Assembly (NCBI RefSeq): GCF_030013595.1
Contig: NZ_CP122769.1
From: Escherichia coli
GTDB taxonomy: Bacteria > Pseudomonadota > Gammaproteobacteria > Enterobacterales > Enterobacteriaceae
Reading direction: 5' to 3' (one strand)
DNA length: 64,000 nucleotides
Part shown: positions 1-64,000 of the stretch, in pieces
Position numbering within the stretch: position 1 is the first letter of the stretch
Layout of the letters: every line of letters starts with the position of its first letter
Translations under genes and position numbers: made by a program
Notes under the pieces: model-generated
What the model was told of the DNA's origin: nothing
Database searches by the model: none
The model's input: only the letters and a program-made list of their open reading frames with translations

Positions 1-1107
1 CAGGCCATCTACTCCTTCAGATCCTCAGGAGGAGTCAAAATATTTCAACAGTTTGAAAAACACTTCAGACCTAACATATTTTACTTAAACACATGCTTTA
101 GGTGTGAACCTGAAATTTTAGAGGTGGCCGGAGCACTGATAGGAAAGAATGTTTACCGTTATGCCAAAGAGTTACGCTCGGCAAAAAAGGGAGGAGGAAA
201 GGTCACTTTTCGTTCATATGTAGATATGGAGGAACAGATACAGGGTATTTTAAGCCTTATAAATCAGGATCCACATGGATGGGCAATTCTAAGCCGCAAT
301 AATGCTCACTTGGATGAGCTAGAAAGTTTGATCGAACAGCCAGTAATTCGTTACGGAGGTAAATCATTCTGGGATGAAAAAGAAACAAGCGATGTGTTAA
401 GCCTTATGGCCTTTTTCCGACAATCAAATGATCCTCGCTTAATGAAGAGAGTATTGGCATTGTTTGGAGAACAGGAATCAGTTTTGGATGATGTGGCATT
501 GAGTATGAGAGGAAGAAAAGTTACTTTTGGCGACCTTGCCATCCCGGAGGACAGTTCTCTCGAAACAAAAACATTACATTCAAACTTCGTGCGCTTTACC
601 CAGGAAAGTACTGATAAAGTTGAGATAGCAAAACGTTTCGCCAACCTTACGAAATGGATGGAATCGTCGTCAATCAAGATGAGGAGTAATAAAGGTACAG
701 CAACCTTAACAAAAATTGCTTTAGACACTTGTAAACAGTGGGCAGAAAAGACTGGTTGGATGAATATGATCAATCGTGCTGCTGCAATGTCATTAGGCCC
801 TAGGAAGAAGGACGAGGAATACAGCCCAGAGAAAGTAGTCCTATCAACCTTGCATGGTTCAAAGGGTCTTGAGTGGAATAAAGTAATAATAATGAGTTGT
901 AATGCGGATCAGATACCAAGTAAAAGATCAGTTGGGGAGGAGGCAATAGAAGAAGAAAGACGTTTGCTTTATGTTGGATTTACGCGTGCAGAAAAGCAAC
1001 TTTTTGTAATGTGGTATGGTGACCCTTCTTTCTTTTTAAGAGAATGCAGTGAAGAAAAGATAAAAGAAGCAGCTAATATTCGAATTTCTCCAGTTTATAC
1101 AGAATAA
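1..1107 (+). CDS. UvrD/Rep-family SF1 DNA helicase, C-terminal part (5' end lies outside the window)
   Basis: Reading frame is open from nt 1 with no stop. Helicase motifs in translation: IYSFR (motif III-like), LNTCFRCEPEIL (motif IV-like), VLSTLHGSKGLEW (motif V), LLYVGFTRAEKQL (motif VI). Confidence 0.8.
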   Translation, partial: QAIYSFRSSGGVKIFQQFEKHFRPNIFYLNTCFRCEPEILEVAGALIGKNVYRYAKELRSAKKGGGKVTFRSYVDMEEQIQGILSLINQDPHGWAILSRNNAHLDELESLIEQPVIRYGGKSFWDEKETSDVLSLMAFFRQSNDPRLMKRVLALFGEQESVLDDVALSMRGRKVTFGDLAIPEDSSLETKTLHSNFVRFTQESTDKVEIAKRFANLTKWMESSSIKMRSNKGTATLTKIALDTCKQWAEKTGWMNMINRAAAMSLGPRKKDEEYSPEKVVLSTLHGSKGLEWNKVIIMSCNADQIPSKRSVGEEAIEEERRLLYVGFTRAEKQLFVMWYGDPSFFLRECSEEKIKEAANIRISPVYTE

Positions 1108-1501
1108 TTCGATATGGGCATTTACTTATGCTTAAAGCTATAGTATAAAAACAATGAGCTTAAATATCAGCTCCCAAATTTGAGTAACTTTGCTTAAAGT
1201 TACTTTCGCGTTAAGCGTTGATTTAGCCGTGAAAAGCGGCCAGCTTAAACAAGCTGTAAGACACCACCGGCAAAATGTCACCTTTGTCGCTGGTGCACTT
1301 CCCATGCCTGAAAAAGGCAATCTGAATTTACCAAACCGTAACTAATTTAGCTCCTCCTGGAGCTATTTTTGTTGCGTACTTCTAATGCCAGATAGTATAA
1401 ATCAGGCGGTTCATAGCTTACGGGAGATGAATGACAGGCTTTGCCTTCGTGTTGAAACAAAAAATTGTTTCTTCCTTCTTACTATATATAGGTGACCCCA
1501 A

Positions 1502-2374
1502 ATGTCTAAAAATAAAGCTCGCAGTAAAGCCCTTCATCAAACCTTTAGTGAAATTATTCCAGAGATGGATAAGGCGCTAAACAAACAGCTCTTAGAAGTT
1601 CTGATGAAATATACAGAACGTGATAATGAACTGATTGTTATTTTGAATGAGGACGGCCCAAATATCATTGAACTTAAGTCTCTTAAGCCTGTGTCTTTGT
1701 TGGCCGAAAAGCTTTCTGCTTATTCAAGCTATTATCATGTGGATGTTGTGGAGCTCGTGGTCAAGAAAATTGATTTCGAAGGAGCTTATAAGCTTCTTAA
1801 AGCTTCCCCAGATGTACCACTTTTTAAAAGCTTAACTGAACTGGATAAATATCTTGTTGAGGAGTTTGAAAAATACGGATTAAATTCATTTCTTGACGTG
1901 GATAATCTGGATTACTCACTTGAAAAAGCCAGTGAACTCAAAAATGAGCAGTTAATAAATTGGGTTTCGGACATCATTTGCAAACGTGAAAAATTAACTT
2001 TACGTAAGCGTTTTGATGTCGCAGTAAAGGCCCACTACGAAAATGTAGAAAAAATGTATGATACCATTCGTCCGTTAATGAAAAAACTGGGTTTCCCAGA
2101 AGATCTCATGACGCACACCTTTAGTGAGTTAAGCGTTTTTGAAACTAAAGGATGGGACCATGCAATAAAATCGAAAATTGAGACTCTCGCTAAGCGTGAA
2201 ACTCAATATTTAGATGATGCGGCTAAAGCAGAGAATCGACGTCTTGTAACAGAGAAGTTGGAGAACTCTTTAGCGATTGCACCAACTAAACCAACAAGAA
2301 ATTGGTTACATATTGCCGGAATTGCCTGTTTGGTAGTCTGCACGTTCATGTATGTAACTAATAAATTTATTTAA
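1502..2374 (+). CDS. hypothetical protein with C-terminal transmembrane anchor
   Basis: 290-aa ORF, ATG preceded by purine-rich stretch; hydrophobic C-terminus (WLHIAGIACLVVCTFMYV). No recognisable family. Confidence 0.5.
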   Translation: MSKNKARSKALHQTFSEIIPEMDKALNKQLLEVLMKYTERDNELIVILNEDGPNIIELKSLKPVSLLAEKLSAYSSYYHVDVVELVVKKIDFEGAYKLLKASPDVPLFKSLTELDKYLVEEFEKYGLNSFLDVDNLDYSLEKASELKNEQLINWVSDIICKREKLTLRKRFDVAVKAHYENVEKMYDTIRPLMKKLGFPEDLMTHTFSELSVFETKGWDHAIKSKIETLAKRETQYLDDAAKAENRRLVTEKLENSLAIAPTKPTRNWLHIAGIACLVVCTFMYVTNKFI

Positions 2375-2431
2375 TCCTGTTAAGGGGGAACCCTAACGGG
2401 GCTTCTCTTTGAACAAATCGAGGAGCGGAAA

Positions 2432-2809
2432 ATGTCATATCTTGAATATATCAATGAAGTAAAAGTGTCCGGGATAGTTATCAGTGCTGTGGAGAAAAAA
2501 ATGACTGACCAGAGTATAGGTTTGTTAATAAAGCTCAAAAATAGGATGAAGACAGAAGTTGATGGTGAAATCACTGAGAGAGAATTTTCAGTTCAAATCA
2601 AGGTGTCGCCTGAAATGTATTCAACCTGTTTCACTGGTATAAATCAGGGTGATGAGTTGATGGTCTCCGGTTATATTGTTGTCGATACTATTATGATTGA
2701 AGGGAGAGAACATCCTCTTGACTACATGAGAGTGGTAGCAACAAGTAAGTTGGCTCACATACCTAAACCTCTAAAAGGTTTTGGACAAAGTAGCTTTAAT
2801 CAGATCTGA
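2432..2809 (+). CDS. hypothetical protein, possible OB-fold ssDNA-binding-like
   Basis: 125-aa ORF with RBS GAGGAGCGG upstream. Alternating beta-strand pattern (NEVKVSGIVIS ... EFSVQIKV ... ELMVSGYIVV) loosely resembles SSB OB-fold; assignment is weak. Confidence 0.4.
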   Translation: MSYLEYINEVKVSGIVISAVEKKMTDQSIGLLIKLKNRMKTEVDGEITEREFSVQIKVSPEMYSTCFTGINQGDELMVSGYIVVDTIMIEGREHPLDYMRVVATSKLAHIPKPLKGFGQSSFNQI

Positions 2810-2829
2810 CATTAAACCCACCCTAAAGG

Positions 2830-2860
2830 GGAGAAATCCCTTCATGGGATTTCTCCTTTT
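2830..2860 (+). terminator. intergenic stem-loop (11-bp perfect stem GGAGAAATCCC/GGGATTTCTCC, loop TTCAT) followed by TTTT
   Basis: Perfect inverted repeat read directly from sequence, T-run downstream, sits between stop of upstream ORF and RBS of next ORF. Confidence 0.5.
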
Positions 2861-2869
2861 GGAGTCCCC

Positions 2870-3847
2870 ATGAAACAAAAATTTAGGGCTACTGCAATAA
2901 GTAGTAATCAACTTAGTTTTTTTTCTATACTCGATATAGATGAAGATGAAATAACGCAAATAGTTGATTCACCCAAAGAGCATTTAAATGATGCTTACAC
3001 GTCCGGATTAAACTTTAAATCAGAAGAAAGTAACATTTCTGAGATAAATTATGATTCTGAAAGGCGTGAAAATCACCTTTATGAAAAATCCAAATTACTT
3101 AAAAATCAGATTTTGCATACAATTAATTTTGCAGCAGAAACAGATTATCTATATACGGTTGAAGAATATAACCCAGATTTGGGTGGTCTGGTAATAGAAT
3201 GGACCCCTGAGGATGTGTATGTTGTTTTTCTATCCGCTATGGAAGAGTCTTTGGAAATCATTAAAGAACTAGTGTTGAGGAGAAAGTTATTCTTCAAAGA
3301 TGACAATGGTAATATCACAGTGAATCCACTTTTAGAAGCTGAAACACGGTGGTATATGTCAAAATCATTTGAATACACTTGTTTATCTCATGGACTTGAT
3401 GCATGTGAATTTAGAGCGGAATTAAAATCATGGCTCTATTATCATTCGCATCGTTCGATTAGTGAAAACACGAAATTAGCTGAATGCAGGAATGATGATG
3501 AAATCATTTTGCATGATTGCAATGACGATATGGGCTGGGACATCTTCTTTGATCAGGATTATTTAATGTCAGAAAAAAAACTGGCTGTTAAATGGACTGA
3601 CAGGGAAATTATGGATGTTTACATAAAAGCTTTTAAATCCACATTAGAGTTGTTTGACGAGCTTGTTTCATGTGATCTGTTAACTAAACGAAACGCTTTT
3701 GGCAAGTTAGAAATCAATCCAATATTCGAAAATCATTTTGAATGGATCATGTCTGAAGCTTTTGAAATAGTGGGAAATCATCTTGGTTATAATGTGCCTC
3801 AAATCAGGAAACTGATGGCAACTATTTGCCAAATGAATCTCAAATAA
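2870..3847 (+). CDS. hypothetical protein
   Basis: 325-aa ORF, co-directional with neighbours, preceded by stem-loop and GGAG-like RBS. No recognisable motifs. Confidence 0.5.
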   Translation: MKQKFRATAISSNQLSFFSILDIDEDEITQIVDSPKEHLNDAYTSGLNFKSEESNISEINYDSERRENHLYEKSKLLKNQILHTINFAAETDYLYTVEEYNPDLGGLVIEWTPEDVYVVFLSAMEESLEIIKELVLRRKLFFKDDNGNITVNPLLEAETRWYMSKSFEYTCLSHGLDACEFRAELKSWLYYHSHRSISENTKLAECRNDDEIILHDCNDDMGWDIFFDQDYLMSEKKLAVKWTDREIMDVYIKAFKSTLELFDELVSCDLLTKRNAFGKLEINPIFENHFEWIMSEAFEIVGNHLGYNVPQIRKLMATICQMNLK

Positions 3848-3904
3848 AATGCCACTGGCAAACATCTGCCAGAGGGCGGTGTTTGCATTTTACCGGAGTT
3901 AAAA

Positions 3905-4963
3905 ATGTCTAATGCCGCTATGAAGTTAAATGAAACATCTTCTGATGCTTATGAAAAATTAGAAGCTCTTCTTTCCCCGGATGTTATAAAGTTAAAACAT
4001 TATGTGGATAAAGGTGAGTATCTTTTAGTTCTAGCAAAGGACCTTTTTGGTATTCCAGAAATGGATCCAAAGATGGCTGTGCCTGTTTTCAAAACTAAAA
4101 CCTCGTATCGAGCTCCGCTGAACAAAGACTACATACCAAATCCCCGAATACTTGAACAAGTGGTTAAACTGCTTATCAGTCCGGATATAGATTTAAGTGT
4201 GTGTCTTAAAGGTGAGTCCGGTTCTGGCAAGACTGAAATGGTAATGTACATTAGCCACATGATGAATTGGCCGCTGACAATTAAGCAGATCAACAGCAAT
4301 ATTCGAGTTGATGAGCTTGAAGGTGAGCGCAGTCTTAATGGTGGTAATACAGGTTTTGTACACAGCGATTTGGTAACGGGATTTCGTAATGGTCACCTCA
4401 TTCTTCTGGATGAAGTGGACAAAATCGATCCTGATACGGCAGCAAAACTTCACATGCCCATTGAACGTAAGCCCTGGTCACTCAGTGCTAATGGTGGTGA
4501 GGTTATAACTGCTAATGGCTACACGCGATTTATTGGTACTGCAAACACAAACATGAGTGGAGGCGCTCGCCGGTTCGTTTCTTCTCAACGTCAAGATGCA
4601 GCTTTTATAAAGCGGTTCTTGATAGTTGAAATGGAGAAGCCCGACAAAGTTGCTTTAACCAATGTGCTTACTAAACGATATAGCTCTTTGCCTTTTCAGG
4701 TCATTGAGAAGTTCGTAAGAGTAGCGATTGCAGTAAATGACTCTGGTACAGAAGACAGTGTGATGGATATTCGTCAATTAGTAGCTTGGGTTGGCACGTC
4801 GATGACGTTAAAAACCTTTAGTCTTCTTGACACTTTCAAAATAGCTTTTGCTTCTGCTTTACCTTTACATGTGGTCGATCTTGTTCTTCAAGCTATAGAT
4901 CTTTCTCTTGGCGAAGACAAGGATAAATCGCTGGAGTATTTCACAGCAAAAAAGTCGAGTTAG
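3905..4963 (+). CDS. AAA+ ATPase, MoxR/CobS-like
   Basis: Walker A GESGSGKT, Walker B HLILLDEVDK, downstream sensor-like FIGTANT; size and motif spacing typical of MoxR/CbbQ/CobS-type AAA+ proteins. Confidence 0.8.
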   Translation: MSNAAMKLNETSSDAYEKLEALLSPDVIKLKHYVDKGEYLLVLAKDLFGIPEMDPKMAVPVFKTKTSYRAPLNKDYIPNPRILEQVVKLLISPDIDLSVCLKGESGSGKTEMVMYISHMMNWPLTIKQINSNIRVDELEGERSLNGGNTGFVHSDLVTGFRNGHLILLDEVDKIDPDTAAKLHMPIERKPWSLSANGGEVITANGYTRFIGTANTNMSGGARRFVSSQRQDAAFIKRFLIVEMEKPDKVALTNVLTKRYSSLPFQVIEKFVRVAIAVNDSGTEDSVMDIRQLVAWVGTSMTLKTFSLLDTFKIAFASALPLHVVDLVLQAIDLSLGEDKDKSLEYFTAKKSS

Positions 4964-5094
4964 ATGGGATTTGTTATGAAACCTCTGATATTTGTATCTC
5001 AGAGTTATCCCATCTTGAATTTAGTGCGTTTTTAAGTACGGATGGTGCTGCTACCATTGCTATAGCAAAAAACGGAACTAATTTTACTGGACTT

Positions 5095-5268
5095 ATGCAA
5101 CTGAATAACGACTATTCTTTATTGTTTTATCATGATGGTAAAATAAATATGGAAGGTCTGATTAAACAAATGGAATTAAAAGGTTATATGTATCAGGGAG
5201 CAATGGGCAATGATGATGTTGTTGCTGAGTTTCCCGGTATTCTTTTAATTTCACCAGAGAAGCTTTAA
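5095..5268 (+). CDS. possible small ORF (57 aa) in otherwise unexplained 355-bp gap
   Basis: ATG..TAA ORF (MQLNNDYSLLFYHDGKIN...) ending immediately before a stem-loop cassette like those that follow other genes in the array. No RBS checked; speculative. Confidence 0.2.
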   Translation: MQLNNDYSLLFYHDGKINMEGLIKQMELKGYMYQGAMGNDDVVAEFPGILLISPEKL

Positions 5269-5280
5269 TATCAACCCTAT

Positions 5281-5320
5281 CGGGAAATCTTTCCCGTTGG
5301 GGAGGGTTTCCCCTTTTTTT
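5281..5320 (+). terminator. double stem-loop cassette (CGGGAAA-TCT-TTCCCG and GGGGAGGGTTTCCCC) followed by T7
   Basis: Two adjacent palindromes and a T-run read from sequence, immediately upstream of RBS GGAGAAACCC and ATG at 5319. Confidence 0.5.
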
Positions 5321-6458
5321 GGAGAAACCCATGACTTTAAATACTTCAATGCTTAACAAAGTATCTGCAAAACAAATCTCTGAGAATTTTGCAAAATCAT
5401 ATCCAGATTTACTGGAAGGTGCAGTTATAACAAAAATTGAAATAAGTGGCTGTCAAGGATCGCGTCGAACCGATAAAATCGATTTGTCTTATGATGGAGA
5501 TGATATTACGGATCAAAAAAGCGTATCTAAAAGCGAAGTACGCTGGATTGACATAAAAGCCCTTAGCTTCAAAAGTACGATTACCAGCAGAATATCAACT
5601 CTTTGCTCACGCTTGTGCATCCGCTATAGCAATATGTGGATTTTACCAGTATCCAGTATGGAAGAGTTTCTGGAAGGGGCCCAAGAGATTGAACGAGAGT
5701 TTCAGGCAGGTATTCAAAACGTTGTAGACAATTATGAGATGCATATTGAGGCTGAAAAAAATAGAAGCCCAAGAATGTCTTCTTTGATTGATCAGTTGAA
5801 ATTAACTAAAGATGATTTCATAAAATCCTTTAGATTTAATATTGCTCACTTTATTCCTTTTACGCCTATTAGCGTTGAAGGTGATGAAACCCAGGACTAC
5901 TATCAGGAACAATTGATAACAGATCTGGCAGAAGAAGCAATGAAGGTTTATGAAAAAATTAGCAAAAATAACAATTTGCGCTCAAGTACTATTGACCGAC
6001 TGAAGCAAATGCAAAATAAGATCATTAGCTTCATGTTTATACATAAAGAGGCGGCAGTACTTGCAGAAGCTATAAAACACATAATGAATAATTTACCTAA
6101 AGGTGCCATTTCTGAACCTCGCGACGTTGCGGTGTTACAGCAGTGGTTTTATTTCATGAGTGATGCTTCAATGTTAAAGCGTATTATTTCAGGAGAGCAA
6201 AAGGTTACTGACTGGTTGGAATCTATTACCAGATCATTTAATCAAAGCTCACAAACAGAACCGAACGCGCTACAGAACACAGGTATTGAAGCTATTTTAG
6301 ATTCAACAAATGTGTTCCAGGTTGAACCTGTCGTAGAGAACGATATAAATAACAGCACGTTTTCAAACACTGATCCTGTAGCTGAACCTGAGAAATCAGT
6401 TTCGCAACAGGAAGACAATGTTGAAAATTGTTTTGATATCGAGCTCAAAGGCTGGTAA
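5319..6458 (+). CDS. hypothetical protein
   Basis: 379-aa ORF between the AAA+ ATPase and vWA genes; no recognisable motifs. Position suggests it belongs to the same module. Confidence 0.5.
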   Translation: MEKPMTLNTSMLNKVSAKQISENFAKSYPDLLEGAVITKIEISGCQGSRRTDKIDLSYDGDDITDQKSVSKSEVRWIDIKALSFKSTITSRISTLCSRLCIRYSNMWILPVSSMEEFLEGAQEIEREFQAGIQNVVDNYEMHIEAEKNRSPRMSSLIDQLKLTKDDFIKSFRFNIAHFIPFTPISVEGDETQDYYQEQLITDLAEEAMKVYEKISKNNNLRSSTIDRLKQMQNKIISFMFIHKEAAVLAEAIKHIMNNLPKGAISEPRDVAVLQQWFYFMSDASMLKRIISGEQKVTDWLESITRSFNQSSQTEPNALQNTGIEAILDSTNVFQVEPVVENDINNSTFSNTDPVAEPEKSVSQQEDNVENCFDIELKGW

Positions 6459-6477
6459 CTGTTTGCTTTATTAAAAA

Positions 6478-6520
6478 CCCCAGATGGGTACTTCACCATC
6501 TGGGTGAGTACCCCTTTTTT
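6478..6520 (+). terminator. intergenic stem-loop with two mutually exclusive pairings followed by T6
   Basis: CCAGATGG/CCATCTGG and GGGTACTTCACC/GGTGAGTACCC alternative stems, then CTTTTTT; lies between stop at 6458 and ATG at 6536. Confidence 0.5.
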
Positions 6521-6535
6521 ATAAAGAGGTATTCT

Positions 6536-8554
6536 ATGAAATTAGATCTTAAATCATCACCGCGCCATATTAAGCGTTTACAGAATATAGCAAAAGTCAT
6601 TAGCGGCTTAGGCGATGTAAGAGTTGTAATAGACGACAATACCAAAGGACCGTATTTTGATCCTGTAAATAAAGTTTGTGTTTTACCAAACGGCGATTAT
6701 AGCGATGATGACTTTGTCAGTCTGATTGAAGGTTTTACCTGTCATGAAGCTGGTCATGGTCGCTATACCGACAGCGAGGTTTACAGTGACGCCTTTAATA
6801 GTGTTCTCAAGTCATCTGAAGGGTTTACACGCTTCGATGACGGAATGAATGCAGAGTTTGAGAGCCTCGCTGAGAAACGTAAAGCTTATAGCAGGGCAAA
6901 ACGTCTTACCGGGCTTATAAATCTGTTCGATGATGTACAGATGGAAGAGAAGGTTGGTAACGATTATCCGGATGCAAAGCGGCGGCTTGCAGCCACTTAC
7001 GCACTGATGGTTAAAGCCGGAAGGATGACTCCTGATATATCTTCTCGTCCGGAAAATCCTGTCCTATTTATTGAGTGGTATCTGCTTAACTCATTGCGAG
7101 TAAAAGTCCTTCAGCAGGCAGGTCACAAAGAAACACTCGATCCGTTTTTTGACTATGCCCAAAAGATACTTTCTCCAGTAATTTCTGATGTTGAGGAAAT
7201 TTTTCATGATGCTCTTGGTTGTGAAAATACTCAGGGCTGTGAATCCCTTGCTCGTAAGACCCTGGCTCTTTTAGAGAGACTGCGGGATGAGGCAAGGGAA
7301 CAACAGCAGCAGACAGAGCAGGAGGAGCAGGAGGCATATGATGAATCCGAGACCGAGACCGATACCGATACCGATACCGAATCAGAAGATAAATCGCTTG
7401 AGTCGACTGATAGTCGTGAGGATGATTCTGAGGACGATAGTGAAGGTCAGGCAGATACTTCCGATAACTCTGATCTTGCTCAAGAGGGATGTTCTGAGCC
7501 TTCAGAACTTGCTGAAGATAACGAGGGAAATAATGAACCCACCGGTGGCAATCCCACAGGTGATAACATTATTGAAGACGATACTGATGCGATTAACCCT
7601 TCCGAGAGTGAATCAGATGAAGCCAGTTCGACTAACGTTGAAGATGAAAGTAACTTTTCATCGGCTCAATGGGAGATACTGGCAGATTTGTTGGATGCCT
7701 TTCTTGGCAGTGATGAGGATAGCGAAGATTATCACGATGCTTTGGCTAAAGAGATTGAAGGTATTGCATCAAAAGTATCCGATGACGTGAAAGCCGAATT
7801 CGGTGCTTCTGAATGGGATATCCCTGATCTCCTTATCGATTTGAATGTTTACAATGAGGCTTTGTCTCTGAGTCATTCAATCGGTAGCGACTTGTCTGTT
7901 TTACAGCAGGTTAAAATGCGTGGCCGAAACAAAACTCATGAGCGTGGAATTACCTTCGATGGAAATCGATTAATTCTGTCACCAATGGGAGTTCGTGATG
8001 TCTTCAGAGCTCAAAGCGAATCTAAAAATAGAGGGCATGTTGGCCTCGTATTAGTTCGTGATATTTCAGCGTCAATGGCTAATGATGAAAGATATATTCA
8101 TGCCATTAAGTCAGATCTTGCTTTATCGATGGCCGCTGAAAGTTTGTCAAAAATGCATGTCTCCAATATAGTCTTTCCCTTCAAGGAAAGTGAATTTGAG
8201 ATTATCAAAACGTTTGATCAAAGCGTTGAGGAATCTCTATCGAAATTCACTCTTGGATGTAAGGGTTATTATACCCCTACGGGATCGGCTTTAATGGCAG
8301 CTGTTGATCTGTTACTTGACAGCCAATTCGATAGGAAAATAATTTTTCTTATAACTGATGGTTATCCGAATAAATCGGAATTTACTATCGGCGAAGTTAT
8401 GGAAAAGGCTAAATGTAATGGAATAGAAATCGTTGGTGTTGGTATTAAGACTGATGAAATAATTGGTTTTGAAACGGACACTTTCGTAACAGTTGATGAT
8501 ACTTCTTTATTGTCTATTGAAGTCAGTAAGCTAGTTCATCAAATACTTTCTTAA
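6536..8554 (+). CDS. von Willebrand factor A (vWA) domain protein, CobT-like, with N-terminal HExxH motif and central acidic low-complexity region
   Basis: C-terminal MIDAS-like motifs LVLVRDISASM and FLITDGYPN; N-terminal CHEAGHGRY (HExxH); central D/E/S/T-rich stretch including ETETDTDTDTESED encoded by hexanucleotide repeats. Confidence 0.75.
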   Translation: MKLDLKSSPRHIKRLQNIAKVISGLGDVRVVIDDNTKGPYFDPVNKVCVLPNGDYSDDDFVSLIEGFTCHEAGHGRYTDSEVYSDAFNSVLKSSEGFTRFDDGMNAEFESLAEKRKAYSRAKRLTGLINLFDDVQMEEKVGNDYPDAKRRLAATYALMVKAGRMTPDISSRPENPVLFIEWYLLNSLRVKVLQQAGHKETLDPFFDYAQKILSPVISDVEEIFHDALGCENTQGCESLARKTLALLERLRDEAREQQQQTEQEEQEAYDESETETDTDTDTESEDKSLESTDSREDDSEDDSEGQADTSDNSDLAQEGCSEPSELAEDNEGNNEPTGGNPTGDNIIEDDTDAINPSESESDEASSTNVEDESNFSSAQWEILADLLDAFLGSDEDSEDYHDALAKEIEGIASKVSDDVKAEFGASEWDIPDLLIDLNVYNEALSLSHSIGSDLSVLQQVKMRGRNKTHERGITFDGNRLILSPMGVRDVFRAQSESKNRGHVGLVLVRDISASMANDERYIHAIKSDLALSMAAESLSKMHVSNIVFPFKESEFEIIKTFDQSVEESLSKFTLGCKGYYTPTGSALMAAVDLLLDSQFDRKIIFLITDGYPNKSEFTIGEVMEKAKCNGIEIVGVGIKTDEIIGFETDTFVTVDDTSLLSIEVSKLVHQILS

Positions 8555-8625
8555 TAAACTCTACCCAATCGGGGCAAAAGGCCCCGGTGGGTCTTTTTGC
8601 TCCATGAAGGAATAAGGAGCAAAAT

Positions 8626-8847
8626 ATGACTCAGATAAAAACTTACCGTGTAGAACATGAAAAAGTCGGTGCGATGCATAAAGTCCGTATTTTCGGACGT
8701 GTTGGTGAAGTTATAAGCAATGATAGCCCTCAGGAAAGAATCTTCCGCGAAGTCACTATAGCGGAGGGTAATAGCCAGCAGGCTGCGTTACTTGTAGATA
8801 ACTACATACAGCGTCTTGAGAATAATGGCTTCACGACTGAAGCATAA
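8626..8847 (+). CDS. hypothetical small protein (73 aa)
   Basis: ORF with strong RBS AAGGAG upstream; no recognisable motifs. Confidence 0.4.
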   Translation: MTQIKTYRVEHEKVGAMHKVRIFGRVGEVISNDSPQERIFREVTIAEGNSQQAALLVDNYIQRLENNGFTTEA

Positions 8848-8852
8848 ATGTT

Positions 8853-8876
8853 GAGGGCCCCCGGGCCCTCTTTCTT
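8853..8876 (+). terminator. palindrome GAGGGCCCCCGGGCCCTC followed by TTTCTT
   Basis: Perfect GC-rich palindrome directly after the stop at 8847, followed by a T-rich run. Confidence 0.45.
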
Positions 8877-8960
8877 AAATTCTGCGTTGTGGGTTTCTCC
8901 CTGTCTTCTGCACCGCAGAAGGCATTGAGAAACTCACAATGCCAGATAAGAGAGATCATC

Positions 8961-10193
8961 ATGACTTATGCATCCCCGGCTCTTCGTCGTAATCCACAGG
9001 AAGTATCTGAACACTTTATTAAACTCGTTCATGCTCGAATTGCTGAAGTGTCTGGCTGGAAGTATATATTCGAAAGAATACCTGCTTTCAAAGACGCTTG
9101 TGCAAAAGCCCCGAGCCAGGTTCCTTGCCCGTTTACTGGCGCAGGGAAATCGAAGTTTCGTTTCCGACAAAAAGACCTTTATACCGGATGTGCGATCCAT
9201 AATGACTTTCCGGTAAATGAGTTTTGCGACGGAATTGATGTTCTGGCGAAATATTATGAATTAAGTAAAACGCAGACTTGCAAAAAGATTCTCTCAGATT
9301 TTTTCGGGATGGATCTGCATGCTCCGTTAACTGACGCCGACATTGAAAATGAACGACGCTATAAATCAGCAGTTCGTGCCACAGAAACTCTTGACCGAGA
9401 GGAAGTGGCAAAGCGAATGCGAAAACTTGATGTGATGTATCACTATACCGGTGAAATCAAGCCTAATACTCCTGTTGCTTTGTACCTCCGTAATCGTGGG
9501 ATCTCCCGCTTACTGAGTCACTTACCAAAGGATTTAGGCTTTAATAACCGGATCTACTATTGGGATAAAGATAAGCAGAAATCGATTATCTATCCGGGAA
9601 TGATTGCGATCTATCGTGACACCCGAGGTCGGCCTCTGACTATTCATAGAACATACGTAGACAAAAATGGTGATAAGGCACCTGTAGAAAATCCAAAGCT
9701 GATGATGAAGCCTCCTGCCGATATGACAGGTGGCTCAATTCAGTTGTTTGACCCTCACTATGATTCAGGTAGTTCGACCTGGACACTGGGAGTGGCTGAA
9801 GGGATCGAGAACGCGCTTTCTGTTGTAGAAGCGACTTCAACACCATGCTGGGCAGCCAGCTCCGCATGGTGCCTTGAAAACGTTACTGTTCCTGATTTTT
9901 TACTGCCTCCGCCGGATGTAAAATCTATAAACTTTTATATCTGGGCGGATAAGGATATTGCTAACTCACAAGGCACTCGTGCCGGTATTGAAGCTGCTCA
10001 GCGACTTCAAAGCCGCATGGTTGAGTTTTTGGCTAAACGATATCCCGCATCAAAGCTGACAATTGAAGTCTTCGAACCAGCACAAGATATTCCTGATGGG
10101 AAAAAGGGTATCGACTGGAACGATGTTCTCCAGTTAACAGGGCAGGATGGATTCCCGATTCACTGGGCTCCTGAATGTCTTAATCAGCTGTAA
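8961..10193 (+). CDS. Toprim-domain protein, putative primase-like
   Basis: Toprim-like motifs LGVAEGIENALSV (acidic E) and IWADKDIANSQG (DxD), Cys/His-rich N-terminus. Start chosen at ATG 8961 (MTYASP...); ORF extends to 8889 upstream. Confidence 0.55.
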   Translation: MTYASPALRRNPQEVSEHFIKLVHARIAEVSGWKYIFERIPAFKDACAKAPSQVPCPFTGAGKSKFRFRQKDLYTGCAIHNDFPVNEFCDGIDVLAKYYELSKTQTCKKILSDFFGMDLHAPLTDADIENERRYKSAVRATETLDREEVAKRMRKLDVMYHYTGEIKPNTPVALYLRNRGISRLLSHLPKDLGFNNRIYYWDKDKQKSIIYPGMIAIYRDTRGRPLTIHRTYVDKNGDKAPVENPKLMMKPPADMTGGSIQLFDPHYDSGSSTWTLGVAEGIENALSVVEATSTPCWAASSAWCLENVTVPDFLLPPPDVKSINFYIWADKDIANSQGTRAGIEAAQRLQSRMVEFLAKRYPASKLTIEVFEPAQDIPDGKKGIDWNDVLQLTGQDGFPIHWAPECLNQL

Positions 10194-10226
10194 CAACGAT
10201 AACTCCCCCGCTTTTTGCGGGGGGGG

Positions 10227-10270
10227 TTATCTTATCAATATTATATTTTAAAATTGTATTGATAAGATAA
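10227..10270 (+). promoter_or_regulatory. 14-bp perfect inverted repeat TTATCTTATCAATA / TATTGATAAGATAA separated by 16-bp AT-rich spacer; candidate operator
   Basis: Read directly from sequence; follows the hairpin CCCCCGCTTTTTGCGGGGG (10205-10227) inside a 270-bp ORF-free gap. Confidence 0.4.
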
Positions 10271-10463
10271 CCGCTTTCCTTCGTGATAATTACCTGCCTT
10301 TAAGGTCTTTTCACGGCTGAGATGCTTGCTCAGTTAAATAAATGTGCGGTACTACTGGCTATGGTCGGTTGTATGACATGGTTATTCCATAAACTATTAA
10401 AACCCATAACGGGAGTATTACCGTTATGGTGATGCTCGTCGTTTTACATCGGAGAGCATTTTA

Positions 10464-10985
10464 ATGAATTTTCAAATTAACGAAGTTTTTAATAAATTTG
10501 CTGCTGTTATAAAATCGCGCATCGTCAATGAACCATCGTCATGCTATTTGCTGCATGATAATGAGATAGATATAACGATTTTGAAACATAGCATATTAGA
10601 AAATGACAGAAACCTGTTGTACGTAGTTCGTCCTTCAGGAACGTGTTTGTTGCGTTGTGACAAATATTTCTATCCGAAATATTATCTTCGTTGCCGTGGA
10701 GATTATAAGTCATTCATATATGTCCATCTTGATCTACATAGTGGTGAAGCTAAAGAAATCACATGGGAGCAAGCAGACGATATGCTGTCTAGTCCAGGAA
10801 AACCCCCATTAAAAGGGAATCTTGGACGATTTGAGTATATAAAAGTTGTGGTTGAGGACCTTCGTATTCGAGGTTACGCTGATTATCTTCCTGCGTATAA
10901 TCTTGATGACCTTCGCCGTTTTGCCTTACAGGACGACCGCCCATCCCTTGTCAGATACATTGACAATGTCATGGCAACGGTCTGA
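10464..10985 (+). CDS. hypothetical protein
   Basis: 173-aa ORF with RBS GGAGAG upstream; no recognisable motifs. Confidence 0.45.
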   Translation: MNFQINEVFNKFAAVIKSRIVNEPSSCYLLHDNEIDITILKHSILENDRNLLYVVRPSGTCLLRCDKYFYPKYYLRCRGDYKSFIYVHLDLHSGEAKEITWEQADDMLSSPGKPPLKGNLGRFEYIKVVVEDLRIRGYADYLPAYNLDDLRRFALQDDRPSLVRYIDNVMATV

Positions 10986-11063
10986 TTGATTGCTAATTGA
11001 TTTACATATTTTCCCTGATGGCCAACCTGCATCAGGGAGGCCTCAATAACGAATGGAGGCTGT

Positions 11064-11942
11064 ATGAAGTTAGCTACGGACCTGGTAAAAGCTATTTTGA
11101 TTAGAAATGGCGTTGAACCAGTAAATATAAGCGAATCATCTAAGTTATCTTTGAAACAACCACTGACAGAACTTAAATTCAGTTTATATTTGCGAACTGA
11201 GCATTTATCTCACTTCCTACCCGGTTATGTTTATTCTATAAAAGAATGTCCACTGTCATATGACATCGGGATCGAAATTCAGAAAATCTTCGAAAGTTTA
11301 CATTTGTTAAACGAAGAATTTGAATCCCTCGGTTTTGTTTCTGTATGGATAGAAATGCATCAAAGCATTTTTGAACAAAGTCGGTTTAAGAAAAGTAACT
11401 TTACTTTTCGGGAGGAAGAGGTCGAGCTTGCTAAAGGGCTTGTTTGTTCTCACAATTCACAAATAAGTAATGCGGCTTATTTCTGGCTTCAGCACTTTGA
11501 GGAGTTTATGATTTATGTTCGTAATAAGCTTATCGACCTCTTTCGAGAGGCCTATGACCTGATCCTTGGAATGCAGCAAGTATTTTTCATTCGGGAAAAG
11601 GAAGAGCTGTTGAAAACTATAAGTTATGGCGATGAGCTGTATGAGGTGAAATTCATGGCGGCTGAGCTTTACTCTATCGAACAGAACTTAAAGTGTTCTG
11701 AATCGATAAGTACAAAATCTCAAGCTTCGGCATATATTAACCGCATCCGTGAGTTTGTGCGTTCGGGGTGGAGGCAGGGCTATATAGTCTGCCATCATAA
11801 GCGAAGTAATCAAATTTCATCATTGTCATTACCGATGTACTTGAAAGATACGTCAGGCCGAAGTGCTCGAAAGCGAGTAAAACGTCTTATATCTTCTACA
11901 GTTTGTGGTAGAAATAAAGATTTAGGTCTTACAGATTTTTAA
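11064..11942 (+). CDS. hypothetical protein
   Basis: 292-aa ORF with RBS GGAGG upstream, preceded by stem-loop CCCTGATG...CATCAGGG; no recognisable motifs. Confidence 0.45.
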   Translation: MKLATDLVKAILIRNGVEPVNISESSKLSLKQPLTELKFSLYLRTEHLSHFLPGYVYSIKECPLSYDIGIEIQKIFESLHLLNEEFESLGFVSVWIEMHQSIFEQSRFKKSNFTFREEEVELAKGLVCSHNSQISNAAYFWLQHFEEFMIYVRNKLIDLFREAYDLILGMQQVFFIREKEELLKTISYGDELYEVKFMAAELYSIEQNLKCSESISTKSQASAYINRIREFVRSGWRQGYIVCHHKRSNQISSLSLPMYLKDTSGRSARKRVKRLISSTVCGRNKDLGLTDF

Positions 11943-11960
11943 TTAAATTATACCCATGTG

Positions 11961-11996
11961 GGGATCACACCCCATATGGGAGTGATCCCTTTTTTT
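11961..11996 (+). terminator. stem-loop GGGATCAC...GTGATCCC with nested palindrome CCCATATGGG, followed by T7
   Basis: Inverted repeats and T-run read from sequence, between stop at 11942 and ATG at 12013. Confidence 0.5.
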
Positions 11997-12012
11997 ATTG
12001 AGAGAGGATCAC

Positions 12013-12948
12013 ATGAAAATTATCGAAAAAATCATTAATGCCTTTTTGGTTGTTCAACATAAAAAAATACAGGTTAAAAACATTACATTTTTAGACAATG
12101 GGCAGGGCATGTTCTCTGGTATGTCTTTTGATGCTGATGTTTCACTGGAGTTTATGTATGAATCAGCAAAAGCATATAGTTCTTGTTTCTTTGATATTCC
12201 CTTTCCAGGTTTTGAAGATGCAAATCTGGAGGAAATTACGAAATTTCAATTAGATGCTTTGAAGCAAAGAAAGAATCATTCTTTCTTTGTTAACCATTTG
12301 AGGTTTCCTATAGTTTTAAGGGAAGGGTGCAAAATCGAAAGAGGAGAAGTCTATTCAATTTCGAATTGCACTTATAATAAAGAAAGATTGCAGTATCTTT
12401 TTTCTCAGGATATTTACGGTAAGTTGTATAATTCCTTAGAGAAAGAATTAAGCTCGTTTTTCTCATTTATCAATGTTGAGGTGCACGAGTTGTTAAAAGA
12501 TGCTGTATGCTTTGCATTAAAAATCCTGAATAAGATATCTTTGGATACACCTGAAAGACTTATTAAAGCTTTTAATTATCGTGACTGGTATTGTAGTTAC
12601 GATGTTGAGCTTTTTAGGAAAGGCTTACCTGGTCATATTCTGGAAGAGCTCATTGCTCCAGATATCTTACTTTCAGACCTTAACGGTTGTAGAAAAATAC
12701 TTAGAAATGCAAAACGATTTCTAAATGGACATACACAAACCAATTGTGTTTATATTAAATATGAATGGTGGTTGGGGCCTGTTGATACCTCACACTCAGC
12801 TAAGTTGATGTCTGACAAAGAAATTAATAACCGAAGTGACTTGAAGAATTTTTCAAAGGTCTTTTTCAAAGAGTGTTTAAGTTCTGGTAAGTCGGAATAT
12901 GAAAACCATCTTAGTGAAAAAGAACATGCGCTTCGCTATAATTATTAA
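12013..12948 (+). CDS. hypothetical protein (~312 aa), first of a tandem array of similarly sized genes
   Basis: ATG at 12013 preceded by RBS GAGAGAGGA (the listed ORF starts at an upstream TTG). No recognisable motifs. Confidence 0.45.
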   Translation: MKIIEKIINAFLVVQHKKIQVKNITFLDNGQGMFSGMSFDADVSLEFMYESAKAYSSCFFDIPFPGFEDANLEEITKFQLDALKQRKNHSFFVNHLRFPIVLREGCKIERGEVYSISNCTYNKERLQYLFSQDIYGKLYNSLEKELSSFFSFINVEVHELLKDAVCFALKILNKISLDTPERLIKAFNYRDWYCSYDVELFRKGLPGHILEELIAPDILLSDLNGCRKILRNAKRFLNGHTQTNCVYIKYEWWLGPVDTSHSAKLMSDKEINNRSDLKNFSKVFFKECLSSGKSEYENHLSEKEHALRYNY

Positions 12949-13016
12949 TTAAAATTATTTTCTCCCATAGGGATTTCTCCCTATGGGAGAAATCCCTCTA
13001 TTAAGAGGGTATTGAA

Positions 13017-13688
13017 ATGAATGCTATACAAAAGTTAGTTGAATCTATTCTTGTTAAAATGGGTTTTGTTGGCGCTGTAGTGGAAAATATATATTTGGAT
13101 TCAAAACCATTTCGGCATATTCGATTTGTGGCTGATATTCCAGTAATATCTTTTCTACCTCATTTGGTGAAATATCTTAAGGGTGCAGACCATCTTTACA
13201 GTGGTAACGATGATTTGCATCCTCTTTTCATTTATTTTTCCGAAGCGGCTACATTAAAAGCAGGTCCTGTAAATCTCGCGAACTTTCGTTTTGAAGTTTC
13301 TATAGCTTCAACTCATTTACGACTGGTCTCAGAGCAGCCTGATTTGCTTTTCAAAGGATTTAACCGGGATAATCTAGAATACGTTTATTACCGCTCAGAT
13401 TTGGCCTCTAGGGATCTTATACTAGGCCTTGTTGAACACGGTTCTCCTTTCATAAAACATCTACATGGACTTATACAAAAGCGAATTTTAAACGAGTTCT
13501 CTCTGATTTTTTCTGTTCTTGAAAAGATTTTAGAAAGCGCGAAGCCACAAATTCTTGCTTGCTTCCATAGTGTTGATTATGAAATGAACGTAAAAATAAT
13601 AGCCGAAGCTATACCTGAAACTGTATCTAATCAGATAGTCACATCTGATTATATAGTTAATGTTAGCGCCAATGATATAAGACTGTAA
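13017..13688 (+). pseudogene. 5' part of a gene interrupted by the IS21-family element
   Basis: Stop codon TAA (13686-13688) lies inside the first bases of the IS end TGTAATTCGCC; the reading frame resumes in the same frame after the element (15787 onward). Confidence 0.5.
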
Positions 13689-13761
13689 TTCGCCATTTGG
13701 GTTGTCCGCTCCACCCAACATGTTGTTTCCTTGAGGTTCTCACACCAGAAAGGACATCGAC

Positions 13762-15731
<1,970 letters not shown>

Positions 15732-15786
15732 TCAAATAGCGGACATTAAAAATGGCGAAAACCGGCCATAAATCTTGGCGTTGACA

Positions 15787-16067
15787 TTAATTCTATATCA
15801 GATGCGGACAAGTTTATAAATCATGTTCGTCGCTATTTAGCAGGCAGGGTAATGAAGAGGCGGATATACGCTGAATTAGATGTTTGTGAAGAAACATCAA
15901 GTATTTCACTAGTGAACTTAGGATGCTTTACGTCTCCTCTGCTCGTTACGGAATATCAAATGTTTAAGCCACACTCTTCAGGGTTATATCGAAAAGCTAT
16001 AAACAACTCCTTAAAACAGTTCAAACCAGAAATGCATGTACCTTCTGAAGAACTCTTTTATAATTAA
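15787..16067 (+). pseudogene. 3' part of the gene interrupted by the IS21-family element
   Basis: Frame is open from the IS end to stop at 16067 and is the same frame (mod 3) as the 5' part; combined length about 316 aa, matching neighbouring genes. Confidence 0.45.
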
Positions 16068-16078
16068 TCTAACCCATC

Positions 16079-16115
16079 CGGGAACCTGCTTCCCGGTGGG
16101 AAGCACTTCCTTTTT
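16079..16115 (+). terminator. stem-loop cassette CCGGGAACCTGCTTCCCGG / GGGAAGCACTTCC followed by T5
   Basis: Inverted repeats and T-run between stop at 16067 and RBS/ATG at 16134. Confidence 0.5.
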
Positions 16116-16133
16116 AGTCATGAGGTAGTGTAA

Positions 16134-17072
16134 ATGTTTAAAGAATCTGACCACGTGGAATTTGTTAGTGCCTTTCTTTATCAAAATTTAGGCCTTAATG
16201 TTTCCGCTGACGATATAACCGTTCAATTATCTGATACTTCGTTCGACAAAGTAACCTTTGATTACGATGTAGATATCGATAATTTAAATTGTATGTTGGA
16301 TCTCTACATATCTGAGCTAATAAAGCACAACGCATCTTACTCCGATTCTATTCTTTTGAAACAAAAAATAATTTATTTTCTTGGAGTATTTAAGAATTTC
16401 GGATTTTTTACGTTTGATATTCGCGGATATAGTAATACTTTAAGCCCAGTTAAAGTTATTGATATTGTTTCAATGATTATTAATGACTGTGAAGAGTTAT
16501 CTAAAGCTAATTCTTCTACTGATGCTATAAGAAATCTTTATCTCGATAAAATGAAGGTGGATGGGAAAGTGTTAGTTGCGAAATTTGCACTTAAACAGTT
16601 TTTTCATTCCGACTTTGGTGACTTTATCTCATTTGTCGAGAAAAGAATTACAGATTGTCTTAATGAAACTTTAAGGATTATCAAAGCTGTTGAACATGGC
16701 TTTGTACGTGTAGGGCAGCATAAGATTAATCGCCGTATTAATGATGACTTAAAGTTATGCATTGATTTCAATACTGATGATTATCCGGCAAATATGCCAG
16801 ATATATATATTAAGTTTAACGATACATTTGATGGGAACGGGGCGTTATATTGTGACAATGATGCCCTCATATCCCTCTATACCGATGTTGCTTCAATTAT
16901 CAATGTGCCGGTGATGATGGAAGTAAGATTGATCAATAAAAGAGGGCGTGTTGTCTGTGATTCTTCGCATTCAACTTACGTATCTCTCGAAAGTAATGAC
17001 CGATACAGAGTAACTGATCGCACATTACTAATAACTGAAGCTTTTGACGATTTTCGTAACGCGTCTCAATGA
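16134..17072 (+). CDS. hypothetical protein, paralogue A of tandem pair
   Basis: 312-aa ORF with RBS GAGGTAGTG. Shares colinear blocks with next gene (KVLVAKFALKQFFHSDFGDFISFVEKRIT vs QVMIARFALQQFWDTHFIGLITFVSESIT; EAFDDFRN vs EVFDNLRN). Confidence 0.5.
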   Translation: MFKESDHVEFVSAFLYQNLGLNVSADDITVQLSDTSFDKVTFDYDVDIDNLNCMLDLYISELIKHNASYSDSILLKQKIIYFLGVFKNFGFFTFDIRGYSNTLSPVKVIDIVSMIINDCEELSKANSSTDAIRNLYLDKMKVDGKVLVAKFALKQFFHSDFGDFISFVEKRITDCLNETLRIIKAVEHGFVRVGQHKINRRINDDLKLCIDFNTDDYPANMPDIYIKFNDTFDGNGALYCDNDALISLYTDVASIINVPVMMEVRLINKRGRVVCDSSHSTYVSLESNDRYRVTDRTLLITEAFDDFRNASQ

Positions 17073-17237
17073 TCCTTTTGCTTCAGTCCAAAAAAGTAAC
17101 TTTGGTTGGCTGAAGACACTTGTCTATGACAATGTAAAATCTGTCGCTGGCATCTTCTTTTAGCTTAACCAAATTTTTATCTAACCCAGTGGGGAAGTCG
17201 CTTCCCTTCTGGGGCACTTCCTCTCAAATTCGAGGTA

Positions 17238-18200
17238 GTGTATATGACACATTCATCTGATGATAAAAACTATGTCCGAGCAGTTCTGAGTTATCTTGGC
17301 ATAGATTTTGATGAGGCGGATATAGTATTAAGTGTTTGCCATTGTCAAAGTGACGAGCTTTCTTTTACCTGTAATATCAAAGCTATTGAACTCAAGAATG
17401 CTGTTGATTTATATGTCGATAGTATCTCTGAGAATGAAATAGAAGCTTTAAACAGAGAATCTTTAAAATCGCGACTCTGTTACTTTCTTGAGGTGTTTGA
17501 CGCAGTCTCTGGTCAGTACCTTGAAATTTCAGGAAAACACTTTGCAACTAGTCGTTTTGAATATGATGATGTTTGTAGTGAAGTTCTTAGCATGTCTAAT
17601 GATGTTTCTCAGTCGAAAGGTTATGACCGGGATGAATATAACAGACTGATGCAGGTTGATGGTCAGGTTATGATTGCCCGTTTTGCTTTGCAACAGTTCT
17701 GGGATACTCATTTTATTGGACTAATAACATTTGTATCTGAGTCTATAACATCGAGCCTCTATAAAGCTTATGAAACTTTTAGTGATATTAGTTTGGCTTG
17801 CTATAAACTGAGTGAATATTCTTATTCACGCTCTATCAACAGTGAATTGACCCTTAATATTTCACTTAAAGAAAATGACTTCTGTGAGGACCTATCTGAT
17901 TGCTATATGGAAGATGAGGCTTTACCTTCTGGTAGGGTAATTTCTCGACGCAACAATGACTCCATAATAAGTATTTATGAGAGCTATGCTGCGGCTTCTT
18001 ATATTCCGATGATTGCATCTTTGGAAGTCGTTGATGAATACGGCGAAGTGGTTACTGACCTCTGCCATACCGTTTATGTTTCAGAGTTAACCGGTGGGCG
18101 GATTAAAATCCACGACCGTAATGACTTAGTATCTGAAGTTTTCGATAACCTAAGAAATTTAAATCTTGCAGTTGGAGATTCAGTTTCACAAGCTGCTTGA
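17238..18200 (+). CDS. hypothetical protein, paralogue B of tandem pair
   Basis: 320-aa ORF with identical RBS context (GAGGTAGTGTATATG); colinear similarity to 16134-17072 product. Confidence 0.5.
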   Translation: MYMTHSSDDKNYVRAVLSYLGIDFDEADIVLSVCHCQSDELSFTCNIKAIELKNAVDLYVDSISENEIEALNRESLKSRLCYFLEVFDAVSGQYLEISGKHFATSRFEYDDVCSEVLSMSNDVSQSKGYDRDEYNRLMQVDGQVMIARFALQQFWDTHFIGLITFVSESITSSLYKAYETFSDISLACYKLSEYSYSRSINSELTLNISLKENDFCEDLSDCYMEDEALPSGRVISRRNNDSIISIYESYAAASYIPMIASLEVVDEYGEVVTDLCHTVYVSELTGGRIKIHDRNDLVSEVFDNLRNLNLAVGDSVSQAA

Positions 18201-18239
18201 TTCTTTCCCTGATTTTGATTTTTTCTCACATACTCTTAT

Positions 18240-18263
18240 GGCACGGTTTCCGTGCCTTTTTTT
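18240..18263 (+). terminator. Rho-independent terminator GGCACGGTTTCCGTGCC + T7
   Basis: Perfect 7-bp stem with 3-nt loop followed by TTTTTTT, 40 bp after stop at 18200. Confidence 0.6.
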
Positions 18264-18462
18264 GCCTCGCTTACAAGCGTCTACTCCTCTTCTACCTATC
18301 CCACCTTACATCACCACTTAAAATCTATCTTTCTAATTCCATTATCCTTTTCGTAGCCTCTAATGCTCTGGTATGAACATACTCTTTAAACTCAAAAAAG
18401 TGCTATTAACGAAAAAAAATCCCTAAAGAGATTTGTATACTGTTCTCAACCAAGGAGAGCTC

Positions 18463-18738
18463 ATGAATGAACTAAAATCCAAAAACGAGAACAGTACCAA
18501 AAGCAACTTTCCCCCGGTTGATAATCAGTTTTGCTTTTACCATGTTGATTTCAGCATAGAACGACTACTTTCTACGGCCGAGGATCTCCAGCTTGAGTAC
18601 ATCTTCCAGAAACCTGGAAGTGAAGTAAGAAAGGATTTGGTTGAGCGATTTGAACGTGGAGAGCGCTTTGTTACAGCTTCACACTGTGACAATTTCTGTG
18701 AAATCCTTGGTTGTCAAGGCCATCAGGAAAATGCATAA
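18463..18738 (+). CDS. hypothetical small protein
   Basis: ATG at 18463 preceded by RBS AAGGAG (listed ORF starts at upstream TTG). No recognisable motifs. Confidence 0.35.
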   Translation: MNELKSKNENSTKSNFPPVDNQFCFYHVDFSIERLLSTAEDLQLEYIFQKPGSEVRKDLVERFERGERFVTASHCDNFCEILGCQGHQENA

Positions 18739-18782
18739 ACCCATAAACCTACATTTCCACTTTTAAGGATGTTCACTAAAGA

Positions 18783-19373
18783 ATGATTGGAGAAAGTATT
18801 TTTGACTGGGTAATTTACGGAATATCCATTTTGATATTTGCCTCAGCACTAATTGAAGGAAAGACAACTCGCTACCCAGCACTTTTTTTCTATGGGAGTT
18901 TAATTTTAATGTTAATCCTGATAGTTGCTGGAGGCCTTAACTGGTGGTTCTACAGGTCAAAATATGGCGCAGTAATCGTTATCTTCACAGTGGTTTCTTT
19001 ACTGATGACTCGATTCCGCCTGGTCATATATAAATTAAGATTAAGAAAGTTAGTTTCAGAGATCAGATTTCGTATAAAAACGGGTTTTCGTATAATTCTT
19101 GTTTTGTCGGATAATGAGGATGAGCGTAATGTTCTGCTGTCTATGCTTAGCAACGTATTGCCAGAGCAAACGCTTATTCACACGCGTGATGCTCTCGGAC
19201 CTCATTCAGGGCCTATCCTAAAAGCTCTTGAGCTACATCATCAACAGGGAACAGGTTACATACTCGTCTGTGAACAACAAATCTCAGCGCGTACGTGGTT
19301 GAGTATCGTAGAAAATGGGAAACCTGATACATCTATAGCTGTTAATTTTCATTCGATCCCAGAAATGGAGTGA
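18783..19373 (+). CDS. hypothetical membrane protein
   Basis: 196-aa ORF with three predicted hydrophobic segments in the N-terminal 75 aa. Confidence 0.45.
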   Translation: MIGESIFDWVIYGISILIFASALIEGKTTRYPALFFYGSLILMLILIVAGGLNWWFYRSKYGAVIVIFTVVSLLMTRFRLVIYKLRLRKLVSEIRFRIKTGFRIILVLSDNEDERNVLLSMLSNVLPEQTLIHTRDALGPHSGPILKALELHHQQGTGYILVCEQQISARTWLSIVENGKPDTSIAVNFHSIPEME

Positions 19374-19380
19374 TTTTTCA

Positions 19381-19638
19381 ATGAGTAGAACCGTTTCACA
19401 AAGTGTCACAGAAGATTGTCTTTTTGATACCCGCACACAAGTCAGATTACAACTAAGTCGAAGCGTTCATAAAACGCTGGCATCTGCTAAAGAAATTTTA
19501 CAGGGAAGGGGGGTTGATTCGGTCTCTATTGAAGATCTTGTGCGAGCCTGTCTTGAAGAGAACCAGCCAATTGATCTCGCCTCACTTTACCTTGAAAATC
19601 TCTTAAAACAGAAAGGTACCAGCATTTGCGATTTTTAG
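19381..19638 (+). CDS. hypothetical small protein
   Basis: 85-aa ORF starting 8 bp after previous stop; no recognisable motifs. Confidence 0.35.
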   Translation: MSRTVSQSVTEDCLFDTRTQVRLQLSRSVHKTLASAKEILQGRGVDSVSIEDLVRACLEENQPIDLASLYLENLLKQKGTSICDF

Positions 19639-19711
19639 TGTTTTCAAACCTATTAGATAAAATGCCGGTTGTGTTTATATAACATCAATAATTTCATGCA
19701 ACAGGTAAAAC

Positions 19712-20248
19712 ATGAGTACTCAAAAGCAACTTTCCAGAACAACCGGCACTGAACGTATGTTTAAGGAAGAGCTGGCGTTATCCTTAATTTGTTGGGTTTT
19801 CACCAGTCCATTTACCAACTGGACCGATAAAGTCTTCAGTGGTATTGAAGTTCCGTCTGAAGGACCGTCAACATTACTGGGTGAGGCTGAAAAATTCTTT
19901 CGTTTTGTCGTTAATGAAGAAGGCTACGACGCAGGAAGGGCTGCTCTTGGTCTTGACCTATGTTGTTTTTCACTTCCGTCGTGTTTGTTCCCGGACGCTG
20001 CCCTGTCTGAGGAAGAGGTTATGAGTAAGTTAACCGGAGAAGTTATCCATGGGATTCTTCTTTCCTTACCTGAATTTATTGATATGCCAGAAGTGCTCGC
20101 TTACCAGGTCAGGGATGAAATTCTTGCTTTTAACACTCGCTGTGGAGACGGGATCTTTCATGGTTGGAACACGGCTTCAGAATTGTGGAAGTTTGAAATC
20201 TTTCCCCGCACCACCATCATGATGCAGCATACTTCGGCAATACATTAA
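19712..20248 (+). CDS. hypothetical protein
   Basis: 178-aa ORF; no recognisable motifs. Confidence 0.4.
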   Translation: MSTQKQLSRTTGTERMFKEELALSLICWVFTSPFTNWTDKVFSGIEVPSEGPSTLLGEAEKFFRFVVNEEGYDAGRAALGLDLCCFSLPSCLFPDAALSEEEVMSKLTGEVIHGILLSLPEFIDMPEVLAYQVRDEILAFNTRCGDGIFHGWNTASELWKFEIFPRTTIMMQHTSAIH

Positions 20249-20264
20249 AATTAGGCGGGGCAGA

Positions 20265-20711
20265 ATGCATAAAAAACTTTTTCTTCTCGAATGGAAACCC
20301 TGTCAGAGCCGCGTATGGGCCGGTTGGATGGCCCTGTGGTTGACTATCAGTTTTCTGATGTTATCTGCCTTGCTTATGACAGATCATCTCCTGAACAAAG
20401 TCATCCTGCCGCCAACATGGTTGTTGATCTGGTTTTCGCCAATGCTGGGGTTTTTGATAAAAGTTCGCGTCGTCGAAACTCAACATTTCCTGGAGCATGA
20501 CCTCTGTGTTGCAGGTTTCTCTTTTTACCGCTGGAAGAGGTTAGTTTCTCCCGGGCTTTGGTCAGTTGACTGTATAAATGGTCGTTTTCGCCTCAATCGG
20601 ATCACCCAGGTGGGTAAGACTATCCACTATCCATGGCGTCTCCATTATCATCCTTTGTTCATGAGCCCTATCGAACATAAATCGCATGCTGTGAAAGCTG
20701 TTTCAAAATGA
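20265..20711 (+). CDS. hypothetical membrane protein
   Basis: 148-aa ORF with hydrophobic N-terminal segments (WMALWLTISFLMLSALLM). Confidence 0.4.
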   Translation: MHKKLFLLEWKPCQSRVWAGWMALWLTISFLMLSALLMTDHLLNKVILPPTWLLIWFSPMLGFLIKVRVVETQHFLEHDLCVAGFSFYRWKRLVSPGLWSVDCINGRFRLNRITQVGKTIHYPWRLHYHPLFMSPIEHKSHAVKAVSK

Positions 20712-20783
20712 CTTCTTTAGAGGTTTACATGACATTTATGTTCTGCAAGGTCAGCCAGGGCAGCAAAATTGATTTGAAATAAC

Positions 20784-21764
20784 ATGAGCCTGGAGAAACG
20801 TATGAGTTATGACGATTTGCCCTATTTTCGTGACCAGATTCTGGAACGTATCGACTCGCTTAAGTGTTTTCTTTCGAACACCCCCCCGCTGATGGCAAAC
20901 CTGATGACTGTCTCCACCGTATCTCGAACAGAAGAGCGACTGAAGCAGGTTAAACCCATCAGGGTTAGTGTTAAAGACGATGCTTCGGTTGAGGAAATTA
21001 TTCAGGCACTTACTGACATCTGTGTGGATGACATAGAGTCATTAAGTCATGATTCCACCAAAGTGACCACTAAATACCCGGGTCTTATCATTGTCCCAGA
21101 AAGAGCAGATCTTCTCGAAAGCTTGATCACATCTATAAATGAAGCAAAAAATGATTTTGCTGCGGCAATGAGGCGTATCGATAATAAAAAGAATGTCCGT
21201 TTTGATAAAGTGCACAAGAAGCTCCCGGGCCTTGTCGCTATGCACTCAACAAGAAATGTCCTTTTCATCAAGTCCCAGCTTAAAAAAGTTACTTTTTCAT
21301 GGCGGCTAAACCGAAACCAGGAAGTTAAAACAGCAGAGCAACTTGTGAGTTTGTTGGAGCGCAGGAGAGCCTCAGAAGTAAAAAATGTAGCAACTACCAA
21401 TTTGAATGTCGTGTCTAATATCGATAAGGCTTTACACCGTCTTGAATTTCACCCACTGAAGCAGGGCGAATCTTATCGCCTTTGTCGAACTAACTCTTTC
21501 CCTGTTCCGATTGCTCACATTTTTGCATTTAGGCCTGAAGGGCAGGAACGAAACGGGAATAAATATGCTGAGACTGATTATTCAGTAGTAAAAGCATCCT
21601 TGCCCATTTTCGCAGCAGGCAACATACCTCAATTAAAAACGCTCTCTGACTGGGCTCCTGAAAACAGCCAGGGCCCGTCCAACCAACGGAAGCTGAGCCT
21701 GAAATATACAGAACTCGTGCCGGGGGCTGAGCTGGGCATTTTCATTGTCAGCCCCGAAAATTAA
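20784..21764 (+). CDS. hypothetical protein
   Basis: 326-aa ORF; alternative start at ATG 20823 has a better RBS (GGAGAAACG). No recognisable motifs. Confidence 0.45.
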   Translation: MSLEKRMSYDDLPYFRDQILERIDSLKCFLSNTPPLMANLMTVSTVSRTEERLKQVKPIRVSVKDDASVEEIIQALTDICVDDIESLSHDSTKVTTKYPGLIIVPERADLLESLITSINEAKNDFAAAMRRIDNKKNVRFDKVHKKLPGLVAMHSTRNVLFIKSQLKKVTFSWRLNRNQEVKTAEQLVSLLERRRASEVKNVATTNLNVVSNIDKALHRLEFHPLKQGESYRLCRTNSFPVPIAHIFAFRPEGQERNGNKYAETDYSVVKASLPIFAAGNIPQLKTLSDWAPENSQGPSNQRKLSLKYTELVPGAELGIFIVSPEN

Positions 21765-21773
21765 GGAACAACA

Positions 21774-22679
21774 ATGCAATGGATTTCCACAGCCAGCCAG
21801 AAAATCGATGAGCGTCTCTATCGTGTCTGCGTCTGGGTAAAAAAATATCACGCTGATGCGATTAACCGCGTTGTGCTTACCGTTGATCTAAGTAAAGCCC
21901 GACATGACCCTGACGAGGACCAGGTAAGAGCAGAGCTGCTGTGCGGCCATTATTTTTTGCTTCGTAAGGAAAACGCTTCGAACTCTGCGCCTGACGATCA
22001 AAAGTTTGCTTTCCTGCCTGACGGGCGCAATCTGTGTTGGCAGACCGCAACCCCGGTGCTTCAGCATCTCCTGCTCAATAAAAACGTTCCTGAGTCGCTG
22101 AGGTTGCTTACGGACTACATACATATGCGTCTGGCCAGGCTGACAATGGTACCAATGTCCGGAACCATCATGAACGAGGCTCTGCTGGACAGCATCAGCT
22201 GGGTTAAGGTGGATTTGACCTACTTCTGGCAGTATGAACAGCTCAGCTCTCATCTGGGACCCATCCAGATAACCCACAAGGCACTAGTACGCTTCGGGCA
22301 TCTGGCAAAGAATGATGAAAACTCCAGTGCCATAAGAATCCTGCGTCAGCGTCTGTCTTCAGAATTCTTACAAGAATTTCAGATGGCTGAGGATGAGCTA
22401 AAGCGCAAACAGTCGTTGATGGGCACCATGGACGTGAAAATGCTGTTTCATGCTCATTACCCCAGCCAGAAGATGCTGGTGGCTCGATATAAAAATGGTT
22501 GGGTAATGGTGGATTGTTTTCTGTTTCATCATACCAAACCTAAGAAAAAAGCAAAAAACAAAACTACTGTGGCTAAGCCTCAACTTAAAGAGACTAAAAG
22601 AGAAGGGAGTGAAAATGGAACTGGGCATTATGGTGTGCATCGTGTTGTTACTCTCCGTGGCGGCGGCGTGGATCAGTAA
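21774..22679 (+). CDS. hypothetical protein
   Basis: 301-aa ORF with RBS AAGGAA upstream; basic C-terminal tail. Confidence 0.45.
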   Translation: MQWISTASQKIDERLYRVCVWVKKYHADAINRVVLTVDLSKARHDPDEDQVRAELLCGHYFLLRKENASNSAPDDQKFAFLPDGRNLCWQTATPVLQHLLLNKNVPESLRLLTDYIHMRLARLTMVPMSGTIMNEALLDSISWVKVDLTYFWQYEQLSSHLGPIQITHKALVRFGHLAKNDENSSAIRILRQRLSSEFLQEFQMAEDELKRKQSLMGTMDVKMLFHAHYPSQKMLVARYKNGWVMVDCFLFHHTKPKKKAKNKTTVAKPQLKETKREGSENGTGHYGVHRVVTLRGGGVDQ

Positions 22680-22959
22680 TAAGACAGTTGATTTGCTCGA
22701 AAGATTCTATTTCAAGCGTCCGCTGAGCATGGAGTACGCGGCATGGCTACGTGTAATGTGTGCAGGCTTGTTATTGGTTTTTATTCAGGTTGCTCCACAA
22801 TTTACACTTCTGTATACCCTTAAACTTGTCACGCTTATTAATCTTGGAATCCAGACAATGAAATTAAATGGCGTGTACAAATATAAAAGAACGGGAATTT
22901 TGCCTCCGGGAGGGGCACTCTCTAATCTCACCAGACTTAACCCGTTCAAGAAAAAATAA
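22615..22959 (+). CDS. hypothetical small membrane protein
   Basis: ATG at 22615 with RBS GGGAGTG; two hydrophobic segments; overlaps 3' end of previous ORF in another frame. Confidence 0.35.
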   Translation: MELGIMVCIVLLLSVAAAWISNKTVDLLERFYFKRPLSMEYAAWLRVMCAGLLLVFIQVAPQFTLLYTLKLVTLINLGIQTMKLNGVYKYKRTGILPPGGALSNLTRLNPFKKK

Positions 22960-22965
22960 AGTTAT

Positions 22966-22981
22966 GCGCCCGTGAGGGCGC
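22966..22981. terminator. palindrome GCGCCCGTGAGGGCGC between convergent genes
   Basis: Perfect 6-bp stem with GTGA loop flanked by A-run upstream and T-rich sequence downstream; positioned between plus-strand stop (22959) and minus-strand stop (22981). Confidence 0.4.
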
Positions 22982-24171
22982 TATTCATCAAAGGCATTTC
23001 GCATAAGCTTGATCATTGCTTTTTTACCAGCTTCAATATTACGAATGTAGCGCATAACCATTTCTTCATTCGACCAGTTCCCCATTTCCATAATCTGTGG
23101 TAGCGAGTAACCTTCAATATTTAGCTGTATCGCTCCGCCTACACGAACGCTGTGCCCTGTCCAGTAACGAGTTTTAGTCTCATTTGGATAAAGCTCATTC
23201 CACATCTCTTTAAATGCTCGTAAAAGGGAATTTTTGCTGAGCATACCGGCATCGTCCACAGTGTCTTCTTCATCTTCATCTTCATCGTTCAGAAGACTTT
23301 GCTTAGCACGATAGGGTAGGTTATGCCTTTTAAGAAGTTCAGATAGCTCATTCCCCTTACTCCGAAGCTTCCAGCCGGGTGGCATATAGCCTGTATCATG
23401 GAAATTTACGGCCTGGAAAAGGAATTCATCCGGATGACTGTGCTGATCCATTTTCACGAGGTTCATCAATCTCAAGAGGCAGTTAGTTAACTGACGTGTC
23501 AGCCGGTAGGTAAGAAGTGTACTAATGTTCGTTTTTGTACGGTATACCGTCAGGTTAAATTCACCGGTCATACTATCCAGAGACAGATCTTTCAGACGTA
23601 TACGTCGAATTTCGGATGAACGGAGCAGTGTTTCAAAGCCTGTCCAGATCAGGCACAGGTCACGAAGTTTACGAACTGAGTTTGTAGTACTGCGTAACTT
23701 TATCAGAGCCTTGAGATCGCCAATAAGAAAGGGAGTTGCCTGTTTAGTCGTCTTTCGCTTCCGGGCTTCCGATTGTTTTAAGGCTTCCAGCATGTACCAT
23801 GCTTCAGACGTAATAATCCCGGGCAGGTTAAGCCCTTTTTTATGGATACTATTTAAGGCCTGAAGACAGCTGTTTATGCTGCTTCGTGACAATTTGCCTT
23901 CAAGATGCCCCATAAACGCAAGCAGAGCGTCCTCAGACACGGGGAGCGAACTTACTGGCCAGTCTGTATGCAACCGGGCATTCGCCAGATACCATTCGTT
24001 CCATACTCGTAGCCAGTGCAGATAGGTTTTAGCAGTGTTGTATCTCAGATGGGAAAAGTAACGGATCAAGCGTGAAAGCTGTTTATCATGGTTGCCGAAC
24101 GTTTCCAGCTGCTGATGCAATTCGCTTTCCGAAAACTGTCTGATCACTGATTGATTCTTCATCCTGCTCAC
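22981..24171 (-). CDS. tyrosine site-specific recombinase (phage-integrase family)
   Basis: C-terminal catalytic signature: LRSSEIRRIRLKDL (Arg), WTGHSVRVGGA (HxxR), MVMRYIRN (Tyr). Confidence 0.75.
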   Translation of the reverse strand: MSRMKNQSVIRQFSESELHQQLETFGNHDKQLSRLIRYFSHLRYNTAKTYLHWLRVWNEWYLANARLHTDWPVSSLPVSEDALLAFMGHLEGKLSRSSINSCLQALNSIHKKGLNLPGIITSEAWYMLEALKQSEARKRKTTKQATPFLIGDLKALIKLRSTTNSVRKLRDLCLIWTGFETLLRSSEIRRIRLKDLSLDSMTGEFNLTVYRTKTNISTLLTYRLTRQLTNCLLRLMNLVKMDQHSHPDEFLFQAVNFHDTGYMPPGWKLRSKGNELSELLKRHNLPYRAKQSLLNDEDEDEEDTVDDAGMLSKNSLLRAFKEMWNELYPNETKTRYWTGHSVRVGGAIQLNIEGYSLPQIMEMGNWSNEEMVMRYIRNIEAGKKAMIKLMRNAFDE

Positions 24172-24326
24172 CGGGATACACTGGTTTTAATTACAGGTCA
24201 TTTTAGCACTCATGTACCTGGTTATGAACAGGGTGGAAACAACGAAAAAGGTTGTGAAATCGTTAGGCTTAAGTGAAAAATGATATTAAGATTATCCTTG
24301 GCCAGTTGAGGCCTGTCTAAAGAAGG

Positions 24327-24545
24327 TTGATTATGTCTGACACAAAGCAGTCTTATTTAATGAAATTCCGTAAGTGTAGTTCGTTCGAAACGCTCGAAAA
24401 AGTATTTGAAAGGTTATGTGAAAAAAACTCGGGTGTCGCCTCTCTTGAAATTTCTGGTGCTTATGATCATCGTAAAGCCGAACTGACAATGAAAAAGTTA
24501 TATGACAAAGTTCCTGCGAGTGTGTGGACCTTTGTTCGCGAGTAA
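24327..24545 (+). CDS. hypothetical small protein
   Basis: 72-aa ORF followed by hairpin GCCCCTTTCGGGGC; no recognisable motifs. Confidence 0.3.
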   Translation: MIMSDTKQSYLMKFRKCSSFETLEKVFERLCEKNSGVASLEISGAYDHRKAELTMKKLYDKVPASVWTFVRE

Positions 24546-24875
24546 TTATTAATATTGGCACAACAAAAAGACTGTGCCTGGATTTGAAAATAGTTTATGC
24601 CCCTTTCGGGGCTAAAGGCATTGTAATAGCCTGTCTTTTAAAGTTGTTTATTAAGTTCGGAGAAAAACTTTAATCATAAGCCAAGCCCACTGCTAAATAC
24701 ATCCGATATTCTCCTTCATTTTATTAGAAGTGATAAAAGTTACTTTACCTAAACTTCTCTCTCAATATTTGTAAGGCTCTCATTTGATTTTTGTCAAACA
24801 TTAATCTGGAAGACGGAAAAATCATTTCTTTTAATACGTTTTACAGAAATCCTCCTCCGTTATTTCGGATATAGT

Positions 24876-25988
24876 TTGAATCATTATCAAAAACGGGGTG
24901 CAGCCATGCGTAAGAGTTATACATTTGGTATTCCATTTGGACTCCAGCGTGAATCAGGACTCTTTTTAGATATTACAGAGGTCAGCCGGGGTATTGACTG
25001 TAACTGCATCTGCCCCGCTTGCAAAACTGATCTGTTAGCAAAGCAGGGGGAGGTCAAGCTTTGGCATTTCTCACACAGTACAGCTGTAGCCGGTGACTGT
25101 GATGGTCTGATGGAAGCCATCCGGGGAAAGATTATTGAAGTCATCAACGAGCACCAGGTTCTTGGTTTCCCAAATCTTCTCGCTGGCGACGATGGTGGGC
25201 CGGTTTCACTGAATGAGGTTAGTGGAAGCGGCAGTATGTTCGGAGGCACAGCTGATCTGTTCGTAAAGGTTAATGATTTATGTGTGGCCGTCTTTCTGGA
25301 CAGGGATCGCAGCATTTCAGAGAAGTTAACCTTTGACCATCTTCATCCTTCCGAAAGAGTTGCCGCATTGCGTATCGATCTTCCTGATATTGAATATGAA
25401 ATCAGTCAGGTGCAGCTCGGGCGACGTAAAACAACATACAGTGAGTGCATTGAAAGCCTGATCATTGATGAGACCAGTTCCCGGGAATGGCTATATCATC
25501 CATTAATGCATGAACTTGAATCTGAACCTCTTCAGGAGTATCGGGGACGGGAGCCTTCAGAGGAAGGGCCTCTTCTTCAGCGCCTTGCTGACTGTAAGAT
25601 GAAATTGCCTGATATCCTTCCGGGCAGTCATAACGCGCTAGTCAGGTTACAGCAGGATACGATTGTATGTCTGTGTCGGTTAACGGTTCGGGCTTATGAC
25701 ATCGCTCAGACCGATGAATTTCCTTTGTTCCTTCGCTATTTCAGGTTGCACTGCCTGGAAAACAGCGAACATGTCAGTTACGAAAGACTGATCTGCTGGC
25801 AGGAAATGATTTCAAAAACCCAGGAAGGCCAGTCCTTGACACAAAACGAACTTGAATATCTTCATGAGATTGTCCGCATCGCCTTTTACAATCACCGGCT
25901 TAACAATGTCAGTATTTCAGATGTTAAAAACCATGACACTGGAAAGAAGAGCGGCAGGGTAGAGTCACAAAACTATTCACTTTTATAA
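24876..25988 (+). CDS. hypothetical protein with N-terminal Cys/His motif, possibly CoiA-like
   Basis: Motif CNCICPACKTDLLAKQGEVKLWHFSH resembles the zinc-finger/HFxH signature recalled for CoiA-family proteins; remainder unassigned. Start may be the internal ATG (MRKSYTFG). Confidence 0.35.
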   Translation: MNHYQKRGAAMRKSYTFGIPFGLQRESGLFLDITEVSRGIDCNCICPACKTDLLAKQGEVKLWHFSHSTAVAGDCDGLMEAIRGKIIEVINEHQVLGFPNLLAGDDGGPVSLNEVSGSGSMFGGTADLFVKVNDLCVAVFLDRDRSISEKLTFDHLHPSERVAALRIDLPDIEYEISQVQLGRRKTTYSECIESLIIDETSSREWLYHPLMHELESEPLQEYRGREPSEEGPLLQRLADCKMKLPDILPGSHNALVRLQQDTIVCLCRLTVRAYDIAQTDEFPLFLRYFRLHCLENSEHVSYERLICWQEMISKTQEGQSLTQNELEYLHEIVRIAFYNHRLNNVSISDVKNHDTGKKSGRVESQNYSLL

Positions 25989-26154
25989 ATAACTTGGGCT
26001 TTGCGCATTAAACCCTTGCCGCAGGCGGTGTACCGCATATCCGGCACAGACAGTCAGTTTTTTCTGGCAGCTTAAATTTGACACTGCTTAATATAGTGAT
26101 TCATTAAACAGGTTCAGTATGCTGCCAGAACGTTTTAGTCGTAATGGGCGTCCG

Positions 26155-27708
26155 TTAGTTTTCAACTAACTGAACGACGACCAGCCTGCCGCCTTCCTCC
26201 TTTGACAGAACAAACTGAGCGTTATTCGTCAGTTCAATTTTTTCCCCAATGGCAATCTGTCGTTTATCCGGTAATGACATAAGCCCATTTATGCCTTCAT
26301 TTACTAACCACCACTGATCGTTATGGAAAACAAAATACCCAACTCGTTTCCTTTGTGCATCGGTTGTGCGCTCATTTGGCGCAATGAGGCGATTCACATG
26401 CCACGCATAGATTGACTGCCCGCTCCACACCATCAACCGGTGGTCGTCAGGACGATAACTGCCTTCCTTTCGGGATGAATATAAATTTAGAACCGGTAAT
26501 TTACCCTTGTATGGCGTACCGCAGTAGGGACAAACCGGCTTTGTCTTACCTGAGAAAACGTACCATTTCTGTTCACACGCCTTGTTCTGGCAGGGCTGTA
26601 TCAGATCGACTGTTTTAACCAGGGCACTTTCCCACTCATCGGCGGTCGGGCGTTTATTGGCATCGTGTAAGCCATCAATAAAGGCGCGTTCAAACAAAGG
26701 CGTCAAATAAGGGCCCATGATGGTGTAAGGAATTTTCTCCGGGTCAGCCCAGGGCAGTGAAAAGGAGGATATCTGACTGACTTTGACTGCATTGCTTTTG
26801 TCTGTCGGATGTTCAATGAAGAGTGCCTTCTCACCCATAGATAAGGTCTCATCACGTACTTCATCCGACATGTCATGTATTTTTCCGCCACGTAGCGGAT
26901 GACGGAAGAACAGATACATGTAGATAAGCACCGACAGCGCATGACGGTCAGTAGAAATGCTTGGCAATACGCGGTTCGGATCCTCTTTGGAAAGATGGCT
27001 GGTTTTCACCACTTCCGGAGCGATAAAATCCGGGGTGCCCACGACGTCGGGAGGATACTTTCCAGGGACAACCAGGCCGTCTACGTCAATGATGCAGGCA
27101 TGTCCCATTTCTGGATCGATAAGCACGTTTTTATAGCTTAGATCGCTGTGACAGAGACCTGCCGCATGCATCCTTCTGACGGCTCTTGTTAGCAGCAGAC
27201 AGACCTTGAGATAGGTAAGCGTATTGCCTCGTTCACGTGGGTCGAGAAATTTATTCTGGTTGCTGGCGCTGGCAAACCATTTGCCTTCCTTTTCACGGCC
27301 TTTTATGCCAAGAAAATCATCGTTTTTAGAGCCGTATTTAAAGAAAAAGTAGCTTTTGTAGGTTGGAACCACGATGCCGATTTTATCCCCATGCTCAACA
27401 ACGTGGGTCGGCCAGCAAAACAGGTCCTTCCAGTATTCACCTCCGGACTGGCCAAAAATGTTTTGCCTGTAGCGTCCGGTGATCATATCAATCCGATCCC
27501 GGGCCTGCTCGTTCTGCGGTTTATGATAAAAAGCGACGACGTATGATTTATCAGGCGAGAAGTAAACATCCTTCATCGAGCCCGAACCAATTACCTCGTC
27601 AACATACTGGACTGTTTCGCCGTCCTTTGTTTTGCACGTAACAATATTTGCCATATTGATCACCGAAGAAGCGTATCCCTTACCACAACACCGCAATAGT
27701 GCGGTCAT
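26155..27708 (-). CDS. Hanks-type serine/threonine protein kinase with C-terminal zinc-ribbon
   Basis: Gly-rich loop VIGSGSMKDVYF, catalytic loop HSDLSYKNVLI, IDVDG (DFG-equivalent), GTPDFIAPEV (APE motif); CQNKACEQ...CPYCG zinc ribbon. Alternative start at 27654 (MANIVTCK). Confidence 0.8.
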   Translation of the reverse strand: MTALLRCCGKGYASSVINMANIVTCKTKDGETVQYVDEVIGSGSMKDVYFSPDKSYVVAFYHKPQNEQARDRIDMITGRYRQNIFGQSGGEYWKDLFCWPTHVVEHGDKIGIVVPTYKSYFFFKYGSKNDDFLGIKGREKEGKWFASASNQNKFLDPRERGNTLTYLKVCLLLTRAVRRMHAAGLCHSDLSYKNVLIDPEMGHACIIDVDGLVVPGKYPPDVVGTPDFIAPEVVKTSHLSKEDPNRVLPSISTDRHALSVLIYMYLFFRHPLRGGKIHDMSDEVRDETLSMGEKALFIEHPTDKSNAVKVSQISSFSLPWADPEKIPYTIMGPYLTPLFERAFIDGLHDANKRPTADEWESALVKTVDLIQPCQNKACEQKWYVFSGKTKPVCPYCGTPYKGKLPVLNLYSSRKEGSYRPDDHRLMVWSGQSIYAWHVNRLIAPNERTTDAQRKRVGYFVFHNDQWWLVNEGINGLMSLPDKRQIAIGEKIELTNNAQFVLSKEEGGRLVVVQLVEN

Positions 27709-29320
27709 CGTGGTTCCCTGTGGAGAAAAAGTTAAGCCAGTCGCCTAACCTCTCAGGCGCAATACTGGCGTCTGTAAGGACAGGGATGAGCTCATCAAGG
27801 AGACGGGTCCATTTTTCGTCACTGCGAAGCCCGTTATCTGTCTCAAACAGAGGGTCTGATACGCCATCTGTCATGAGGATCAAGTGAGATACATCATTCC
27901 ATTTACCCACGCTGATGCGGCCGCTAAACGAGGGGTCTGCGATAATGCTCTGGTCAAGAAAGCGGGTTTGTCCTGCGTATTCTCCGCTATCGGGATTTCC
28001 CAGTATCCTGACTTTACCGGAAGGGCTGTATGCACCTATCGCACCATCACCAAGCCAGAATGCAGCCGCAAACAGCTCGTTATCAGTTCGTAGCGCTACA
28101 GTTGCCAGTAGGGTTGTTGAATAGGATTTCACAGGTTGTTCTGCACAAATGGCTTCGTTCTGGATACTGTTGACCGCGAGCGTAGCTGCCTGTTTAAAAT
28201 GATGAAGCATGGCGTTTATGGTTGCCTGCTGATCGCTCCCTTCCCACGCCGTGATGTGCTGCTTTAGATGGACGCCTTTCAAACCACTGAGCTGATTGAA
28301 AAGGTAATCGCCAGCCGTTTGGACTGCAATCCGGGAGCCTTCCCGGGAATTTACCGCACTACCGGCCCCGTCTGCGACCAGCATGACAGACCATCCTGTT
28401 TCCTGGCAGTGGTTGATATAGAAGTCGTCATCTCTGAAGCTCCCGGCATGCTCATGAGATCGTCCCCGGCGACTGGCGGCAGCAATACGTATGTCACCCC
28501 TGACCAGGCCAGCAGCGTCCAGATGGGACTTAGGGTAGGAAGCGTCTGCTGGTGGCTCTACCACCTTCCACAGGCTTCTCGGATCGGGATTGACTATAAA
28601 AAGCTGTTTTGTTTCGCATTCGTCGTGCGAAGCGCATGACCAGAGTACTGAAAGCTCTATATCGCCGCTTTCGGTGGGTGTACCTGTCAGCAACTTATGC
28701 TCTTTGTCAAAGGTCAGGCCAATGTTCCTGGGAAAGACAACGTCCCTGACAGTAGCCTGCTGGCCCTCATCCAGAACTATAGCAACCGGCGAAGAGAAAC
28801 GTTCGCCTGCGCGGGCGTTGGGAATAACTATTTTAGCTCTCGGGGGAACGGCAGGTGGCACAGCTAATCCGGCCCGCTGCTGGCCTGTCGGTATCTGCCC
28901 GGGTTTTAATACCAGGGAAGACAGGTTTTCGTCTTCCCTCTGTGCTGGTTTATCAAATTCGTAATAAGGCATCAGCTTCCAGAACGGAGGATGAGGTTCA
29001 TTTTCTGGCAGGGGTTGCAGTAATGGTGTATCGGTAGCGTCAATGCCCGGGTTATCAGCATCACTTACGACCGTTTGTTGCTGATCGGAAAGGCTGGATG
29101 CTGACGAGGGGGCGATCTCTGCGTCGTTATAACCTTCGCTAACCCGCGCAGATAAACCCTGTGCAAGGCTCTCAATCCGCTCTTTAAGCCGCATAATCTC
29201 TTCAGTAAGGGAAGGGTCGTGCGATAGAAGAAAAAGCCGCTCACCTTCTACAGGGTGGCCCAGCTCAGACAGCACTAAGCGGATAATCTTCTCTTCAAGT
29301 AAAACATTTTGCGACATCAA
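27680..29320 (-). CDS. PP2C-family serine/threonine phosphatase with N-terminal extension
   Basis: PP2C-like motifs MLVADGAGSAVNS and LILMTDGVSDPL; stop overlaps kinase start region and start overlaps upstream vWA gene stop. Confidence 0.75.
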   Translation of the reverse strand: MMSQNVLLEEKIIRLVLSELGHPVEGERLFLLSHDPSLTEEIMRLKERIESLAQGLSARVSEGYNDAEIAPSSASSLSDQQQTVVSDADNPGIDATDTPLLQPLPENEPHPPFWKLMPYYEFDKPAQREDENLSSLVLKPGQIPTGQQRAGLAVPPAVPPRAKIVIPNARAGERFSSPVAIVLDEGQQATVRDVVFPRNIGLTFDKEHKLLTGTPTESGDIELSVLWSCASHDECETKQLFIVNPDPRSLWKVVEPPADASYPKSHLDAAGLVRGDIRIAAASRRGRSHEHAGSFRDDDFYINHCQETGWSVMLVADGAGSAVNSREGSRIAVQTAGDYLFNQLSGLKGVHLKQHITAWEGSDQQATINAMLHHFKQAATLAVNSIQNEAICAEQPVKSYSTTLLATVALRTDNELFAAAFWLGDGAIGAYSPSGKVRILGNPDSGEYAGQTRFLDQSIIADPSFSGRISVGKWNDVSHLILMTDGVSDPLFETDNGLRSDEKWTRLLDELIPVLTDASIAPERLGDWLNFFSTGNHDDRTIAVLW

Positions 29321-30357
29321 CCTCTCCCTCTGTTTACGTCGAAGTTAGTGTTTCCGCCATCATTGCTGAATGACAGACCTGTTTCACACCACGGGCAGAT
29401 CACGTCATCCGGGCCGTCAATGCACAGCAATTTTCCGCATGAGCACAGGGCAAACGCACTGGCATTACCGCAGTGAGGGCAACCCGGTACGCCATGCAGT
29501 TCGCTGGTGTTTACCTGCAAACCGGTAGCGGTGGCATCTGACCATGCAAAATAGTCCTCATCGATGGGATAGCATCCGGCAATATTAAAGCTGTTCAGGT
29601 TCAGGCTGAAATCGAGCCCGGAAATCCTTGCTGGTGGCCGTTCATACTTCATCAGATACGGACGACGGGTCTTGCTGCAACGGCCGGTAAGCGTAACGCA
29701 GTTTTCGTCGTACGCTTTTACTGGCTCGTCCTTGGCCAGCCGGACTATGTATTCAGTCTGGCTGAGCTCAGGTTGTTTGTCGTCTCCGACGCTGCGGCTG
29801 TGCGCCGTAACCGAGGCTGTGATCCATTTGATGAAGCGGGTAAAGTCCCCTTCCTGAGACTCGGTGAACAGCATGACATTCTCTGTCAGTTGCCGCAGGG
29901 TATTCAGGTCCGCTGACGGCCCCAGGCCAACGGCAATGAGATTCACTTTACTCGCGTAGTGATCCTTCCAGCGCTTCACTTCTGCGGTTGTGTCGTCAGT
30001 CGGACGTCCGTCGGTAAGGAGATACACGACGGGTTTCCAGTCGCCTTTAGCCTCATGAGTGGTTTTTCTGACCTGGGTATCAATTTGTACGGTCAGCTCA
30101 CGCAATGCGGCCCCAAGGCTCGTACCGCCGCCAACGGGAAGGCGGGGAGGGTAGAACGAGGCAATTTCGTGAAGAGGTACAATCGTACGGGCTACACCGG
30201 CAAATGCGATTACCGAAACCCAGGCTGTTTCAAGTGCGTGTGGATCCTTTCTTAAATCTCCGATGATCATTTGCAGACCATCAGTCATTTTTTTCAGGTT
30301 TTCACCAATCATGGACTCTGAACAGTCCAGGACAAAAAACACGGGAAGGCGTCTCAT
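29317..30357 (-). CDS. TerY-like vWA protein with C-terminal zinc ribbon (third TerY paralogue)
   Basis: Start set at MRRLPVFFVLDCSESM (RBS GAGGAAA); MIDAS motifs DCSES and YLLTDGRPTDD; C-terminal CPHCG...CSCG...CPWC. Confidence 0.75.
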   Translation of the reverse strand: MRRLPVFFVLDCSESMIGENLKKMTDGLQMIIGDLRKDPHALETAWVSVIAFAGVARTIVPLHEIASFYPPRLPVGGGTSLGAALRELTVQIDTQVRKTTHEAKGDWKPVVYLLTDGRPTDDTTAEVKRWKDHYASKVNLIAVGLGPSADLNTLRQLTENVMLFTESQEGDFTRFIKWITASVTAHSRSVGDDKQPELSQTEYIVRLAKDEPVKAYDENCVTLTGRCSKTRRPYLMKYERPPARISGLDFSLNLNSFNIAGCYPIDEDYFAWSDATATGLQVNTSELHGVPGCPHCGNASAFALCSCGKLLCIDGPDDVICPWCETGLSFSNDGGNTNFDVNRGRG

Positions 30358-30442
30358 AATTTTCCTCGTACGGCTGGTACGGCCAGCAGAAAACGTTGCT
30401 GTACAGAAAGGTGCTGCCCGGAAAGCAGCACCTTTCTGTCTG

Positions 30443-31084
30443 TCAGAGCACCAGCTGGATTTCTGGTGGAGGAGGGGGAAGGGTATCAGTTCCGTTATTG
30501 ATCCCCGCGCTTGTGCTGCCGGAAGACACGCTGGCCGATACCCATTTAAAGAAACCTGCAAACGCGGTTGAATCTAGCGTCTCCAGAGACACAACCTTAT
30601 CGGTGAGCTGTTTTAAGTGCTCATGGCCTGCTTTAGGACCAACGGCGCAGGCAATGATGGATCCGAATCCCCGGCCGCGAATCGCTTTTACCGCTTCACC
30701 GTACGCCAGGGCATCAGAAGGGGTTCCATCAGTCATCAGGAATACCAGAGGACGCCAGTCTCCTTTTGTATCACCATCTGAGCGACGTACATCCCGTTCA
30801 ACACACTGCATCAGACATTCAAGGGCAGCACCGGTGAACGTCCCGCCTGCGCTTGGCACAACGATGTCAGAAAACTGGAAGTCTTCCAGCGGCGTGAGAG
30901 GAATGAACTCACGCGCCTCATTGTCATAGGTGATAATGGAGATATGAACGCTTTCGAGGGCGTAGGGATCCTGGCGAAGAGCGCTAAGCATCGCCTGAAT
31001 TCCAACGTTAACGGAATGGATGGACTCACCGCGCATCGAGCCGGATGTGTCGATAACAAGGTAAACAGGCAGGCGGCGCATCAC
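30443..31084 (-). CDS. TerY-like vWA protein (second TerY paralogue)
   Basis: MMRRLPVYLVIDTSGSM and FLMTDGTPSD MIDAS motifs; 213 aa; start overlaps terX stop. Confidence 0.8.
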   Translation of the reverse strand: MMRRLPVYLVIDTSGSMRGESIHSVNVGIQAMLSALRQDPYALESVHISIITYDNEAREFIPLTPLEDFQFSDIVVPSAGGTFTGAALECLMQCVERDVRRSDGDTKGDWRPLVFLMTDGTPSDALAYGEAVKAIRGRGFGSIIACAVGPKAGHEHLKQLTDKVVSLETLDSTAFAGFFKWVSASVSSGSTSAGINNGTDTLPPPPPEIQLVL

Positions 31085-31722
31085 ATGTAATTCCTCAGGT
31101 GCGAGACAAACGAATCTGATTCTGAAGGCTCACCAATTGCCCTGAGTTTCCAGCCTGTAGCCTCGCGTATCAGCTCGGCAAAAACCATGGAGCGCTGGCT
31201 GGCGAAGGCGGGTCCGCCAGAAAGATCGAATCGTGCCATTTCAATATTACGGGCATCTACTGCCCGGATGAAGGCATTCTGAACTTTACCAAAGTGCTGC
31301 TGGAGCTTTTCACCATTGTAGATCTGAACGATGAACACAATTTTCTCGTACTGAGCGTCAAGGGAATTCAGGCGCACAATAATTTGCTCATCGTCACCAT
31401 CACCGGCTCCGGTTCGGTTATCGCCCGTCAGCCAGATATTTCCTGACTTATGGCGAAGGCTGTTGAAAAAGATGATATCGCCATTCACAAGCGTTGGTTT
31501 ACCATTTTCCACATTGCCGAGATCGGTCACCTTTCCGGCTGAATTACACAGGAAAGCGATCACATCAAGGTCGTATTCTTCTTCTTTTTTACCAAAGATC
31601 CCGCCGAGGAAACCTTTCTTTTCCTCATTAATATCCCAACCCAGGCCGATAGTAACGGACGAGAGATCGTATTCATTTTTTTTCAGGCTTACGCCCTGGC
31701 CTTTGCTCAGACTGACAGACAT
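31081..31722 (-). CDS. terX: TerD-family protein TerX
   Basis: TerD-domain signature GDNRTGAGDGDDE and N-terminal [13 protein letters not shown] typical of TerD/TerX proteins. Confidence 0.85.
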   Translation of the reverse strand: MSVSLSKGQGVSLKKNEYDLSSVTIGLGWDINEEKKGFLGGIFGKKEEEYDLDVIAFLCNSAGKVTDLGNVENGKPTLVNGDIIFFNSLRHKSGNIWLTGDNRTGAGDGDDEQIIVRLNSLDAQYEKIVFIVQIYNGEKLQQHFGKVQNAFIRAVDARNIEMARFDLSGGPAFASQRSMVFAELIREATGWKLRAIGEPSESDSFVSHLRNYM

Positions 31723-31744
31723 GACATCCCCTTAATTAATAAAA

Positions 31745-32383
31745 TTATAAGACCACGTTTACTTCTGGCGGCGGCGGTGGCAGGTCTTCAAGACCGATCA
31801 CTTCTTTTTTGCTGGACTCCACTTTCTGACTGCCTACCGAAATGCTCGCACTGACCCATTTAAAGAAAGCTTTAATCGTCGAACTGTCAGCTGTATCGAG
31901 CTGAACCACGATTTCAGTGATTTCTTTGAGGACGCTGGTATCGGCATCATGCCCGGCTGCACATGCCACAACAACGCCGGTTCTGGCCGCTTTAAAGTCA
32001 TTCAGGCCTTTACGCCAGTCATCATTCGGACTTCCATCCGTCATCAGGAATACAAGGGGACGCCAGTCACCTTTAGTGTCAGCCGTCGTTTTCTGTACTT
32101 CTTTGGCAATGGAGCTGGCCGTCAGGGTAAGCGCTGCGCCAAGAGAGGTGGTGCCGCTGGCTGTTAGTGCTGGCATCTGGAAACTCAGGAGGTCTGTCAG
32201 GGGGACTGCCTGTCGGGCTGAAGAATCAAAGGTGATCACTGACACGTAAGCCGTTTCGAGTGCATACGGATCCTGTTTCAGCGTGGTAAGCAGCGTCTGA
32301 ACGCCATTCTTAACCGCTTCGATAGGCTCTCCGTGCATAGAGCCGGACGTGTCGAGTAGCAGATATACGGGTAAGCGTCTCAA
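31745..32383 (-). CDS. terY: TerY vWA protein (first TerY paralogue), TTG start
   Basis: LRRLPVYLLLDTSGSM and FLMTDGSPND; no in-frame ATG at the conserved N-terminus, but TTG at 32383 is preceded by AAGGA at proper spacing. Listed ORF extends to 32464. Confidence 0.7.
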   Translation of the reverse strand: MRRLPVYLLLDTSGSMHGEPIEAVKNGVQTLLTTLKQDPYALETAYVSVITFDSSARQAVPLTDLLSFQMPALTASGTTSLGAALTLTASSIAKEVQKTTADTKGDWRPLVFLMTDGSPNDDWRKGLNDFKAARTGVVVACAAGHDADTSVLKEITEIVVQLDTADSSTIKAFFKWVSASISVGSQKVESSKKEVIGLEDLPPPPPEVNVVL

Positions 32384-32846
32384 ATGTAATTCCTTCTTAA
32401 GAGATCGGAAGAGGAGAGTAGTTTCAGGAAGAGGCCAGAGTTTGTAGATTTGATAAAACGGCACGACATCTGTCGGGTGGAGATTAAATACTCAGAAGCG
32501 GCATTAAAGAAATAAGTTAACCACCATTGAATTACCGACATGTGAATGGCCTCTTATCAGAGAAAAAAATTCAGACCGTACTGGAATATAAAATTTCTGA
32601 AAAAAACTCCGGCAAAAATAAACTTTCTTATGTATGAAAATCATCATACATCACAGATCTGCATGAATGGAGTGTAAATCGCCCAAAGATTGATGTGTAG
32701 CACAAGAGGATGTCAAGACACCAGGTTTTGTAGGCAGAAAGGCGCTGCTGACATTGCGGGAGGAGAATAGATCAAAACTCCGTCACGCAGATACAGAGGT
32801 GAAATATGACAAAACCGGGGTTTTCACCCCGGTCTGAGATTTAGCG

Positions 32847-33314
32847 TCAGGACTTTTTAGCGCTGTATTCTTTTATCAGTTCATCAACGGAGTGCAGAGC
32901 CAGCTTCTCTACCGCTTCACTTCGGGTCGAGCCACTCAGCGCAGCCAGACGGTCAATTTTTCTTAAAATCCGCATGCGTAGCGATAATGACACGGCTGTT
33001 TTTTTATCCTTATCGAGTACGACCTTCCCTGTGGACTCACCGGTTTTCAGTTCAGCATTCTGTGCGAGCGCTTCATTCATCCGGCGAAGGGTCTTTTTAT
33101 CCAGCTGGCCCGGATTAACGAGATGGTAGGAATGACCTGCCTTGCTGTATTTGATCTCCGCAGAATATGACTCGCGTAGCTCTTTGAGTGCCCGGGTTAA
33201 TGTCGGCTCTGAGCATTCCAGACTGGTTATAATGTCGGCAGCGGAAACGGGCTTGCCGGTGCCCAGTAAGTTGGCAAGCTTAAAAATCCGGGCCTGTCTG
33301 GTATTTAATTGCAT
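32847..33314 (-). CDS. terW: winged-helix regulator, TerW-like
   Basis: 155-aa product with HTH-like segment ADIITSLECSEPTLTRALKEL; position immediately upstream of terY/terX as in described ter loci; followed by hairpin CCGGGGTTTTCACCCCGG. Confidence 0.55.
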   Translation of the reverse strand: MQLNTRQARIFKLANLLGTGKPVSAADIITSLECSEPTLTRALKELRESYSAEIKYSKAGHSYHLVNPGQLDKKTLRRMNEALAQNAELKTGESTGKVVLDKDKKTAVSLSLRMRILRKIDRLAALSGSTRSEAVEKLALHSVDELIKEYSAKKS

Positions 33315-33331
33315 CGTAAGATTTAGCCTGC

Positions 33332-34540
33332 TTAAAGGGTTAGTGGTTCAATAGGCTGAAAAATGAAGGTACTGCTCATCTTTCGAATAACCGGGTGATC
33401 GCCTAACGCTTCAACCGGATCAATGTGTTCTAAGCCTGCAAAATTTACTGACGACATCTGGCTGCGACTGCATTTGCAGGACAGGATATACTCATCCTCC
33501 AGATAGCCGGTCCGCTTACTGACCCGTTGCGTAAAGCCTGACACAATCACGTTGTCGAACGGTAGCGTATGTAAAACGATACCGACCAGGCGGAACAAGC
33601 AGCCATGGACGTGGCGGGCATAGTTTTCGCGTACGGCTTTTTGCGTCATGGCTTTTTCCGTCAGCTCCGTGCCCCGGGCATTAACGCCGTAAATCTTATC
33701 AGGGAAATCTTCAATCTCAGCTAAATCAACATCCAGCAGGACTGCTGATAGCTCCGGCTTTACTTCAAATGCAACAAGCGTTTCACGCGGCCATTCAGTT
33801 TCTGCCAGCACACCCGCCAGGTATGATTCGAAAAACGCGGCGTCTGTCCGGAACTGCTGCCGGGCATCTGCCTGAGCCGTGGCGAGCCGTTTTTCATGTT
33901 CTTCAGCCTCAAACTTCCAGTTTGCATACTGTTCGGCCCAGGCCGTCCGTTGTTGCTGGTACCGGTGCTGTCGAAGGGTATTCTCACGCTCCACATCAAT
34001 CAGCTCCTGCTGCCACCGGCGAAGATTTTCGGCGTGGCGCTCAGCTTTAGCTGATTCCGATTCAAACCATTTACCCAGAAAACTAATGCCTTCGCTCTCG
34101 GCAGGCTTTTCCGGCAATGCAAGATAGTCTGGCTTTTCTGGACGCACCGGTGCCGGAACCTGAAAAGGCGACGTTCTGTTATGCAGGTATACTGCTTCCA
34201 GCTCTGCCCAGCTGATGCCTGTTTTAGGATCCGGCGTCAGCTCGTGAATATTACGGATTGCGGTCACCGCTGACATGAGATCAGCGGCTTCCTCCTCAAG
34301 CGCCTGTCTGAGCCCCGGGTCGGTAGCCGTCCGGTTCCCACCTCCGGAACGCGCGGCCCGATCAAGCCGGGTACGGTAACTCAGCCCGGTACCGGGCAAG
34401 CCCAGATTGGCATAGGTCCCCCGGCTTCCAAAAGAAACGGAAGCACCTCTCGGCCCGACACTCAGGCTCGGTGCACCGTTACTCAGGTTGAGGCGAACAC
34501 CAGGAATAATGTTGATCGACTTTCTGAATCTGAACCCCAT
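33332..34540 (-). CDS. DUF4236-like N-terminal domain protein, function unknown
   Basis: N-terminal Gly-rich motif MGFRFRKSINIIPGVRLNLSNGAPSLSVGPRGASVSFG; charged helical middle region. Confidence 0.5.
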   Translation of the reverse strand: MGFRFRKSINIIPGVRLNLSNGAPSLSVGPRGASVSFGSRGTYANLGLPGTGLSYRTRLDRAARSGGGNRTATDPGLRQALEEEAADLMSAVTAIRNIHELTPDPKTGISWAELEAVYLHNRTSPFQVPAPVRPEKPDYLALPEKPAESEGISFLGKWFESESAKAERHAENLRRWQQELIDVERENTLRQHRYQQQRTAWAEQYANWKFEAEEHEKRLATAQADARQQFRTDAAFFESYLAGVLAETEWPRETLVAFEVKPELSAVLLDVDLAEIEDFPDKIYGVNARGTELTEKAMTQKAVRENYARHVHGCLFRLVGIVLHTLPFDNVIVSGFTQRVSKRTGYLEDEYILSCKCSRSQMSSVNFAGLEHIDPVEALGDHPVIRKMSSTFIFQPIEPLTL

Positions 34541-34550
34541 TATGATTTCC

Positions 34551-35510
34551 TTAATGATGCTGGGTCACGGTAAGTAATCTGATTCCATCAGCGCTTTGCT
34601 CGTTCTGTAACCCATAAAAACGAGCTCTGTCCAGAATGCCAGCCGCCCAGCGGCGATGTGTGGCGGGTTCACACATTGCTCCCTGCGACTTAAACACGGC
34701 CTGGGTAGAGTTCAGGATCCGCAGAGCGTCAGAATGCTCACCCTGAGTGACCATCAGCGCGTTTTGAATGACCTCTATCTGACCCGGGTGAATGGCCGTT
34801 TTCCCAACAAGCCCATGTGCCATATCAAGAGCCAGCTCTCTGGCCATTACGGCATGATCGTCAATATGCTCACATACGGGCGCGGTCAGGGCAAAATCAC
34901 GCGGGCCGAAGACCGAAACGAGCATTTTGATGACGTAGCCCATCGGGCTGTCATACAGCGTCAGGTCCCGGGGACGGCGAAGCGACACAACGTTCATAAG
35001 ATCGTTGCCGCCGATTCGAAGCGCAATAATGCGGTCGTGGCAGGGATGTTCCACCAGACGGGTGGCCAGCTCCCGCATCTGAACCACGTCAAAGACGTCT
35101 TCTGTTTCCAGCGTTGGCATCATGCACAGGTGAGTCCCGCCCATGATATCCCACCATTCAGCTAACGAACTGAGGGTAAATTTCGGCAACACAAACCCGT
35201 CGACAGCGGAAAGATCATAATGCGCTTTTAACCATCTGCCCATTTCGGCATGCCGGGGGCGAATGAACACCAGAGGCCAGTCATTTTTACCCAGGCTATG
35301 CATGCTGTTACTGAGCTCGTGCAGCAGGTGCTCCAGATTTTTGAGGGCGACGGGGATGTCTGCTTCACTGACAGCATCCTCCAGGCAAATCACCAGAGAG
35401 CGCAAACCCGGGATTTTCCCGTGCAGGACGGCATCAGCAATATCTTCCCGTGTTGCAGGCATGTATAGCGTGGCTCCCAGATTCCAGGGAGAAAGACGAT
35501 TTTTCATCAA
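34551..35510 (-). CDS. HpcH/HpaI aldolase / citrate-lyase beta-subunit-like TIM-barrel enzyme
   Basis: 319-aa product with CitE/HpcH-like features (LVICLEDA, ...RIGGNDL...); start overlaps upstream stop. Family assignment by recollection, not search. Confidence 0.6.
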   Translation of the reverse strand: MMKNRLSPWNLGATLYMPATREDIADAVLHGKIPGLRSLVICLEDAVSEADIPVALKNLEHLLHELSNSMHSLGKNDWPLVFIRPRHAEMGRWLKAHYDLSAVDGFVLPKFTLSSLAEWWDIMGGTHLCMMPTLETEDVFDVVQMRELATRLVEHPCHDRIIALRIGGNDLMNVVSLRRPRDLTLYDSPMGYVIKMLVSVFGPRDFALTAPVCEHIDDHAVMARELALDMAHGLVGKTAIHPGQIEVIQNALMVTQGEHSDALRILNSTQAVFKSQGAMCEPATHRRWAAGILDRARFYGLQNEQSADGIRLLTVTQHH

Positions 35511-36586
35511 AGTACCTTCTTGATAATGGTTACAGCCCGATACTGGCCGAGGGTTCCCCCCATTTCTGTAACAACTATTCCCTTTTCACGAGCAAGCCCT
35601 ACAAGCAAGGCAACGTCCGGGTCGTCAATAGAACGCACAAATACATGGTCCGGTACCCGACGTAATACAGCCCGGGTTGCTTCAGCAATACCGGGTTTTA
35701 TACGATTGACGCTGTCCACTTTAAATTCATCGGCCAGGAACGCGATAACGTCGCGACTTGTCTGCCATAAGATCCGGGCTGACTCCGTATTCCAGCTCAG
35801 GGGAGCGAGGGATGACGGGGTTAACTTCTTACGGAAATGAGCGACGGTATCGACAAGCATCCGGCTGCATTCGAATTCACTGAGATGCTCGCAAACCATG
35901 CACCCGTGTAATCCTTCAGAGGACCACACTGACCGGGAGATCAGGCCTGACACCGGCGCACCCATGATGCCAAAAGGAATGAGCCAGTCATCATCACTGG
36001 CTGCAAGCCAGGAGCAGCCACAGGGATCGGCCAGGACAACCAGTCGCGGCTGCTCAGGATAGCCCGGGCGATCTTTCAGTGCGCGTACAAGCTCTCCGGT
36101 AATTGCGCCTTTACCTGTCCATCCGTCAACAAAGACAATACCGCTGGTACCATGCCGCTCTTCAATGACGTCGAGGGCTGCACCGTCAATTCCACGATCC
36201 CGGATAATGCTGATACCGTAATGCCATGAGGTTTTCCCCATGTCACGCAGGGCCTGGTGCAGCATAACGCCGAGCGGCACGCCAGCCCTGACAAGACTGG
36301 CCAGTACAATGGGCTCATCACCAAAGCGTTTGGCCAGAGCAATAGCGAGCTGTGTGACTTCTTTTGCAAGTCTCTCTGCGCCCCGATCCAGCGCCCGGTG
36401 AAACAAATCAAGATGCCATTGTGTTGGCGCTGGCTCCTGACTGAGCATGTCCGAATAATGTTTCTTCCCTGACTGAATCAGCTCTTCTTTTTGCTCAACC
36501 GGCGTCATCTCAATGACAACCGGCTTTAGCAGAAATTCCACGTCACCGGGCTGGTATGAGCCGGTAAATGTGTCATGTGGCTGCAT
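35507..36586 (-). CDS. conserved ter-associated protein with degenerate phosphoribosyltransferase-like motif
   Basis: Start set at ATG 36586 (MQPHDTFTG), one nt after the HAD gene stop; motif GIVFVDGWTGKGAITGEL resembles a PRTase PRPP loop. Listed ORF extends to 36652. Confidence 0.5.
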   Translation of the reverse strand: MQPHDTFTGSYQPGDVEFLLKPVVIEMTPVEQKEELIQSGKKHYSDMLSQEPAPTQWHLDLFHRALDRGAERLAKEVTQLAIALAKRFGDEPIVLASLVRAGVPLGVMLHQALRDMGKTSWHYGISIIRDRGIDGAALDVIEERHGTSGIVFVDGWTGKGAITGELVRALKDRPGYPEQPRLVVLADPCGCSWLAASDDDWLIPFGIMGAPVSGLISRSVWSSEGLHGCMVCEHLSEFECSRMLVDTVAHFRKKLTPSSLAPLSWNTESARILWQTSRDVIAFLADEFKVDSVNRIKPGIAEATRAVLRRVPDHVFVRSIDDPDVALLVGLAREKGIVVTEMGGTLGQYRAVTIIKKVL

Positions 36587-36587
36587 T

Positions 36588-37361
36588 TTAATTTTCTCCA
36601 AAAATTCGCTGTGAAATGGCATCTGCAAACTGACTCTGACGCGGGATGCCAAACCAGCTGCACAGTTTCATAAAACGATGATCGCTCAGGCTGTCGCCCA
36701 GGCCAATTACGGGGAAGACTCCGCGTTCAGCCCGAAGTTTTTCAAGCAGCCATCTGACTGCCAGCCCTTTCTCAACCGGGGTGGGAAGCCAGGCCACGTT
36801 ATTACTGTTGCGGTGGATGTAGAAGCCCTCGGTCGGAAACACCGTTTCTATCTCATCTGCAATGGCATTGAGCTCGTCAAGGCGGGTGCTGTCGCGGTGC
36901 TTCATCACCATATAAACCGCCGTTTCACAGTATTCGAAGTTCAGCCTTGCCCAGGCATTGATCCCTTTTGCGTCCATCATTTCAGTGATCAGACGCTGCA
37001 TCGATGTCAGCTTTTCCTGGTAGGGAGCCAGCTGGCCAAGCATATGGGCCTTCCACTCCTCGTCGGGTTTGCCTTCAGGCGTGAGAATGACGGCCCCGTG
37101 CGTGGTGATTGCCCAGGAGTGGAAAGGGATCCGGACGCGGCTGATTTCTTCAGTTCCCCGGGCGGTAACAGGTATGAGTTCAGCCTGCTCCAGGAGCCAG
37201 TCCACCAACATGGACTGTTCTTCCGTCATAAAGCTTCGTGGATTCAGGGTGCGATCAACGGCACCGGTACGGAATGGCTCCAGGGCCAGCTCGTCCACCA
37301 TTTTACGACGGGTCTGAAAGAGCGTGTCGTCAAGGTCGCTCAGAACAACGGGTTTATTCAT
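36588..37361 (-). CDS. HAD-superfamily hydrolase
   Basis: Start set at MNKPVVLSDLDDTLFQ (HAD motif I DxDxT) with RBS GGAGA; listed ORF has a 112-codon upstream extension overlapping the PRTase gene. Confidence 0.65.
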   Translation of the reverse strand: MNKPVVLSDLDDTLFQTRRKMVDELALEPFRTGAVDRTLNPRSFMTEEQSMLVDWLLEQAELIPVTARGTEEISRVRIPFHSWAITTHGAVILTPEGKPDEEWKAHMLGQLAPYQEKLTSMQRLITEMMDAKGINAWARLNFEYCETAVYMVMKHRDSTRLDELNAIADEIETVFPTEGFYIHRNSNNVAWLPTPVEKGLAVRWLLEKLRAERGVFPVIGLGDSLSDHRFMKLCSWFGIPRQSQFADAISQRIFGEN

Positions 37362-38502
37362 AGGTAACAATCTCCACGACGGGCGCAACCTCAGCCAGGG
37401 CTTTAAGAAGCTGCGTGTCAATACTTTCTGCGGGTGTCTCAGTACACACAAGAATACGGTCAAACTGCTGGTGGGCGACGTTATAGACAAAATTGGGGAT
37501 GCCCAGCCCGTAGTTATCCGTAAAGGAAATGGCGGACTCAATGGCATAACCAACGGCGATAGGGGAGCGGGTGGTCGAACCATAAAGTGCCTGTGCTCCG
37601 GCAGCTTCGAGCCGTTCAGCAAGCAGGAACGGCTCCCAGACGAATTCCCCGGTCCCGAGAACCAGAATACGTTCCCCCTTGCGGACGGAGACCTCATGGC
37701 CGAGATCGGCCGCAGGTGCGAGCATCCCCAGTCGACCCCAGGACTGTTTTCCCAGGATGTCCCATTCTCCGCGTGAAGTTACGTTGACTTTCGGCATGTC
37801 CGGGACAGGTGCATCAGGTAATGGGGTCCATCCCCACTGACCGCTTACAAGCGAAACCGAAGTGACGGGCAAGGATGTGCGCTCCGACAGGGCGTTGCTA
37901 CTCCAGTCGGTAAGCGTAACGGCGATAACCTGTTCAATATGTTGAAGCTTGCCGGTATTACGCAGGGCAGAAAGCAGGTTAATAAAGGTATTACCGGTGG
38001 TTGCCTCGTCATCAATCAAAACCAGCGTTCGTGCGTTGGTAACACGACGTCTTTTCTCTTCATCATCTGGCAGATAGATCAGATGATCGGTGGCGTGGCT
38101 GTGTTCTTCCTTGAACTCGCAAAGTAACGTGCCATCAACCGGGTGACGGGTAGAGGTCAGATAGACAGATTCACGATGCTGGTGGCGCACTTCATCAAAC
38201 ACACCGGCCCCTAGCCCAACGGCGGTTTCAGCCATACCGATAAAAAGTACGGGCCCTGTCAGCGTTGCGGGGAACTGGCTGGCAAGCTGTCTGTAGGCCT
38301 GCCGCATGACTGAGGGTGGCACGGGAATGTGCCTGCCGAGTACTTTGCTGACAAACAGAAAGGCGCGTTTCGGGTTACGTCTTTCAGCGATATCAAACAG
38401 GTCATCGAGCGAAACATCACCCTGGTCGCGGGTTACCTGTATCGTACCGCATGAGAGGGTACGGCGATAAATCATATCTTCGAGGGTATCAGACATAAAC
38501 AC
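37354..38502 (-). CDS. phosphoribosyltransferase (PRTase) family protein
   Basis: PRPP-binding motif RTLVLIDDEATTGNTF. Confidence 0.7.
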   Translation of the reverse strand: MFMSDTLEDMIYRRTLSCGTIQVTRDQGDVSLDDLFDIAERRNPKRAFLFVSKVLGRHIPVPPSVMRQAYRQLASQFPATLTGPVLFIGMAETAVGLGAGVFDEVRHQHRESVYLTSTRHPVDGTLLCEFKEEHSHATDHLIYLPDDEEKRRRVTNARTLVLIDDEATTGNTFINLLSALRNTGKLQHIEQVIAVTLTDWSSNALSERTSLPVTSVSLVSGQWGWTPLPDAPVPDMPKVNVTSRGEWDILGKQSWGRLGMLAPAADLGHEVSVRKGERILVLGTGEFVWEPFLLAERLEAAGAQALYGSTTRSPIAVGYAIESAISFTDNYGLGIPNFVYNVAHQQFDRILVCTETPAESIDTQLLKALAEVAPVVEIVTYE

Positions 38503-38505
38503 GCC

Positions 38506-39564
38506 TTAATTCAGATGGTTAGAGAGTGATTCCGGGTAAACGATGACATCTGTGATGGATCTCACTGCAACCGGAGAAAAGGTATTTCTGGCGCTCTGGA
38601 TCACCGCATCTTCAGACATCAGACCGAGCTTAAAGGCAGCAAACAACCCGGGAAGGTTCACCCCGCTGTGAAGGGTATAACCCACCCCGCCTGACGGACG
38701 CATGTTGGTTTCAAGCAGCACCGGGTTGCCATTCACATCGTTTCGCGTCTGAACATTCACCAGCCCGTCGGCCTTCATAACCCGGGCGCAGTCACAAGCC
38801 AGTTCCCAGGCGCTTCCTTCGTTTACCAGATACTGGATAGCCCCTTCCTTACGGCGTCCCACGGCTGCGAGTATTTCGCCCTTATCCGCGAGGATATCGA
38901 CGGAAAATTCCGGGCCTGGCAGGTACGGCATCAAAACAAGGGGTTTAAACGACTCAGAAGCCGATGCTGCTGCAATATACTGTTGCGGACTGACCAGACG
39001 ATGTTCGGGATGATTAAAGACGGCCATGGGCGAAGCACTGTCATCAAAGCGCCAGAATCCCATGCCATAGATACCCGTCACCGGCTTCACGCATACCGGG
39101 CTGTCCGAGAACGGCGGGGCCGCGAGGTGCGTCTTTAATTCTGCCAGCGTATTCACCCGCCAGGACGGTACGACCGGGAGCCCGTTTTGCTCCATAAACT
39201 GAGCAAAAGTAACTTTTTCGTCAGCCAGAGTTAACCAGTCGACGCCTGTTGCACCGGTAGTAAGGGTGGCTCCGGTCGATTCAATGGCTGAACGGTGTTC
39301 TTCAAACCACTGGCTGTTACGGCCAGTATGAATATGGTGGATGCCGTAGGTCTGAATGGTTTCCTGAATAAACTGAAGACGTTTTTGAGGATCTTCAGGT
39401 TCAGTCAAAGAATAATCGGCAACGGAAAGAATTTCATGTCTTTCGTTACGGTGGGAGGCAAATACGGTAATAGCAAAATTATTTTTTTGTGCAAATGATT
39501 TTACCCCCTGAATAATATCTCGCTGGGAGGACAAACCTTCCATAAACCAAATTTTCTTGTTCAT
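38506..39564 (-). CDS. ATP-grasp family enzyme
   Basis: 352-aa product with ATP-grasp-like organisation; first gene of the minus-strand operon, divergent from terZ. Family assignment by recollection of ter-linked clusters. Confidence 0.6.
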   Translation of the reverse strand: MNKKIWFMEGLSSQRDIIQGVKSFAQKNNFAITVFASHRNERHEILSVADYSLTEPEDPQKRLQFIQETIQTYGIHHIHTGRNSQWFEEHRSAIESTGATLTTGATGVDWLTLADEKVTFAQFMEQNGLPVVPSWRVNTLAELKTHLAAPPFSDSPVCVKPVTGIYGMGFWRFDDSASPMAVFNHPEHRLVSPQQYIAAASASESFKPLVLMPYLPGPEFSVDILADKGEILAAVGRRKEGAIQYLVNEGSAWELACDCARVMKADGLVNVQTRNDVNGNPVLLETNMRPSGGVGYTLHSGVNLPGLFAAFKLGLMSEDAVIQSARNTFSPVAVRSITDVIVYPESLSNHLN

Positions 39565-39793
39565 TTTTTTTAATTATCCGGAACGCCATGCAAATTTATG
39601 ATTGAGAAGTGAGTCTATGAGTGTCTACGCTACATGTCAATCATAATATGATTAATAACTTCAGTGGTTATGGAGTGCGTCAGTGTTTTTTTAGTACCTT
39701 ATAACGTATTGATATTTAAATTAAAAATAGAAAAATGAACACCATGAAAAGGATTTATTTTTGTGTTTTTGAAGAAAACTACCAAAATTTCCC

Positions 39794-39821
39794 TTGTCAG
39801 AGAACTTCATCATGATATGAT
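39794..39821 (+). promoter_or_regulatory. candidate sigma70 promoter for terZABCDE (TTGTCA - 16 bp - TATGAT)
   Basis: -35 TTGTCA (39794-39799) and -10 TATGAT (39816-39821) in the AT-rich 320-bp divergent intergenic region upstream of terZ. Confidence 0.35.
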
Positions 39822-39886
39822 TTTCTTCGTCAGTTACTAAATATACCTTTGATTGTCTCGGTCATTACCATTTTAAGGAATAAAAC

Positions 39887-40468
39887 ATGGTTTCATTAGT
39901 TAAGAACCAGACGGTATCACTCAGCAAAGAATCAGCTGCATTAAGCCAGCTTCATTTCGGTCTCGGTTGGGATCCGGTTAAGAAAAAAGGTCTTCTTGGA
40001 GGATTGTTTGGAGGCAACGACTCAATCGATCTCGATGCTGGCTGCGTATTAATGGACAGCACCGGTAAAACAATTGACACCATCTGGTTCCGCAAACTGG
40101 AATCCACCTGCGGCGCTGTTGTGCACAGTGGCGATAACCTGACCGGTGAGGGTGACGGTGACGATGAGGTGATTAAGGTCAACCTCTCCCGACTGCCTGC
40201 AAACGTTGAATACCTGGCGTTTACGGTAAACAGCTTCCGTGGTCAGTCGTTCAATGACGTCGAAAACGCGTTCTGCCGCGTTGTCGATCAAACCGGCAAA
40301 GAGCTGGCTCGCTACAAGCTGACTGAGCAGGGCTCACATACCGGGATCGTTATTTCTTCGCTGCGCCGTAATAACGGCAACTGGGACTTTACCGCCCTTG
40401 GCCATGCCTGTCGCGGCCGCACAATTGACGATATGCACTCCGATATCGTTTCAGCGGTTATTCGCTAA
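39887..40468 (+). CDS. terZ: TerD-family protein TerZ
   Basis: TerD signature [13 protein letters not shown]; first gene of terZABCDE. Confidence 0.9.
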   Translation: MVSLVKNQTVSLSKESAALSQLHFGLGWDPVKKKGLLGGLFGGNDSIDLDAGCVLMDSTGKTIDTIWFRKLESTCGAVVHSGDNLTGEGDGDDEVIKVNLSRLPANVEYLAFTVNSFRGQSFNDVENAFCRVVDQTGKELARYKLTEQGSHTGIVISSLRRNNGNWDFTALGHACRGRTIDDMHSDIVSAVIR

Positions 40469-41625
40469 TGAACCTGACGCCGGGGGGCAATGCCCCCGTT
40501 CCAGCCCAGGAGTTGCGGGTCCGGATCACCTCGGGCGGCCAGGTGGATGCTTCGGCGTTTCGCCTGTATGCCGACGGGAAGGTGCAGGGTGATGCGGACA
40601 TGGTGTTTTATGGTCAGCCACGTAACGATGATGGTACCGTCAGCCTGGTCAGTGAAGGCCAGTACTCAACCTTTACTGTCGCGCTCAACCGGCTGAAACC
40701 TGATGTCCAGAAAATTGCGTTCACCGTGACCTGTGACGGTGGGCAGACGGTGTCCGGTCTTCGTAATCTTTCCATCGACGTGGAGCAAGGGGCTACCGGC
40801 CTGGTTAGCGGCAGTGTCGAACTGAGCGGCCGTCAGGAAGCAGCCTTAATTCTGGGTGAATTTTACCGTCGTAATAATGACTGGAAATTCCGCTTCGTTG
40901 CGCAGGGGTTCAACGGTGGACTTAAACCGCTGGCAGAGCATTTCGGCGTAAATATTGCCGACGAACCGGCTCCCGCAGCCCCGACTCCTCCGGTTGTAAC
41001 CCCTCCGCCAGTTGAGACAAAAATCAGCCTGAGCAAGGTATCGCTGACAAAAGAGAAGCCTGCAATCAGCCTGACCAAACGGGATAACTTCGGTGAAATC
41101 CGGATCAACCTGAACTGGCACCGGGGCAGCGGCAAATCAGGCTTTGCAGGCATGTTCGGCTCCAAAGGAATCGACCTGGATCTGGGGGCCTTTGTTGAGC
41201 TTCAGGACGGGTATAAATCGGTCATTCAGGCGCTCGGTAATGCATTCGGTAATTATCGCGATGAACCGTATGTTCAGCTCAAGGGCGATGACCGGACGGG
41301 TGATGTATCAGACGGCGAGTGGCTGCATATCAATGGACGTGAATGGAAGCATATCCGCGAAGTGCTGATTTACGCCTTTATTTATGAAGGTGTTCCCAGC
41401 TGGGACAAGACTGATGGTGTGGTCACCATTCATGTGCCGGATCAACCGCCCATTGAGACCCGCCTGACCGAAGGTGAAAACCGTCGCACATTGTGCGCCA
41501 TTGCCAGACTCGTAAACGAAAACGGCGCAATTAAAGTCGAGCGAATTAACCAGTACTTCAAAGGCCAGGACGAAATGGACCGGGCATTTGGCTGGGGATT
41601 TCGCTGGAGCGCCGGTTCTAAATAA
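40468..41625 (+). CDS. terA: tellurite resistance protein TerA
   Basis: 385-aa TerD-like protein at the TerA position; start overlaps terZ stop (TAATG). Confidence 0.85.
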   Translation: MNLTPGGNAPVPAQELRVRITSGGQVDASAFRLYADGKVQGDADMVFYGQPRNDDGTVSLVSEGQYSTFTVALNRLKPDVQKIAFTVTCDGGQTVSGLRNLSIDVEQGATGLVSGSVELSGRQEAALILGEFYRRNNDWKFRFVAQGFNGGLKPLAEHFGVNIADEPAPAAPTPPVVTPPPVETKISLSKVSLTKEKPAISLTKRDNFGEIRINLNWHRGSGKSGFAGMFGSKGIDLDLGAFVELQDGYKSVIQALGNAFGNYRDEPYVQLKGDDRTGDVSDGEWLHINGREWKHIREVLIYAFIYEGVPSWDKTDGVVTIHVPDQPPIETRLTEGENRRTLCAIARLVNENGAIKVERINQYFKGQDEMDRAFGWGFRWSAGSK

Positions 41626-41647
41626 CACAGCAACAAAGGAAACAGGT

Positions 41648-42103
41648 ATGAGCTTTTTCGACAAGGTAAAAGGTGCCATTAACTCTGGCCGGGACGAACT
41701 GACCCGCCAGGTTGGTCGTTTCAAAAACAAAAAATTTATGCACGGCACCGTTGCTGTATGTGCCCGTATTGCCGTATCGAGTGACGGCGTGAGTTCGGAA
41801 GAAAAGCAGAAAATGATGGGCTTTCTTCGCTCTTCAGAAGAGCTGAAGGTCTTCGATACCAATGAGGTGATCGAGTTCTTCAATAAACTGGTTTCAAGCT
41901 TCGATTTCGATGTTGAAATCGGCAAGGGCGAAACCATGAAATACATCCTGGCGCTGAAAGATCAGCCTGAGGCCGCTCAGCTGGCCTTACGTGTTGGTAT
42001 TGCCGTTGCGAAAAGTGACGGTAACTTCGATCAGGACGAGAAACTGGCCTCCCGCGAGATCGCTATCGCGTTGGGCTTCGACCCGGCTGAATTTGGCCTC
42101 TGA
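41648..42103 (+). CDS. terB: tellurite resistance protein TerB
   Basis: Start set at MSFFDKVKGA with RBS AGGAAACAGG; TerB-like sequence; listed ORF has a 20-codon upstream extension. Confidence 0.85.
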   Translation: MSFFDKVKGAINSGRDELTRQVGRFKNKKFMHGTVAVCARIAVSSDGVSSEEKQKMMGFLRSSEELKVFDTNEVIEFFNKLVSSFDFDVEIGKGETMKYILALKDQPEAAQLALRVGIAVAKSDGNFDQDEKLASREIAIALGFDPAEFGL

Positions 42104-42125
42104 TCCACATCCCTAAGGGTAAAAT

Positions 42126-43166
42126 ATGGTTTCCACACACATCGGCTTCCCGACTGAAACGGTCATTGTTTTCATTGCGCTTTCAGTCGGTGCCATCTTT
42201 ATTGACCTGTTTATGCACCGTGATGACAAGCCCATTTCCCTGAAGAGTGCGGCGCTCTGGTCCGTATTCTGGGTTGTGGTTGCGATGGCATTTGCCGGTT
42301 TCCTCTACATCCACCACGGTGCTGAGGTTGCCAGCCTGTTTGTAACGGGTTATGCGCTGGAGAAAGTGCTGTCGGTCGACAACCTGTTTGTCATGATGGC
42401 CATCTTCTCCTGGTTCGCCGTTCCTGATCGTTACCGCCACCGTGTTCTCTACTGGGGGATCATTGGTGCCATCGTCTTCAGGGGCATCTTTGTCGCCATC
42501 GGTACGAGCCTGCTGAGTCTGGGGCCGTATGTTGAAGTTGTCTTCGCTATCATCGTCGCCTGGACGGCGGTCATGATGCTTAAAAGCGGTGATGACGATG
42601 ATGAAATTGAGGATTATTCCCAGCATCTGGCTTACCGCATGGTTAAACGCTTCTTCCCTATCTGGCCGAAGCTCAGAGGTCATGCTTTCCTGCTTAACCA
42701 GAAGGAAGTGGATGCCGAACTGGCGAAACCAGAAAACAGCGATGTCACCATTGGCCGTGGTAAAAAGGCGGCGCTGTATGCGACCCCTCTGTTCCTGTGT
42801 GTGGCCGTGGTTGAACTCTCGGATGTTATGTTTGCGTTTGACTCGGTACCGGCAATCATTGCCGTCAGTCGTGAACCGCTTATCGTCTATAGTGCCATGA
42901 TGTTTGCTATCCTGGGCCTGCGTACTCTGTACTTTGTCCTTGAAGCACTGAAACAGTACCTGGTTCATCTGGAGAAGGCCGTTATCGTGCTGCTGTTCTT
43001 CATCGCGGCAAAACTGGGCCTGAATGCGACCGATCACATTTGGCATCATGGTTACAGCATCGCGGCGACAACCAGCCTGTATGTTGTACTGGGTGTTTTG
43101 GCGCTGGGCATTCTCGCAAGCGTCATGTTCCCGGGCAAACCTGAATCTGAGGAAAAGGGGAGCTGA
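42126..43166 (+). CDS. terC: integral membrane protein TerC
   Basis: 346 aa, multiple hydrophobic helices, conserved TerC-family sequence. Confidence 0.9.
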   Translation: MVSTHIGFPTETVIVFIALSVGAIFIDLFMHRDDKPISLKSAALWSVFWVVVAMAFAGFLYIHHGAEVASLFVTGYALEKVLSVDNLFVMMAIFSWFAVPDRYRHRVLYWGIIGAIVFRGIFVAIGTSLLSLGPYVEVVFAIIVAWTAVMMLKSGDDDDEIEDYSQHLAYRMVKRFFPIWPKLRGHAFLLNQKEVDAELAKPENSDVTIGRGKKAALYATPLFLCVAVVELSDVMFAFDSVPAIIAVSREPLIVYSAMMFAILGLRTLYFVLEALKQYLVHLEKAVIVLLFFIAAKLGLNATDHIWHHGYSIAATTSLYVVLGVLALGILASVMFPGKPESEEKGS

Positions 43167-43214
43167 TCCCCTGAAGTGTTAACCTGAACAATTACTAATC
43201 GAAGAGGTTATTTT

Positions 43215-43793
43215 ATGAGTGTTTCTCTTTCCAAAGGCGGGAACGTCTCCCTGAGTAAAGCAGCTCCGTCAATGAAAAACGTCCTGGTGGGCCTTGGCTG
43301 GGATGCGCGTTCAACAGACGGTCAGGACTTTGACCTGGATGCTTCAGCATTCCTGCTGGCCGCAAATGGCAAAGTGCGCGGCGATTCAGATTTCATCTTC
43401 TATAACAACCTGACGTCATCTGACGGTTCCGTAACCCATACCGGTGATAACCGTACCGGTGAAGGTGATGGTGATGATGAATCGCTGAAAATTAAACTGG
43501 ACGCCGTCCCGTCTGATGTTGACAAGATCATCTTCGTTGTCACTATCCATGATGCTCAGGCTCGTCGCCAGAGCTTTGGTCAGGTATCCGGTGCGTTTAT
43601 TCGCCTGGTCAATGACGATAACCAGACTGAAGTCGCTCGCTACGATCTGACCGAAGATGCGTCCACTGAGACTGCCATGCTGTTCGGCGAGCTGTATCGC
43701 CACAATGGTGAGTGGAAATTCCGCGCAGTGGGCCAGGGTTATGCTGGTGGTCTGGCATCTGTATGTGCTCAGTACGGCATTAACGCGTCCTGA
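43215..43793 (+). CDS. terD: tellurite resistance protein TerD
   Basis: [14 protein letters not shown]-terminus and [13 protein letters not shown] signature. Confidence 0.9.
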
Positions 43794-43860
43794 TCGAAAA
43801 GTAACTTTTCACCCGGGGCTGTTAATGCAGCCCTCATTCAACTGTTTGCAGGAGCTAAAA

Positions 43861-44436
43861 ATGGCAGTTTCTCTCGTAAAAGGCGGCAACGTATCTCTGA
43901 CCAAAGAAGCACCAACCATGAATATCGCTATGGTTGGCCTCGGCTGGGATGCCCGTGTAACTGACGGTCAGGCTTTTGACCTGGACGCTTCCGTGTTCGC
44001 AGTAGGCGAAGACGGTAAAGTGCTGTCAGATGCGCATTTCATTTTCTTCAATAACAAAACCAGCCCTGATGGCGCGGTAGAGCACCAGGGCGACAACCGT
44101 ACCGGTGAAGGCGACGGTGACGATGAGCAGGTCAAAATCGATCTGACCAAAGTCTCAGCAGATATCAAAAAACTGGTGTTTGCCGTTACCATCTATGATG
44201 CAGAAGCGCGTAAACAAAACTTCGGCATGGTGAGCAACAGCTTCATGCGCGTTTACAACAACGACAACGGCACGGAAATTGCCCGTTTCGATCTGTCTGA
44301 AGATGCCTCAACCGAAACCGCTATGGTCTTCGGTGAACTGTATCGTCATGGCGCTGAGTGGAAGTTTAAAGCTGTCGGTCAGGGCTTTGCCGGTGGCCTG
44401 GCGGCTCTTGCCTCCCAGCACGGCGTTAACATCTAA
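43861..44436 (+). CDS. terE: tellurite resistance protein TerE
   Basis: Start set at [13 protein letters not shown] with RBS CAGGAG; [13 protein letters not shown] signature; listed ORF has a 68-codon upstream extension overlapping terD. Confidence 0.9.
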
Positions 44437-44453
44437 AACAACGCTGAATCATA

Positions 44454-44478
44454 CCCCGGCAATGCCGGGGTTTTTTTT
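44454..44478 (+). terminator. Rho-independent terminator CCCCGGCAATGCCGGGG + T8
   Basis: Perfect 7-bp GC stem, 3-nt loop and TTTTTTTT, 18 bp after terE stop. Confidence 0.65.
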
Positions 44479-44864
44479 GGTTGCGATCCGCTTTCAGGAG
44501 GGAGTAGTAGAAAGGGGACTGGAAATTTCAGAAAGCAGGTCATGTTAATTCAGACCTGAGCCTTTTAAAGGCAGGAAACGGATTTATCTCTGGTTGCTGG
44601 TTAAAGCCGGTATTCCGTGCCTTTTATCAACAGAATGCCCCTCTGATATATGTTACTTTTGCGGTTTATGAAGGAACGGGATCTGGAACATAAGATACCC
44701 GGTCAATCAAAATTCCAGTTCAACAGGTATAGAAACTTCAGCGTGATGAAATATGGTGTCACACCATATATACGCCTCACCAGAAATCCAGCGTCCTGAA
44801 CTAAGCCTGGGGAACATATATAAGCGCTGCGCTTTAAAAATAATCAAAAATCAGGAGAGTTAAT

Positions 44865-46106
44865 GTGAATCTACAATCCGGACAAAACATACCGCTTCAG
44901 CAATCTGCGATCAGGCTGAATCTTCAGTACCCTGCCAAATCCGGCTTTAAAGGCGAACCCGATACCTGCCTCTTCCTGCTTAATGCTCAGGGAAAGGTAA
45001 CCGGCGATTCTGACTTTATCTTTTATAATAATCTGTCTTCTCCTGAAGGGGCAGTAAAGCTCGTTACCGGTTCTCAGCAGTCCAGCATTGAGATAGCACT
45101 GGATCGTGTTCCGGCGAACGTCAGTAAGATTGCGATCACCGTTGTCATTGATGGTGAAGATACTATCAGTGGGCTCAGTTTATTGAGCATTCAGGCTCCT
45201 GGTATCGCTGATTTTCAGGCTGAGACTCAGGGCCGCAGTGAGAAAGCAATCATCCTGGGTGAAGTATATCGGCACAATGGCGCCTGGAAGCTTCGTGCGC
45301 TCGGGCAGGGTTTCAACGGTGGTCTTGAGCCTCTGGCCATTAGCTTTGGCGTTGATGTCGCACAGCCAGCTCCGCAGCCAGCAAAGCCCGCTCGTATCAG
45401 TCTGGAAAAGAAACTTGAAACCAGATCTCCGCGCCTCGTAAGCCTCGCTAAAAAAGCCTCGGTCAGTCTCACTAAAAATAAACTGGACACCCTTGAGGCA
45501 GCGGTTGCATTTGTACTTGACGCATCCGGCTCAATGAGTGGCCAGTTCAGTAAGGGCAACGTTCAGTCTGTGCTGGACCGCATCGCCGTTCTTGCCGCCC
45601 AGTTCGACGACGACGGTGAAATGGATGTCTGGGGATTTGGAGAGAAGCACAAGAAGTATCCAAACGTCACACTGGACAACCTGGACACATATATTCAGTC
45701 CATTCGCGGGTCTGGAAAGCGTTCAGCCTGGGAGAACCTGCCGGGACTTGGTGGGACAAACAATGAGCCCCCTGTGATGGAAGAAATTGTCGACTACTTT
45801 AAGGACTCGAAAATCCCGGTATATGTTGTATTTATTACCGATGGCGGGATCAGCAAGACCCGGGCGATTAAAGATGCAATCCGGCGTTCTGCCAACTACC
45901 CCATCTTCTGGAAGTTTGTCGGCCTGGGTGGTTCAAGCTACGGTATCCTCAAAAATCTGGATGACTTTACTGACCGCCGGGTTGATAACACCCACTTCTT
46001 TGCCATGGATGATTTCGGTTCGATCAGCGATGAAAAGTTATATGATAATTTACTGGAAGAATTCAGACCGTGGATCGATGAAACAAAAAGGTTAGGCATC
46101 CTGTAA
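44865..46106 (+). CDS. terF: TerF: TerD-like N-terminal domain fused to vWA-like C-terminal domain, GTG start
   Basis: GTG start with RBS CAGGAGAG; N-terminal TerD-like region ([14 protein letters not shown]); C-terminal MIDAS-like LDASGSM and FITDGGIS. Confidence 0.8.
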
Positions 46107-46668
46107 TACGCACAGTTTTCGCATGGTTAAAGGAGCTCTACAGCAGCTTAATACTGTAGAGCCTTTGTTCACTGGAAATCGTACAGGGAGGAGCATATGG
46201 ACCGCATCAAGTACCTGAAATGGATAGCTGAAGAATCACCAACTGATGATGAAATCGACAACTACGATAGTATCATTAGTCGGGGCGCAGAAAGGGCCGA
46301 GAAGGTTCAGTTGTCTTTAAGACGTTAATATACGGGAGTTTAAATGTTCGCAGAAATCAAAGATAATTATTCGTTAGGTGGATAAAGAAAGGTTGCCATT
46401 ACCAGCTTTCGACGAGTCGAAAATAAAAACCTTATTTATAGTGACAGGGAGTATGAGCTGACGCTTGCCAATGGAACAATAATTAAAAATGTACTTAGAA
46501 AAGAAGAGTGGGAACTGTTAGAAAGCAATTCAATTAAGGTTATATTATAACGAAAATATATTTACAGTTTTGGATAGGTTTCAAACGAGTCCGGACATTT
46601 GTACCTGAAGTATCTGACATTACAGTTAAGTGACGATTATGTCAGCACGTCTGTTGCTGGCAGCTTAG

Positions 46669-46950
46669 CTATCGGTCTAAAAGCTGATCCATTAATAATT
46701 CTTCGTAAAGCCCAGAGGTATCGGGCTTTATTACAATATCCGTTATTTCGAAGCGTTCAAGTACAAATTGCAGATATTCCGGAGTAACGTAGTAGGGATC
46801 AGGTTCAGCCAGATTAGTATAGAGTGGGTCTTCTGCTGCATTAATGTCATAATCAATGCACATATGAAACCACTGCAAAGGTGGATCCCAGCCTAACATC
46901 ACCTGAACAATTCCCTGATTGCTTTTCACCTCATACCAGTGCTGGCTCAT
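46669..46950 (-). CDS. hypothetical small protein
   Basis: 93-aa ORF; no recognisable motifs. Confidence 0.3.
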   Translation of the reverse strand: MSQHWYEVKSNQGIVQVMLGWDPPLQWFHMCIDYDINAAEDPLYTNLAEPDPYYVTPEYLQFVLERFEITDIVIKPDTSGLYEELLMDQLLDR

Positions 46951-46999
46951 ACTTAGTCCTTAAGAAAATTTGTCATCGGAAAATAACACGAAGCCTGCA

Positions 47000-47191
47000 T
47001 CATCGAGGCGCATAACCTTCTTCCCTTAACGCCTGTTGTAATTTATCAACTGCGCTTTTCATTACCCAGGCTTCTTCGTCACTCACAGCACAACCACGTA
47101 GATCGCTCCAGCTCAGACGTTTAACAAATTGAGCAAGGGCCATAGTTTCGTTCTCATCAAGCCGCAAACTCAGTGTCTCAATACCTTCCAC
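47000..47191 (-). CDS. hypothetical small protein
   Basis: 63-aa ORF upstream of and co-directional with 46669-46950; no recognisable motifs. Confidence 0.3.
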   Translation of the reverse strand: MEGIETLSLRLDENETMALAQFVKRLSWSDLRGCAVSDEEAWVMKSAVDKLQQALREEGYAPR

Positions 47192-47282
47192 TATCTAACC
47201 TCCCTTATAATGAAAAATGGCGCTTTACTTCTGACCAGATGCCGAAGCCTTGAATGCAGCCGGAACTGTCGTTGTTTCTACT

Positions 47283-47654
47283 TTACAGAAATGGAATTAA
47301 AAAGTGGTGATGCTGGGCACGTTTCTTTTCCAGCCGGGGTTTAAGCCAGAGCTGAAACTCATTCAACTTCTCAGCAGCCAAAACCGCTTCAACGGGGAAA
47401 ACTTTATATTTACCCTGTTGCTGAGGTTCACCCAGCCATCGCCTGATGGCTCCGTCAGTCCATAAACGAGTCTCTTTTAGCCTAGTTACAGTGACCCATT
47501 TTCTGGACCATTCATCAAATTGTCGCTGGCGATCCCGATAACGTTGTTCTTCCTGCTGCCGAAGCCACTCGCGATCAACAGCAAATTTTCGGTATCCAAC
47601 AAAGAGCCCTTGTACTTTGGCCATGTCATATTCCGGTTGCTTAGAGTTACTCAT
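47283..47654 (-). CDS. hypothetical protein
   Basis: 123-aa ORF, basic and Arg/Gln-rich; no recognisable motifs. Confidence 0.35.
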   Translation of the reverse strand: MSNSKQPEYDMAKVQGLFVGYRKFAVDREWLRQQEEQRYRDRQRQFDEWSRKWVTVTRLKETRLWTDGAIRRWLGEPQQQGKYKVFPVEAVLAAEKLNEFQLWLKPRLEKKRAQHHHFLIPFL

Positions 47655-47957
47655 TCAACCAAAACCTAAACGTCGATACAAACTCTGTTTCATAACCAGG
47701 GTTTTATCCTTACCGCGACAGTAAGTAACAGGGGCTGCATAAACCGGTCATTTAGTCCGTTATGCAAAAATTATTGAGGATCCGGGCTGTTAAACTGTTC
47801 TTCCTCTTTCGCTTCCGGTGAAAAGGGGAGGTGTCACCCTGCGAGCCCGTGTAGTGAAAGGGATTCGTCGTAATACAGGCCAAAGGCTAACATGACCGCA
47901 AAGGACGCCCGGGCGACCGGATACCTGCCGGGTTGTGCGATGTAAAATCCGGAAGCA

Positions 47958-48389
47958 GTGATAACACAAACAGGCCCCTACAGCGTAAGGATTGTGATGG
48001 ACGATAAAGAGCAGTTTACGAATCTTGTGGCAAAGCATGCCTCCGGACTCACCGAAGAGCAGCTGGCCGGGTACGATGCCTGTTCCCTGGATGGTGAATG
48101 CGTCACGCCTTCATACGAGGTTTTCCGGGGGTATCGTACCCGCCACACACTGGATGAATTTCTGGAGATGGCCATATCGCTGAATGCCATCCACCCGGAT
48201 GAATATTTAACGGATATGCTGCTGAAGCCTCATGAGGTGATCGGCGCTCTGGCCGATGAAGGCGACCAGCTGAACAACGCCACCCCGGTTTATTTCTTTC
48301 CGGATACCGGCGTCTATGCAGCGGCCGTTAGTGAAACCCGGGTGCTCGATGCCTGGCTTTGCTGGCCATGCTACCCGGCGAACTGGTAA
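47958..48389 (+). CDS. hypothetical protein
   Basis: 143-aa ORF; the internal ATG (MDDKEQF) may be the true start. No recognisable motifs. Confidence 0.3.
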   Translation: MITQTGPYSVRIVMDDKEQFTNLVAKHASGLTEEQLAGYDACSLDGECVTPSYEVFRGYRTRHTLDEFLEMAISLNAIHPDEYLTDMLLKPHEVIGALADEGDQLNNATPVYFFPDTGVYAAAVSETRVLDAWLCWPCYPANW

Positions 48390-48457
48390 CGCGGCCGTTG
48401 GAATTGCACCGGCCGGATACGAATTTAACCGACCCCGTGGCGGGAAGGCTATCAGAG

Positions 48458-48710
48458 TTGCATGTCCTCATCCCTCAAGCCCCCTGCCAGGCCCCAACGT
48501 GCTGTCAGGCTTCGCCTGATTCCCGATCTGCGCCGATACTTCAGCCGATAACTTTTTGTTTTCTTTTTATTTTCTTCCCATCTCCTCAAAAATCGCGGGC
48601 GGCGTGGACAGGGCACCATTGCCGCATGTGGGGTCTTAATAAGGGCAGGGTGGTCAGTTTTGCTCGATGCCAGGGGTAGGCCCTCCCCTTCATGGGATGA
48701 GGACATGCAA
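48458..48710. repeat. 253-bp segment bounded by a perfect 17-bp inverted repeat (TTGCATGTCCTCATCCC / GGGATGAGGACATGCAA)
   Basis: Inverted repeat read directly from sequence at 48458-48474 and 48694-48710; interior is non-coding. Confidence 0.35.
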
Positions 48711-48862
48711 GTAAGCTAACTATCTGAAATGACGAAGGTTCATTTGGTGAATGTCGCTTCATATTAATGTTGTGTCACTTATGATCGTATGTAGCTGGTT
48801 GCAAAGAGGAGCGATGAGACAATAAAGTTGTATCGCTAACAAGATTTATGCTGCCACATAGT

Positions 48863-48960
48863 AACAGCCTAAAAGTTGTACGCCCTATTTAACAGCTTTT
48901 AGGCTGTTAATTTGATATTACAGCTTTTAGGGTGTATGTTTAGGAAACAGCCTGCAAGGT
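48863..48960 (+). promoter_or_regulatory. hipBA promoter/operator region with repeated ACAGCYTW-type palindromes
   Basis: Palindromes AACAGCCTAAAAG..., AACAGCTTTTAGGCTGTT, ACAGCTTTTAGGGTGT, AACAGCCTGCAAGGTGT; embedded TTGATA - 17 bp - TATGTT (48912-48940) promoter-like hexamers. Confidence 0.45.
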
Positions 48961-48989
48961 GTATCAGAGGAAACTACTGAGGCCAGCTT

Positions 48990-49286
48990 ATGATCAATAA
49001 TGATTACCCGTTAAACACGCTCAACCAGCTGCGTCCCTTGCTCATTGGTTTTCGCAAGGCGAATGGCCTGACGCAAAAAGACCTGTCCGAAAGGTTAGGC
49101 GTCACTCAACAGACATACTCACGTCTGGAAGCCAACCCTGCCAGTGCGAGCATTGAACGGCTATTCAAGGTGTTTTCCATCCTGGGCGTAAAAATCAGCT
49201 TCTCCTCGGCAACCACCTCTTCAGAGAGGAAGCAGACGGAAGAAATGCTTAAATCAAACTCACCTGCACGACAGGAGGATTGGTAA
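48990..49286 (+). CDS. hipB: HipB antitoxin (Cro/C1-type HTH)
   Basis: HTH segment GLTQKDLSERLGVTQQTYSRLE; immediately upstream of hipA with 4-bp gap. Confidence 0.85.
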   Translation: MINNDYPLNTLNQLRPLLIGFRKANGLTQKDLSERLGVTQQTYSRLEANPASASIERLFKVFSILGVKISFSSATTSSERKQTEEMLKSNSPARQEDW

Positions 49287-49290
49287 CGAT

Positions 49291-50616
49291 ATGAGCCGGA
49301 AACAGCAACGTCTGGTAATTTGGATGAACGGCATCAAAGTCGGGTACTGGGAAAAAAGCAAAGGGGTAGACAGCTTAGAATACCTTCCTGAATGGGTTGC
49401 TGACGAACAGGGAAGGCCGCTGTCATTGTCCCTTCCTTTTACTCCCGGGAACCAGGTCTGGCGTGGAAATGTGGTACGTGACTATTTTGATAATTTACTG
49501 CCGGACAGCGAAGGCATACGCAGACGTCTGGCAATGCGTTACAAGGCCGATAGCCTGGAGCCTTTTGATCTGCTGACGGAGCTGGGAAAAGACTGCGTGG
49601 GCGCGATACAGCTGCTTCATGACGGAGATGAACCCACTGATTTATATTCCGTGAAGTATCACCCGCTTACTGAATCAGAAATTGCGGCAACTTTGCGTAA
49701 TACCACGGAGACATTGCTACCGGGCAGGCCAGAAGATAACGACGACTTACGTTTATCTATTGCCGGTGCTCAGGAGAAAACAGCCCTACTGTGGCATGAA
49801 GATCGGTGGTGTATGCCGGAGGGTAATACACCAACGACGCATATATTCAAGCTACCGCTCGGACTTGTGGGGAACATGAAAGCCGACATGAGCTCGTCGG
49901 TTGAAAATGAATGGCTCTGCTCGGTACTTCTCGGCCAGTACGGGCTCCCCGTGGCAAGAACGCAGATTGCTCACTTTGAAGATCAGAAAGCGCTGGTGGT
50001 AGAACGTTTTGACCGAAAATGGTCAGGAGACGGACAATGGATCATTCGTTTACCCCAGGAGGATATGTGTCAGGCCCTGGGCGTTTCGCCATTACGAAAA
50101 TATCAGGCGGACGGCGGGCCAGGTATATCGGAAATTATGGAGGTTCTGAGTAATTCAGACCGTGCTGAGCGTGACAAAGCGCAGTTTTTTATGACGCAGA
50201 TAATTTTCTGGATGATGGCCGCAACAGATGGCCACGCTAAAAATTTCAGTATTTCTATTGGGCCACAGGGACGTTATCACCTTACACCAAACTATGATGT
50301 GTTGTCGGCATGGCCGGTGATCGGTCATGGGAACAATCAGATATCCTGGCAGAAGTGCAAACTGGCGATGGCCGTACGTGGCAGTAGCAACTATTACCAG
50401 ATATATCGAATACAACGACGCCACTGGATCAGGCATGGTGAGATAACCGGCCTGAGTAAACAGCAGACAGAGGCGATGATAGAGGAAATCATCGCCAGAA
50501 CCCCGGGTGTCATTGAACGTGTTAGCGGGCTTCTTCCGGACCAGTTCCCCCAGCAGCTTGCGGAAAGTATTTTTGATGGAATGAGGCAGCAATGCAGGCG
50601 CCTGGCTGAGAAATGA
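49291..50616 (+). CDS. hipA: HipA serine/threonine kinase toxin
   Basis: Colinear with E. coli HipA including SIAGAQEKTALL, VERFDR, RLPQEDMCQ and ATDGHAKNFS motifs. Confidence 0.9.
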   Translation: MSRKQQRLVIWMNGIKVGYWEKSKGVDSLEYLPEWVADEQGRPLSLSLPFTPGNQVWRGNVVRDYFDNLLPDSEGIRRRLAMRYKADSLEPFDLLTELGKDCVGAIQLLHDGDEPTDLYSVKYHPLTESEIAATLRNTTETLLPGRPEDNDDLRLSIAGAQEKTALLWHEDRWCMPEGNTPTTHIFKLPLGLVGNMKADMSSSVENEWLCSVLLGQYGLPVARTQIAHFEDQKALVVERFDRKWSGDGQWIIRLPQEDMCQALGVSPLRKYQADGGPGISEIMEVLSNSDRAERDKAQFFMTQIIFWMMAATDGHAKNFSISIGPQGRYHLTPNYDVLSAWPVIGHGNNQISWQKCKLAMAVRGSSNYYQIYRIQRRHWIRHGEITGLSKQQTEAMIEEIIARTPGVIERVSGLLPDQFPQQLAESIFDGMRQQCRRLAEK

Positions 50617-50676
50617 CAGCCGCAATTTATAGTGTGCATGTTTTCAGAATAGCTGATGTAAGCGTGAGGATTCAGT

Positions 50677-50883
50677 ATGACTGAAGAACAAAAAAGAATA
50701 GAGCGGGCTATTGAGTTGGCTTGTCGTTACGGCGGAACCGATGAAATGCATCATCTGCAATGGGTCGTGGATCAGATGGTAAGAGAACTTGCTGGAGAAC
50801 GTTATGCACAGATTGTAGCTGATGCCACCAGCGGAGAAGATGGGCCTGATACTTACAAATGGAGTGTTGGGATCGCGCCTTAA
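50677..50883 (+). CDS. hypothetical small protein
   Basis: 68-aa ORF with RBS GAGGA upstream; no recognisable motifs. Confidence 0.35.
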   Translation: MTEEQKRIERAIELACRYGGTDEMHHLQWVVDQMVRELAGERYAQIVADATSGEDGPDTYKWSVGIAP

Positions 50884-50984
50884 CAGCTGTCGGTCTGGGG
50901 GTGAAAACGTATTCTTCATTCAGCGAATTCCCAGGCTTCACATTAAGACTAAAGCGGCGGCCGCAGTAACGTAAGAGAAAATAA

Positions 50985-51395
50985 ATGGCTATTTTAGCAA
51001 TCATTGCAGTTATCGCCCTGGGTGGGTACGCCTACGGATTTATTAAAACCCGTGAGCTGAGCGCTTTGCGTAAAGAAATGAAACTATACGTGGATCGCAT
51101 GGAAGCGGCGGAGCTGGACTTACACGCAATCAGAAGTGTAGCGGAGCACCGGTTGCACGGTGCAGGTAAACAGTTTGCCGACCTTTACAGCCGTATCGAC
51201 GGTGCAACTGTGACGCTGACACCCGAAGATCAGCTGTTACTGGCAACGATGCCATTTAATATTCAGGATGTAGAAGACATCGTAAACGAGCGCGGTCCAA
51301 AGACAATTAGCGGCCGTCCATTCTGGGAAGTTGAGCCAGGCCTGCATGATTATGAATATGGCCCGCAATATCCGTATTTCCCAGACCAGCGCTAG
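50985..51395 (+). CDS. hypothetical protein with N-terminal transmembrane helix
   Basis: 136-aa ORF; N-terminus MAILAIIAVIALGGYAYGFI; 12 bp upstream of HNH gene. Confidence 0.4.
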   Translation: MAILAIIAVIALGGYAYGFIKTRELSALRKEMKLYVDRMEAAELDLHAIRSVAEHRLHGAGKQFADLYSRIDGATVTLTPEDQLLLATMPFNIQDVEDIVNERGPKTISGRPFWEVEPGLHDYEYGPQYPYFPDQR

Positions 51396-51407
51396 GAAGA
51401 GATCAAG

Positions 51408-52223
51408 ATGAGAGAGCCAAGACCACGCCATACCTTGCAGGTCATTCGTGTACCTTCTCTGGAGGTTCAGGACCTGGGGCTGACCAGCTTTGATAGCTGG
51501 CTTGACGAGCACGGGTATGACAAAACGAATGCCAGAAATAACCGTACCATCTGGGCGAGAGAAGGCGGATGGCATCTGAAACGTTGCAGAAATCTTGAAA
51601 CTGGCACGGACGATTTCTGGTTTATCGCTTTCGATGGTAAAGGCGGGAAGATTTACCCGCTGAAAACCCAAAGAGACTACCGGGCTGCATATCGTAAGCT
51701 GGAAGCAGAAGGTTATGCGCCTGCGGTCATCGAGCAAATGACCACAGGCGCAGCATATAACCTGGCCTATCCACGTTCCACCCTAAAACAAGCTGAGACG
51801 GCCACCAGCGAGCCAATTCGGAAACCTGACGTAGATATCCAGGGTGAGCACTGCGAGCGCGTAGTGACGCAACGTAGTGGCGTGGCACAGGGTAAATTCA
51901 AAGCTCTGCTCATCGAGAATTTCGCAGGCCGTTGTGCGGTAACCGGTTGGGTTAATGGAGGTGTCCTGGATGCGGCACACATTGAACATGGAACCCGGTA
52001 CAATCCGTCTAATGGCATCCTGATGACTCCAACAATGCATGCGCTGTTTGATGCCGATCTTATGGGCATAGATCCGGCCACCCTGACCGTTCATTTTAAG
52101 CCAGGCATTGAGGTGGGCGAGCTGTTTGAAGGCCGTAAAATCACACCGCTGGTGTACGATCTGGACTTAGAGCGGCTGGCCGTACGCTGGGCAGAATACC
52201 AGGGCCTTGCTCAGGACCAATGA
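51408..52223 (+). CDS. HNH-family endonuclease
   Basis: C-terminal HNH signature CAVTGW...DAAHIEHGTRYNPSNGILMTPTMHALFD. Confidence 0.65.
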   Translation: MREPRPRHTLQVIRVPSLEVQDLGLTSFDSWLDEHGYDKTNARNNRTIWAREGGWHLKRCRNLETGTDDFWFIAFDGKGGKIYPLKTQRDYRAAYRKLEAEGYAPAVIEQMTTGAAYNLAYPRSTLKQAETATSEPIRKPDVDIQGEHCERVVTQRSGVAQGKFKALLIENFAGRCAVTGWVNGGVLDAAHIEHGTRYNPSNGILMTPTMHALFDADLMGIDPATLTVHFKPGIEVGELFEGRKITPLVYDLDLERLAVRWAEYQGLAQDQ

Positions 52224-52476
52224 AGGGTGACAGCCAGGTTGTGCCTAAACCTGGCAGTAAAACCTGCATGCCACAAACCTTTAAATTCTGACTCAAGAGC
52301 CTGGCACAAGATAAAAGCGAAATGAAAAGGTTAAAACCGGTGCACCAGACCTCTTAGGTTTAATACCTGAGCCAGTATACTGGCAGTCTCAGGTAAGTGG
52401 GTATCATACACTTCAGAAATATCCACACCGAGATAACCGCAACAGTTAAAGAGCTAAAAAGGACGGTTTTAATTTT

Positions 52477-52598
52477 ATGAATAAAACAGCTTTAATTATG
52501 ATTCTGGGAATCCTCGGATGTGGTAAAGCATTTGCAGCCACTGAATTACAGCTCCAGCAAAAACGCGTTATGCATTTCTGTGCCAATGCCAGCCTTCC
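52477..52598 (+). pseudogene. 5' end of a small lipoprotein gene truncated by IS1
   Basis: ATG with RBS AAAAAGGA; signal peptide with lipobox ILGC; coding frame runs into the IS1 left end. Confidence 0.3.
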
Positions 52599-52654
52599 GG
52601 GTGATGATGCCAACTTACTGATTTAGTGTATGATGGTGTTTTTGAGGTGCTCCA

Positions 52655-52930
52655 GTGGCTTCTGTTTCTATCAGCTGTCCCTCCTGTTCAGCTACTGACG
52701 GGGTGGTGCGTAACGGCAAAAGCACCGCCGGACATCAGCGCTATCTCTGCTCTCACTGCCGTAAAACATGGCAACTGCAGTTCACTTACACCGCTTCTCA
52801 ACCCGGTACGCACCAGAAAATCATTGATATGGCCATGAATGGCGTTGGATGCCGGGCAACCGCCCGCATTATGGGCGTTGGCCTCAACACGATTTTCCGC
52901 CATTTAAAAAACTCAGGCCGCAGTCGGTAA
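52655..52930 (+). CDS. insA: IS1 InsA
   Basis: 91-aa product with zinc-finger [10 protein letters not shown]...CSHCRK and HTH, matching IS1 InsA. Confidence 0.9.
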
Positions 52931-53352
52931 CCTCGCGCATACAGCCGGGCAGTGACGTCATCGTCTGCGCGGAAATGGACGAACAGTGGGGATACGTCGG
53001 GGCTAAATCGCGCCAGCGCTGGCTGTTTTACGCGTATGACAGGCTCCGGAAGACGGTTGTTGCGCACGTATTCGGTGAACGCACTATGGCGACGCTGGGG
53101 CGTCTTATGAGCCTGCTGTCACCCTTTGACGTGGTGATATGGATGACGGATGGCTGGCCGCTGTATGAATCCCGCCTGAAGGGAAAGCTGCACGTAATCA
53201 GCAAGCGATATACGCAGCGAATTGAGCGGCATAACCTGAATCTGAGGCAGCACCTGGCACGGCTGGGACGGAAGTCGCTGTCGTTCTCAAAATCGGTGGA
53301 GCTGCATGACAAAGTCATCGGGCATTATCTGAACATAAAACACTATCAATAA
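52849..53352 (+). CDS. insB: IS1 InsB (expressed as InsAB' by -1 frameshift)
   Basis: 167-aa frame overlapping insA 3' end; sequence matches IS1 InsB. Confidence 0.85.
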
Positions 53353-53510
53353 GTTGGAGTCATTACCGGCAGCATCAACTACATCGCAAGCAGTAAGAGT
53401 AAGTGACGATGCCACAGCAAGACACAATAAAGAAAATCTGTTTTTGAACATATTTGAGACCTTTTATAAAAATAAAATAACAGGAGAATTGTATCATTAA
53501 CAGTCTAGTT

Positions 53511-54176
53511 CTAACGACTACCACTTTTAAGTATGTATTGAGCCAGTTTTATATTCAGGCACACCATATTGCACTCTAGCTCTTTCATCATTCTTGAAGA
53601 ACTCTTAATTAAGTATTCTTCAAGTGGGCCAGCATATGCCCCTGATGTCACGATCGTTAGTTGCGTAAGAGGATGAGTCAAACTCTCAATGCCCTTCAGG
53701 ATGTCATTCTGGACAGCAGCAATATAAACAGGCGAAGCCGCAATCAAATATTCATCATTCGGGCTGGACTGCATTAACTGGCTTATAGTTGCGCAACGGT
53801 TATGCTTACCTAGTGATTTTGTGATGGCTTTCCACCAGAGATCATGCCTGAATGGTACTTGATGAAATGTCGCCTCGTAAGAGGGCACCCGATCTCGACT
53901 ATTTAAAAACCCCATCCCGGCAGAGATTATCCACAACTCCAGATTTCTGGTTGAGTTTAAAATTTCCTTTGCCGTAGACCAGTGATTACCTGAATACAAG
54001 GACAATGCCGGTACCGCCTGATTACTTCTGGCGTCGTCTACAATGTTACTCCAGGCATATGCTGCGTCGTCCGGGGTTTGTTTTGGATCTATGTCCAATG
54101 TCGGCCAGACGTGGCCCTGATGATTCTTGCCCTTTGTACAGGAAGTGATTAAGTGTACTGAGCGTTCAGAGAACAT
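53511..54176 (-). CDS. hypothetical protein
   Basis: 221-aa ORF downstream of and co-directional with 54234-54614; no recognisable motifs. Confidence 0.45.
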   Translation of the reverse strand: MFSERSVHLITSCTKGKNHQGHVWPTLDIDPKQTPDDAAYAWSNIVDDARSNQAVPALSLYSGNHWSTAKEILNSTRNLELWIISAGMGFLNSRDRVPSYEATFHQVPFRHDLWWKAITKSLGKHNRCATISQLMQSSPNDEYLIAASPVYIAAVQNDILKGIESLTHPLTQLTIVTSGAYAGPLEEYLIKSSSRMMKELECNMVCLNIKLAQYILKSGSR

Positions 54177-54233
54177 TATCTTCCTTACATACCCATAGAA
54201 CAGCTTTCTAAGAACGGTGGGCTCGCCTGAAAA

Positions 54234-54614
54234 TTACAAATCAGCCCCTTTCACGGCATCATTTTGATTCTTCGCGTCTGCCCCCAGTAAGATGACCGGT
54301 TTTCTGCATGACAGTGTTATTCCTAACAAACGCAACACAAAACCACGCCAGCCAGAGCAAATTTTTTCATTTGCTGCGTAAAGCCTATTGTTTTCTCTTT
54401 TAAGCTTCGCCCACTCGTTACAGAGGGTAACATCATCAAGCGCTGTTATATGCTTCGCCTCACCTTCGACGATAACGGTATGGATACCGTATGCTGTAAA
54501 TCTCATACTATTTTCCAGAACCCAGTTGCGGTATTCGTCGAGTCCACCTTCGGAACCGGTAGCTCTGCGCCACATTTCAATTTGCTTGTGTGATGGGTCA
54601 AGTGTACTTGTCAT
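54234..54614 (-). CDS. hypothetical protein
   Basis: 126-aa ORF; no recognisable motifs. Confidence 0.45.
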   Translation of the reverse strand: MTSTLDPSHKQIEMWRRATGSEGGLDEYRNWVLENSMRFTAYGIHTVIVEGEAKHITALDDVTLCNEWAKLKRENNRLYAANEKICSGWRGFVLRLLGITLSCRKPVILLGADAKNQNDAVKGADL

Positions 54615-55207
54615 TGAAGCCTCGTCTCAGCGATAACGCTTGAAATAGCCCGCTTTGGTCATCATGAAATTAGCCATCTGACTGGCGATTTGATTGTATC
54701 TTACTCATAGTGCCCTACCTATAGGTTAAAAAGGGGCATTTTCGCTTTATAGCGTGTTCAGCAGCATCAATCCTCCCAAGAAAGGCTGGCTTATTAAGCC
54801 GGTCCATCATTTTCTGTATATCTCTCATCAATTTTTATATCCGCCCTGGAGTGCACCGTTCAAGCACACCGATTAGGCAGATAGTCACTAGTTAACTCTT
54901 TACTAGTGACTAAATTCCATTGATATACGTGACAACGTCACGTCATGAAAGCTTTTAAATGCCTATTTTTCATACAATGGGATTTAATTAGGAGTAAATC
55001 CCATAGGCTTACATAAGGATGACAATTAAAAGCGTTAAATATCAACCAGATAGAATGATTACCCCCAATTAATGGGCTCATCACATTATTTCACTGGCTG
55101 GGGTTATTGCTGGCATATCTGAAAGTGCTAATATGTTAGTCATTAGTAATTAGTAAAGCCTTTACTAAACGCGTTTCTACGTAAATTCTATAGGTTTTAT
55201 AGGGTCC

Positions 55208-55290
55208 TGTCCGAGGACAATAAAGTTGTACACAAAGCACTAAAGTTGTAACCATTCTCAAAAAACGACGCTAATGTTGTATACTTACTG
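55208..55290 (+). repeat. Tn7-like end with three TnsB-binding-type repeats (AAAGTTGTA core)
   Basis: GACAATAAAGTTGTACAC, CACTAAAGTTGTAACC, CGCTAATGTTGTATAC in direct orientation within 80 bp of the TGT terminus. Confidence 0.6.
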
Positions 55291-55365
55291 AATGTGTGGT
55301 TATAGGGTTGGAGACTATAAAATGCACATATAGGTACGTATCAATGTCGTTTTTAGGGTACGATC

Positions 55366-56208
55366 ATGGCTAGGGGTAGGCGTCTCAAATCCTATTTGGA
55401 TTATGAAAATGCGCTAGGTGACGGCATAGGAGTGGGCTATGGCCAAAGTTATCAGCCCTGGCTTAGAGCTCAGGACGTTAAATCCCGTGGAAACCGTTCG
55501 ATAGTCTTTGGCCTTAAGACGTTTCGAAACCATCATCTCCTTTCTTCTGTCGAAAGTAACTTTTTCTATCTGGCTGAGTTTAATGACTCGGTGATTGATA
55601 TCCGGGAACAATTCCCACTCTTTCCTCTCCGGCTTACCCAACAAATAGCAAATCATCTACATTTTCAACATCCTATGGTGAGGGGAGTAAGAGGAGTACC
55701 TGTCGAAGTTCTGAATGTTATGACAACCGATTTTTTACTGACCTTGAGAACTCCTGAAGGCGGACTTCGATACAAAGCTATAGCAGTAAAACATAACGAG
55801 AGCATACCTGAACGCGAAGCCCAAAAACTTGAAATAGAGAGGATGTTTTGGCAGTTGATTGATGTTGAGTTTCAAATTTATGTTGGCTCGGAACTCAATA
55901 ACGTCGTCGGTAAAAACATTTGCTGGGCTACTTCTGTATTAAGAGATGGTTCTGAATTTTATGATAAATATCCTCTTGATAAAATCCTATGGAAGCTTAA
56001 ACCAGATGTTTATCCCATAGTAGGACTACGTGCAATGATTTCATCAATCTTTGGGGTAGATGCACAAGAAGCGATGATGTTATTGCAGGCAATGATTGGA
56101 TTAAAAATGATAAATGTTGATTTATCATATCCAATACTCGAAACCGGTCTGATAAAGATAATTTCCAATGACCACTATATAGGACTGAACGCAAATGGAT
56201 ATTATTAG
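55366..56208 (+). CDS. tnsA: TnsA-like endonuclease
   Basis: Colinear with Tn7 TnsA (YQPWLRAQDV..., HLLSS, IDIREQFPLFPL, LEIERMFWQ). Confidence 0.85.
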   Translation: MARGRRLKSYLDYENALGDGIGVGYGQSYQPWLRAQDVKSRGNRSIVFGLKTFRNHHLLSSVESNFFYLAEFNDSVIDIREQFPLFPLRLTQQIANHLHFQHPMVRGVRGVPVEVLNVMTTDFLLTLRTPEGGLRYKAIAVKHNESIPEREAQKLEIERMFWQLIDVEFQIYVGSELNNVVGKNICWATSVLRDGSEFYDKYPLDKILWKLKPDVYPIVGLRAMISSIFGVDAQEAMMLLQAMIGLKMINVDLSYPILETGLIKIISNDHYIGLNANGYY

Positions 56209-58318
56209 GAATTCAGTCTGGCTCTCTCAAGGCACTGATTTGCTTGCAGAGGGACTTTACCGTGTTTTGGATTTTGACAGAAAGGTCGATTTGTTAATTT
56301 TGTTTAAAATAAAATCAGAAAGAACGGGTAAGCCAATCCCTTTCTCATTTTCAATGTTTAAATATTATATTGAATCAAATAGCATAACTTGTAAAGATTA
56401 TATATATCCTTCATATATGTTAGTAGATGAGAAAGAATTAACAGATAAAGACAGAGGAAGGCGAGATGAAAATTACAATATCATTAAAGATCTTGTAGAT
56501 GACAGAATGTTTCTGTTCGACTATGCATTACATAAAAAGTCGCACCTTTTAATGGATTACTCAAGAAATAAAAAAATATCACAATATACTATCAGAACGC
56601 TTCTGGCGTTGTATTGGCGACATGGGCAGGATATTTATGCATTGCTACCCGCATTCTCGAACTGTGGCGCCGCTGGGAAAAGTAGAATCAAACATGAAAT
56701 TAAACTTGGGAATTCCAAAAAAAACAGAGCATTACCTAATGAACGATCACGTGTTTTCATTCTTAATGAAAGAGATATAAATAATATTAGAAAATCTCTC
56801 ATTACGTATCATTATAAAGTTAACGGAGATACGATAAAGAAAACATTAGAGAGACATATTGATTTGTATTTTAGGGATGAAATTAAAACAGCAAACCTAG
56901 AAAATAGAGCTCCATATGTTCCTTCTTTAAAACAATTTTCATACTGGAATAAAAAACTCTTCACTAAAGATTTCTCGATAAATAAGAAGAACACGAAAAA
57001 AGAAATAGACCTCAAAATGCGGGCGCTTTTAGGTAGTGTGGCTAATACAACTGTTTTGCCGGGTGATGTTTTCGAAATAGACTCAACTGTCGCTGATGTA
57101 CATCTTATTTCGAGTTTAAACAGACGAAAAGTCATTGGGCGTCCTACTATTTATACAGTGGTGGATCGTGCAACAAGAATGATTGTTGGCCTTCATGTTT
57201 CTTTATACCATGCTTCATGGCGAGCCGCCCGACAAGCGTTAGCAAATTGCTTTATGCCAAAAAAAGAATATTGTAGATTATTTGGAATCTCTATTACTGA
57301 TGATGATTGGCCTTGTTCTCACATTCCATTAACATTGATGTGTGACAACGGGGAGATGATTGGTCTTAAACCTCAGGAAGAGATGACCCCCCTGACAAAA
57401 CTTGAGTTTGCGCCAGTCGGTAGAGGCGACAGAAAAAGCATTGTTGAACGCTGTTTCGGCATTCTGAATGATGAGGTTATTCATAGGCTTATTGGAACAA
57501 CACGAAGGGGAAAGATTGTTAAAGGAGAGCCAACACCGCAATCCAGGGCTTGTTTAACGATTCAGGAGGTCACGTCTTTACTGATTCGGGAGATACTTGC
57601 ACATAATCAGAGAACGTATGAGGAACTGGCTTATATCAATCCCTTACTGATTGAAAATGATCTCGTAATATCACCAAAAAATAGTTGGATGATAAGCTTA
57701 AAGCACGGGAGATTCAGCGCAAGAGCCGTTGGGGCCGACGAAGTGATCGCACGATTGTTAATCCCTGTGAACGCTAACATTACCGCCGGTGGGATTCAGT
57801 ACAATAATCTTTTTTATGAATGTGATCCTGAAATTGCATCAGGTGTCAGAGTATTTGGAAGAACCACTTGTGAAGCAAGAATAGATGACAATTGCGTAGA
57901 TTATATATATGTAAGATTTGACAAAAATAGCATTTTCAAAAAACATTACCTACTTAAGAAAAGAGATGTATTTAAAGGGAAAGCTCATCTTGATACAGAT
58001 GTAATGGCTGATTGGGTAGATACTCAAAAAGAAATTAATTTATTTACTCTGGATTCGCTCAGCAATATCAATAATAAAGATGAATTTAACAGGAAAGGTA
58101 ACGAAAGATTAAATGAAATATACGAATCTCGCCGGGTACATGGTAAAGATATTAAAAAGAACAGAAAAAATGAACTTGATTCATTAGGGCGAACTCATGT
58201 TGCTAATGGAAGATCTGAACCCCTACTTCCTTCATCCAGTAATGTTCTGCTTTTGCCTGGCCGGGAGGAGAAACAAAGATGGTTAAAAGGTAAGAAGAAG
58301 ACTGAGGACGCAGAATAA
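56195..58318 (+). CDS. tnsB: TnsB-like DDE transposase
   Basis: 707-aa product in TnsB position, overlapping tnsA stop; Mu/Tn7-type transposase organisation. Confidence 0.8.
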   Translation: MDIIRNSVWLSQGTDLLAEGLYRVLDFDRKVDLLILFKIKSERTGKPIPFSFSMFKYYIESNSITCKDYIYPSYMLVDEKELTDKDRGRRDENYNIIKDLVDDRMFLFDYALHKKSHLLMDYSRNKKISQYTIRTLLALYWRHGQDIYALLPAFSNCGAAGKSRIKHEIKLGNSKKNRALPNERSRVFILNERDINNIRKSLITYHYKVNGDTIKKTLERHIDLYFRDEIKTANLENRAPYVPSLKQFSYWNKKLFTKDFSINKKNTKKEIDLKMRALLGSVANTTVLPGDVFEIDSTVADVHLISSLNRRKVIGRPTIYTVVDRATRMIVGLHVSLYHASWRAARQALANCFMPKKEYCRLFGISITDDDWPCSHIPLTLMCDNGEMIGLKPQEEMTPLTKLEFAPVGRGDRKSIVERCFGILNDEVIHRLIGTTRRGKIVKGEPTPQSRACLTIQEVTSLLIREILAHNQRTYEELAYINPLLIENDLVISPKNSWMISLKHGRFSARAVGADEVIARLLIPVNANITAGGIQYNNLFYECDPEIASGVRVFGRTTCEARIDDNCVDYIYVRFDKNSIFKKHYLLKKRDVFKGKAHLDTDVMADWVDTQKEINLFTLDSLSNINNKDEFNRKGNERLNEIYESRRVHGKDIKKNRKNELDSLGRTHVANGRSEPLLPSSSNVLLLPGREEKQRWLKGKKKTEDAE

Positions 58319-59766
58319 TGAATCTTATACGGCGCGTTTCAGCGATATATAAAGAACAGGAGTTACCTGAGTATCGTGGCAATCCCTTAATTGAAGCACT
58401 TCCTGAAGCGCTTACGGAAGATGAAGTACTTCTGGAAATGAGTTATTTCCCCGAAATTGACGAAAAAATCCGCTGGACTGCCCCGGCGAATGTTAGAGAG
58501 CAGTATGTCGAACGTATAAAGAAATTCCGTTGCCCTCAAACCAATCTTATCCAGGCTTATAAGATGATCTTACGGGCACTTAGGGAAAGCTATGCAGCTC
58601 GTAATCCTTTAAAAAGCGGAACAATTCAATATCTTCATTACTATGGAAATGAGCGTCCTGATATTGAGCCAGAAAGTGGATATTTTAAATCCCAGGCTGA
58701 AACTATTACGATAGTTGGAATGAGTGGTTCTGGAAAAACTACCATGATTGAGCAAGTCATGGAACATTTCCCTCAGATTATAGAACACAGCAGCTATAAA
58801 GGAGTTTTTCCCGGCTTCAGTAAGCAAATTGTATGGGTAAAGATTAATTGTCCATACAATTCAAGTGTGAGAGACCTTTGTGAAGAGATTTTACAAAAAT
58901 TAGATGATGCAATTGGTATTGAACGAACTACACCTGAGATTAGAAATGGTGCTCTGGCTCGCCAGATTGCACAAAGAATTAAATCATCATTTTTGGGTAT
59001 CCTTGTTATTGATGAAATGCAGAGGCTTAAATTTTCAAGAACCGGGGGTGAGAGTAAGTTGATTGATTTTTTACATGAAATTGTAGATTCCATGGGGGTA
59101 TCTATGGTTTTTTGTGGAAATCATCCTTTTGACGAGACGCTGACAAAGAAAATGAGAATTGCCAGGCGGGCAGAGTCTGGTGGTTACATGAAAATTAAGA
59201 ATGTTAGATACGATTCACAAGACTGGCAATCGTTTATTCATTATTTATGGCCATTACAATGGACAAATGTTGAAACTCCATTAAATGATGAGTTAAACGA
59301 AAAATTATTCATTTTATCTAAAGGCAATATTGGATTGGCTCAGATGATTTATCGGGGGGCACAATTAAAGGTTATCGGTAGCGGCAATGAAATCATCACT
59401 GGCGCAGTCTTGTCGGCCTCTGTACCGGTACTCGTGAGTCATACGGAGGAATATAAGGATACTCCACTCCCGGGGGCCGCGACTGAAGATGAGGAAGCTA
59501 AATGGCTCTCTGCATCTAATGAGGGTGATGCTTCGGCTAAAATCATGGCAGAGAAGTCCCTAAAGTCTTTGATCCCTGGGGATATAGACAGGCCACAGCA
59601 CAAGGAATTCGTAGGAAAAATAGACGAGGTTTTGCGCAATTTCGACGAGAAAATACTGTCTCTTGACCACGATCTTGTTATCAACAGAACAGCTGAAAAG
59701 AAAAATACCTACGATGCTCTTCAGCGTTGCGGGCTTATAAATATAGATCCACTTAATAAATTGTAA
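58318..59766 (+). CDS. tnsC: TnsC-like AAA+ ATPase
   Basis: Walker A GMSGSGKTT, Walker B LVIDEMQRL; start overlaps tnsB stop. Confidence 0.85.
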   Translation: MNLIRRVSAIYKEQELPEYRGNPLIEALPEALTEDEVLLEMSYFPEIDEKIRWTAPANVREQYVERIKKFRCPQTNLIQAYKMILRALRESYAARNPLKSGTIQYLHYYGNERPDIEPESGYFKSQAETITIVGMSGSGKTTMIEQVMEHFPQIIEHSSYKGVFPGFSKQIVWVKINCPYNSSVRDLCEEILQKLDDAIGIERTTPEIRNGALARQIAQRIKSSFLGILVIDEMQRLKFSRTGGESKLIDFLHEIVDSMGVSMVFCGNHPFDETLTKKMRIARRAESGGYMKIKNVRYDSQDWQSFIHYLWPLQWTNVETPLNDELNEKLFILSKGNIGLAQMIYRGAQLKVIGSGNEIITGAVLSASVPVLVSHTEEYKDTPLPGAATEDEEAKWLSASNEGDASAKIMAEKSLKSLIPGDIDRPQHKEFVGKIDEVLRNFDEKILSLDHDLVINRTAEKKNTYDALQRCGLINIDPLNKL

Positions 59767-59797
59767 TGAGGTAACAGTTCGTAACGGTCAAAGAGAG

Positions 59798-61363
59798 GTG
59801 TGGGAAATGAGAATGTTGCCTGTTTTGCCTGATGAATCCTTGTTCAGCCGGTTTTGTCGGACAACTACCGTGTACGGTATGTCCCCATCTTCTCTGTTAA
59901 CGATCATTTTCAACAAACCTGATATGAACGTCCATCCAATTCTCAATTCAGGATTAAAGGCTATTTCTCTTCATACATCCGAAAGTGCAGATCAGCTCTG
60001 GCATGAACAGACTTTACTCCCTCTTTTTGCCTGGGCACTACCAATCAGTCGTAATGAAATTATGGATTTCAACACGACCCCTGCCAGGCTTAATCGATTG
60101 TGCCGCCTTAGTAATTTTTCACTAGGGCAGCGCACACTATTGAAGTTTTGCCCGGTTTGCGCTCGTGAAGATACTTTTCATTATGGTGTTACTTATTGGC
60201 ATCTGGCGCATCAGCTTCATGGGGTTACAACCTGCCATCGGCATCCGGTAGCGCTTGAAAGCATCCATGTCCCTTCTTCACCGCACATACGTATTGGACT
60301 GATGCCTCCTGTTTCGTATACAGAACAACTTAGCAATGAGATAGACTTCGATTTTGCTAAGTTTTGTTATGAGTCCCTAAATATAATCAGAAGAAAAGAT
60401 ATTACACACCCCAATTACATGGATGTACTTAAAAAGTTGAATTTATTATCATTGGATGGAAATTTAAAGAAAAATGTATTCTACGCACATGTTTATGCTA
60501 AGTGCCAGTTATTTGGGGAGGGTTCATCGGGACTTATACCAACATCCCTAACTGATTATCATTACTGGGAGCCTATACTCAAAGACAAATGTTGTCAGCA
60601 TCCCACAAAGCATCTTTTGCTTTGTTATTGTTTGTTAAATACTTGCTGGCCAACGTATGCAGGAAGTCGTACTAATAAAAAGAAAGAAATCTTTAAAAGT
60701 CATAAGAAATACAGTTTTCATATAGTTGAAAATAATACTAGTGTTAGCAACCTTGGGAAGGAATTTAGTCGCAGCAGATGTTACATTAAAACACTTATTT
60801 ATAAAAAATACCTGAGGGCGTTTAAGCGAAACACAAAAATTAATATATTCACTGAATTGCTTATCAAGTCTATGGCTGTAAGGGGGTTTAGTCTGGCATC
60901 CATAGCTGAGAAAAACTCATTATCGGAAGGAGCTGTATCCTCTGTAATTTCATCTTGTTACGGTTTATGCTCATGGCGTAAAAAATGTAAAAAAGATTCT
61001 TTAAGACGGCGTCATAAGCAGAAAATATTAAGATTTATACATAATCAATCCGTTTCTATAACACGAAAGTTAGTCAAAGAAAGTTGTTATGCAAGTTTCT
61101 ATTGGCTAAATAAACATGAATGTGACTGGCTTAATTCCTGTCTTCCTAAAACAATACGATGCTATAAAAATAAAAGAGTAGACTGGAGCGAGAGAGATAT
61201 TATCTCATCATCATTAATAAATGATGTTTTATCTCAGGGGCAGTACTCGATGTCACTTACAAGTCTAGATGCTTTACTGGGAGGGCATGGCTGGCTTTTG
61301 AAATACAGAGATAAACTACCAATGACAATGATACTTCTCAGAAAAATGGAACTAATTAAATAA
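59798..61363 (+). CDS. tnsD: TnsD/TniQ-family target-selection protein
   Basis: N-terminal zinc-finger pattern CPVCAREDTFHYGVTYWHLAHQLHGVTTCHRHP characteristic of TniQ/TnsD. Confidence 0.7.
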   Translation: MWEMRMLPVLPDESLFSRFCRTTTVYGMSPSSLLTIIFNKPDMNVHPILNSGLKAISLHTSESADQLWHEQTLLPLFAWALPISRNEIMDFNTTPARLNRLCRLSNFSLGQRTLLKFCPVCAREDTFHYGVTYWHLAHQLHGVTTCHRHPVALESIHVPSSPHIRIGLMPPVSYTEQLSNEIDFDFAKFCYESLNIIRRKDITHPNYMDVLKKLNLLSLDGNLKKNVFYAHVYAKCQLFGEGSSGLIPTSLTDYHYWEPILKDKCCQHPTKHLLLCYCLLNTCWPTYAGSRTNKKKEIFKSHKKYSFHIVENNTSVSNLGKEFSRSRCYIKTLIYKKYLRAFKRNTKINIFTELLIKSMAVRGFSLASIAEKNSLSEGAVSSVISSCYGLCSWRKKCKKDSLRRRHKQKILRFIHNQSVSITRKLVKESCYASFYWLNKHECDWLNSCLPKTIRCYKNKRVDWSERDIISSSLINDVLSQGQYSMSLTSLDALLGGHGWLLKYRDKLPMTMILLRKMELIK

Positions 61364-61374
61364 GAGGGAGTTAT

Positions 61375-62301
61375 ATGGTTTACGAAAATGAATTGTGGCA
61401 CAGTTTTCTTCTGCGTTCACAGATAATGTATAACTTATCCAATTGCAGGAACATAATATCAAAGCATGGCGCACTAAGGTACGATGCCTTTCCTCGTTTC
61501 GAACTGATTGATATGTACAAATTGCATAGCTTGCAGGATATATATGACATTCTTGCCACTAGAAATGGTTATATACTAACTTCCAATATAGTGTCGTTAT
61601 CTTCTGGTGTTTACGGGTATTTTAACGCTGTTGAAGATGCCTGTCGGAAAAATTTTCACATAACTAATTCATATCCATTGGTAAACATCTCAAACATTCG
61701 TTACTGTCACAAATGTATTGTTGAAGATATACACTCTAAAGGCATTGGTTATCTGCGTCATAGATGGTTGTTTGAATCTAAATGTGCAGTTCATAGTACC
61801 AGTTTATATGAGGTTTGTTTTGATAACTATTTGAATGCAGTGAAAGGACTTAGTGACTTAATTATAAGTGGAATAAATCCTCATGGTTATTGTTCCCTTG
61901 TGGTTGACGTTTCAAACCCTTTCAAAAATCCAGTGTATATATTACCATGTGCACGTAATAAAATTTTAAAATGGATTTCGGACAATAAAAATATGCTGAT
62001 TTACTTTCTCTTTGATCTCTTCAAATGTAAGTCGCATTCAAGTTTATCTAAGGTTATCGAAGTCAAGATAATGCATGATAGATATATTTCTGCGGTGTTC
62101 AAGATGTTAAGTGAAGTTAATTTTTGTAATTTCAACTCATTTATTTCTGATATTTTTGAGGACGTAAGTTATGCCTCTATCGGACTTGATGATTATTCTG
62201 TTAATGTGCATTTTCTCAGGCTAAGGGCTGCAGATTGTAAATTTTGCCAGTTGAATGGTAAATATTTTTGCTCACTTTACAATGTAAAATTTCTTCGCTA
62301 A
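61375..62301 (+). CDS. second TniQ-like protein (308 aa) in the position normally held by TnsE
   Basis: Repeats the TniQ-type pattern CHKCIVEDIHSKGIGYLRHRWLFESKCAVHS; too short and dissimilar to be Tn7 TnsE. Confidence 0.45.
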   Translation: MVYENELWHSFLLRSQIMYNLSNCRNIISKHGALRYDAFPRFELIDMYKLHSLQDIYDILATRNGYILTSNIVSLSSGVYGYFNAVEDACRKNFHITNSYPLVNISNIRYCHKCIVEDIHSKGIGYLRHRWLFESKCAVHSTSLYEVCFDNYLNAVKGLSDLIISGINPHGYCSLVVDVSNPFKNPVYILPCARNKILKWISDNKNMLIYFLFDLFKCKSHSSLSKVIEVKIMHDRYISAVFKMLSEVNFCNFNSFISDIFEDVSYASIGLDDYSVNVHFLRLRAADCKFCQLNGKYFCSLYNVKFLR

Positions 62302-62653
62302 TTTCACTTCATTTATAAAATACTAAGAAAGCTAGTTAGATAAGGTTTTATATTTTGACTGGGGCAGGAATAAATTATCACTCATAGAGTTTCCCTGGGG
62401 GTTACCACCTGTGTATGATGCCGGTTAGCAACAACGTCTAAAAGACCTGCGATCACGTGGGTCCCTCTCCAGCAAAGGGGCAAGGGGTGCTATATAACGG
62501 TGTACTGCTTACCCAATACGGCCTTGTATTTGAAAGATGCCGCATCTTGGCAGGATTCGTATTACAGCCTATAGTCTGTTAATGAGCATTACAGCCTATA
62601 TGCTGTAAATCCCTGCGTTATGCTTGTTAACTCGTCGATACGGAAGGTCACTT

Positions 62654-62953
62654 ATGAACACTCAATACGCTTTGAAGACTTTGAATCAGTTACGTCCTGT
62701 TTTAATCGGCTTTCGCAAAGCCAATGGACTGACGCAAAAAGATGTTTCTGAACGTTTGGGTATAACACAGCAAACTTATGCCCGACTAGAGGCCAACCCT
62801 GCAAGTGCGGGTTTTGAGCGTTTGTTTAGGGTGTTCAGCGTCCTTGGAGTGGAGATCGTACTTTCATCCAGGGAACCATTGTCAGATGCAAAGCCCGAAT
62901 ACGGAGCTATGCACAATTATTCTTCACTTCCAGCCAGGCGGGAGAAATGGTGA
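62654..62953 (+). CDS. hipB: orphan HipB-like HTH protein inside the Tn7-like element
   Basis: About 80-85% identical by eye to the HipB at 48990-49286 (LNQLRPVLIGFRKANGLTQKDVSERLGITQQTYARLEANPAS); upstream palindromes ACAGCCTATAGTCTGT / ACAGCCTATATGCTGT; no hipA follows. Confidence 0.7.
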   Translation: MNTQYALKTLNQLRPVLIGFRKANGLTQKDVSERLGITQQTYARLEANPASAGFERLFRVFSVLGVEIVLSSREPLSDAKPEYGAMHNYSSLPARREKW

Positions 62954-63516
62954 CGCCTGGCGCTTCCCGGTCTAATTTTTCTTCAACAAGATTAACCCCT
63001 TAGCGGCCTGAAGTATCAGGTTGCGATAGAGCCTTTCATTTCTTCTGTTATGTTAAATACACCATTTTGAGCTATTTCGCTCGGCCTTAAATTATCTCTT
63101 CATTCTTCAGTGAAAATTTTATGTCGATCACATTATCGATGAATTTAGGAAATAATCCGTAAATGAAAATCTATCTTCTTTTAAATTCATCAGTGTCAGT
63201 AGCAAATATTACGCATAAAAGAATGGTTATTATTATCATTTAAATTATAAAGCTCATGAGTCAATTCCAAAAAATATAATAAGCATTGAAATCATTACCC
63301 GTGATTCTGGAGTTTTAACTTTGCCATGTAACCAACCACAAGTTAGTTTCCGGTGTTTTGAGGGGCAGTAAAGTTCTGAAAGCGCGACCAGATCATAATC
63401 CCGAAATGTCGTTAAGATATTCTGAATAACGGTTATCCCTGCTTGTTGGCAGGCATTTGAAAATATATTTTGTATTCAGGTTGCAGCAAAACGCTTTCTT
63501 ACACACAGGACTTCAT

Positions 63517-64000
63517 ATGCGGCTCAGAAAATTAAAACTGAAAAACTTCAGAGGCTACAGAAACTCTACTGAAATCATTATTGATGAAAGCATGACGGGT
63601 ATTGTCGGTCGTAATGACTTTGGGAAATCAACGCTTCTGGAAGCGCTGGCTATTTTTTTTGAAACAGAAGGAATGAAGGCTGACAAGAATGACATGAACT
63701 GTTTCAGCCTAAGAGAAGGGGACGGCCGTTTTGAAATAGCCTGTGAATTTGATGACCTGCCCGATTTTATCATGATCGACGACAGGGTGCAGACCACGCT
63801 CGCCTCAGAACATCTGCTGAATGAGGACGGCAATTTTGAAATCGTCAAAACGTTTAAAGCAACGACCTCAGGAAAACCGGAGCAGACCTGCATCCGCTGC
63901 ATCCACCCGGATGAGGAGCCCCTGAGAAATTTACTGGGCATGAAAATTTCTGAGCTCAAGGCGGTGGGAAAAGAAGTTGAAAAAAATGTGGCGGATAAAC
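63517..64000 (+). CDS. OLD/ABC-type (AAA_15/21-like) ATPase, N-terminal 161 codons; 3' end outside window
   Basis: ATG with RBS CAGGA; N-terminus MRLRKLKLKNFRGYRN...GIVGRNDFGKSTLLEAL (Walker A) typical of OLD-family/defence-associated ATPases; no stop before window end. Confidence 0.65.
   Translation, partial: MRLRKLKLKNFRGYRNSTEIIIDESMTGIVGRNDFGKSTLLEALAIFFETEGMKADKNDMNCFSLREGDGRFEIACEFDDLPDFIMIDDRVQTTLASEHLLNEDGNFEIVKTFKATTSGKPEQTCIRCIHPDEEPLRNLLGMKISELKAVGKEVEKNVADK

Follow-up and report, generated by a model that had tools for sequence, protein, structure and literature searches.

The minus strand between positions 26155 and 32383 of the window, by which we mean the entire 64,000-nt stretch of Escherichia coli DNA that was analyzed, carries a six-gene operon, terY1-terX-terY2-terY3-PP2C-kinase, which is already catalogued in the ter (tellurite, phage and colicin resistance) locus of IncHI2 plasmids. 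The module comprises the canonical TerY-P triad as defined by Anantharaman et al. 2012, with TerX and two short paralogues of TerY placed ahead of it, and the initial annotation had correctly recognized the triad and its junction with terY1-terX-terY2. As the best explanation we infer, with moderate confidence, that the operon encodes a switch that reversibly phosphorylates Ser/Thr residues of a protein assembly dependent on divalent cations, and in this way modulates the Ter stress response.

The ORF check recovered all six genes on the minus strand, and their coordinates matched those that PGAP gives for a plasmid of 100% identity; Pfam confirmed their domains. The single operon of the initial annotation is thereby borne out, including the TTG start of terY1 (31745-32383, 212 aa). 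The five junctions from terY1 to the kinase gene are +22, -1, +85, -1 and +25 nt. Stops and starts had been described as overlapping or abutting throughout, implying translational coupling. Overlaps (1 nt, TGATG) occur only between the terX stop and the terY2 start and between the terY3 stop and the PP2C start, so that coupling throughout was overstated. A strong intrinsic terminator with a 10-bp stem (32812-32835, minus strand) follows terW and separates it from the terY1 operon, leaving an untranslated leader or promoter region at 32384-32811 (minus strand) 5′ of terY1. This terminator and a 463-nt gap place the start of the operon at terY1. The six genes constitute one tightly spaced transcription unit. 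Scanning upstream of terY1 found no good sigma-70 site or strong consensus, and neither Rfam nor tRNA scanning gave any match in the window as a whole. The longest ORFs would place the starts of the kinase gene and terY3 at 27708 and 30561, respectively, but these were rejected because the lengths of the homologues fall uniformly at 499-501 aa for the kinase and at 341-351 aa for TerY3. The 85-nt spacer between terY2 and terY3 was likewise rejected as a conserved element, as it is 10-34 nt in other lineages. The NCBIfam search with the six proteins yielded no specific family, only generic matches below threshold.

Many IncHI2 plasmids, that of KL53 among them, match the 6.3 kb region with 100% identity, and window positions 15787-52464 are co-linear and 99.99% identical with pMUB-MIN9-1. 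In the annotation of the identical plasmid, the operon is flanked by terW and terZABCDEF. Among plasmid records 1,301 contain the gene block, as do 345 complete genomes of E. coli, a recurrence far beyond chance. About 92% of the 1,301 plasmids keep every one of the six reading frames intact, and each of the six genes is under purifying selection (dN/dS 0.04-0.32; 0.05 for the kinase). The plasmid can do without the module: among IncHI2 plasmids there are some with mcr-1 (mcr-1-pap2) inserted in the kinase gene and with the block interrupted by IS100, and truncated copies exist. It is also unnecessary for tellurite resistance, since subclones of terW and terZABCDE confer a tellurite MIC of 5 mM equal to that of the host of the wild-type plasmid (PMC11003894). 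The module travels on megaplasmids of the IncHI2 and IncHI1B types, by which mcr-1, mcr-9 and carbapenemase genes spread in Enterobacterales, and its conservation reaches far beyond them.

Pfam confirmed the VWA domain in TerY1, TerY2 and TerY3. The MIDAS motif DxSxS...T...D is intact in all three, reading DTSGS in TerY1 and in TerY2 (30443-31081, minus strand, 212 aa) and DCSES in TerY3 (29317-30357, minus strand, 346 aa), with T79 and D116 invariant across them. The C-terminal tails of TerY1 (LPPPPPEVNVVL) and TerY2 (LPPPPPEIQLVL) share an invariant LPPPPPE. TerY3 combines the VWA domain (aa 6-160, E 3e-13) with TerY_C (PF15616, aa 217-346, E 4.5e-53), an architecture common to 2,526 homologues of 343-353 aa; the Cys-rich, metal-binding TerY_C domain confirms the third TerY-like vWA protein that had been described with a zinc ribbon. 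The presence of three vWA paralogues had been called notable. They are indeed present, but are no local oddity, as the names terY1, terY2 and terY3 are already in the literature (PMC11003894) and the arrangement is conserved in distant proteobacteria. TerX (31081-31722, minus strand, 213 aa) is a TerD-family protein (PF02342, E 6.5e-52), and its translation carries an acidic GDN..G.GDDE motif of putative Ca2+-binding type (GDNRTGAGDGDDE).

The phosphatase gene (27680-29317, minus strand, 545 aa) was assigned correctly from the outset: its catalytic domain (aa 284-529, nt 27731-28468) matches PP2C_2 over the full model (1-209/209, E 1.8e-46) and contains the conserved catalytic motifs DDDF, ADGAG, TDG and DDRT, and its sequence matches those of solved PP2C structures only marginally. 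The N-terminal part comprises a helical region, a linker at aa 31-150 and an Ig-like repeat at aa ~167-236. The linker is hypervariable even among closely related plasmids, and the N-terminal region weakly matches the Ig-like repeats of SraP.

The kinase gene (26155-27654, minus strand, 499 aa) had been predicted to encode a Hanks-type kinase carrying a zinc ribbon, and both parts of this prediction stand. Its catalytic domain (aa 1-347, 26614-27654) matches Pfam Pkinase (E 9e-10), and the AF2 model (pLDDT 95.5) adopts a eukaryotic-like protein kinase fold with ASK1, CaMKII and NIK as top Foldseek matches. The catalytic motifs align to YRDLKPEN, DFG and APE of PKA. Among 53 homologues, the catalytic loop residues H169 (46/53), D171 (49/53) and N176 (45/53), the DFG-type Asp residues D190 (41/53) and D192 (49/53, with Glu in 4 more) and A212-P213-E214 (49-53/53) are conserved. 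The position of the canonical β3 (VAIK) lysine is occupied by Tyr or Phe in 50/53 homologues. The candidate substitutes are K28 in a GxGxxK motif (42/53), at a WNK-like position, and K122 (48/53), and kinase activity would depend on one of these relocated lysines. The N-lobe is too divergent to be aligned to PDB kinases: phmmer found no PDB match for it, and only the C-lobe was aligned by the family profile. The C4 zinc ribbon (aa 352-382, 26509-26601) contains C355, C360, C375 and C378, which are invariant in 41/41 homologues.

Beyond the zinc ribbon, the C-terminal domain of the kinase (aa 385-499, 26158-26502) has an FHA β-sandwich fold, a feature missing from the initial annotation. No Pfam FHA match was obtained for any of 41 kinase homologues, and of the canonical phosphothreonine-binding set (GR, SxxH, NG) only H419 and N452 are conserved in them, with GR and SxxH not evident. 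For these two reasons we call the domain FHA-like rather than a member of the FHA family, and its binding to phosphopeptides is uncertain. The FHA fold of the kinase C-terminus is new here with respect to the accessible literature, in which neither this fold nor a link between TerY and FHA was found.

The gene order VWA-TerD-VWA-VWA+TerY_C-PP2C-kinase recurs with nearly identical protein lengths in Thiorhodococcus (Chromatiaceae) and in Betaproteobacteria, and the kinase is 65-68% identical across proteobacterial classes. The triad adjoins a member of the kinase family in 6/7 independent contexts; TerY_C, PP2C and kinase are adjacent in L002/3, L004/5, L006/7, L008/9 and L011/12, the exception being L010. 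In Thiorhodococcus, the six genes are accompanied by only one extra TerD, with neither TerB/TerC nor biosynthetic genes. As the block occurs there without TerB and TerC, the module has no strict requirement for the other Ter components. Natural fusions were found between vWA and kinase (P0129), between two vWA domains and kinase (P0185) and between kinase, Ig and PP2C (P0125), which argue for direct physical coupling of the components.

According to the hypothesis of Anantharaman 2012, as relayed by PMC11090510, the triad acts as a phosphorylation switch that senses metals. Literature searches returned no study that experimented directly on the kinase or the phosphatase of IncHI2 plasmids. In the mechanism that we propose, a metal-dependent scaffold would be built from the three MIDAS vWA proteins together with TerX, the TerD protein of Ca2+-binding type. 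Some part of this scaffold, most plausibly the Ser/Thr-rich segment between the TerY vWA domain and the tail, would be phosphorylated by the kinase, whose zinc ribbon and FHA-fold domain may, by the logic of Rad53/Chk2, anchor it to that target or to the product of phosphorylation. PP2C would reset the phosphorylation state. The output is predicted to modulate the neighboring Ter machinery, namely TerZ/A/D/E, TerB, TerC and the linked biosynthetic genes, and not tellurite resistance itself. Concrete residues and protein pairs for testing this scheme come from the FHA-fold domain and the conserved proline tails as well as from the natural fusions.

The alternative that survives best, possible though rather unlikely, is that the module is a self-contained anti-phage (or anti-colicin) immunity system contributing to the phage inhibition by IncHI2 plasmids. 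In 1995 Whelan reportedly connected phage inhibition and resistance to colicins with the R478 ter cluster. The ability of the six-gene block to exist without TerB/TerC and the hypervariability of the PP2C linker also fit this alternative, as do weak PADLOC matches of the kinase, confined to the defense kinases mad6, PD-T4-6 and MkoA. Moreover, three-gene vWA/PP2C/kinase systems named TerY-P defend E. coli from T7-like phages and P. aeruginosa from Autographiviridae. The initial annotation knew of no experimentally defined function for this arrangement, which does not hold for the systems bearing this name but remains true of the ter-linked clade. The PADLOC models for TerY (PDLC02224), PP2C (PDLC02222) and STK_OB (PDLC02223) matched the positive control, E. 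coli G3/10, with E values of 1e-108 to 1e-265, whereas TerY1, TerY3 and PP2C of the window had no match to them even at E ≤ 10. BLASTP against the G3/10 proteins was non-significant for all three pairs (best E 0.047 for the kinase, 0.28 for vWA and 0.20 for PP2C), no TerY_C domain was found in the G3/10 vWA protein, and the kinase of the window lacks the fusion to a C-terminal OB fold that characterizes STK_OB. By sequence comparison, the validated anti-phage TerY-P of G3/10 thus appears non-homologous to the ter-linked module, and its defense function is not simply transferable to the IncHI2 module. Also against an immunity role, the operon is flanked by ter genes and plasmid backbone instead of a defense island, and the kinase, considering its identity across classes and its dN/dS of 0.05, is unusually conservative for a defense gene.

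A further extension of the immunity idea is more doubtful still: the ter-linked module could be an autonomous, cation-triggered phospho-switch that represents a second family of kinase-based phage or colicin immunity, evolutionarily unrelated to the validated TerY-P, which would use Rad53/Chk2-like kinase-FHA docking and the LPPPPPE tails of TerY1 and TerY2 and would explain part of the IncHI2 phage inhibition.

It is improbable that the switch instead regulates the ter-linked biosynthetic module, the predicted maker of a nucleoside-like metabolite. Genes for ATP-grasp, phosphoribosyltransferases, StiP/PELOTA, C-C lyase and HAD proteins lie immediately upstream of the operon (33332-39564 in the window), and similar genes directly follow the kinase gene elsewhere (HAD and two PRTase_3 in L004; PRTase_2/StiP/lyase in L006; ATP-grasp/PRTase/StiP/lyase in L008), but the Thiorhodococcus six-gene block is devoid of any of them. 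Finally, the natural disruptions and the needlessness of the module for tellurite resistance would suit a dispensable passenger without current function on the plasmid, which is very improbable given the mostly intact frames, the strong purifying selection, the conserved catalytic and metal-binding residues and the conservation of the block across bacterial classes.

Among known systems, the terY3Y2XY1 genes of the IncHI2 plasmids R478 and pKL53-L are the same genes in the same order with the same terW and terZABCDEF neighbors, and no difference is seen at the sequence level. The defense cassette described as TerY-P (Gao et al. 2020; G3/10) has the same order of vWA, PP2C-type phosphatase and Ser/Thr kinase and presumably shares the logic of reversible phosphorylation, but none of its three proteins has detectable homology to the ter-linked module. 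Its vWA protein is 277 aa without TerY_C, compared with 346 aa with TerY_C in TerY3; its PP2C is 239 aa, compared with 545 aa; and it adjoins a type I RM system, while the IncHI2 operon adjoins ter genes. The name TerY-P hence covers two unrelated sets of proteins, the anti-phage phenotype having been shown only for the set without TerY_C, and annotating IncHI2 plasmids as bearing the validated defense system is an over-interpretation. The likeness to Rad53/Chk2-type checkpoint kinases and to bacterial STPK/FHA/PP2C systems such as the mycobacterial PknB-GarA-PstP is one of fold and logic, not of family membership; in contrast to these, the FHA-like domain of the ter-linked kinase is C-terminal, located after the C4 zinc ribbon, and has no obvious GR/SxxH. 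The TerY-P modules of the CoCoNuT (McrBC-related) systems of Types II and III-A, compared by description, likewise consist of a TerY-like vWA protein, PP2C and a kinase bearing a C-terminal zinc ribbon, but they are linked to McrBC-like GTPase, helicase and HEPN genes, whereas the IncHI2 operon is linked to TerD, TerC and TerB genes.

Six consecutive genes occupy the minus strand at 26155-32383, as the initial annotation had proposed, and their boundaries match those that PGAP gives for a 100%-identical plasmid: terY1 (31745-32383, with a TTG start and AAGGA just 5′ of it), terX (31081-31722), terY2 (30443-31081), terY3 (29317-30357), a PP2C phosphatase gene (27680-29317) and a protein kinase gene (26155-27654). 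Two longer ORFs (starts at 27708 and 30561) were rejected because homologues, at 499-501 aa for the kinase and 341-353 aa for TerY3, fit the shorter genes. The genes had been said to overlap or abut throughout, which is overstated: the junctions from terY1 to the kinase gene are +22, -1, +85, -1 and +25 nt, and only the two -1 junctions (TGATG) are overlaps. This spacing is close enough for a predicted single transcript. Upstream, terW has at its end a 10-bp GC-rich hairpin with a T-run behind it (32835-32812), and a gap of 463 nt lies between terW and terY1; thus the operon begins at terY1.

We agree, with high confidence, that the block is a TerY-P operon, but the sequence, its annotation, the TerY-P triad reading and the gene names terY3Y2XY1W (PMC11003894) are already in the literature and databases. 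TerX belongs to the TerD family (PF02342, E = 6.5e-52) and carries an acidic GDNRTGAGDGDDE motif. The vWA paralogues, namely TerY1, TerY2 and TerY3 in its N-terminal half, share 41-49% identity and each have an intact MIDAS (DxSxS, T79 and D116); TerY3 also bears the Cys-rich TerY_C domain (PF15616, E = 4.5e-53). TerY1 and TerY2 end (31745-31790 and 30443-30490) in a near-invariant tail, LPPPPPE[VI]x[VLI][VI][LV]-COOH, with FFKWVSASV and a linker rich in Ser/Thr before it; in TerY3 the tail is absent and TerY_C takes its position. The tail, which is kept from Enterobacterales to Chromatiaceae and metagenomic relatives (the Thiorhodococcus, betaproteobacterial, Ignatzschineria and L011 loci), looks like a docking peptide.

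In the phosphatase, aa 284-529 form a full PP2C_2 domain (E = 1.8e-46; motifs DDDF, ADGAG, TDG and DDRT) behind a 280 aa N-terminal extension carrying a weakly matching Ig-like repeat. Compared with an IncHI1B plasmid (27680-29317 against L014 13526-15163), its catalytic domain is ~95% identical and residues 31-150 are hypervariable (37-53%). The kinase matches Pkinase only in the C-lobe. Its AlphaFold model, of very high confidence (53 homologues; pLDDT 95.5, pTM 0.94), has ASK1, CaMKII, NIK, phosphorylase kinase and GSK3 as predicted top structural neighbors, and 41-53 of the 53 homologues retain the His, Asp and Asn of the catalytic loop, the DFG-type Asp and the APE motif. The usual β3 Lys position is Tyr or Phe in this family, and the glycine loop (residues 23-45, ~27520-27588) reads GSGSMK, with a conserved Lys at the usual third Gly. 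Either this K28 (GxGxxK28, 42/53) or K122 (48/53) may replace the β3 lysine; relocation to K28 would resemble the Lys position of WNK kinases.

The kinase family is large, with 339 representatives (50% clustering, E < 1e-30), and its conservation is striking: members from Enterobacterales, Chromatiaceae and Betaproteobacteria are 65-68% identical. Natural vWA-kinase (P0129), vWA-vWA-kinase (P0185) and kinase-Ig-like-PP2C (P0125) fusions are good evidence that the vWA, kinase and PP2C proteins work on or together with one another. In two further representatives (P0162 and P0234) the kinase is joined to other parts, a P-loop GTPase-like region in one and a multi-pass membrane region in the other. 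In the metagenomic locus L011/L012, a second, highly divergent kinase paralogue (10001-11452; 32% identity, without a Pfam hit) directly follows the first; AIM24, a PIF1-type helicase and four vWA genes are also present there.

The best reading, which we hold slightly more probable than its negation, is a switch that acts on a cation-dependent vWA/TerD assembly through reversible phosphorylation. The kinase would be kept on its target via the zinc ribbon and FHA-like domain, PP2C would reset the switch, the TerY proteins would be likely substrates or a scaffold, and the adjoining Ter machinery would be the output. The components, conserved residues, synteny and fusions are observed; the substrate, signal and output we infer. 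An autonomous anti-phage or anti-colicin system is a less probable reading, to which we give about one chance in four. TerY-P-like cassettes were reportedly found protective against T7-like phages by Gao et al. in 2020, and in a P. aeruginosa study the protection was against Autographiviridae, and most cells survived. This phenotype is not transferable by homology, because the experimental 'TerY-P' system of E. coli G3/10 and the window module lack detectable homology.

That the module regulates the biosynthetic pathway linked to ter is improbable. The block adjoins terW, biosynthetic genes (DUF4236, C-C lyase, StiP, PRTase and ATP-grasp) and terZABCDEF, and in a betaproteobacterium TerC-TerD lies upstream of the six genes and HAD with two PRTases after them. 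The Thiorhodococcus locus, TerD-VWA(212)-TerD(214)-VWA(213)-VWA+TerY_C(351)-PP2C-kinase(499), is without TerB, TerC and biosynthetic genes. Ignatzschineria lacks TerY1 and retains the rest beside a full ter locus, and further out in the family only TerY_C-PP2C-kinase is left, beside TerD, TerF-like vWA, AIM24, PIF1 helicase or biosynthetic genes. Since it recurs in related loci, the three-vWA arrangement is an old, conserved form; the three paralogues previously called notable are present, but are shared with distant lineages and not peculiar to this plasmid.

The 6.3-kb block matches IncHI2 plasmids, pMUB-MIN9-1 and the KL53 plasmid among them, at 100% identity. Of 5,426 complete E. coli genomes, 345 carry it, mostly on plasmids, and it is present in 1,301 PLSDB plasmids (Escherichia, Enterobacter, Salmonella, Klebsiella, Citrobacter and others). 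Over window 15787-52464 the sequence runs co-linear with pMUB-MIN9-1 (99.99% identity). Relative to that plasmid, a GC-rich 2.1-kb insertion at 13662-15786 (GC 0.53) encodes IS21-family IstA (390 aa) and IstB (266 aa) at the end of the backbone ORF 13017-13688. A backbone cluster at ~4026-10200 (placed by co-linearity with pMUB-MIN9-1 locus 1-6169), with an ATP-binding protein, DUF3150, a 672-aa vWA and a toprim protein, is a vWA-containing module distinct from the ter-linked one, and the HTH regulator and HipA-family kinase toxin pair downstream of terF (~48993-50616, likewise placed by co-linearity with 42839-44462 of that locus) gives this segment a second kinase-based module.

The module is not required for tellurite resistance, as subclones with terW + terZABCDE reach the wild-type host MIC of 5 mM (terBCDEF alone, 2 mM; PMC11003894). 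Natural disruptions in some IncHI2 plasmids, namely an mcr-1-pap2 cassette within the kinase gene, IS100 in the block or a truncated block, indicate that it is dispensable for plasmid maintenance. One such kinase gene, in Salmonella plasmid p77_84_18 (1668-4087, corresponding to ~26155-27654), holds the mcr-1.1-pap2 colistin-resistance cassette. A functionless passenger is nevertheless very improbable: the block is whole in about 92% of plasmids, and the six genes are under purifying selection against the IncHI1B plasmid (dN/dS 0.04-0.32), phosphatase residues 31-150 excepted. Nucleotide identity in this comparison drops from 99% in terY1 to 84-90% in the PP2C and kinase genes, which suggests a recombination mosaic.

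What we add is the kinase's FHA-like fold, the TerY tails and their conservation, the natural fusions, and the lack of detectable homology to the validated defence system; these points sharpen the genuine, long-recognized question of the switch's role and leave the picture unchanged. The initial remark that the module has no experimentally defined function still holds for this clade, for which we found no paper testing function; the validated system is non-homologous. That G3/10 system, which we recovered by its first 399 nt as listed in a supplementary table, adjoins a type I RM system and encodes a vWA protein (277 aa, no TerY_C domain), a PP2C (239 aa) and a kinase (561 aa) matching PADLOC TerY, PP2C and STK_OB at E = 1e-108 to 1e-265. 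Even at E ≤ 10, the window proteins gave no match to any of the three models, and pairwise BLASTP between corresponding proteins was non-significant. The two 'TerY-P' systems are thus without detectable homology and have their architecture in common.

Follow-up and report, generated by a model that had tools for sequence, protein, structure and literature searches.

Non-ATG start codons and long upstream reading frames in an IncHI2-type ter locus of Escherichia coli

Described ter clusters and the locus in the window

The tellurite-resistance cluster terY3-Y2-X-Y1-W / terZABCDEF was named in E. coli KL53 and in the IncHI2 plasmid R478 (PMC11003894). The term "start codon" does not occur in that paper, where start codons go without discussion, and a search of the published literature on ter genes found nothing relevant on them. 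Two annotated relatives serve for comparison. The first is the IncHI2 ter region in the RefSeq record NZ_CP015833.1, called by PGAP, whose products include TerY1 (WP_049589870.1), the HAD-like protein (WP_001040056.1), TerY-C (WP_001253653.1), TerB (WP_000007448.1) and TerF (WP_001053338.1). The second is the ter locus of the Klebsiella pneumoniae IncFIB/HI1B plasmid pENVA (NZ_HG918041.1).

The window is a stretch of 64,000 nucleotides from the E. coli contig NZ_CP122769.1, and its ter locus is like the KL53/R478 cluster in gene set, gene order and gene names. The IncHI2-type cluster is present as terZABCDEF together with terW, terY1, terX, terY2 and terY3 (TerY-C), arranged as terZABCDEF, an operon running from an ATP-grasp gene to terW, and a terY1-terX-terY2-terY3-phosphatase-kinase operon. 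An ATP-grasp/PRTase/HAD/StiP/HpcH/DUF4236 operon lies between the ter operons, and the annotation table and the Pfam domains agree with the assignment of the cluster. Many plasmids of E. coli, Salmonella and Klebsiella match the window at 100% identity over 11 kb, with IncHI2A-typed plasmids among these identical matches. Some plasmids seemed to carry a 297-nt insertion, but this was an artefact produced when separate BLAST pieces were joined.

Initiation at GTG or TTG with a Shine–Dalgarno (SD) sequence is ordinary in Enterobacteria, and two non-ATG starts in 18 genes is about the usual rate for E. coli. The terY1 and terF starts resemble such ordinary cases, with an SD at 5–7 nt, a conserved N terminus and ATG in relatives. 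The locus is best read as an ordinary and already correctly annotated IncHI2-type ter gene structure, in which terY1 is translated from TTG and terF from GTG (probability about 0.92). Orthologue comparison shows the position of every start, and ribosomes would actually use the TTG of terY1 and the GTG of terF.

NZ_CP015833.1 has the same start for every gene discussed here, the TTG of terY1 and the GTG of terF among them; its differences from the window lie away from the start sites, with the PP2C gene split in two and terA flagged as frameshifted. The pENVA locus is orthologous to and collinear with the window at ~70% nucleotide identity, and CDS lengths are equal for 10 of 11 minus-strand genes. 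It uses ATG for terY1 and terF, where the window has TTG and GTG, and GTG for terY3, where the window has ATG. In-frame stops stand 0–4 codons upstream of its terY1, terF, HAD and terE starts. The gap between terE and terF is 87 nt in pENVA versus 428 nt in the window, and pENVA has no upstream ORF before terY1, whereas the window has one of 53 aa.

The terY1 start

31745–32383, minus strand: terY1, a vWA protein of 212 aa; TTG start at 32381–32383; PGAP WP_049589870.1 has identical coordinates
32391–32395, minus strand: terY1 SD, AAGGA, 7 nt upstream of TTG
32384–32464, minus strand: in-frame extension of the terY1 ORF, 27 codons from GTG 32464, non-coding
32380–32541, minus strand: upstream ORF of 53 aa, probably spurious; its TGA stop overlaps the terY1 TTG (TTGA)
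32812–32835, minus strand: intrinsic terminator after terW; 10-bp stem with 6 GC pairs and a T tail

The original prediction that terY1 lacks an ATG at its conserved N terminus and starts instead at a TTG with a good ribosome-binding site was borne out. The TTG at 32381–32383 on the minus strand is followed by RRLPVYLLLDTSGSM, and the next methionine is residue 16, at the DxSxS motif. This MIDAS motif (DTSGS / DCSES) occupies residues 11–15 in TerY1 and in the short form of TerY-C, and the VWA domain of each begins at residue 6 (Pfam PF00092, PF13519). When terY1 is aligned across 55 loci of different species, residue 1 falls on a start codon in every case: ATG in 46, TTG in 5 and GTG in 4. 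The closest relatives, at amino-acid identities of at least 90%, are the five with TTG; in every one of these an in-frame stop lies 1–28 codons upstream with no alternative in-frame start.

DNA conservation stops short at the terY1 start codon. The SD and its spacing are kept in six sequences of the TTG clade, within the sole conserved upstream block of ~25 nt, and outside that block the upstream DNA is unalignable. An in-frame GTG 27 codons upstream of the TTG is open in the window and counts against the TTG call. No SD precedes this GTG at 32464, and in the pENVA orthologue a stop lies 4 codons before the start.

TTG ranks weakest among the three common start codons, and two paralogous vWA genes share the operon. 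Both points would fit a mutation that cost terY1 its start codon and left a silent or nearly silent, decaying paralogue, redundant with terY2 and terY3. This is highly improbable. The coding sequence remains intact, no upstream bases other than the SD and its spacing are conserved, and purifying selection within the TTG clade is strong. In five TTG-bearing lineages dN/dS is 0.006–0.05 with synonymous sites saturated (dS ~1–2.6), which indicates that the protein is being made.

The 53-aa upstream ORF suggests a different dependence, in which TTG initiation would need translational coupling to this ORF, which would then be a functional leader. The ORF comes with an ATG and an AAGAGG SD of its own, it terminates in the TTGA overlap with the terY1 start, and many pipelines annotate it as a gene. 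Coupling is nonetheless very unlikely and was rejected for the poor conservation of the ORF across loci. Its frame is open for only 8 codons, without a start, at locus L006 and for 19 codons at L008; the sequences at L005 and L007 are unrelated to it, its protein is not conserved at L017, and the Klebsiella locus has no such ORF. The overlapping TGA is found at all loci because codon 2 of terY1 is AGA.

The terminator after terW places terY1 at the head of its own transcription unit; a sigma-70 promoter scan upstream of terY1 gave no match. Searched against Rfam at gathering thresholds, the whole window matched no RNA family, so neither the 463-nt terW–terY1 gap nor the 428-nt terE–terF gap holds a known leader or riboswitch. 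Two further candidates were rejected. In folding of the terY1 initiation region, the SD can base-pair with a CU-rich tract, but at an energy no better than that of shuffled sequences (z = 0.7), which does not support an SD-sequestering structure. The idea that the sequence upstream of terY1 descends from the 3' end of a terX-like gene had only a 15-nt match (AGGAATTACAT[T/G]TGA) to the terX/terY2 junction, which 3 of 300 shuffles equalled and which is too short for a conclusion.

The terF start

44865–46106, plus strand: terF, TerD and vWA domains, 413 aa; GTG start, after a terminator at 44453–44471 and a 428-nt gap

The GTG start proposed for terF likewise stood. The SD CAGGAGAG is followed by 5 nt and then the GTG at 44865; an in-frame stop lies 7 codons upstream, with no other in-frame start. 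The TerD domain of TerF begins at residue 1 (Pfam), and the 413-aa form is UniProt Q9X736. ATG stands at this position in three orthologues of at least 68% identity, from Klebsiella pENVA, Silvania and Klebsiella sp. (L002, L007, L008).

terY1 and terF share a layout: both have a good SD at normal spacing, and both come first after an intrinsic terminator, beyond a non-coding gap that exceeds 400 nt. The remaining genes start from ATGs packed against the upstream gene, with overlaps of 1 or 8 nt and gaps of 1–22 nt inside operons, which is the usual layout for translational coupling.

Genes with long upstream reading frames

36588–37361, minus strand: HAD-like phosphatase gene, 257 aa, DLDDT motif; ATG, 8-nt overlap with the PRTase 3' end
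37362–37697, minus strand: HAD ORF extension, non-coding, 112 codons from ATG 37697, in an alternative frame of the PRTase gene
35507–36586, minus strand: StiP gene (PRTase-like plus PELOTA); ATG 1 nt past the HAD stop
41648–42103, plus strand: terB, 151 aa, ATG start
43861–44436, plus strand: terE, 191 aa, ATG start
29317–30357, minus strand: terY3 (TerY-C), 346 aa, ATG start

Several genes of the locus sit in reading frames that stay open upstream of the conserved N terminus. In addition to the HAD extension, there are extensions of 22 codons for StiP (TTG 36652, inside the HAD 3' end), 20 codons for terB (TTG 41588, within the terA 3' end), 68 codons for terE (ATG 43657, overlapping terD) and 68 non-coding codons for terY3 (to TTG 30561). 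These longer ORFs are probably chance open stretches, most of which read through the 3' end of the upstream gene in an alternative frame. Over the 18 genes the upstream open stretches span 1–139 codons (median ~12), and nothing in these stretches or in the non-ATG starts rises above chance expectation.

The longest ORFs could be taken as the real genes (TerY1 239, HAD 369, TerB 171, TerE 259 and TerY3 414 aa), with the extensions as lineage-specific additions. The extended frames are open in the window, and several extended forms have been deposited publicly, TerB-171 on at least 1000 contigs. This account is extremely unlikely and already largely refuted, since orthologues carry stops within the supposed extensions or directly upstream of them. 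The HAD orthologues of Klebsiella, Providencia and Superficieibacter have stops 1–4 codons before the start, and ATG stands at position 1 in all 11 of the 11 orthologues with identities of 69% or more. The StiP orthologue of Providencia has a stop 1 codon upstream, and that of terE in pENVA has one 4 codons upstream. For terB, Pectobacterium has no upstream in-frame start, distant homologues have stops 3–4 codons upstream, and the short start is found in 11 of 11 orthologues of at least 82% identity. Of 48 terY3 loci, 45 have ATG at position 1 and 3 have GTG. The orthologue comparison supports the short starts of terE, terF, StiP, HpcH and the kinase gene likewise.

The upstream starts of the extended ORFs also lack an SD, and the extensions lie in an alternative frame of the upstream gene, so that residue similarity there (e.g., around the terB TTG at –20) reflects coding constraint on terA. 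Pfam domains begin near most of the short starts: at residue 9 of StiP and residue 6 of TerY3 (VWA), each counted in the short form, with position 1 of the TerD domain profile falling on residue 1 of short TerE. The domain of short TerB begins at residue 34, and HAD has no Pfam match. The solved TerB structure (PDB 2JXU) begins at the short-form methionine, which is residue 21 of the long form.

The short forms are therefore retained, in keeping with the original prediction that the conserved N termini begin at internal ATGs: orthologue starts and stops place them there, and homologue alignment, the check proposed with it, finds zero conservation across any extension. The long extensions overlapping neighbours hold for HAD, StiP, terB, terE and terY3; if the "PRTase-like" gene meant the PRTase_2 gene, that part fails, with an extension of 2 codons only. 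The claim that these ATGs sit 1–8 nt from the upstream stop fits HAD, by its 8-nt overlap, and StiP, by its 1-nt gap, but not terB, terE or terY3, where the gaps to the upstream gene are 22, 67 and 85 nt.

Junctions between neighboring genes

32847–33314, minus strand: terW; ATG, conserved as ATG in 11 of 11 orthologues
33332–34540, minus strand: DUF4236 gene, ATG start
34551–35507, minus strand: HpcH/citrate-lyase-like gene; ATG, sharing 1 nt with the StiP stop
37354–38496, minus strand: PRTase_2/TRSP gene; ATG, with a GTG 2 codons upstream

A 1-nt overlap with the preceding gene is seen at HpcH, terY2, PP2C and terA. At three junctions a second candidate start codon lies beside the ATG (TTG-ATG in HpcH, GTG-ATG in terY2 and GTG-x-ATG in the PRTase gene). 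Comparison favors the ATG in each, and some initiation at the neighboring codon may occur. For HpcH, the TTG just before the ATG is probably not the start, as Klebsiella has CTG at the –1 codon; other orthologues were compared too. For PRTase_2, SD spacing favors the ATG (AAGG, 7 nt, ATG).

Weak start codons and stoichiometry

Weak start codons would be expected to lower the output of the TerY1 and TerF vWA proteins. It is possible, if rather doubtful, that the TTG of terY1 and the GTG of terF were selected in the IncHI2-type lineage for a low stoichiometry of these unit-heading vWA proteins relative to their TerD-family partners. TTG is kept in all terY1 sequences of the TTG clade, where only 7% of four-fold sites are invariant. 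Its retention there, though ATG or GTG would serve, is a mildly suggestive hint of selection for a weak codon. If these codons are selected, they would offer modest insight into the stoichiometry of the poorly understood Ter complex.

Public annotation of the starts

The start sites are real but already known, and the reference annotation is correct; the significance of the analysis lies mainly in annotation hygiene. The short forms of all named genes are called by RefSeq PGAP (NZ_CP015833, pENVA) and in the Prokka-style record OW968140, where terY1 is again called from TTG and terF from GTG. By exact-sequence look-up in public collections, which covered the short forms other than HpcH-318 and TerY2-212, each one occurs on at least 1000 contigs. 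The expectation that automated annotation would over-extend these genes thus fails for PGAP and the Prokka-style record and holds for a minority of records, mostly author-submitted, and for TerB-171, which is common.

The UniRef100 count is 4 for TerY1-239, and the counts for the other extended forms are 22 for HAD-369, 78 for TerE-203, 111 for PRTase-382 and 94 for HpcH-319. TerE-259 is deposited in pAPEC-O1-R and an extended TerY2-213 is deposited as well, while exact-sequence look-up of TerY-C-414 and StiP-381 gave zero matches in public collections. The 53-aa ORF upstream of terY1 is called by non-PGAP pipelines on at least 1000 contigs. The extended TerB-171, TerE-203/-259, HAD-369, PRTase-382, HpcH-319 and TerY1-239, along with the probably spurious 53-aa ORF, persist in databases and UniRef clusters, and the short forms are advised for cloning or modelling of these Ter-locus proteins. 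In OW968140, the kinase gene is called ~19 codons too long.

Gene map and operon layout

The gene map of the ter (tellurite resistance) cluster comes from the RefSeq annotation of an identical record, NZ_CP015833.1, transferred to window coordinates. The names terY3-Y2-X-Y1-W and terZABCDEF follow literature usage (PMC11003894).

29317-30357, minus strand, TerY-C (terY3)
30443-31081, minus strand, terY2
31081-31722, minus strand, terX
31745-32383, minus strand, terY1
32847-33314, minus strand, terW
33332-34540, minus strand, DUF4236 gene
34551-35507, minus strand, HpcH-like gene
35507-36586, minus strand, StiP gene
36588-37361, minus strand, HAD-like hypothetical gene
37354-38496, minus strand, PRTase gene
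38506-39564, minus strand, ATP-grasp gene
start 39887, plus strand, terZ
start 40468, plus strand, terA
start 41648, plus strand, terB
start 42126, plus strand, terC
start 43215, plus strand, terD
start 43861, plus strand, terE
44865-46106, plus strand, terF

Window DNA from 29000 to 40000 matches many plasmids of E. coli, Salmonella and Klebsiella, mostly IncHI2, at 100% identity, and hundreds of chromosomal copies in E. coli at 95-99%. Coordinates are shifted by 1 nt relative to NZ_CP015833.1 in the flanks. The PP2C phosphatase gene (27680-29317, minus strand) is a single intact 545-aa ORF in the window, whereas that record has two separate CDS (L001 6682-8318), and terA, flagged there as frameshifted, is an intact 385-aa ORF. 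The orthologous locus of the Klebsiella pneumoniae plasmid pENVA (NZ_HG918041.1), with about 70% DNA identity and almost the same CDS lengths, served for comparison. Antisense ORFs of 229 aa opposite HAD (36678-37367, plus strand) and 169 aa opposite HpcH (34656-35165, plus strand) presumably arise by chance in coding DNA of 55% GC.

Within the operons, genes lie close together, the usual arrangement for translational coupling. Overlaps of 1 nt join terX/terY2, terY3/PP2C, StiP/HpcH and terZ/terA, an 8-nt overlap joins PRTase/HAD, and most other intra-operon junctions are gaps of 1-22 nt. Two intrinsic terminators place terY1 and terF each at the head of a transcription unit:

32812-32835, minus strand, intrinsic terminator after terW
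44453-44471, plus strand, intrinsic terminator after terE

The unannotated gaps before these genes are 463 nt for terY1 (32384-32846, minus strand) and 428 nt for terF (44437-44864, plus strand; 87 nt in pENVA). No clear promoter was found in either, and Rfam gave no match anywhere in the window, both gaps included.

The TTG start of terY1

As originally noted, terY1 lacks an ATG at its N-terminus and has a TTG with a ribosome-binding site. It reads CTCTTAAGAAGGAATTACAT-TTG-AGA-CGC-TTA-CCC, with AAGGA 7 nt upstream and RRLPVYLLLDTSGSM directly after the TTG. Its longest ORF adds 27 codons, the sole listed extension that does not enter the upstream gene. One genome per species was scanned, and 55 loci carried a full-length relative of terY1 (57-96% amino-acid identity). 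The codon aligned to residue 1 was ATG in 46, TTG in five, GTG in four and a non-start codon in none. The window gene is most closely related to the TTG loci (Citrobacter, Enterobacter asburiae, Silvania, Klebsiella sp. and a Rheinheimera MAG); in each of these five a stop lies 1-28 codons upstream, and the frame offers no alternative start. Across this TTG clade the shared upstream DNA is only a block of about 25 nt with the SD and spacer. pENVA has ATG at the aligned start and an in-frame stop 4 codons upstream; its terW-terY1 intergenic DNA cannot be aligned with that of the window, and identity begins sharply at the start codon.

A pseudogene that had lost its start was also considered. 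Within the TTG clade, dN/dS is 0.006-0.05 at dS of about 1-2.6; this strong purifying selection rules out such a pseudogene and indicates that terY1 is expressed. All five full-length TTG-clade sequences keep the TTG, although ATG or GTG would also serve and only 7% of four-fold degenerate sites are unchanged across them. This hints weakly (p roughly 0.07-0.1) that the poor codon may be favoured.

Another ORF ends at the start of terY1:

32380-32541, minus strand, 53-aa ORF with its own SD (AAGAGG), its TGA overlapping the terY1 TTG (TTGA)

Pipelines other than PGAP annotate it as a hypothetical protein, on at least 1000 public contigs. Neither the TTG-clade relatives nor Klebsiella conserve it; it is therefore probably spurious, and coupling to it was rejected as the mechanism of terY1 initiation. 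A CU-rich tract, CUCUCCUCUUCC (32396-32425, minus strand), lies 10-30 nt upstream of the SD, with which it could pair, and four of the six TTG-clade leaders carry a comparable tract. In folding energy the initiation region does not surpass shuffled sequence (z = 0.7). The sequence AGGAATTACATTTGA around the start (32384-32398, minus strand) matches AGGAATTACATGTGA at the terX/terY2 junction (31082-31096, minus strand) at 14 of 15 nt, a score reached by 3 of 300 shuffles. An ancient duplication of a terX-terY unit may have left this match, but it is too short to conclude from.

The GTG start of terF

The GTG start noted for terF was borne out. The gene reads CAGGAGAGTTAAT-GTG-AAT-CTA; a stop closes its frame 7 codons upstream and leaves no other start there, and exact-sequence look-up identifies the GTG-started protein as UniProt Q9X736. 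The aligned codon is ATG in pENVA, Silvania and Klebsiella sp., and the in-frame stop in pENVA is 0 codons upstream. A minimal ATG-TGA start-stop overlapping the GTG, AATGTGAAT (44863-44868, plus strand), is probably due to chance.

Starts of the other genes

The longest ORFs of several other genes run into the upstream gene, as had been noted; the extensions measure 112 codons for HAD, 22 for StiP, 20 for terB, and 68 each for terE and terY3. The PRTase-like gene does not fit if PRTase_2 was meant, its extension being 2 codons only. The claim that the true ATGs sit 1-8 nt from the upstream stop holds for HAD (8-nt overlap) and StiP (1-nt gap), not for terB (22 nt), terE (67 nt) or terY3 (85 nt).

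The aligned-start procedure of the terY1 scan was applied to these genes, and the homologue comparison found no conservation across the extensions, the result named beforehand as refuting, which supports the short starts. HAD begins with ATG in 11/11 orthologues sharing 69% identity or more; a stop precedes it by 1-4 codons in four genera, and by 2 codons in pENVA. The terB start is ATG in 11/11 close orthologues; in Pectobacterium polonicum no in-frame start precedes it, and in distant homologues a stop lies 3-4 codons before it. Klebsiella shares the TTG at terB codon -20 solely because this TTG falls within the Phe-Gly codons at the conserved C-terminus of TerA. Stops also lie 4-6 codons upstream of terE in three orthologues (4 in pENVA) and 1 codon upstream of StiP in Providencia. 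Position 1 of terY3 is ATG in 45 and GTG in three of 48 loci.

Protein domains begin close to the short starts: VWA at residue 6 of TerY1 and TerY-C, StiP at residue 9, and TerD at residue 1 of TerE and TerF (all Pfam). For the solved TerB structure (PDB 2JXU), the alignment begins at residue 21 of the 171-aa protein, the short-form Met. Taken together, the homologue alignments leave the start-site interpretation well supported, and the original observation was essentially correct.

One further gene shows the same pattern:

26155-27708, minus strand, kinase gene downstream of PP2C, longest ORF 517 aa from an ATG at 27708 inside PP2C

Its conserved start, MANIVTCK, is at 27654 (499 aa), with orthologue stops 0-7 codons upstream. 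Non-ATG starts recur among TerY paralogues of other lineages, with GTG for terY3 in pENVA (L002 8347-8349) and Superficieibacter and for terY2 in at least seven of 57 loci.

Annotation in databases

All start calls match existing reference annotation: the finding holds, but it is ordinary and was known before. A rate of two non-ATG starts in 18 genes is normal. PGAP and the Prokka-style record OW968140 give the short forms of all named genes, TTG and GTG included; the OW968140 kinase call is over-extended. In a collection of about 15 billion proteins, exact-sequence searches placed each short form tested, a set that left out HpcH-318 and TerY2-212 (numbers are lengths in amino acids), on at least 1000 contigs. 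TerY-C-414 and StiP-381 had no exact match in that collection. The other extended forms are minority entries, mostly author-submitted: TerY1-239 (QMV81295.1), HAD-369 (AKT72442.1; UniRef100 n=22), TerE-259 (pAPEC-O1-R ABF67756.1), TerE-203 (n=78), PRTase-382 (n=111), HpcH-319 (n=94) and TerY2-213. Their persistence in databases calls for caution, which is the value of the observation. The exception is TerB-171, on at least 1000 contigs. Because PGAP and Prokka-style calls are short and the extended forms a minority apart from this one, the expectation that automated annotation would over-extend these genes was only partly right: it applies to older and author pipelines and to terB, not to current reference annotation.

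Follow-up and report, generated by a model that had tools for sequence, protein, structure and literature searches.

Identity and extent of the locus

What is the run of ter genes at positions 39887-46106 of the window (the whole 64,000-nucleotide stretch of Escherichia coli DNA analysed here), how is its last gene expressed, and what might its products do? Judged by sequence comparison, it is the terZABCDEF cluster of an IncHI2 conjugative plasmid of the R478 type, E. coli 'ter-type 2'. The cluster is real, intact and ordinary; it is already known and is the same as in hundreds of database plasmids. The overall explanation that we hold to be very probably correct combines this identity with a cation- and envelope-related complex built around TerC and with terF as an accessory gene.

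In a database comparison, the 6801-bp ter stretch showed 100.0% identity to many deposited IncHI2A plasmids, so the pattern is not due to chance. The whole window, whose start falls inside trhI, is 99.99% identical to the Salmonella IncHI2 plasmid NZ_CP117034.1. Nucleotide identity of the ter stretch to R478 is 97.3%, and the seven Ter proteins have R478 lengths and are 97.8-100% identical to their R478 counterparts. The ter operons carried by IncHI2 have been classified as 'ter-type 2' (PMC8193136). A preliminary description had proposed intact ter genes of the IncHI2/R478 type, and both points were borne out: terZ, A, B, C, D, E and terF are all uninterrupted ORFs. Its delimitation of the locus was correct only in part. 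terZABCDEF is complete, but it makes up only the right-hand third of a ter supercluster of roughly 20 kb (26155-46106), whose other two thirds (26155-39564) had been missed.

These two thirds lie on the minus strand. A divergent module (33332-39564) was assigned by Pfam and annotation, and is predicted to be 'biosynthetic', i.e. to synthesise a metabolite. It encodes an ATP-grasp_Ter protein (38506-39564), a PRTase_2/TRSP protein (37354-38496), a HAD-like phosphatase (36588-37361), a StiP protease+PELOTA protein (35507-36586), a TIM-barrel C-C lyase (34551-35507) and a DUF4236 protein (33332-34540). Next comes terW (32850-33314), encoding an HTH regulator (AMRFinder terW 100%; weak WYL/HTH match). 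Pfam domains identify the remaining genes as terY, encoding a vWA protein (31745-32383), the TerD-family gene terX (31081-31722), a second vWA-type terY copy (30443-31081), and genes for a vWA+TerY-C protein (29317-30357), a PP2C phosphatase (27680-29317; PP2C_2 E 1.3e-46) and a Ser/Thr protein kinase (26155-27654; Pkinase E 5.8e-10). By their domain content, the last three make up a TerY phosphorylation triad.

terZ and the ATP-grasp gene are separated by a divergent promoter region (39565-39886), as seen from a promoter scan and motif conservation. A candidate terZ promoter, TTGTCA-16-(TG)-TATGAT (39794-39821), is a strong extended -10 match. The motif ATCATRATATGAT occurs here twice (39640-39652 and 39809-39821) and is invariant even in Klebsiella, and the two copies are candidate TerW operators. 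TerW protection is reported for the terZ promoter region in PMC7843439, citing Valkovicova 2011. In line with this literature, transcription of terZ-terE would be driven by a promoter some 70 bp ahead of terZ, within the TerW-bound region.

The genes terZ to terE

All six genes are on the plus strand. terZ (39887-40468) is an ORF of 193 aa encoding a single TerD domain (Pfam TerD E 2.6e-46), and its product is 99.0% identical to R478 TerZ and of equal length. The start of terA (40468-41625; 385 aa; 99.7% to R478) overlaps the terZ stop (ATGA). TerA has an N-terminal TerD-type domain (aa 24-159; Pfam TerD E 3.8e-33) followed by a Pro-rich linker. Its C-terminal half is possibly a very divergent TerD-like domain: against Pfam TerD it scored E 0.011, under the cutoff, and BLASTP against TerZ gave no significant match.

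TerB (41648-42103; 151 aa; 99.3% to R478) is a helical TerB-domain protein (Pfam TerB E 1.6e-20) that matches PDB 2JXU, 'TerB', at E 1e-84. terC (42126-43166; 346 aa) encodes an integral membrane protein of the TerC/Alx family within the LysE superfamily (Pfam TerC E 2.2e-42), scoring 360 bits on the NCBIfam model TIGR03718 TerC/Alx (cutoff 246). TerC is 100% identical to both the R478 and the E. coli chromosomal TerC, and a sequence search of the PDB found no solved TerC-family relative. TerD (43215-43793; 192 aa) is the archetypal TerD domain (Pfam TerD E 3.4e-88) and matches PDB 2KXT/2KXV at E 2.7e-122. Its paralogue TerE (43861-44436; 191 aa; Pfam TerD E 1.2e-85) is 65% identical to it and 99.0% identical to R478 TerE. 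TerD binds Ca2+. In an alignment, TerD, TerE, TerZ and TerX carry the canonical Ca2+-binding loop motif, which the N-terminal domains of TerA and TerF lack.

The genes are tightly spaced, with intergenic distances from terZ to terE of -1, 22, 22, 48 and 67 bp, followed by 428 bp to terF. For terB and terE, a mechanical ORF list placed the starts further upstream (TTG 41588 and ATG 43657); the true ATG codons were set from R478, the RefSeq annotation and gene lengths. Published gene lengths for terZ-terE (582/1158/456/1041/579/576 bp) equal those found here (PMC8193136).

terF and its expression

terF (44865-46106, plus strand) encodes a protein of 413 aa that is 97.8% identical to R478 TerF. 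It starts with GTG behind an AGGAG ribosome-binding site (44853-44857), as the preliminary description had read it. The start was fixed at 44865 by comparison: R478 also has GTG at this codon, and the E. coli chromosomal and Klebsiella loci have ATG there. Also confirmed is the earlier view of TerF as a fusion of TerD-like and vWA-like domains. Pfam places a TerD domain at aa 1-161 (E 4e-35) and a vWA-TerF-like domain at aa 212-412 (E 2.6e-69), with a Pro-rich linker between them. The N-terminal domain, like that of TerA, lacks the Ca2+ loop, and the two are 46% identical (E 1e-46); the vWA domain has intact MIDAS residues (DASGS...T...D).

An intrinsic terminator follows terE on the plus strand (44453-44478). 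It consists of a perfect, G+C-rich 9-bp stem, ACCCCGGCA/TGCCGGGGT (44453-44471), and eight T (44471-44478). Its fold has a free energy of -19.9 kcal/mol (z = -3.1), which none of 200 shuffled sequences equalled. Stem and T-run are kept in R478, the E. coli O45/O157 islands and the Klebsiella IncHI1B locus, with a variable loop. The terminator had rightly been called strong, and the gap of about 430 bp described before terF agrees with the 428 bp measured. The spacer beyond the terminator (44479-44864) is non-coding: no Rfam family matched, no conserved small ORF was found in it, and its fold is at z = -1.5. It occurs once per ter locus in E. coli genomes, with an identity between lineages of 87-91%, versus 96-97% for the whole locus.

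The claim that terF is separately transcribed held up less well. In its full form, the terminator would stop all transcription, and terF would be an independent unit under a repressor-controlled spacer promoter, TAGAAA-16-TATGGT (44730-44757). This is possible, though we lean against it. Points for an independent unit are the strong, conserved terminator, the long spacer and the AGGAG site that belongs to terF itself. In addition, a unique perfect 19-bp palindrome, ATATGGTGT-C-ACACCATAT (44751-44769), overlaps the weak -10-like hexamer TATGGT about 95 bp upstream of the start, a coincidence for which window shuffles give a mean of 0.01 such matches. However, this promoter matches at just 8/12, which is the best sigma-70-like match on the plus strand of the spacer, and no site there passes a standard scan. 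The spacer also lacks the operator-like motif conserved upstream of terZ, and the 2 changes that the palindrome carries in the E. coli chromosomal lineage are what neutral drift predicts at 87% spacer identity. The Klebsiella IncHI1B locus also argues against an independent unit. It lacks about 345 bp of the spacer, yet has an intact terF only 42 nt after the same terminator, which is too little for a promoter and leader and therefore favours read-through or attenuation. Separate transcription of terF can thus be inferred from the terminator, spacer and RBS, but the sequence does not establish it; read-through or attenuation at the terE terminator seems at least as likely as a promoter of its own. 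Partial read-through of this terminator, with or without help from a weak promoter in the spacer, probably gives terF a lower expression level.

terF looks like an accessory gene. In E. coli, its vWA half was found at 187 chromosomal places versus 697 for the spacer, with about 73% of chromosomal copies lacking this half; on plasmids the counts were 283 versus 282. In O157:H7, terF is a truncated pseudogene. TerF is also the fastest evolving of the seven proteins, at 68% identity to Klebsiella (the others, 79-97%). A terZABCDE-deltaF plasmid has a listed tellurite MIC equal to that of the wild-type strain (PMC11003894). Similarly, insertions in terE and terF left the phage, colicin and tellurite phenotypes unaffected, according to Whelan 1995 as summarised in PMC12054061. 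TerF, with a TerA-like TerD domain devoid of the Ca2+ loop and a MIDAS-bearing vWA domain, is probably an accessory adaptor rather than a core component, and dispensable for the three classical phenotypes.

Function of the Ter proteins

Tellurite, phage and colicin phenotypes are indeed those reported for this locus type, and the mechanism is, as the preliminary description put it, unresolved, with papers up to 2025 still calling the function unknown. terZ-F is enough for tellurite resistance in E. coli (PMC8115787). According to the summary of Whelan 1995 in PMC12054061, the phage, colicin and tellurite phenotypes are all lost when terZ, terC or terD carries an insertion. A terC deletion makes cells less resistant to Zn, Mn, tellurite and phage (PMC12054061). 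In Klebsiella, a terC mutant was sensitive to Zn and Mn in one study, whereas another saw no need for TerC under metal or ROS stress. TerC-family proteins have roles in Mn export and exoenzyme metalation (PMC12096827). Tellurite stress hits the envelope, and TerC confers polymyxin B and cetylpyridinium tolerance (PMC9933665).

Based on the literature on these families, the products of terZ-terE may form a complex at the inner face of the membrane. TerC would be its core, acting as a TerC/Alx-type exporter of divalent cations (Mn2+, Zn2+, Ca2+) or as a metal chaperone. Cation-sensing or regulatory subunits would be TerD, TerE and TerZ, which are soluble Ca2+-binding beta-sandwich proteins, together with the degenerate TerA and the helical TerB. 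Physical association of TerC with TerD/B is predicted and has some, though limited, support from proteomics. Such a complex would not detoxify tellurite chemically. Instead, it would alter the envelope and metal/redox homeostasis, leading to tolerance of tellurite-induced oxidative and envelope damage. The block to some phages and the resistance to pore-forming colicins would be side effects of the same envelope change.

Direct detoxification of tellurite, by TerC efflux or by binding or reduction through TerD-family proteins, is very improbable. The operon does raise tellurite MICs to 64-256 ug/mL, TerC is a transporter-like membrane protein and Te(0) blackens Ter-positive colonies. However, the TerC family exports cations (Mn2+/Ca2+), not oxyanions, and TerD, which matches the PDB 2KXV family, is a Ca2+ binder. 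The Pfam domains of terZ-F include no reductase, methyltransferase or thiol-enzyme domain. Older measurements of tellurite uptake and efflux are reported to have found no difference. Detoxification would also leave phage, colicin, polymyxin and Zn resistance unexplained.

In a further reading, anti-phage immunity would be the primary selected role, with an abortive-infection or membrane effector working with the TerY/PP2C/kinase triad and a nucleoside-like messenger, and tellurite resistance would be a laboratory by-product. Tellurite is scarce in nature, the ter locus is carried on mobile elements and the vWA+TerY-C/PP2C/kinase triad sits within the cluster. Gao et al. 2020 reportedly found that the same vWA/PP2C/kinase architecture defends against phage as 'TerY-P'. 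The genes to which phage inhibition has been mapped are terZ, terC and terD and, in part, terA (Whelan 1995, as summarised in PMC12054061), and terC deletion in Klebsiella gave larger plaques and lower survival with 4/8 phages. Nevertheless, we consider this role doubtful. The reported phage effects are modest, concerning plaque size, with plating efficiency affected for one phage only. Among the PADLOC v2 models, no Ter protein was matched and the triad gave weak kinase matches only. The phenotypes arise from terZ-F alone, with no need for the triad, and the locus confers gut and bladder fitness and antiseptic and antibiotic tolerance without phage. A TerC-cored complex acting on cations and the envelope is the reading retained here.

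Comparison with known systems

The TerY-P system, as reported, resembles the vWA protein, PP2C phosphatase and Ser/Thr kinase at 26155-30357. Here, however, the vWA and PP2C proteins have no PADLOC match and the triad belongs to a far larger ter cluster. The metal exporters Alx of E. coli and MeeF/MeeY of B. subtilis belong to the family whose TerC/Alx model TerC matches, which exports Mn2+ and metalates secreted enzymes. Unlike these, TerC is encoded together with five TerD-family proteins and TerB in one operon, and no yybP-ykoY riboswitch was found ahead of terC (Rfam).

On pK2044-type and IncHI1B plasmids of Klebsiella pneumoniae, the ter locus shares the seven genes, the divergent module, the terminator stem and the motifs upstream of terZ. 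It differs in its proteins (68-97% identity), in a terE-terF gap of about 85 bp versus 428 bp, and in a HAD hydrolase gene downstream. The STEC chromosomal ter islands (SpLE1 / OI-43/48 of O157:H7; 'ter-type 1', PMC8193136), with which comparison had been proposed along with R478, are closer: terZ-E and the spacer are about 96% identical in nucleotides and 97-100% in protein, with the same terminator and divergent ATP-grasp/PRTase genes. They differ in their chromosomal, prophage-like setting, in the ATG start of terF and in an imperfect spacer palindrome. Truncation after about 102 codons has removed the vWA domain from terF in O157:H7 and in most chromosomal copies.

The closest described system is R478 of Serratia marcescens (NC_005211; Whelan, Colleran and Taylor 1995). 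It has the same Z-A-B-C-D-E-F order and protein lengths, the 428-bp terE-terF spacer, the terminator and the GTG start of terF, together with the divergent module, terW, terX/terY and the triad, and is collinear over 30.4 kb at 98.0%. Differences include a nucleotide divergence of about 2.7% in the ter genes and 8.8% in the spacer, and a break in homology 136 bp after terF, at 46242. The window represents a sublineage of recent E. coli/Salmonella IncHI2 plasmids, 100% identical to many of them, with R478 outside it.

Identity and kinship of the ter locus

The ter genes were first defined on R478, the prototype IncHI2 plasmid, in 1995. All seven genes of an intact terZABCDE operon plus terF are present in the window, as had been proposed from the sequence. 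The ORF list, which covered 38-48 kb, and comparison with R478 (NC_005211) place them uninterrupted on the + strand in the order terZ-A-B-C-D-E-F, at R478 lengths and without internal stops: terZ (39887-40468, 582 bp), terA (40468-41625, 1158 bp), terB (41648-42103, 456 bp), terC (42126-43166, 1041 bp), terD (43215-43793, 579 bp), terE (43861-44436, 576 bp) and terF (44865-46106), with the starts of terB and terE fixed by homology. The lengths of terZ to terE are exactly those published (PMC8193136). These six genes are tightly packed, with intergenic distances of -1, 22, 22, 48 and 67 bp, followed by 428 bp ahead of terF (a gap put at 430 bp in the preliminary description). As also described there, terF has its own ribosome-binding site (AGGAG, 44853-44857) and a GTG start (44865). 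The start is secure because the homologous codon is a start across loci: R478 shares the GTG of the window, and the Klebsiella and E. coli chromosomal loci have ATG.

The locus is, with near certainty, the R478-type terZABCDEF determinant on an IncHI2 backbone, accompanied by divergent terW/terXY and biosynthetic genes. Confidence in the analysis overall is also high, and applies mainly to what the locus is. Supporting this, a 6.8 kb segment (39600-46400) is 100.0% identical to many IncHI2A/MOBH plasmids from E. coli, Salmonella, Klebsiella and Yersinia, and 701 plasmid records match it at 99% or more. R478 is collinear with 15787-46242 (30.4 kb, 98.0% identity); the ter segment itself shares 97.3% nucleotide identity with R478 over 6643 bp, and the seven Ter proteins are of equal length and 97.8-100% identical. 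The E. coli O157 ter islands match as well, with terF cut in O157:H7 and whole in R478. Beyond the ter genes, the window starts inside the IncHI transfer gene trhI. Over its first 25 kb (1-25000) it matches the Salmonella IncHI2 plasmid NZ_CP117034.1 at 100% identity, and direct comparison of 1-29933 and 45933-64000 with this plasmid gave 99.99% identity. The terZ-E genes span 4550 bp (39887-44436) on this backbone, and the E. coli 'ter-type 2' measures 4.55 kb on an IncHI2 plasmid. From operon size and IncHI2 location, the operon is assigned to the plasmid-borne ter-type 2 of Nguyen et al. 2021 (PMC8193136). The locus is thus an already known object, neither a new member nor a variant.

Several features of the surrounding DNA were also recorded. 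An IS21-family element (istA/istB, 13662-15786), with a G+C content of ~0.53 in a background of 0.36-0.39, is an insertion that R478 and most related plasmids do not have; it is common to few records, such as NZ_CP117034.1. Near trhI, a run of IncHI2 backbone genes (3905-10194) codes for an AAA ATPase, a DUF3150 protein, a 672-aa vWA protein and a toprim-domain protein. Homology to R478 breaks at 46242, 136 bp past terF (region 46242-46892), and the ORF next after terF measures 132 nt in the window (46197-46328) and 456 nt in R478. Further downstream lie a HipB-like HTH and HipA toxin pair (~48993-50616) and a Tn7-like tnsA/tnsB/tnsC/tnsD module (~55366-61363), both with coordinates carried over from the NZ_CP117034.1 annotation.

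Control regions of the operon and of terF

A divergent promoter region of 322 bp lies upstream of terZ. It holds a candidate terZ promoter, TTGTCA-16-TG-TATGAT, with a 10/12 match and an extended -10. Two copies of the motif ATCATRATATGAT (39640-39652 and 39809-39821) occur between terZ and the divergent ATP-grasp gene, one overlapping the candidate terZ -10 and the other adjoining the -35 of the divergent promoter. These copies sit in the only blocks of the region that are invariant among the IncHI2, E. coli and Klebsiella loci. Protection by the regulator TerW has been reported where they lie (PMC7843439), and the pair are likely TerW operators.

At the other end of the operon, the strong terminator described past terE was recovered by a terminator scan, with coordinates agreeing within a base or two. 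Its perfect, G+C-rich 9-bp stem (44453-44471) begins 17 bases after the terE stop and is followed by eight T; the fold has an energy of -19.9 kcal/mol, matched by 0/200 shuffles. Stem and T-run are kept in R478, in the chromosomal islands of O45:H2 and O157:H7, and in the far more diverged Klebsiella IncHI1B locus, where the loop differs. Judged by these alignments, the terE terminator is conserved across lineages, whereas the spacer behind it is not. About 345 bp of spacer found in the IncHI2 and E. coli lineages (window 44479-44850, against 6180-6221 of the aligned Klebsiella sequence) are missing in Klebsiella IncHI1B, where 42 nt separate the terminator T-run from the ATG of an intact terF.

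These observations bear on the earlier proposal that terF is separately transcribed. Fully independent transcription from a promoter downstream of the terE terminator would fit both the conservation of stem and T-run from R478 to Klebsiella and the ribosome-binding site that terF possesses, and these parts of the proposal stand. Separate transcription itself is the one part left unproven. No + strand promoter was found in the spacer by a standard scan, and the best candidate of a permissive sigma-70-like scan, TAGAAA-16-TATGGT (44730-44757), reaches at most 8/12, against the 10/12 and extended -10 upstream of terZ. A regulator site shared with the operon was also sought ahead of terF, but a search of the spacer allowing up to 1 mismatch found no copy of ATCATRATATGAT, which is present twice upstream of terZ and invariant even in Klebsiella. 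The Klebsiella locus lacks ~345 bp of spacer yet keeps terF intact, and a promoter plus leader is not feasible in that gap because only 42 nt are available. The simplest reading is that the terE terminator acts as an attenuator, which would hold terF expression below that of terZ-E, and it is preferred because it is the simplest one that covers every lineage. Alongside attenuation, a weak spacer promoter may possibly add to terF expression in the IncHI2/E. coli lineage.

The spacer also contains a perfect 19-bp palindrome, ATATGGTGT-C-ACACCATAT (44751-44769), which is unique in the window, lies ~95 bp upstream of terF and overlaps the weak -10-like TATGGT. It looks like an operator. The aligned R478-like IncHI2 plasmid has an identical copy of the palindrome, the E. 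coli chromosomal islands have an imperfect one, and Klebsiella has none. The chromosomal lineage carries 2 changes in it; with spacer identity at 87%, neutral drift would predict no more than this, and there is thus no sign of selection on it.

Other explanations for the spacer were considered and set aside. Two ORFs of 49 and 36 aa are not conserved among the window, R478, O45 and O157, arguing against a small protein gene. The spacer is no dispersed repeat, MITE or IS remnant, since 5426 E. coli genomes contain it just once for each ter copy. Its predicted fold is no better than that of shuffles (z = -1.5), and an Rfam scan of 39400-46700, run to look for riboswitches and other structured RNAs, returned sub-threshold terminator-like matches alone.

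terF as an accessory gene

O157:H7 carries terF as an annotated pseudogene, truncated after ~102 codons (9260-9565 of the compared sequence), and homology to the window stops at 45170, beside a transposase remnant and iha. In O45:H2, TerF is full length (413 aa). The spacer and the vWA half of terF (45170-46106) were counted by place in 5426 complete E. coli genomes. On chromosomes, 697 places hold the spacer but only 187 the vWA half, so that ~73% of chromosomal ter copies have lost the vWA half; on plasmids the counts are 282 and 283, and essentially all ter copies there retain it. Among the seven proteins, TerF diverges most between IncHI2 and Klebsiella, at 68% identity against 79-97% for the other six.

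In summary, terF is the dispensable and fastest-evolving member of the locus, kept on plasmids and lost from most chromosomal islands. The literature agrees with this accessory reading. According to PMC12054061, which summarises Whelan 1995, transposon insertions in R478 terE and terF left the tellurite, phage and colicin phenotypes unaffected, and the listed tellurite MIC of a terW-terZABCDE-deltaF clone equals that of the wild-type clinical strain (PMC11003894).

Protein families and domains

The TerD domain (PF02342) was detected in TerZ, TerA, TerD, TerE and TerF at 115-294 bits (Pfam gathering cutoff 25.3), and Pfam assigns TerB and TerC to the families bearing their names, TerC (PF03741) with an E-value of 2.2e-42. 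TerF had been described as a TerD-like domain fused to a vWA-like domain, and Pfam finds the same: residues 1-161 are TerD, and residues 212-412 match the 'vWA found in TerF C terminus' model (PF10138) at 233.8 bits (cutoff 29.4). Read from the translation, the MIDAS residues DxSxS...T...D are kept in this vWA domain as DASGS, GGTNNE and FITDGG. Searches against proteins of solved structure matched TerD to Klebsiella TerD (2KXT/2KXV, E 2.7e-122) and TerB to 2JXU (E 1e-84), and detected no relative of TerC by sequence.

When all TerD-type domains of the cluster were aligned, TerD, TerE, TerZ and TerX showed a loop, GDN(R/L)TG(E/A)GDGDDE, which we take from the 2KXV structure work to be the Ca2+ site. 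In the TerA and TerF N-domains this loop is missing, with a 7-residue deletion and SEGQYS/TGSQQS instead. These two N-domains are each other's closest paralogues (46% identity, E 1e-46), and in both proteins a Pro-rich linker and a second domain follow. By alignment, the N-domains of TerA (40468-40995) and TerF (44865-45380) are a distinct TerD subtype without the Ca2+ loop. The C-terminal half of TerA bears at most a weak likeness to a second TerD domain, scoring 15.6 bits (E 0.011), under the Pfam cutoff, and not significantly by BLASTP.

A tentative mechanism

Tellurite resistance, phage inhibition and colicin resistance have been reported for near-identical ter loci (PMC8193136, PMC8115787, PMC12054061). 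The mechanism was described at the outset as unresolved, and recent papers still term Ter function unknown. One possible scheme, for which we hold a tentative probability well short of even, would have a cation export core, TerD-family regulators and an envelope output. TerC would be a TerC/Alx-type exporter or chaperone for divalent cations, on which the Ca2+-binding TerD, TerE and TerZ, the degenerate TerA, and TerB would sit as cytoplasmic regulatory or sensing subunits. TerF could join as a metal-dependent adaptor through its MIDAS vWA domain. Proteins of the TerC family export Mn2+ and supply metal to secreted enzymes (PMC12096827). In Klebsiella, Zn strongly induces the ter operon, and mutation of terC heightens sensitivity to Zn, Mn, tellurite and some phages (PMC12054061).

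The output would be a changed envelope and altered metal and redox homeostasis, leading to tolerance of tellurite, which is reported to do its damage at the envelope (PMC9933665). The envelope change would confer tolerance to polymyxin B and cetylpyridinium too, and poorer phage development and protection against pore-forming colicins would be by-products. Direct detoxification of tellurite by the Ter proteins and a primary anti-phage role for the whole ter supercluster were weighed as rival accounts.

The wider ter cluster

The coordinates 39887-46106 cover only part of the ter cluster, which spans 26155-46106. Nearest terZ, the divergent genes encode an ATP-grasp_Ter ligase, a PRTase_2/TRSP protein and a HAD-like phosphatase (Pfam), followed by a StiP protease with a PELOTA domain, a TIM-barrel C-C lyase and a DUF4236 protein. 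Beyond these lie terW (an HTH regulator), two small vWA proteins (terY), terX (TerD family) and a vWA+TerY-C protein, and the far end of the cluster holds a PP2C phosphatase and then a Ser/Thr kinase. The adjacent VWA+TerY_C, PP2C_2 and Pkinase genes (Pfam) form an intact TerY phosphorylation triad on the - strand (26155-30357), which R478 has too. The mcr-1 plasmid pSE08-00436-1 carries an ISApl1-mcr-1-pap2 cassette in place of window 27137-28610 and so lacks the PP2C domain and the 5' end of the kinase gene.

TerF alone joins a TerD-type domain to a TerY-type vWA domain. The whole cluster (26155-46106) could conceivably act as one three-part stress or immunity pathway, an idea that reportedly originates with Anantharaman et al. 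2012 and that we consider improbable. Here, the vWA/PP2C/kinase triad would be the switch, a nucleoside-like compound from the PRTase/ATP-grasp/HAD/lyase module the signal, and a TerC-TerD/B membrane complex the effector, working as a cation-flux device. TerF would physically bridge the parts and, in the IncHI2/E. coli lineage, would be separately controlled via the acquired 345-bp spacer and the 19-bp palindrome. Both the bridge role and lineage-specific regulation of terF are speculation.

Comparison with known systems

As a sequence finding, the locus adds little, since hundreds of sequenced IncHI2 plasmids carry an identical copy and R478 a nearly identical one. It marks the window as IncHI2 backbone, and predicts growth on selective media with tellurite and co-selection with the resistance genes that IncHI2 plasmids carry. 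The mechanism of the Ter proteins is a real question, on which this copy gives no new handle. Nevertheless, the comparisons sharpen three points: the dispensability of terF, the conservation of the terminator versus that of the spacer, and the loop-less TerD subtype of TerA and TerF.

Known systems offer reference points. The first is the TerC/Alx family, in which the yybP-ykoY Mn2+ riboswitch is a control feature of Alx and MeeY rather than of every TerC protein. The window TerC passes the NCBIfam TerC/Alx profile (TIGR03718) at 360 bits (curated cutoff 246.4), but the riboswitch of Alx and MeeY is absent, with no Rfam match at E <= 1 in 39400-46700 except terminator-like noise.

The second is the phage-defence system TerY-P, in which vWA, PP2C and Ser/Thr kinase proteins are encoded together, likewise seen at 26155-30357. 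However, PADLOC v2 gives no match for the vWA+TerY-C or PP2C protein, and the kinase weakly matches other kinase models. Across the ter cluster proteins, its defence models recognised none, save for weak kinase and WYL-type matches, and the Ter proteins were therefore set aside as catalogued defence proteins.

Another is R478, which shares with the window both the 428-bp terE-terF spacer and the GTG start of terF.

Follow-up and report, generated by a model that had tools for sequence, protein, structure and literature searches.

We propose that the interval between terF and hipBA of this IncHI2 plasmid would be best explained as a mosaic junction and not as a single functional system. Under this explanation, to which we assign a probability of about 0.6, ORF-C would be a DNA-binding accessory factor, ORF-A, ORF-B and ORF-D would be acidic proteins that bind other proteins in transfer or establishment, and ORF-D would be linked to conjugation. 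The window analysed is a stretch of 64,000 nucleotides of the Escherichia coli contig NZ_CP122769.1. It consists of IncHI2 resistance-plasmid backbone and is 100% identical to hundreds of plasmids. Judged from sequence comparisons, all four small genes in the interval are real, conserved and selected, and each family travels independently among conjugative plasmids and integrative and conjugative elements (ICEs). Overall, apart from one small curiosity, the region belongs to the ordinary "dark matter" of plasmids.

The proposed junction between the ter island and the IncHI backbone

The flanks of the interval are terF and hipBA, as the initial annotation had stated, and domain matches agree with both names. 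On the left, terF (44865..46106, plus strand, 413 aa) has a TerD domain and a vWA-TerF-like domain. On the right, the type II toxin-antitoxin (TA) locus hipBA (48990..50616, plus strand) is composed of hipB (48990-49286), which matches HTH_3, and hipA (49291-50616), which matches Couple_hipA and HipA_C. Homology between the window and chromosomal E. coli ter islands ends approximately 65 nt 3' of the terF stop codon (~46171). The ancestral IncHI gene order is recombinase, hha, X, Y, ORF-D and an inverted-repeat (IR) unit of 253 bp, whereas in IncHI2 plasmids the ter island and ORFs A-C are located between Y and ORF-D. We would place the left side of the junction where the ter island stops, about 65 nt past terF, and the right side where the ancestral IncHI backbone appears to resume, at ORF-D and the 253-bp unit. 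Between the ter island and the backbone would lie ORF-C, ORF-B (DUF7706) and ORF-A, drawn from three unrelated families.

The left part of the interval differs between IncHI2 lineages. R478-type IncHI2 plasmids carry 548 unrelated bp in place of an AT-rich block of 655 bp (46243..46897; GC 0.37-0.40) that contains most of ORF-A, and this lineage lacks ORF-A while keeping ORF-B and ORF-C. In its left part, up to 46616, the block shares 81% identity with the sequence that follows terF on the Citrobacter plasmid pCIAM-1. Within the block, a small-ORF remnant without a start lies at ~46386-46550, and its counterpart in pCIAM-1 is 69 aa long. The RefSeq annotation has a fifth ORF in the interval, of 43 aa (46197-46328, plus strand), preceded by a strong Shine-Dalgarno sequence (GGAGGA). 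R478-type plasmids share only its first 16 codons, its ATG being the start of a 151-aa ORF in them, and comparison with that lineage revealed no conservation as a 43-aa protein. The 43-aa ORF is probably a truncated or hybrid remnant.

Four small genes from unrelated families

The initial annotation reported four ORFs without recognisable motifs, three on the minus strand (93, 63 and 123 aa) and one on the plus strand (143 aa). All four are present, but their true starts give 113 aa and not 123 for one, and 130 aa and not 143 for another. The description as motif-free fits three of the proteins and fails for the 63-aa protein, which belongs to the Pfam family DUF7706. Profile searches against Pfam, PHROGs, NCBIfam and PADLOC returned no family match for ORF-A, ORF-C or ORF-D. 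The possibility raised there that the ORFs are not conserved in related sequences is contradicted by our data, as all four are conserved and under selection. Each has length-conserved homologues (22-80% identity), and all four carry the signature of purifying selection (omega of 0-0.35, or saturated synonymous sites with dN of 0.12-0.38); on both grounds these ORFs are more than chance. The four families are mutually unrelated, each is found apart from the others on further plasmids and ICEs, and no conserved neighbour or partner gene was found in the contexts examined.

ORF-C (47283..47624, minus strand) encodes a basic protein of 113 aa (pI 10.3). The 123-aa ORF reported initially extends to 47654, whereas all 15 homologues and the RefSeq annotation agree on the ATG at 47624 as the start. 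Homologues with 50-67% identity are found in Klebsiella IncHI1B plasmids and in mobile elements of Xenorhabdus, Vibrio and Brenneria, and the gene is under purifying selection with an omega of 0.05. The AlphaFold2 model (pLDDT 85) shows a long helix, a winged helix-turn-helix and a C-terminal helix, with elements at E43-45, H46-52, H57-63, E68-70/E73-77 and H78-85. The predicted core has the MerR/excisionase-type topology, a strand and two helices followed by a beta-hairpin wing, and this predicted topology is also that of AlpA/Xis, TorI, RdfS and the DNA-binding domain of pSK1 Par. The model predicts with good confidence that ORF-C is a winged helix-turn-helix protein of the MerR/excisionase type. 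ORF-C further resembles small MerR-like and excisionase proteins in size, in basic charge and in its residence on mobile genetic elements, in some cases next to relaxase or integrase genes. In a Brenneria ICE, the ORF-C homologue is located one small gene upstream of TraI_2, and a 95-aa relative of ORF-C (36% identical) lies directly 3' of mobF, adjoining a DUF7706 gene. DUF7706 was considered as a partner of ORF-C and rejected, the small genes that follow ORF-C homologues being other genes. A match between ORF-C and the C-terminus of JetB (E-value of 6.6e-5 over 39 residues) was taken as chance. The structural model suggests that ORF-C is a small DNA-binding protein that would be an accessory factor in transcription or DNA processing, and it may control the co-directional set of ORF-C, ORF-B and ORF-A.

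ORF-B (47000..47191, minus strand) encodes an acidic protein of 63 aa (pI 4.65) from a GTG start behind a GGGAGG sequence. Its residues 7-63 match Pfam PF24806 (DUF7706) end to end (model positions 7-63 of 63), with an E-value of 1e-25 and a score of 89.9 bits, where the gathering threshold of the family is 27. Other members are likewise small, at 63-70 aa, and are encoded on plasmids or ICEs. As the family has no known function, membership names ORF-B without explaining it. A weak match of ORF-B to designed alphaRep repeats was taken as chance. Homologues of ORF-B were detected by tblastn in 2744 plasmid records, including pOXA-48 and MOBF/MPF_T plasmids of 31-38 kb, and one DUF7706 gene is also located in a MOBH ICE. 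Purifying selection on ORF-B is indicated by an omega of 0.35 and by a dN of 0.22 with saturated synonymous sites. The DUF7706 gene of pOXA-48 adjoins umuDC, and its protein ranks among the most abundant plasmid proteins in a proteomics study (bioRxiv 10.64898/2026.07.12.738056).

ORF-A (46669..46950, minus strand) encodes an acidic protein of 93 aa (pI 4.05) and has an AAGGA Shine-Dalgarno sequence. Homologues of exactly 93 aa (68-80% identity) are located on large plasmids and on a 35-kb O157:H7 plasmid. Between 49 and 52 of approximately 56 synonymous sites have changed, with a dN of 0.12-0.20. A weak match to CDP-diacylglycerol pyrophosphatase (E-values of 0.006 to 0.4) was taken as chance. 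Several genes of matching size were compared with the ORFs described here and rejected as relatives. Beside the ORF-A homologues, a 151-aa gene is unrelated to the 151-aa ORF of R478 and a 122-aa gene is unrelated to ORF-C. In the ICE cluster described below, a 93-aa gene and a 112-aa gene have the sizes of ORF-A and ORF-C, yet are not homologues of them.

ORF-D (47997..48389, plus strand) encodes an acidic protein of 130 aa (pI 4.26). The 143-aa ORF annotated initially (47958-48389) has a GTG start, whereas the start identified here is the ATG at 47997, which is preceded by an AAGGA Shine-Dalgarno sequence. ORF-D is a backbone gene of IncHI1, IncHI2 and IncHI1B plasmids. Its family is small (25 clusters at 50% identity), has the C-terminal motif VYFFP..G.YA..V..VWLSWP.YP.GW and is under purifying selection (omega of 0-0.20). 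The structure model, built on an alignment of 4 sequences, is unreliable (pLDDT 56.6). A distant homologue is located 4 nt upstream of a TraI_2 (MOBH) relaxase gene in an ICE cluster with DUF7706, Antirestrict, ArdC and RNase_T genes. Another lies between trbI and a TraW-like gene, inside an F-type type IV secretion system (T4SS) operon. These contexts suggest that ORF-D would be tied to MOBH/F-type conjugation machinery.

The inverted-repeat unit downstream of ORF-D

Just beyond the end of the region first annotated lies a non-coding unit of 253 bp (48458..48710, plus strand), with perfect 17-bp inverted repeats at both ends: TTGCATGTCCTCATCCC (48458-48474) and GGGATGAGGACATGCAA (48694-48710) match at 17/17 bp. 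In IncHI plasmids the unit is present as a single copy, always directly 3' of ORF-D, and is kept in all IncHI lineages examined. Variation, including indels, falls in its right third, and the left two-thirds are near-invariant. A 29-codon plus-strand ORF and an 84-aa minus-strand ORF within the unit were rejected as coding sequences, both being interrupted by stops or indels in other lineages (alignments read by eye). A literature search with the arm sequence returned unrelated primers only.

ORF-D and the unit may together form a functional module of the IncHI backbone, in which the unit would take the form of a structured plus-sense RNA (a 3'-UTR or sRNA) or a single-stranded DNA (ssDNA) hairpin and would have a cis-acting role, such as in stabilising or processing mRNA, in priming or in recombination. 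We hold this reading tentatively, at somewhat less than even odds. The two features co-occur almost one to one, in 1450 and 1451 plasmid records respectively, although the unit is absent downstream of distant ORF-D homologues. The arms are perfect or one base off in lineages that differ by 20-28% in the interior and that were found by BLAST and not by their arms; the metagenome copies, in contrast, were chosen for exact arms. The unit folds best on the plus strand (z = -5.2, compared with -2.5 on the minus strand), and approximately six pairs are G-U on the plus strand only. In a structure test, 97.9% of cells were paired, compared with 28-43% in slid controls, although the paired structure was derived from the same sequences on which it was tested. 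Four pairs have compensatory changes, a value attained in 3 of 500 shuffles, but covariation support is thin because 33 of the 48 pairs never vary. Against this reading, no Rfam family matches the unit, no promoter-like site (-35/-10) was found on either strand of 48458-48710 and there is no terminator consensus inside it. In favour of the module, four different right flanks meet the right arm exactly at its outer end. That homology between lineages breaks exactly at the right end, together with perfect 17-bp terminal inverted repeats enclosing about 220 bp of non-coding DNA, would also fit a miniature inverted-repeat transposable element (MITE) or the ends left by an insertion sequence that has decayed. 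We consider such an origin extremely improbable and reject it on the basis of copy number and a scan of one genome collection. Each of the 1451 plasmid records has one copy, always in the same place, and a search for the 17-mer across ~100,000 species genomes returned 17 unpaired singletons in unrelated taxa, which is roughly the chance expectation. Furthermore, the flanks have no visible target-site duplication, and a search for a parent element found none.

The unit may be compared with the Frpo/ssi single-strand promoters of plasmid leading regions, which it resembles in its length of about 250 nt and in its predicted long imperfect hairpin on one strand. Unlike them, it has no -35/-10 consensus, lies downstream of a gene (ORF-D) and is in no known leading region.

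Transfer, establishment and alternative readings

The position of the small genes beside hipBA had led to the suggestion that they include further TA pairs, a suggestion that our analysis does not bear out. As small adjacent plasmid genes, ORFs A-C do resemble type II TA modules such as hipBA, and ORF-C/ORF-B, ORF-B/ORF-A or both could in principle be additional modules of this kind; they differ from such modules in that their pairing is not conserved, their junctions do not overlap and do not appear tightly coupled, and toxin or antitoxin homology is absent. The same-strand gaps are 91 nt (ORF-C to ORF-B) and 49 nt (ORF-B to ORF-A), and each gene has a separate Shine-Dalgarno sequence. In most contexts each family occurs without the others, and the R478 lineage lacks ORF-A. 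On the plasmid PCN061p4 the ORF-C-like and DUF7706 genes are convergent, and a related plasmid has no ORF-C-like gene. ORF-D, an acidic protein, lacks a conserved partner, and its structure model is, as noted, unreliable. None of the four proteins matched a toxin or antitoxin model in Pfam, NCBIfam or PADLOC, nor was there a match to a defence model. Because the families are unrelated, are found separately, lack partners and match no such model, pairing is unsupported, and we judge additional TA modules very improbable.

Another reading gives ORF-A, ORF-B and ORF-D a role in anti-defence or establishment, in which they would neutralise restriction or other immunity of the host as the element enters a new cell. 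We consider this unlikely, while recognising that part of the genomic context favours it. In one ICE type, represented by two genomes, the gene set comprises DUF7706, Antirestrict, ArdC, RNase_T, an ORF-D homologue and TraI_2, and the DUF7706 gene and ORF-D homologue share their direction with the Antirestrict (PF03230) and ArdC genes, in a cluster immediately 5' of the relaxase gene. All three proteins are small and acidic. Small size and acidity are common among DNA-mimic or inhibitor proteins. Leading regions of conjugative elements contain many uncharacterised small gene families next to anti-defence genes (Samuel et al. 2024, PMC11541004). The leading-region genes that this study analysed include umuD and umuC homologues, and in pOXA-48 it is umuDC that the DUF7706 gene adjoins. 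On the other hand, none of the four proteins resembles a known anti-defence family (such as ArdA, KlcA/ArdB, ArdC, Antirestrict, Acr or PsiB) in Pfam, PHROGs, NCBIfam or PADLOC. The association with anti-defence genes was seen in that one ICE type and for ORF-B and ORF-D only, ORF-A having no such association. The associations with relaxase, T4SS and anti-restriction genes come from a handful of loci and are not a systematic count.

The leading-region islands (PMC11541004) are arrays of small, often uncharacterised, co-directional genes common to unrelated conjugative elements, and in this they resemble the ICE cluster, where DUF7706 and the ORF-D homologue accompany ArdC and Antirestrict beside a relaxase. 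The IncHI2 locus differs from them. In a collinear, near-identical reference IncHI2 plasmid it adjoins no transfer gene: the nearest Tra2 gene ends approximately 47 kb upstream, and no relaxase gene was found within 65 kb downstream. It also has genes in both directions and no Frpo-like promoter nearby.

We regard as distinctly unlikely the more far-reaching proposal that ORF-D and the 253-bp unit form an undescribed module of all IncHI plasmids, acting in conjugative DNA processing or establishment, and that DUF7706, ORF-A and ORF-D are new anti-defence or establishment proteins. In that proposal, the module could consist of a plus-sense structured RNA or ssDNA hairpin and of a small acidic protein that has relatives beside MOBH relaxases and within F-type T4SS operons. 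Within the mosaic junction that we favour, ORF-A, ORF-B and ORF-D would be small acidic non-enzymatic proteins that most likely bind other proteins while the element is transferred to, or establishes itself in, a new host.

IncHI2 plasmids rank among the main vehicles of mcr-1, oqxAB and ESBL genes in Salmonella and E. coli, and for the majority of their backbone genes no role is known. Should the transfer and establishment readings fail, it would still hold that this region very probably adds no TA system to the inventory of the plasmid. The four selected genes are common to ICEs and other plasmid families (pOXA-48, IncHI1 and MOBF plasmids), and two of the four are found in the neighbourhood of relaxase and anti-restriction genes. 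The inverted-repeat unit, present in single copy, is a possible marker for IncHI plasmids, and the result is a short list of candidate factors that may aid the transfer or establishment of large resistance plasmids.

Small genes between terF and hipBA

The segment at 46000-48900 is 100% identical to many IncHI2 plasmids of E. coli, Salmonella, Enterobacter and Klebsiella, and full or partial matches to it occur in 1478 PLSDB records. RefSeq places five hypothetical genes here, with a TerD/vWA gene on one side and hipBA on the other. By Pfam, terF on the left flank has TerD and vWA-TerF-like domains, while on the right hipB has HTH_3 and hipA has Couple_hipA and HipA_C. Just 5' of hipB, at 48862-48965, are four operator-like repeats (ACAGCCTAAAAGTTGT, CAGCTTTTAGGCTGTTAA, CAGCTTTTAGGGTGT and ACAGCCTGCAAGGTGT) which are probably HipB operators.

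The initial annotation correctly flagged the interval between these flanks (46107-48457) as uncharacterised, and its four ORFs are present at the positions reported: ORF-A (93 aa, 46669-46950), ORF-B (63 aa, 47000-47191) and ORF-C (113 aa, 47283-47624) on the minus strand and ORF-D (130 aa, 47997-48389) on the plus strand. Two are shorter than first described. ORF-C, previously 123 aa, starts at the second ATG (47624) in 15/15 aligned homologues and in RefSeq, and ORF-D, previously 143 aa, starts at the ATG at 47997, with AAGGA in front, as it does in RefSeq. The description of all four as lacking recognisable motifs holds for ORF-A, ORF-C and ORF-D, for which searches of Pfam, PHROGs, NCBIfam, PADLOC and PDB sequences gave no match, but not for ORF-B, which matches Pfam DUF7706 (E 1e-25; 89.9 bits, the cut-off being 27).

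Selection was measured by comparing each ORF with diverged DNA copies in pairwise Nei-Gojobori counts. ORF-C has an omega of 0.05 against the R478-type lineage (an IncHI2 lineage), and dN of 0.30-0.38 with saturated synonymous sites against Xenorhabdus, Vibrio and Brenneria. Omega for ORF-D is 0 to 0.20 over IncHI2, IncHI1 and IncHI1B. For ORF-B it is 0.35, resting on seven substitutions, and comparison with MOBF plasmids gave a dN of 0.22 with synonymous saturation. In ORF-A, 49-52 of ~56 synonymous sites have changed, with a dN of 0.12-0.20. The exact lengths of ORF-A and ORF-C (93 and 113 aa) are kept among homologues. A lack of conservation in related sequences had been named as grounds for dismissing the ORFs; the length-constant homologues and these counts contradict it, as all four are conserved, and all four are genuine genes. 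ORF-C is basic, with a pI of 10.3, while ORF-A, ORF-B and ORF-D are acidic (pI 4.05-4.65). Conservation of a 43-aa RefSeq ORF is limited to its first 16 codons, and its ATG starts an unrelated 151-aa ORF in R478-type plasmids.

A junction of differently derived pieces

The window is collinear with the R478-type IncHI2 plasmid pME-1a in four blocks (44801-46242, 46898-47645, 47682-48710 and 48841 onward). pME-1a has other DNA in place of the AT-rich block at 46243-46897, which includes most of ORF-A, and has large insertions at 47645|47682 and 48710|48841. Sequence common to chromosomal E. coli ter islands ends at ~46171. The gene order in IncHI1 (pHCM1) and IncHI1B plasmids is tyrosine recombinase, hha, two hypothetical genes and ORF-D; IncHI2 plasmids have the ter island and ORFs A-C between the second of these hypothetical genes and ORF-D. 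By the block breaks and the IncHI gene order, the interval is a junction of pieces of different origin and not an operon-like unit.

Within the AT-rich block, a start-less plus-strand frame at ~46386-46550 (ending NKNLIYSDREYELTLANGTIIKNVLRKEEWELLESNSIKVIL, then a stop) matches an annotated 69-aa ORF of the Citrobacter plasmid pCIAM-1 and is probably a pseudogene remnant. Collinearity with the near-identical plasmid pCFS3273-1 is lost at 52600-53367, where ~7.8 kb of pCFS3273-1, including a helicase gene, is missing from the window. In R478-type plasmids ORF-C and ORF-D have the same helicase block between them, and so it appears to be a movable segment. Also relative to pCFS3273-1, the window has a 2.1-kb insertion at 13662-15786, an IS21-family element encoding a 390-aa rve/Mu-transposase-C protein and a 266-aa IstB-like ATPase, and at ~27135 it is without an ISApl1-mcr-1-pap2-ISApl1 cassette (~4.7 kb).

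Relatives in other elements and possible roles

Homologues of ORF-A are found in large plasmids, amid many small ORFs, and in one 35-kb O157:H7 plasmid. DUF7706 homologues were detected by tblastn in 2744 plasmid records; in pOXA-48 the gene is the last of a five-gene operon adjoining umuDC and pemIK. A 214-aa DUF6884 protein in the window (53523-54164, minus strand) is 40% identical to the product of a 227-aa gene of that operon, and represents a further family common to IncL and IncHI2 plasmids.

ORF-C homologues (50-67% identity) have neighbours that vary case by case. In a Brenneria ICE the genes run KfrA_N, 330 aa, ORF-C homologue, 75 aa, TraI_2 relaxase and integrase; others occur in Xenorhabdus and Vibrio elements, and in Klebsiella IncHI1B plasmids near a DUF1778/GNAT pair. 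DUF7706 was considered as a neighbour of these homologues and rejected, the adjoining genes being others. In plasmid PCN061p4, a 95-aa ORF-C relative (36% identity) lies directly 3' of mobF and adjoins a convergent DUF7706 gene. GNAT acetyltransferase genes recur around relatives of these small genes: a TacAT-like DUF1778/GNAT pair lies two genes past the ORF-C homologue in a Klebsiella IncHI1B plasmid (L079, 5781-6532), and in MOBF plasmids a GNAT gene precedes DUF7706 by 12 nt (L008, 3205-3687). No GNAT gene is present in the terF-hipBA interval.

A word-indexed search with ORF-D found close relatives only; an exhaustive profile search found 25 clusters, some of them full-length relatives at 22-39% identity, with the common C-terminal motif VYFFP..G.YA..V..VWLSWP.YP.GW. 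In a chromosomal ICE, one relative is followed after 4 nt by a TraI_2 (MOBH) relaxase and closes a co-directional cluster with DUF7706 (33% identity to ORF-B, E 7e-11), Antirestrict, ArdC and RNase_T. A second is flanked by trbI and a TraW-like gene within an F-type T4SS operon, and a third ends a long small-gene array in a MOBF plasmid. The predicted structure of ORF-D had a pLDDT of 56.6 from too shallow an alignment, and a RelE-like resemblance, consisting of weak matches, was discounted as evidence.

The proximity to hipBA had led to the proposal of further toxin-antitoxin pairs, which our results do not bear out. An additional system of this kind is very improbable: pairing is not conserved, the intergenic gaps are 49 and 91 nt, no toxin or antitoxin family is matched, and the R478 lineage does without ORF-A. 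An anti-defence function, also proposed, is somewhat less doubtful but still unlikely. The ICE cluster joining DUF7706 and an ORF-D relative to Antirestrict and ArdC is real guilt by association, and uncharacterised families are numerous in leading regions (PMC11541004); however, the small genes have no homology to known anti-defence families, and in the collinear pCFS3273-1 Tra2 ends ~47 kb upstream and a relaxase is absent from the 65 kb downstream. For two or three of the four genes, a role in anti-defence or as a transfer accessory is plausible. The reading that fits best is that each of the four is an accessory gene of conjugative elements, independent of the others; among such elements these genes are widespread. 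ORF-C would be a DNA-binding factor and ORF-D would be linked to MOBH/F-type transfer machinery.

An inverted-repeat unit downstream of ORF-D

A 253-bp unit (48458-48710, plus strand) begins 68 bases past the ORF-D stop codon and ends in perfect 17-bp inverted repeats, the sole such pair in the window. It is present as a single copy in 1451 plasmid records (ORF-D is in 1450) and in every IncHI lineage examined (IncHI1, IncHI2 and IncHI1B), and is absent behind distant ORF-D homologues. Across these lineages the arms are intact or differ by one base, while the interior diverges by up to 28%. Invariant blocks (CCCTGCCAG, the hairpin TCAGGCTTCGCCTGA, GTTTTCTTTTTATTTTCT and TTCGCG.GCGG) occupy the left two-thirds; the right third is variable, with indels, which marks the unit as non-coding. 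The right end forms an exact junction with four different right flanks. A MITE was ruled out, as a scan of ~100,000 species genomes found the arm 17-mer only in singletons, at the level of chance.

Folding is better on the plus strand (z -5.2) than on the minus strand (z -2.5). The consensus structure is 97.9% paired compared to 28-43% in slid controls, though it was derived from these same sequences, and metagenome copies were chosen by exact arms. Compensatory changes occur in four pairs, 33/48 pairs are invariant, and some six pairs are G-U on the plus strand but not on the minus strand. Searches of the unit for a promoter or terminator consensus and for an Rfam match were negative. Our best guess, with moderate-to-low confidence, is that the unit is a structured RNA, plus-sense and located at the 3' end of the transcript from ORF-D. 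The region overall is ordinary plasmid "dark matter", and this unit is the sole feature of it possibly worth a small experiment.
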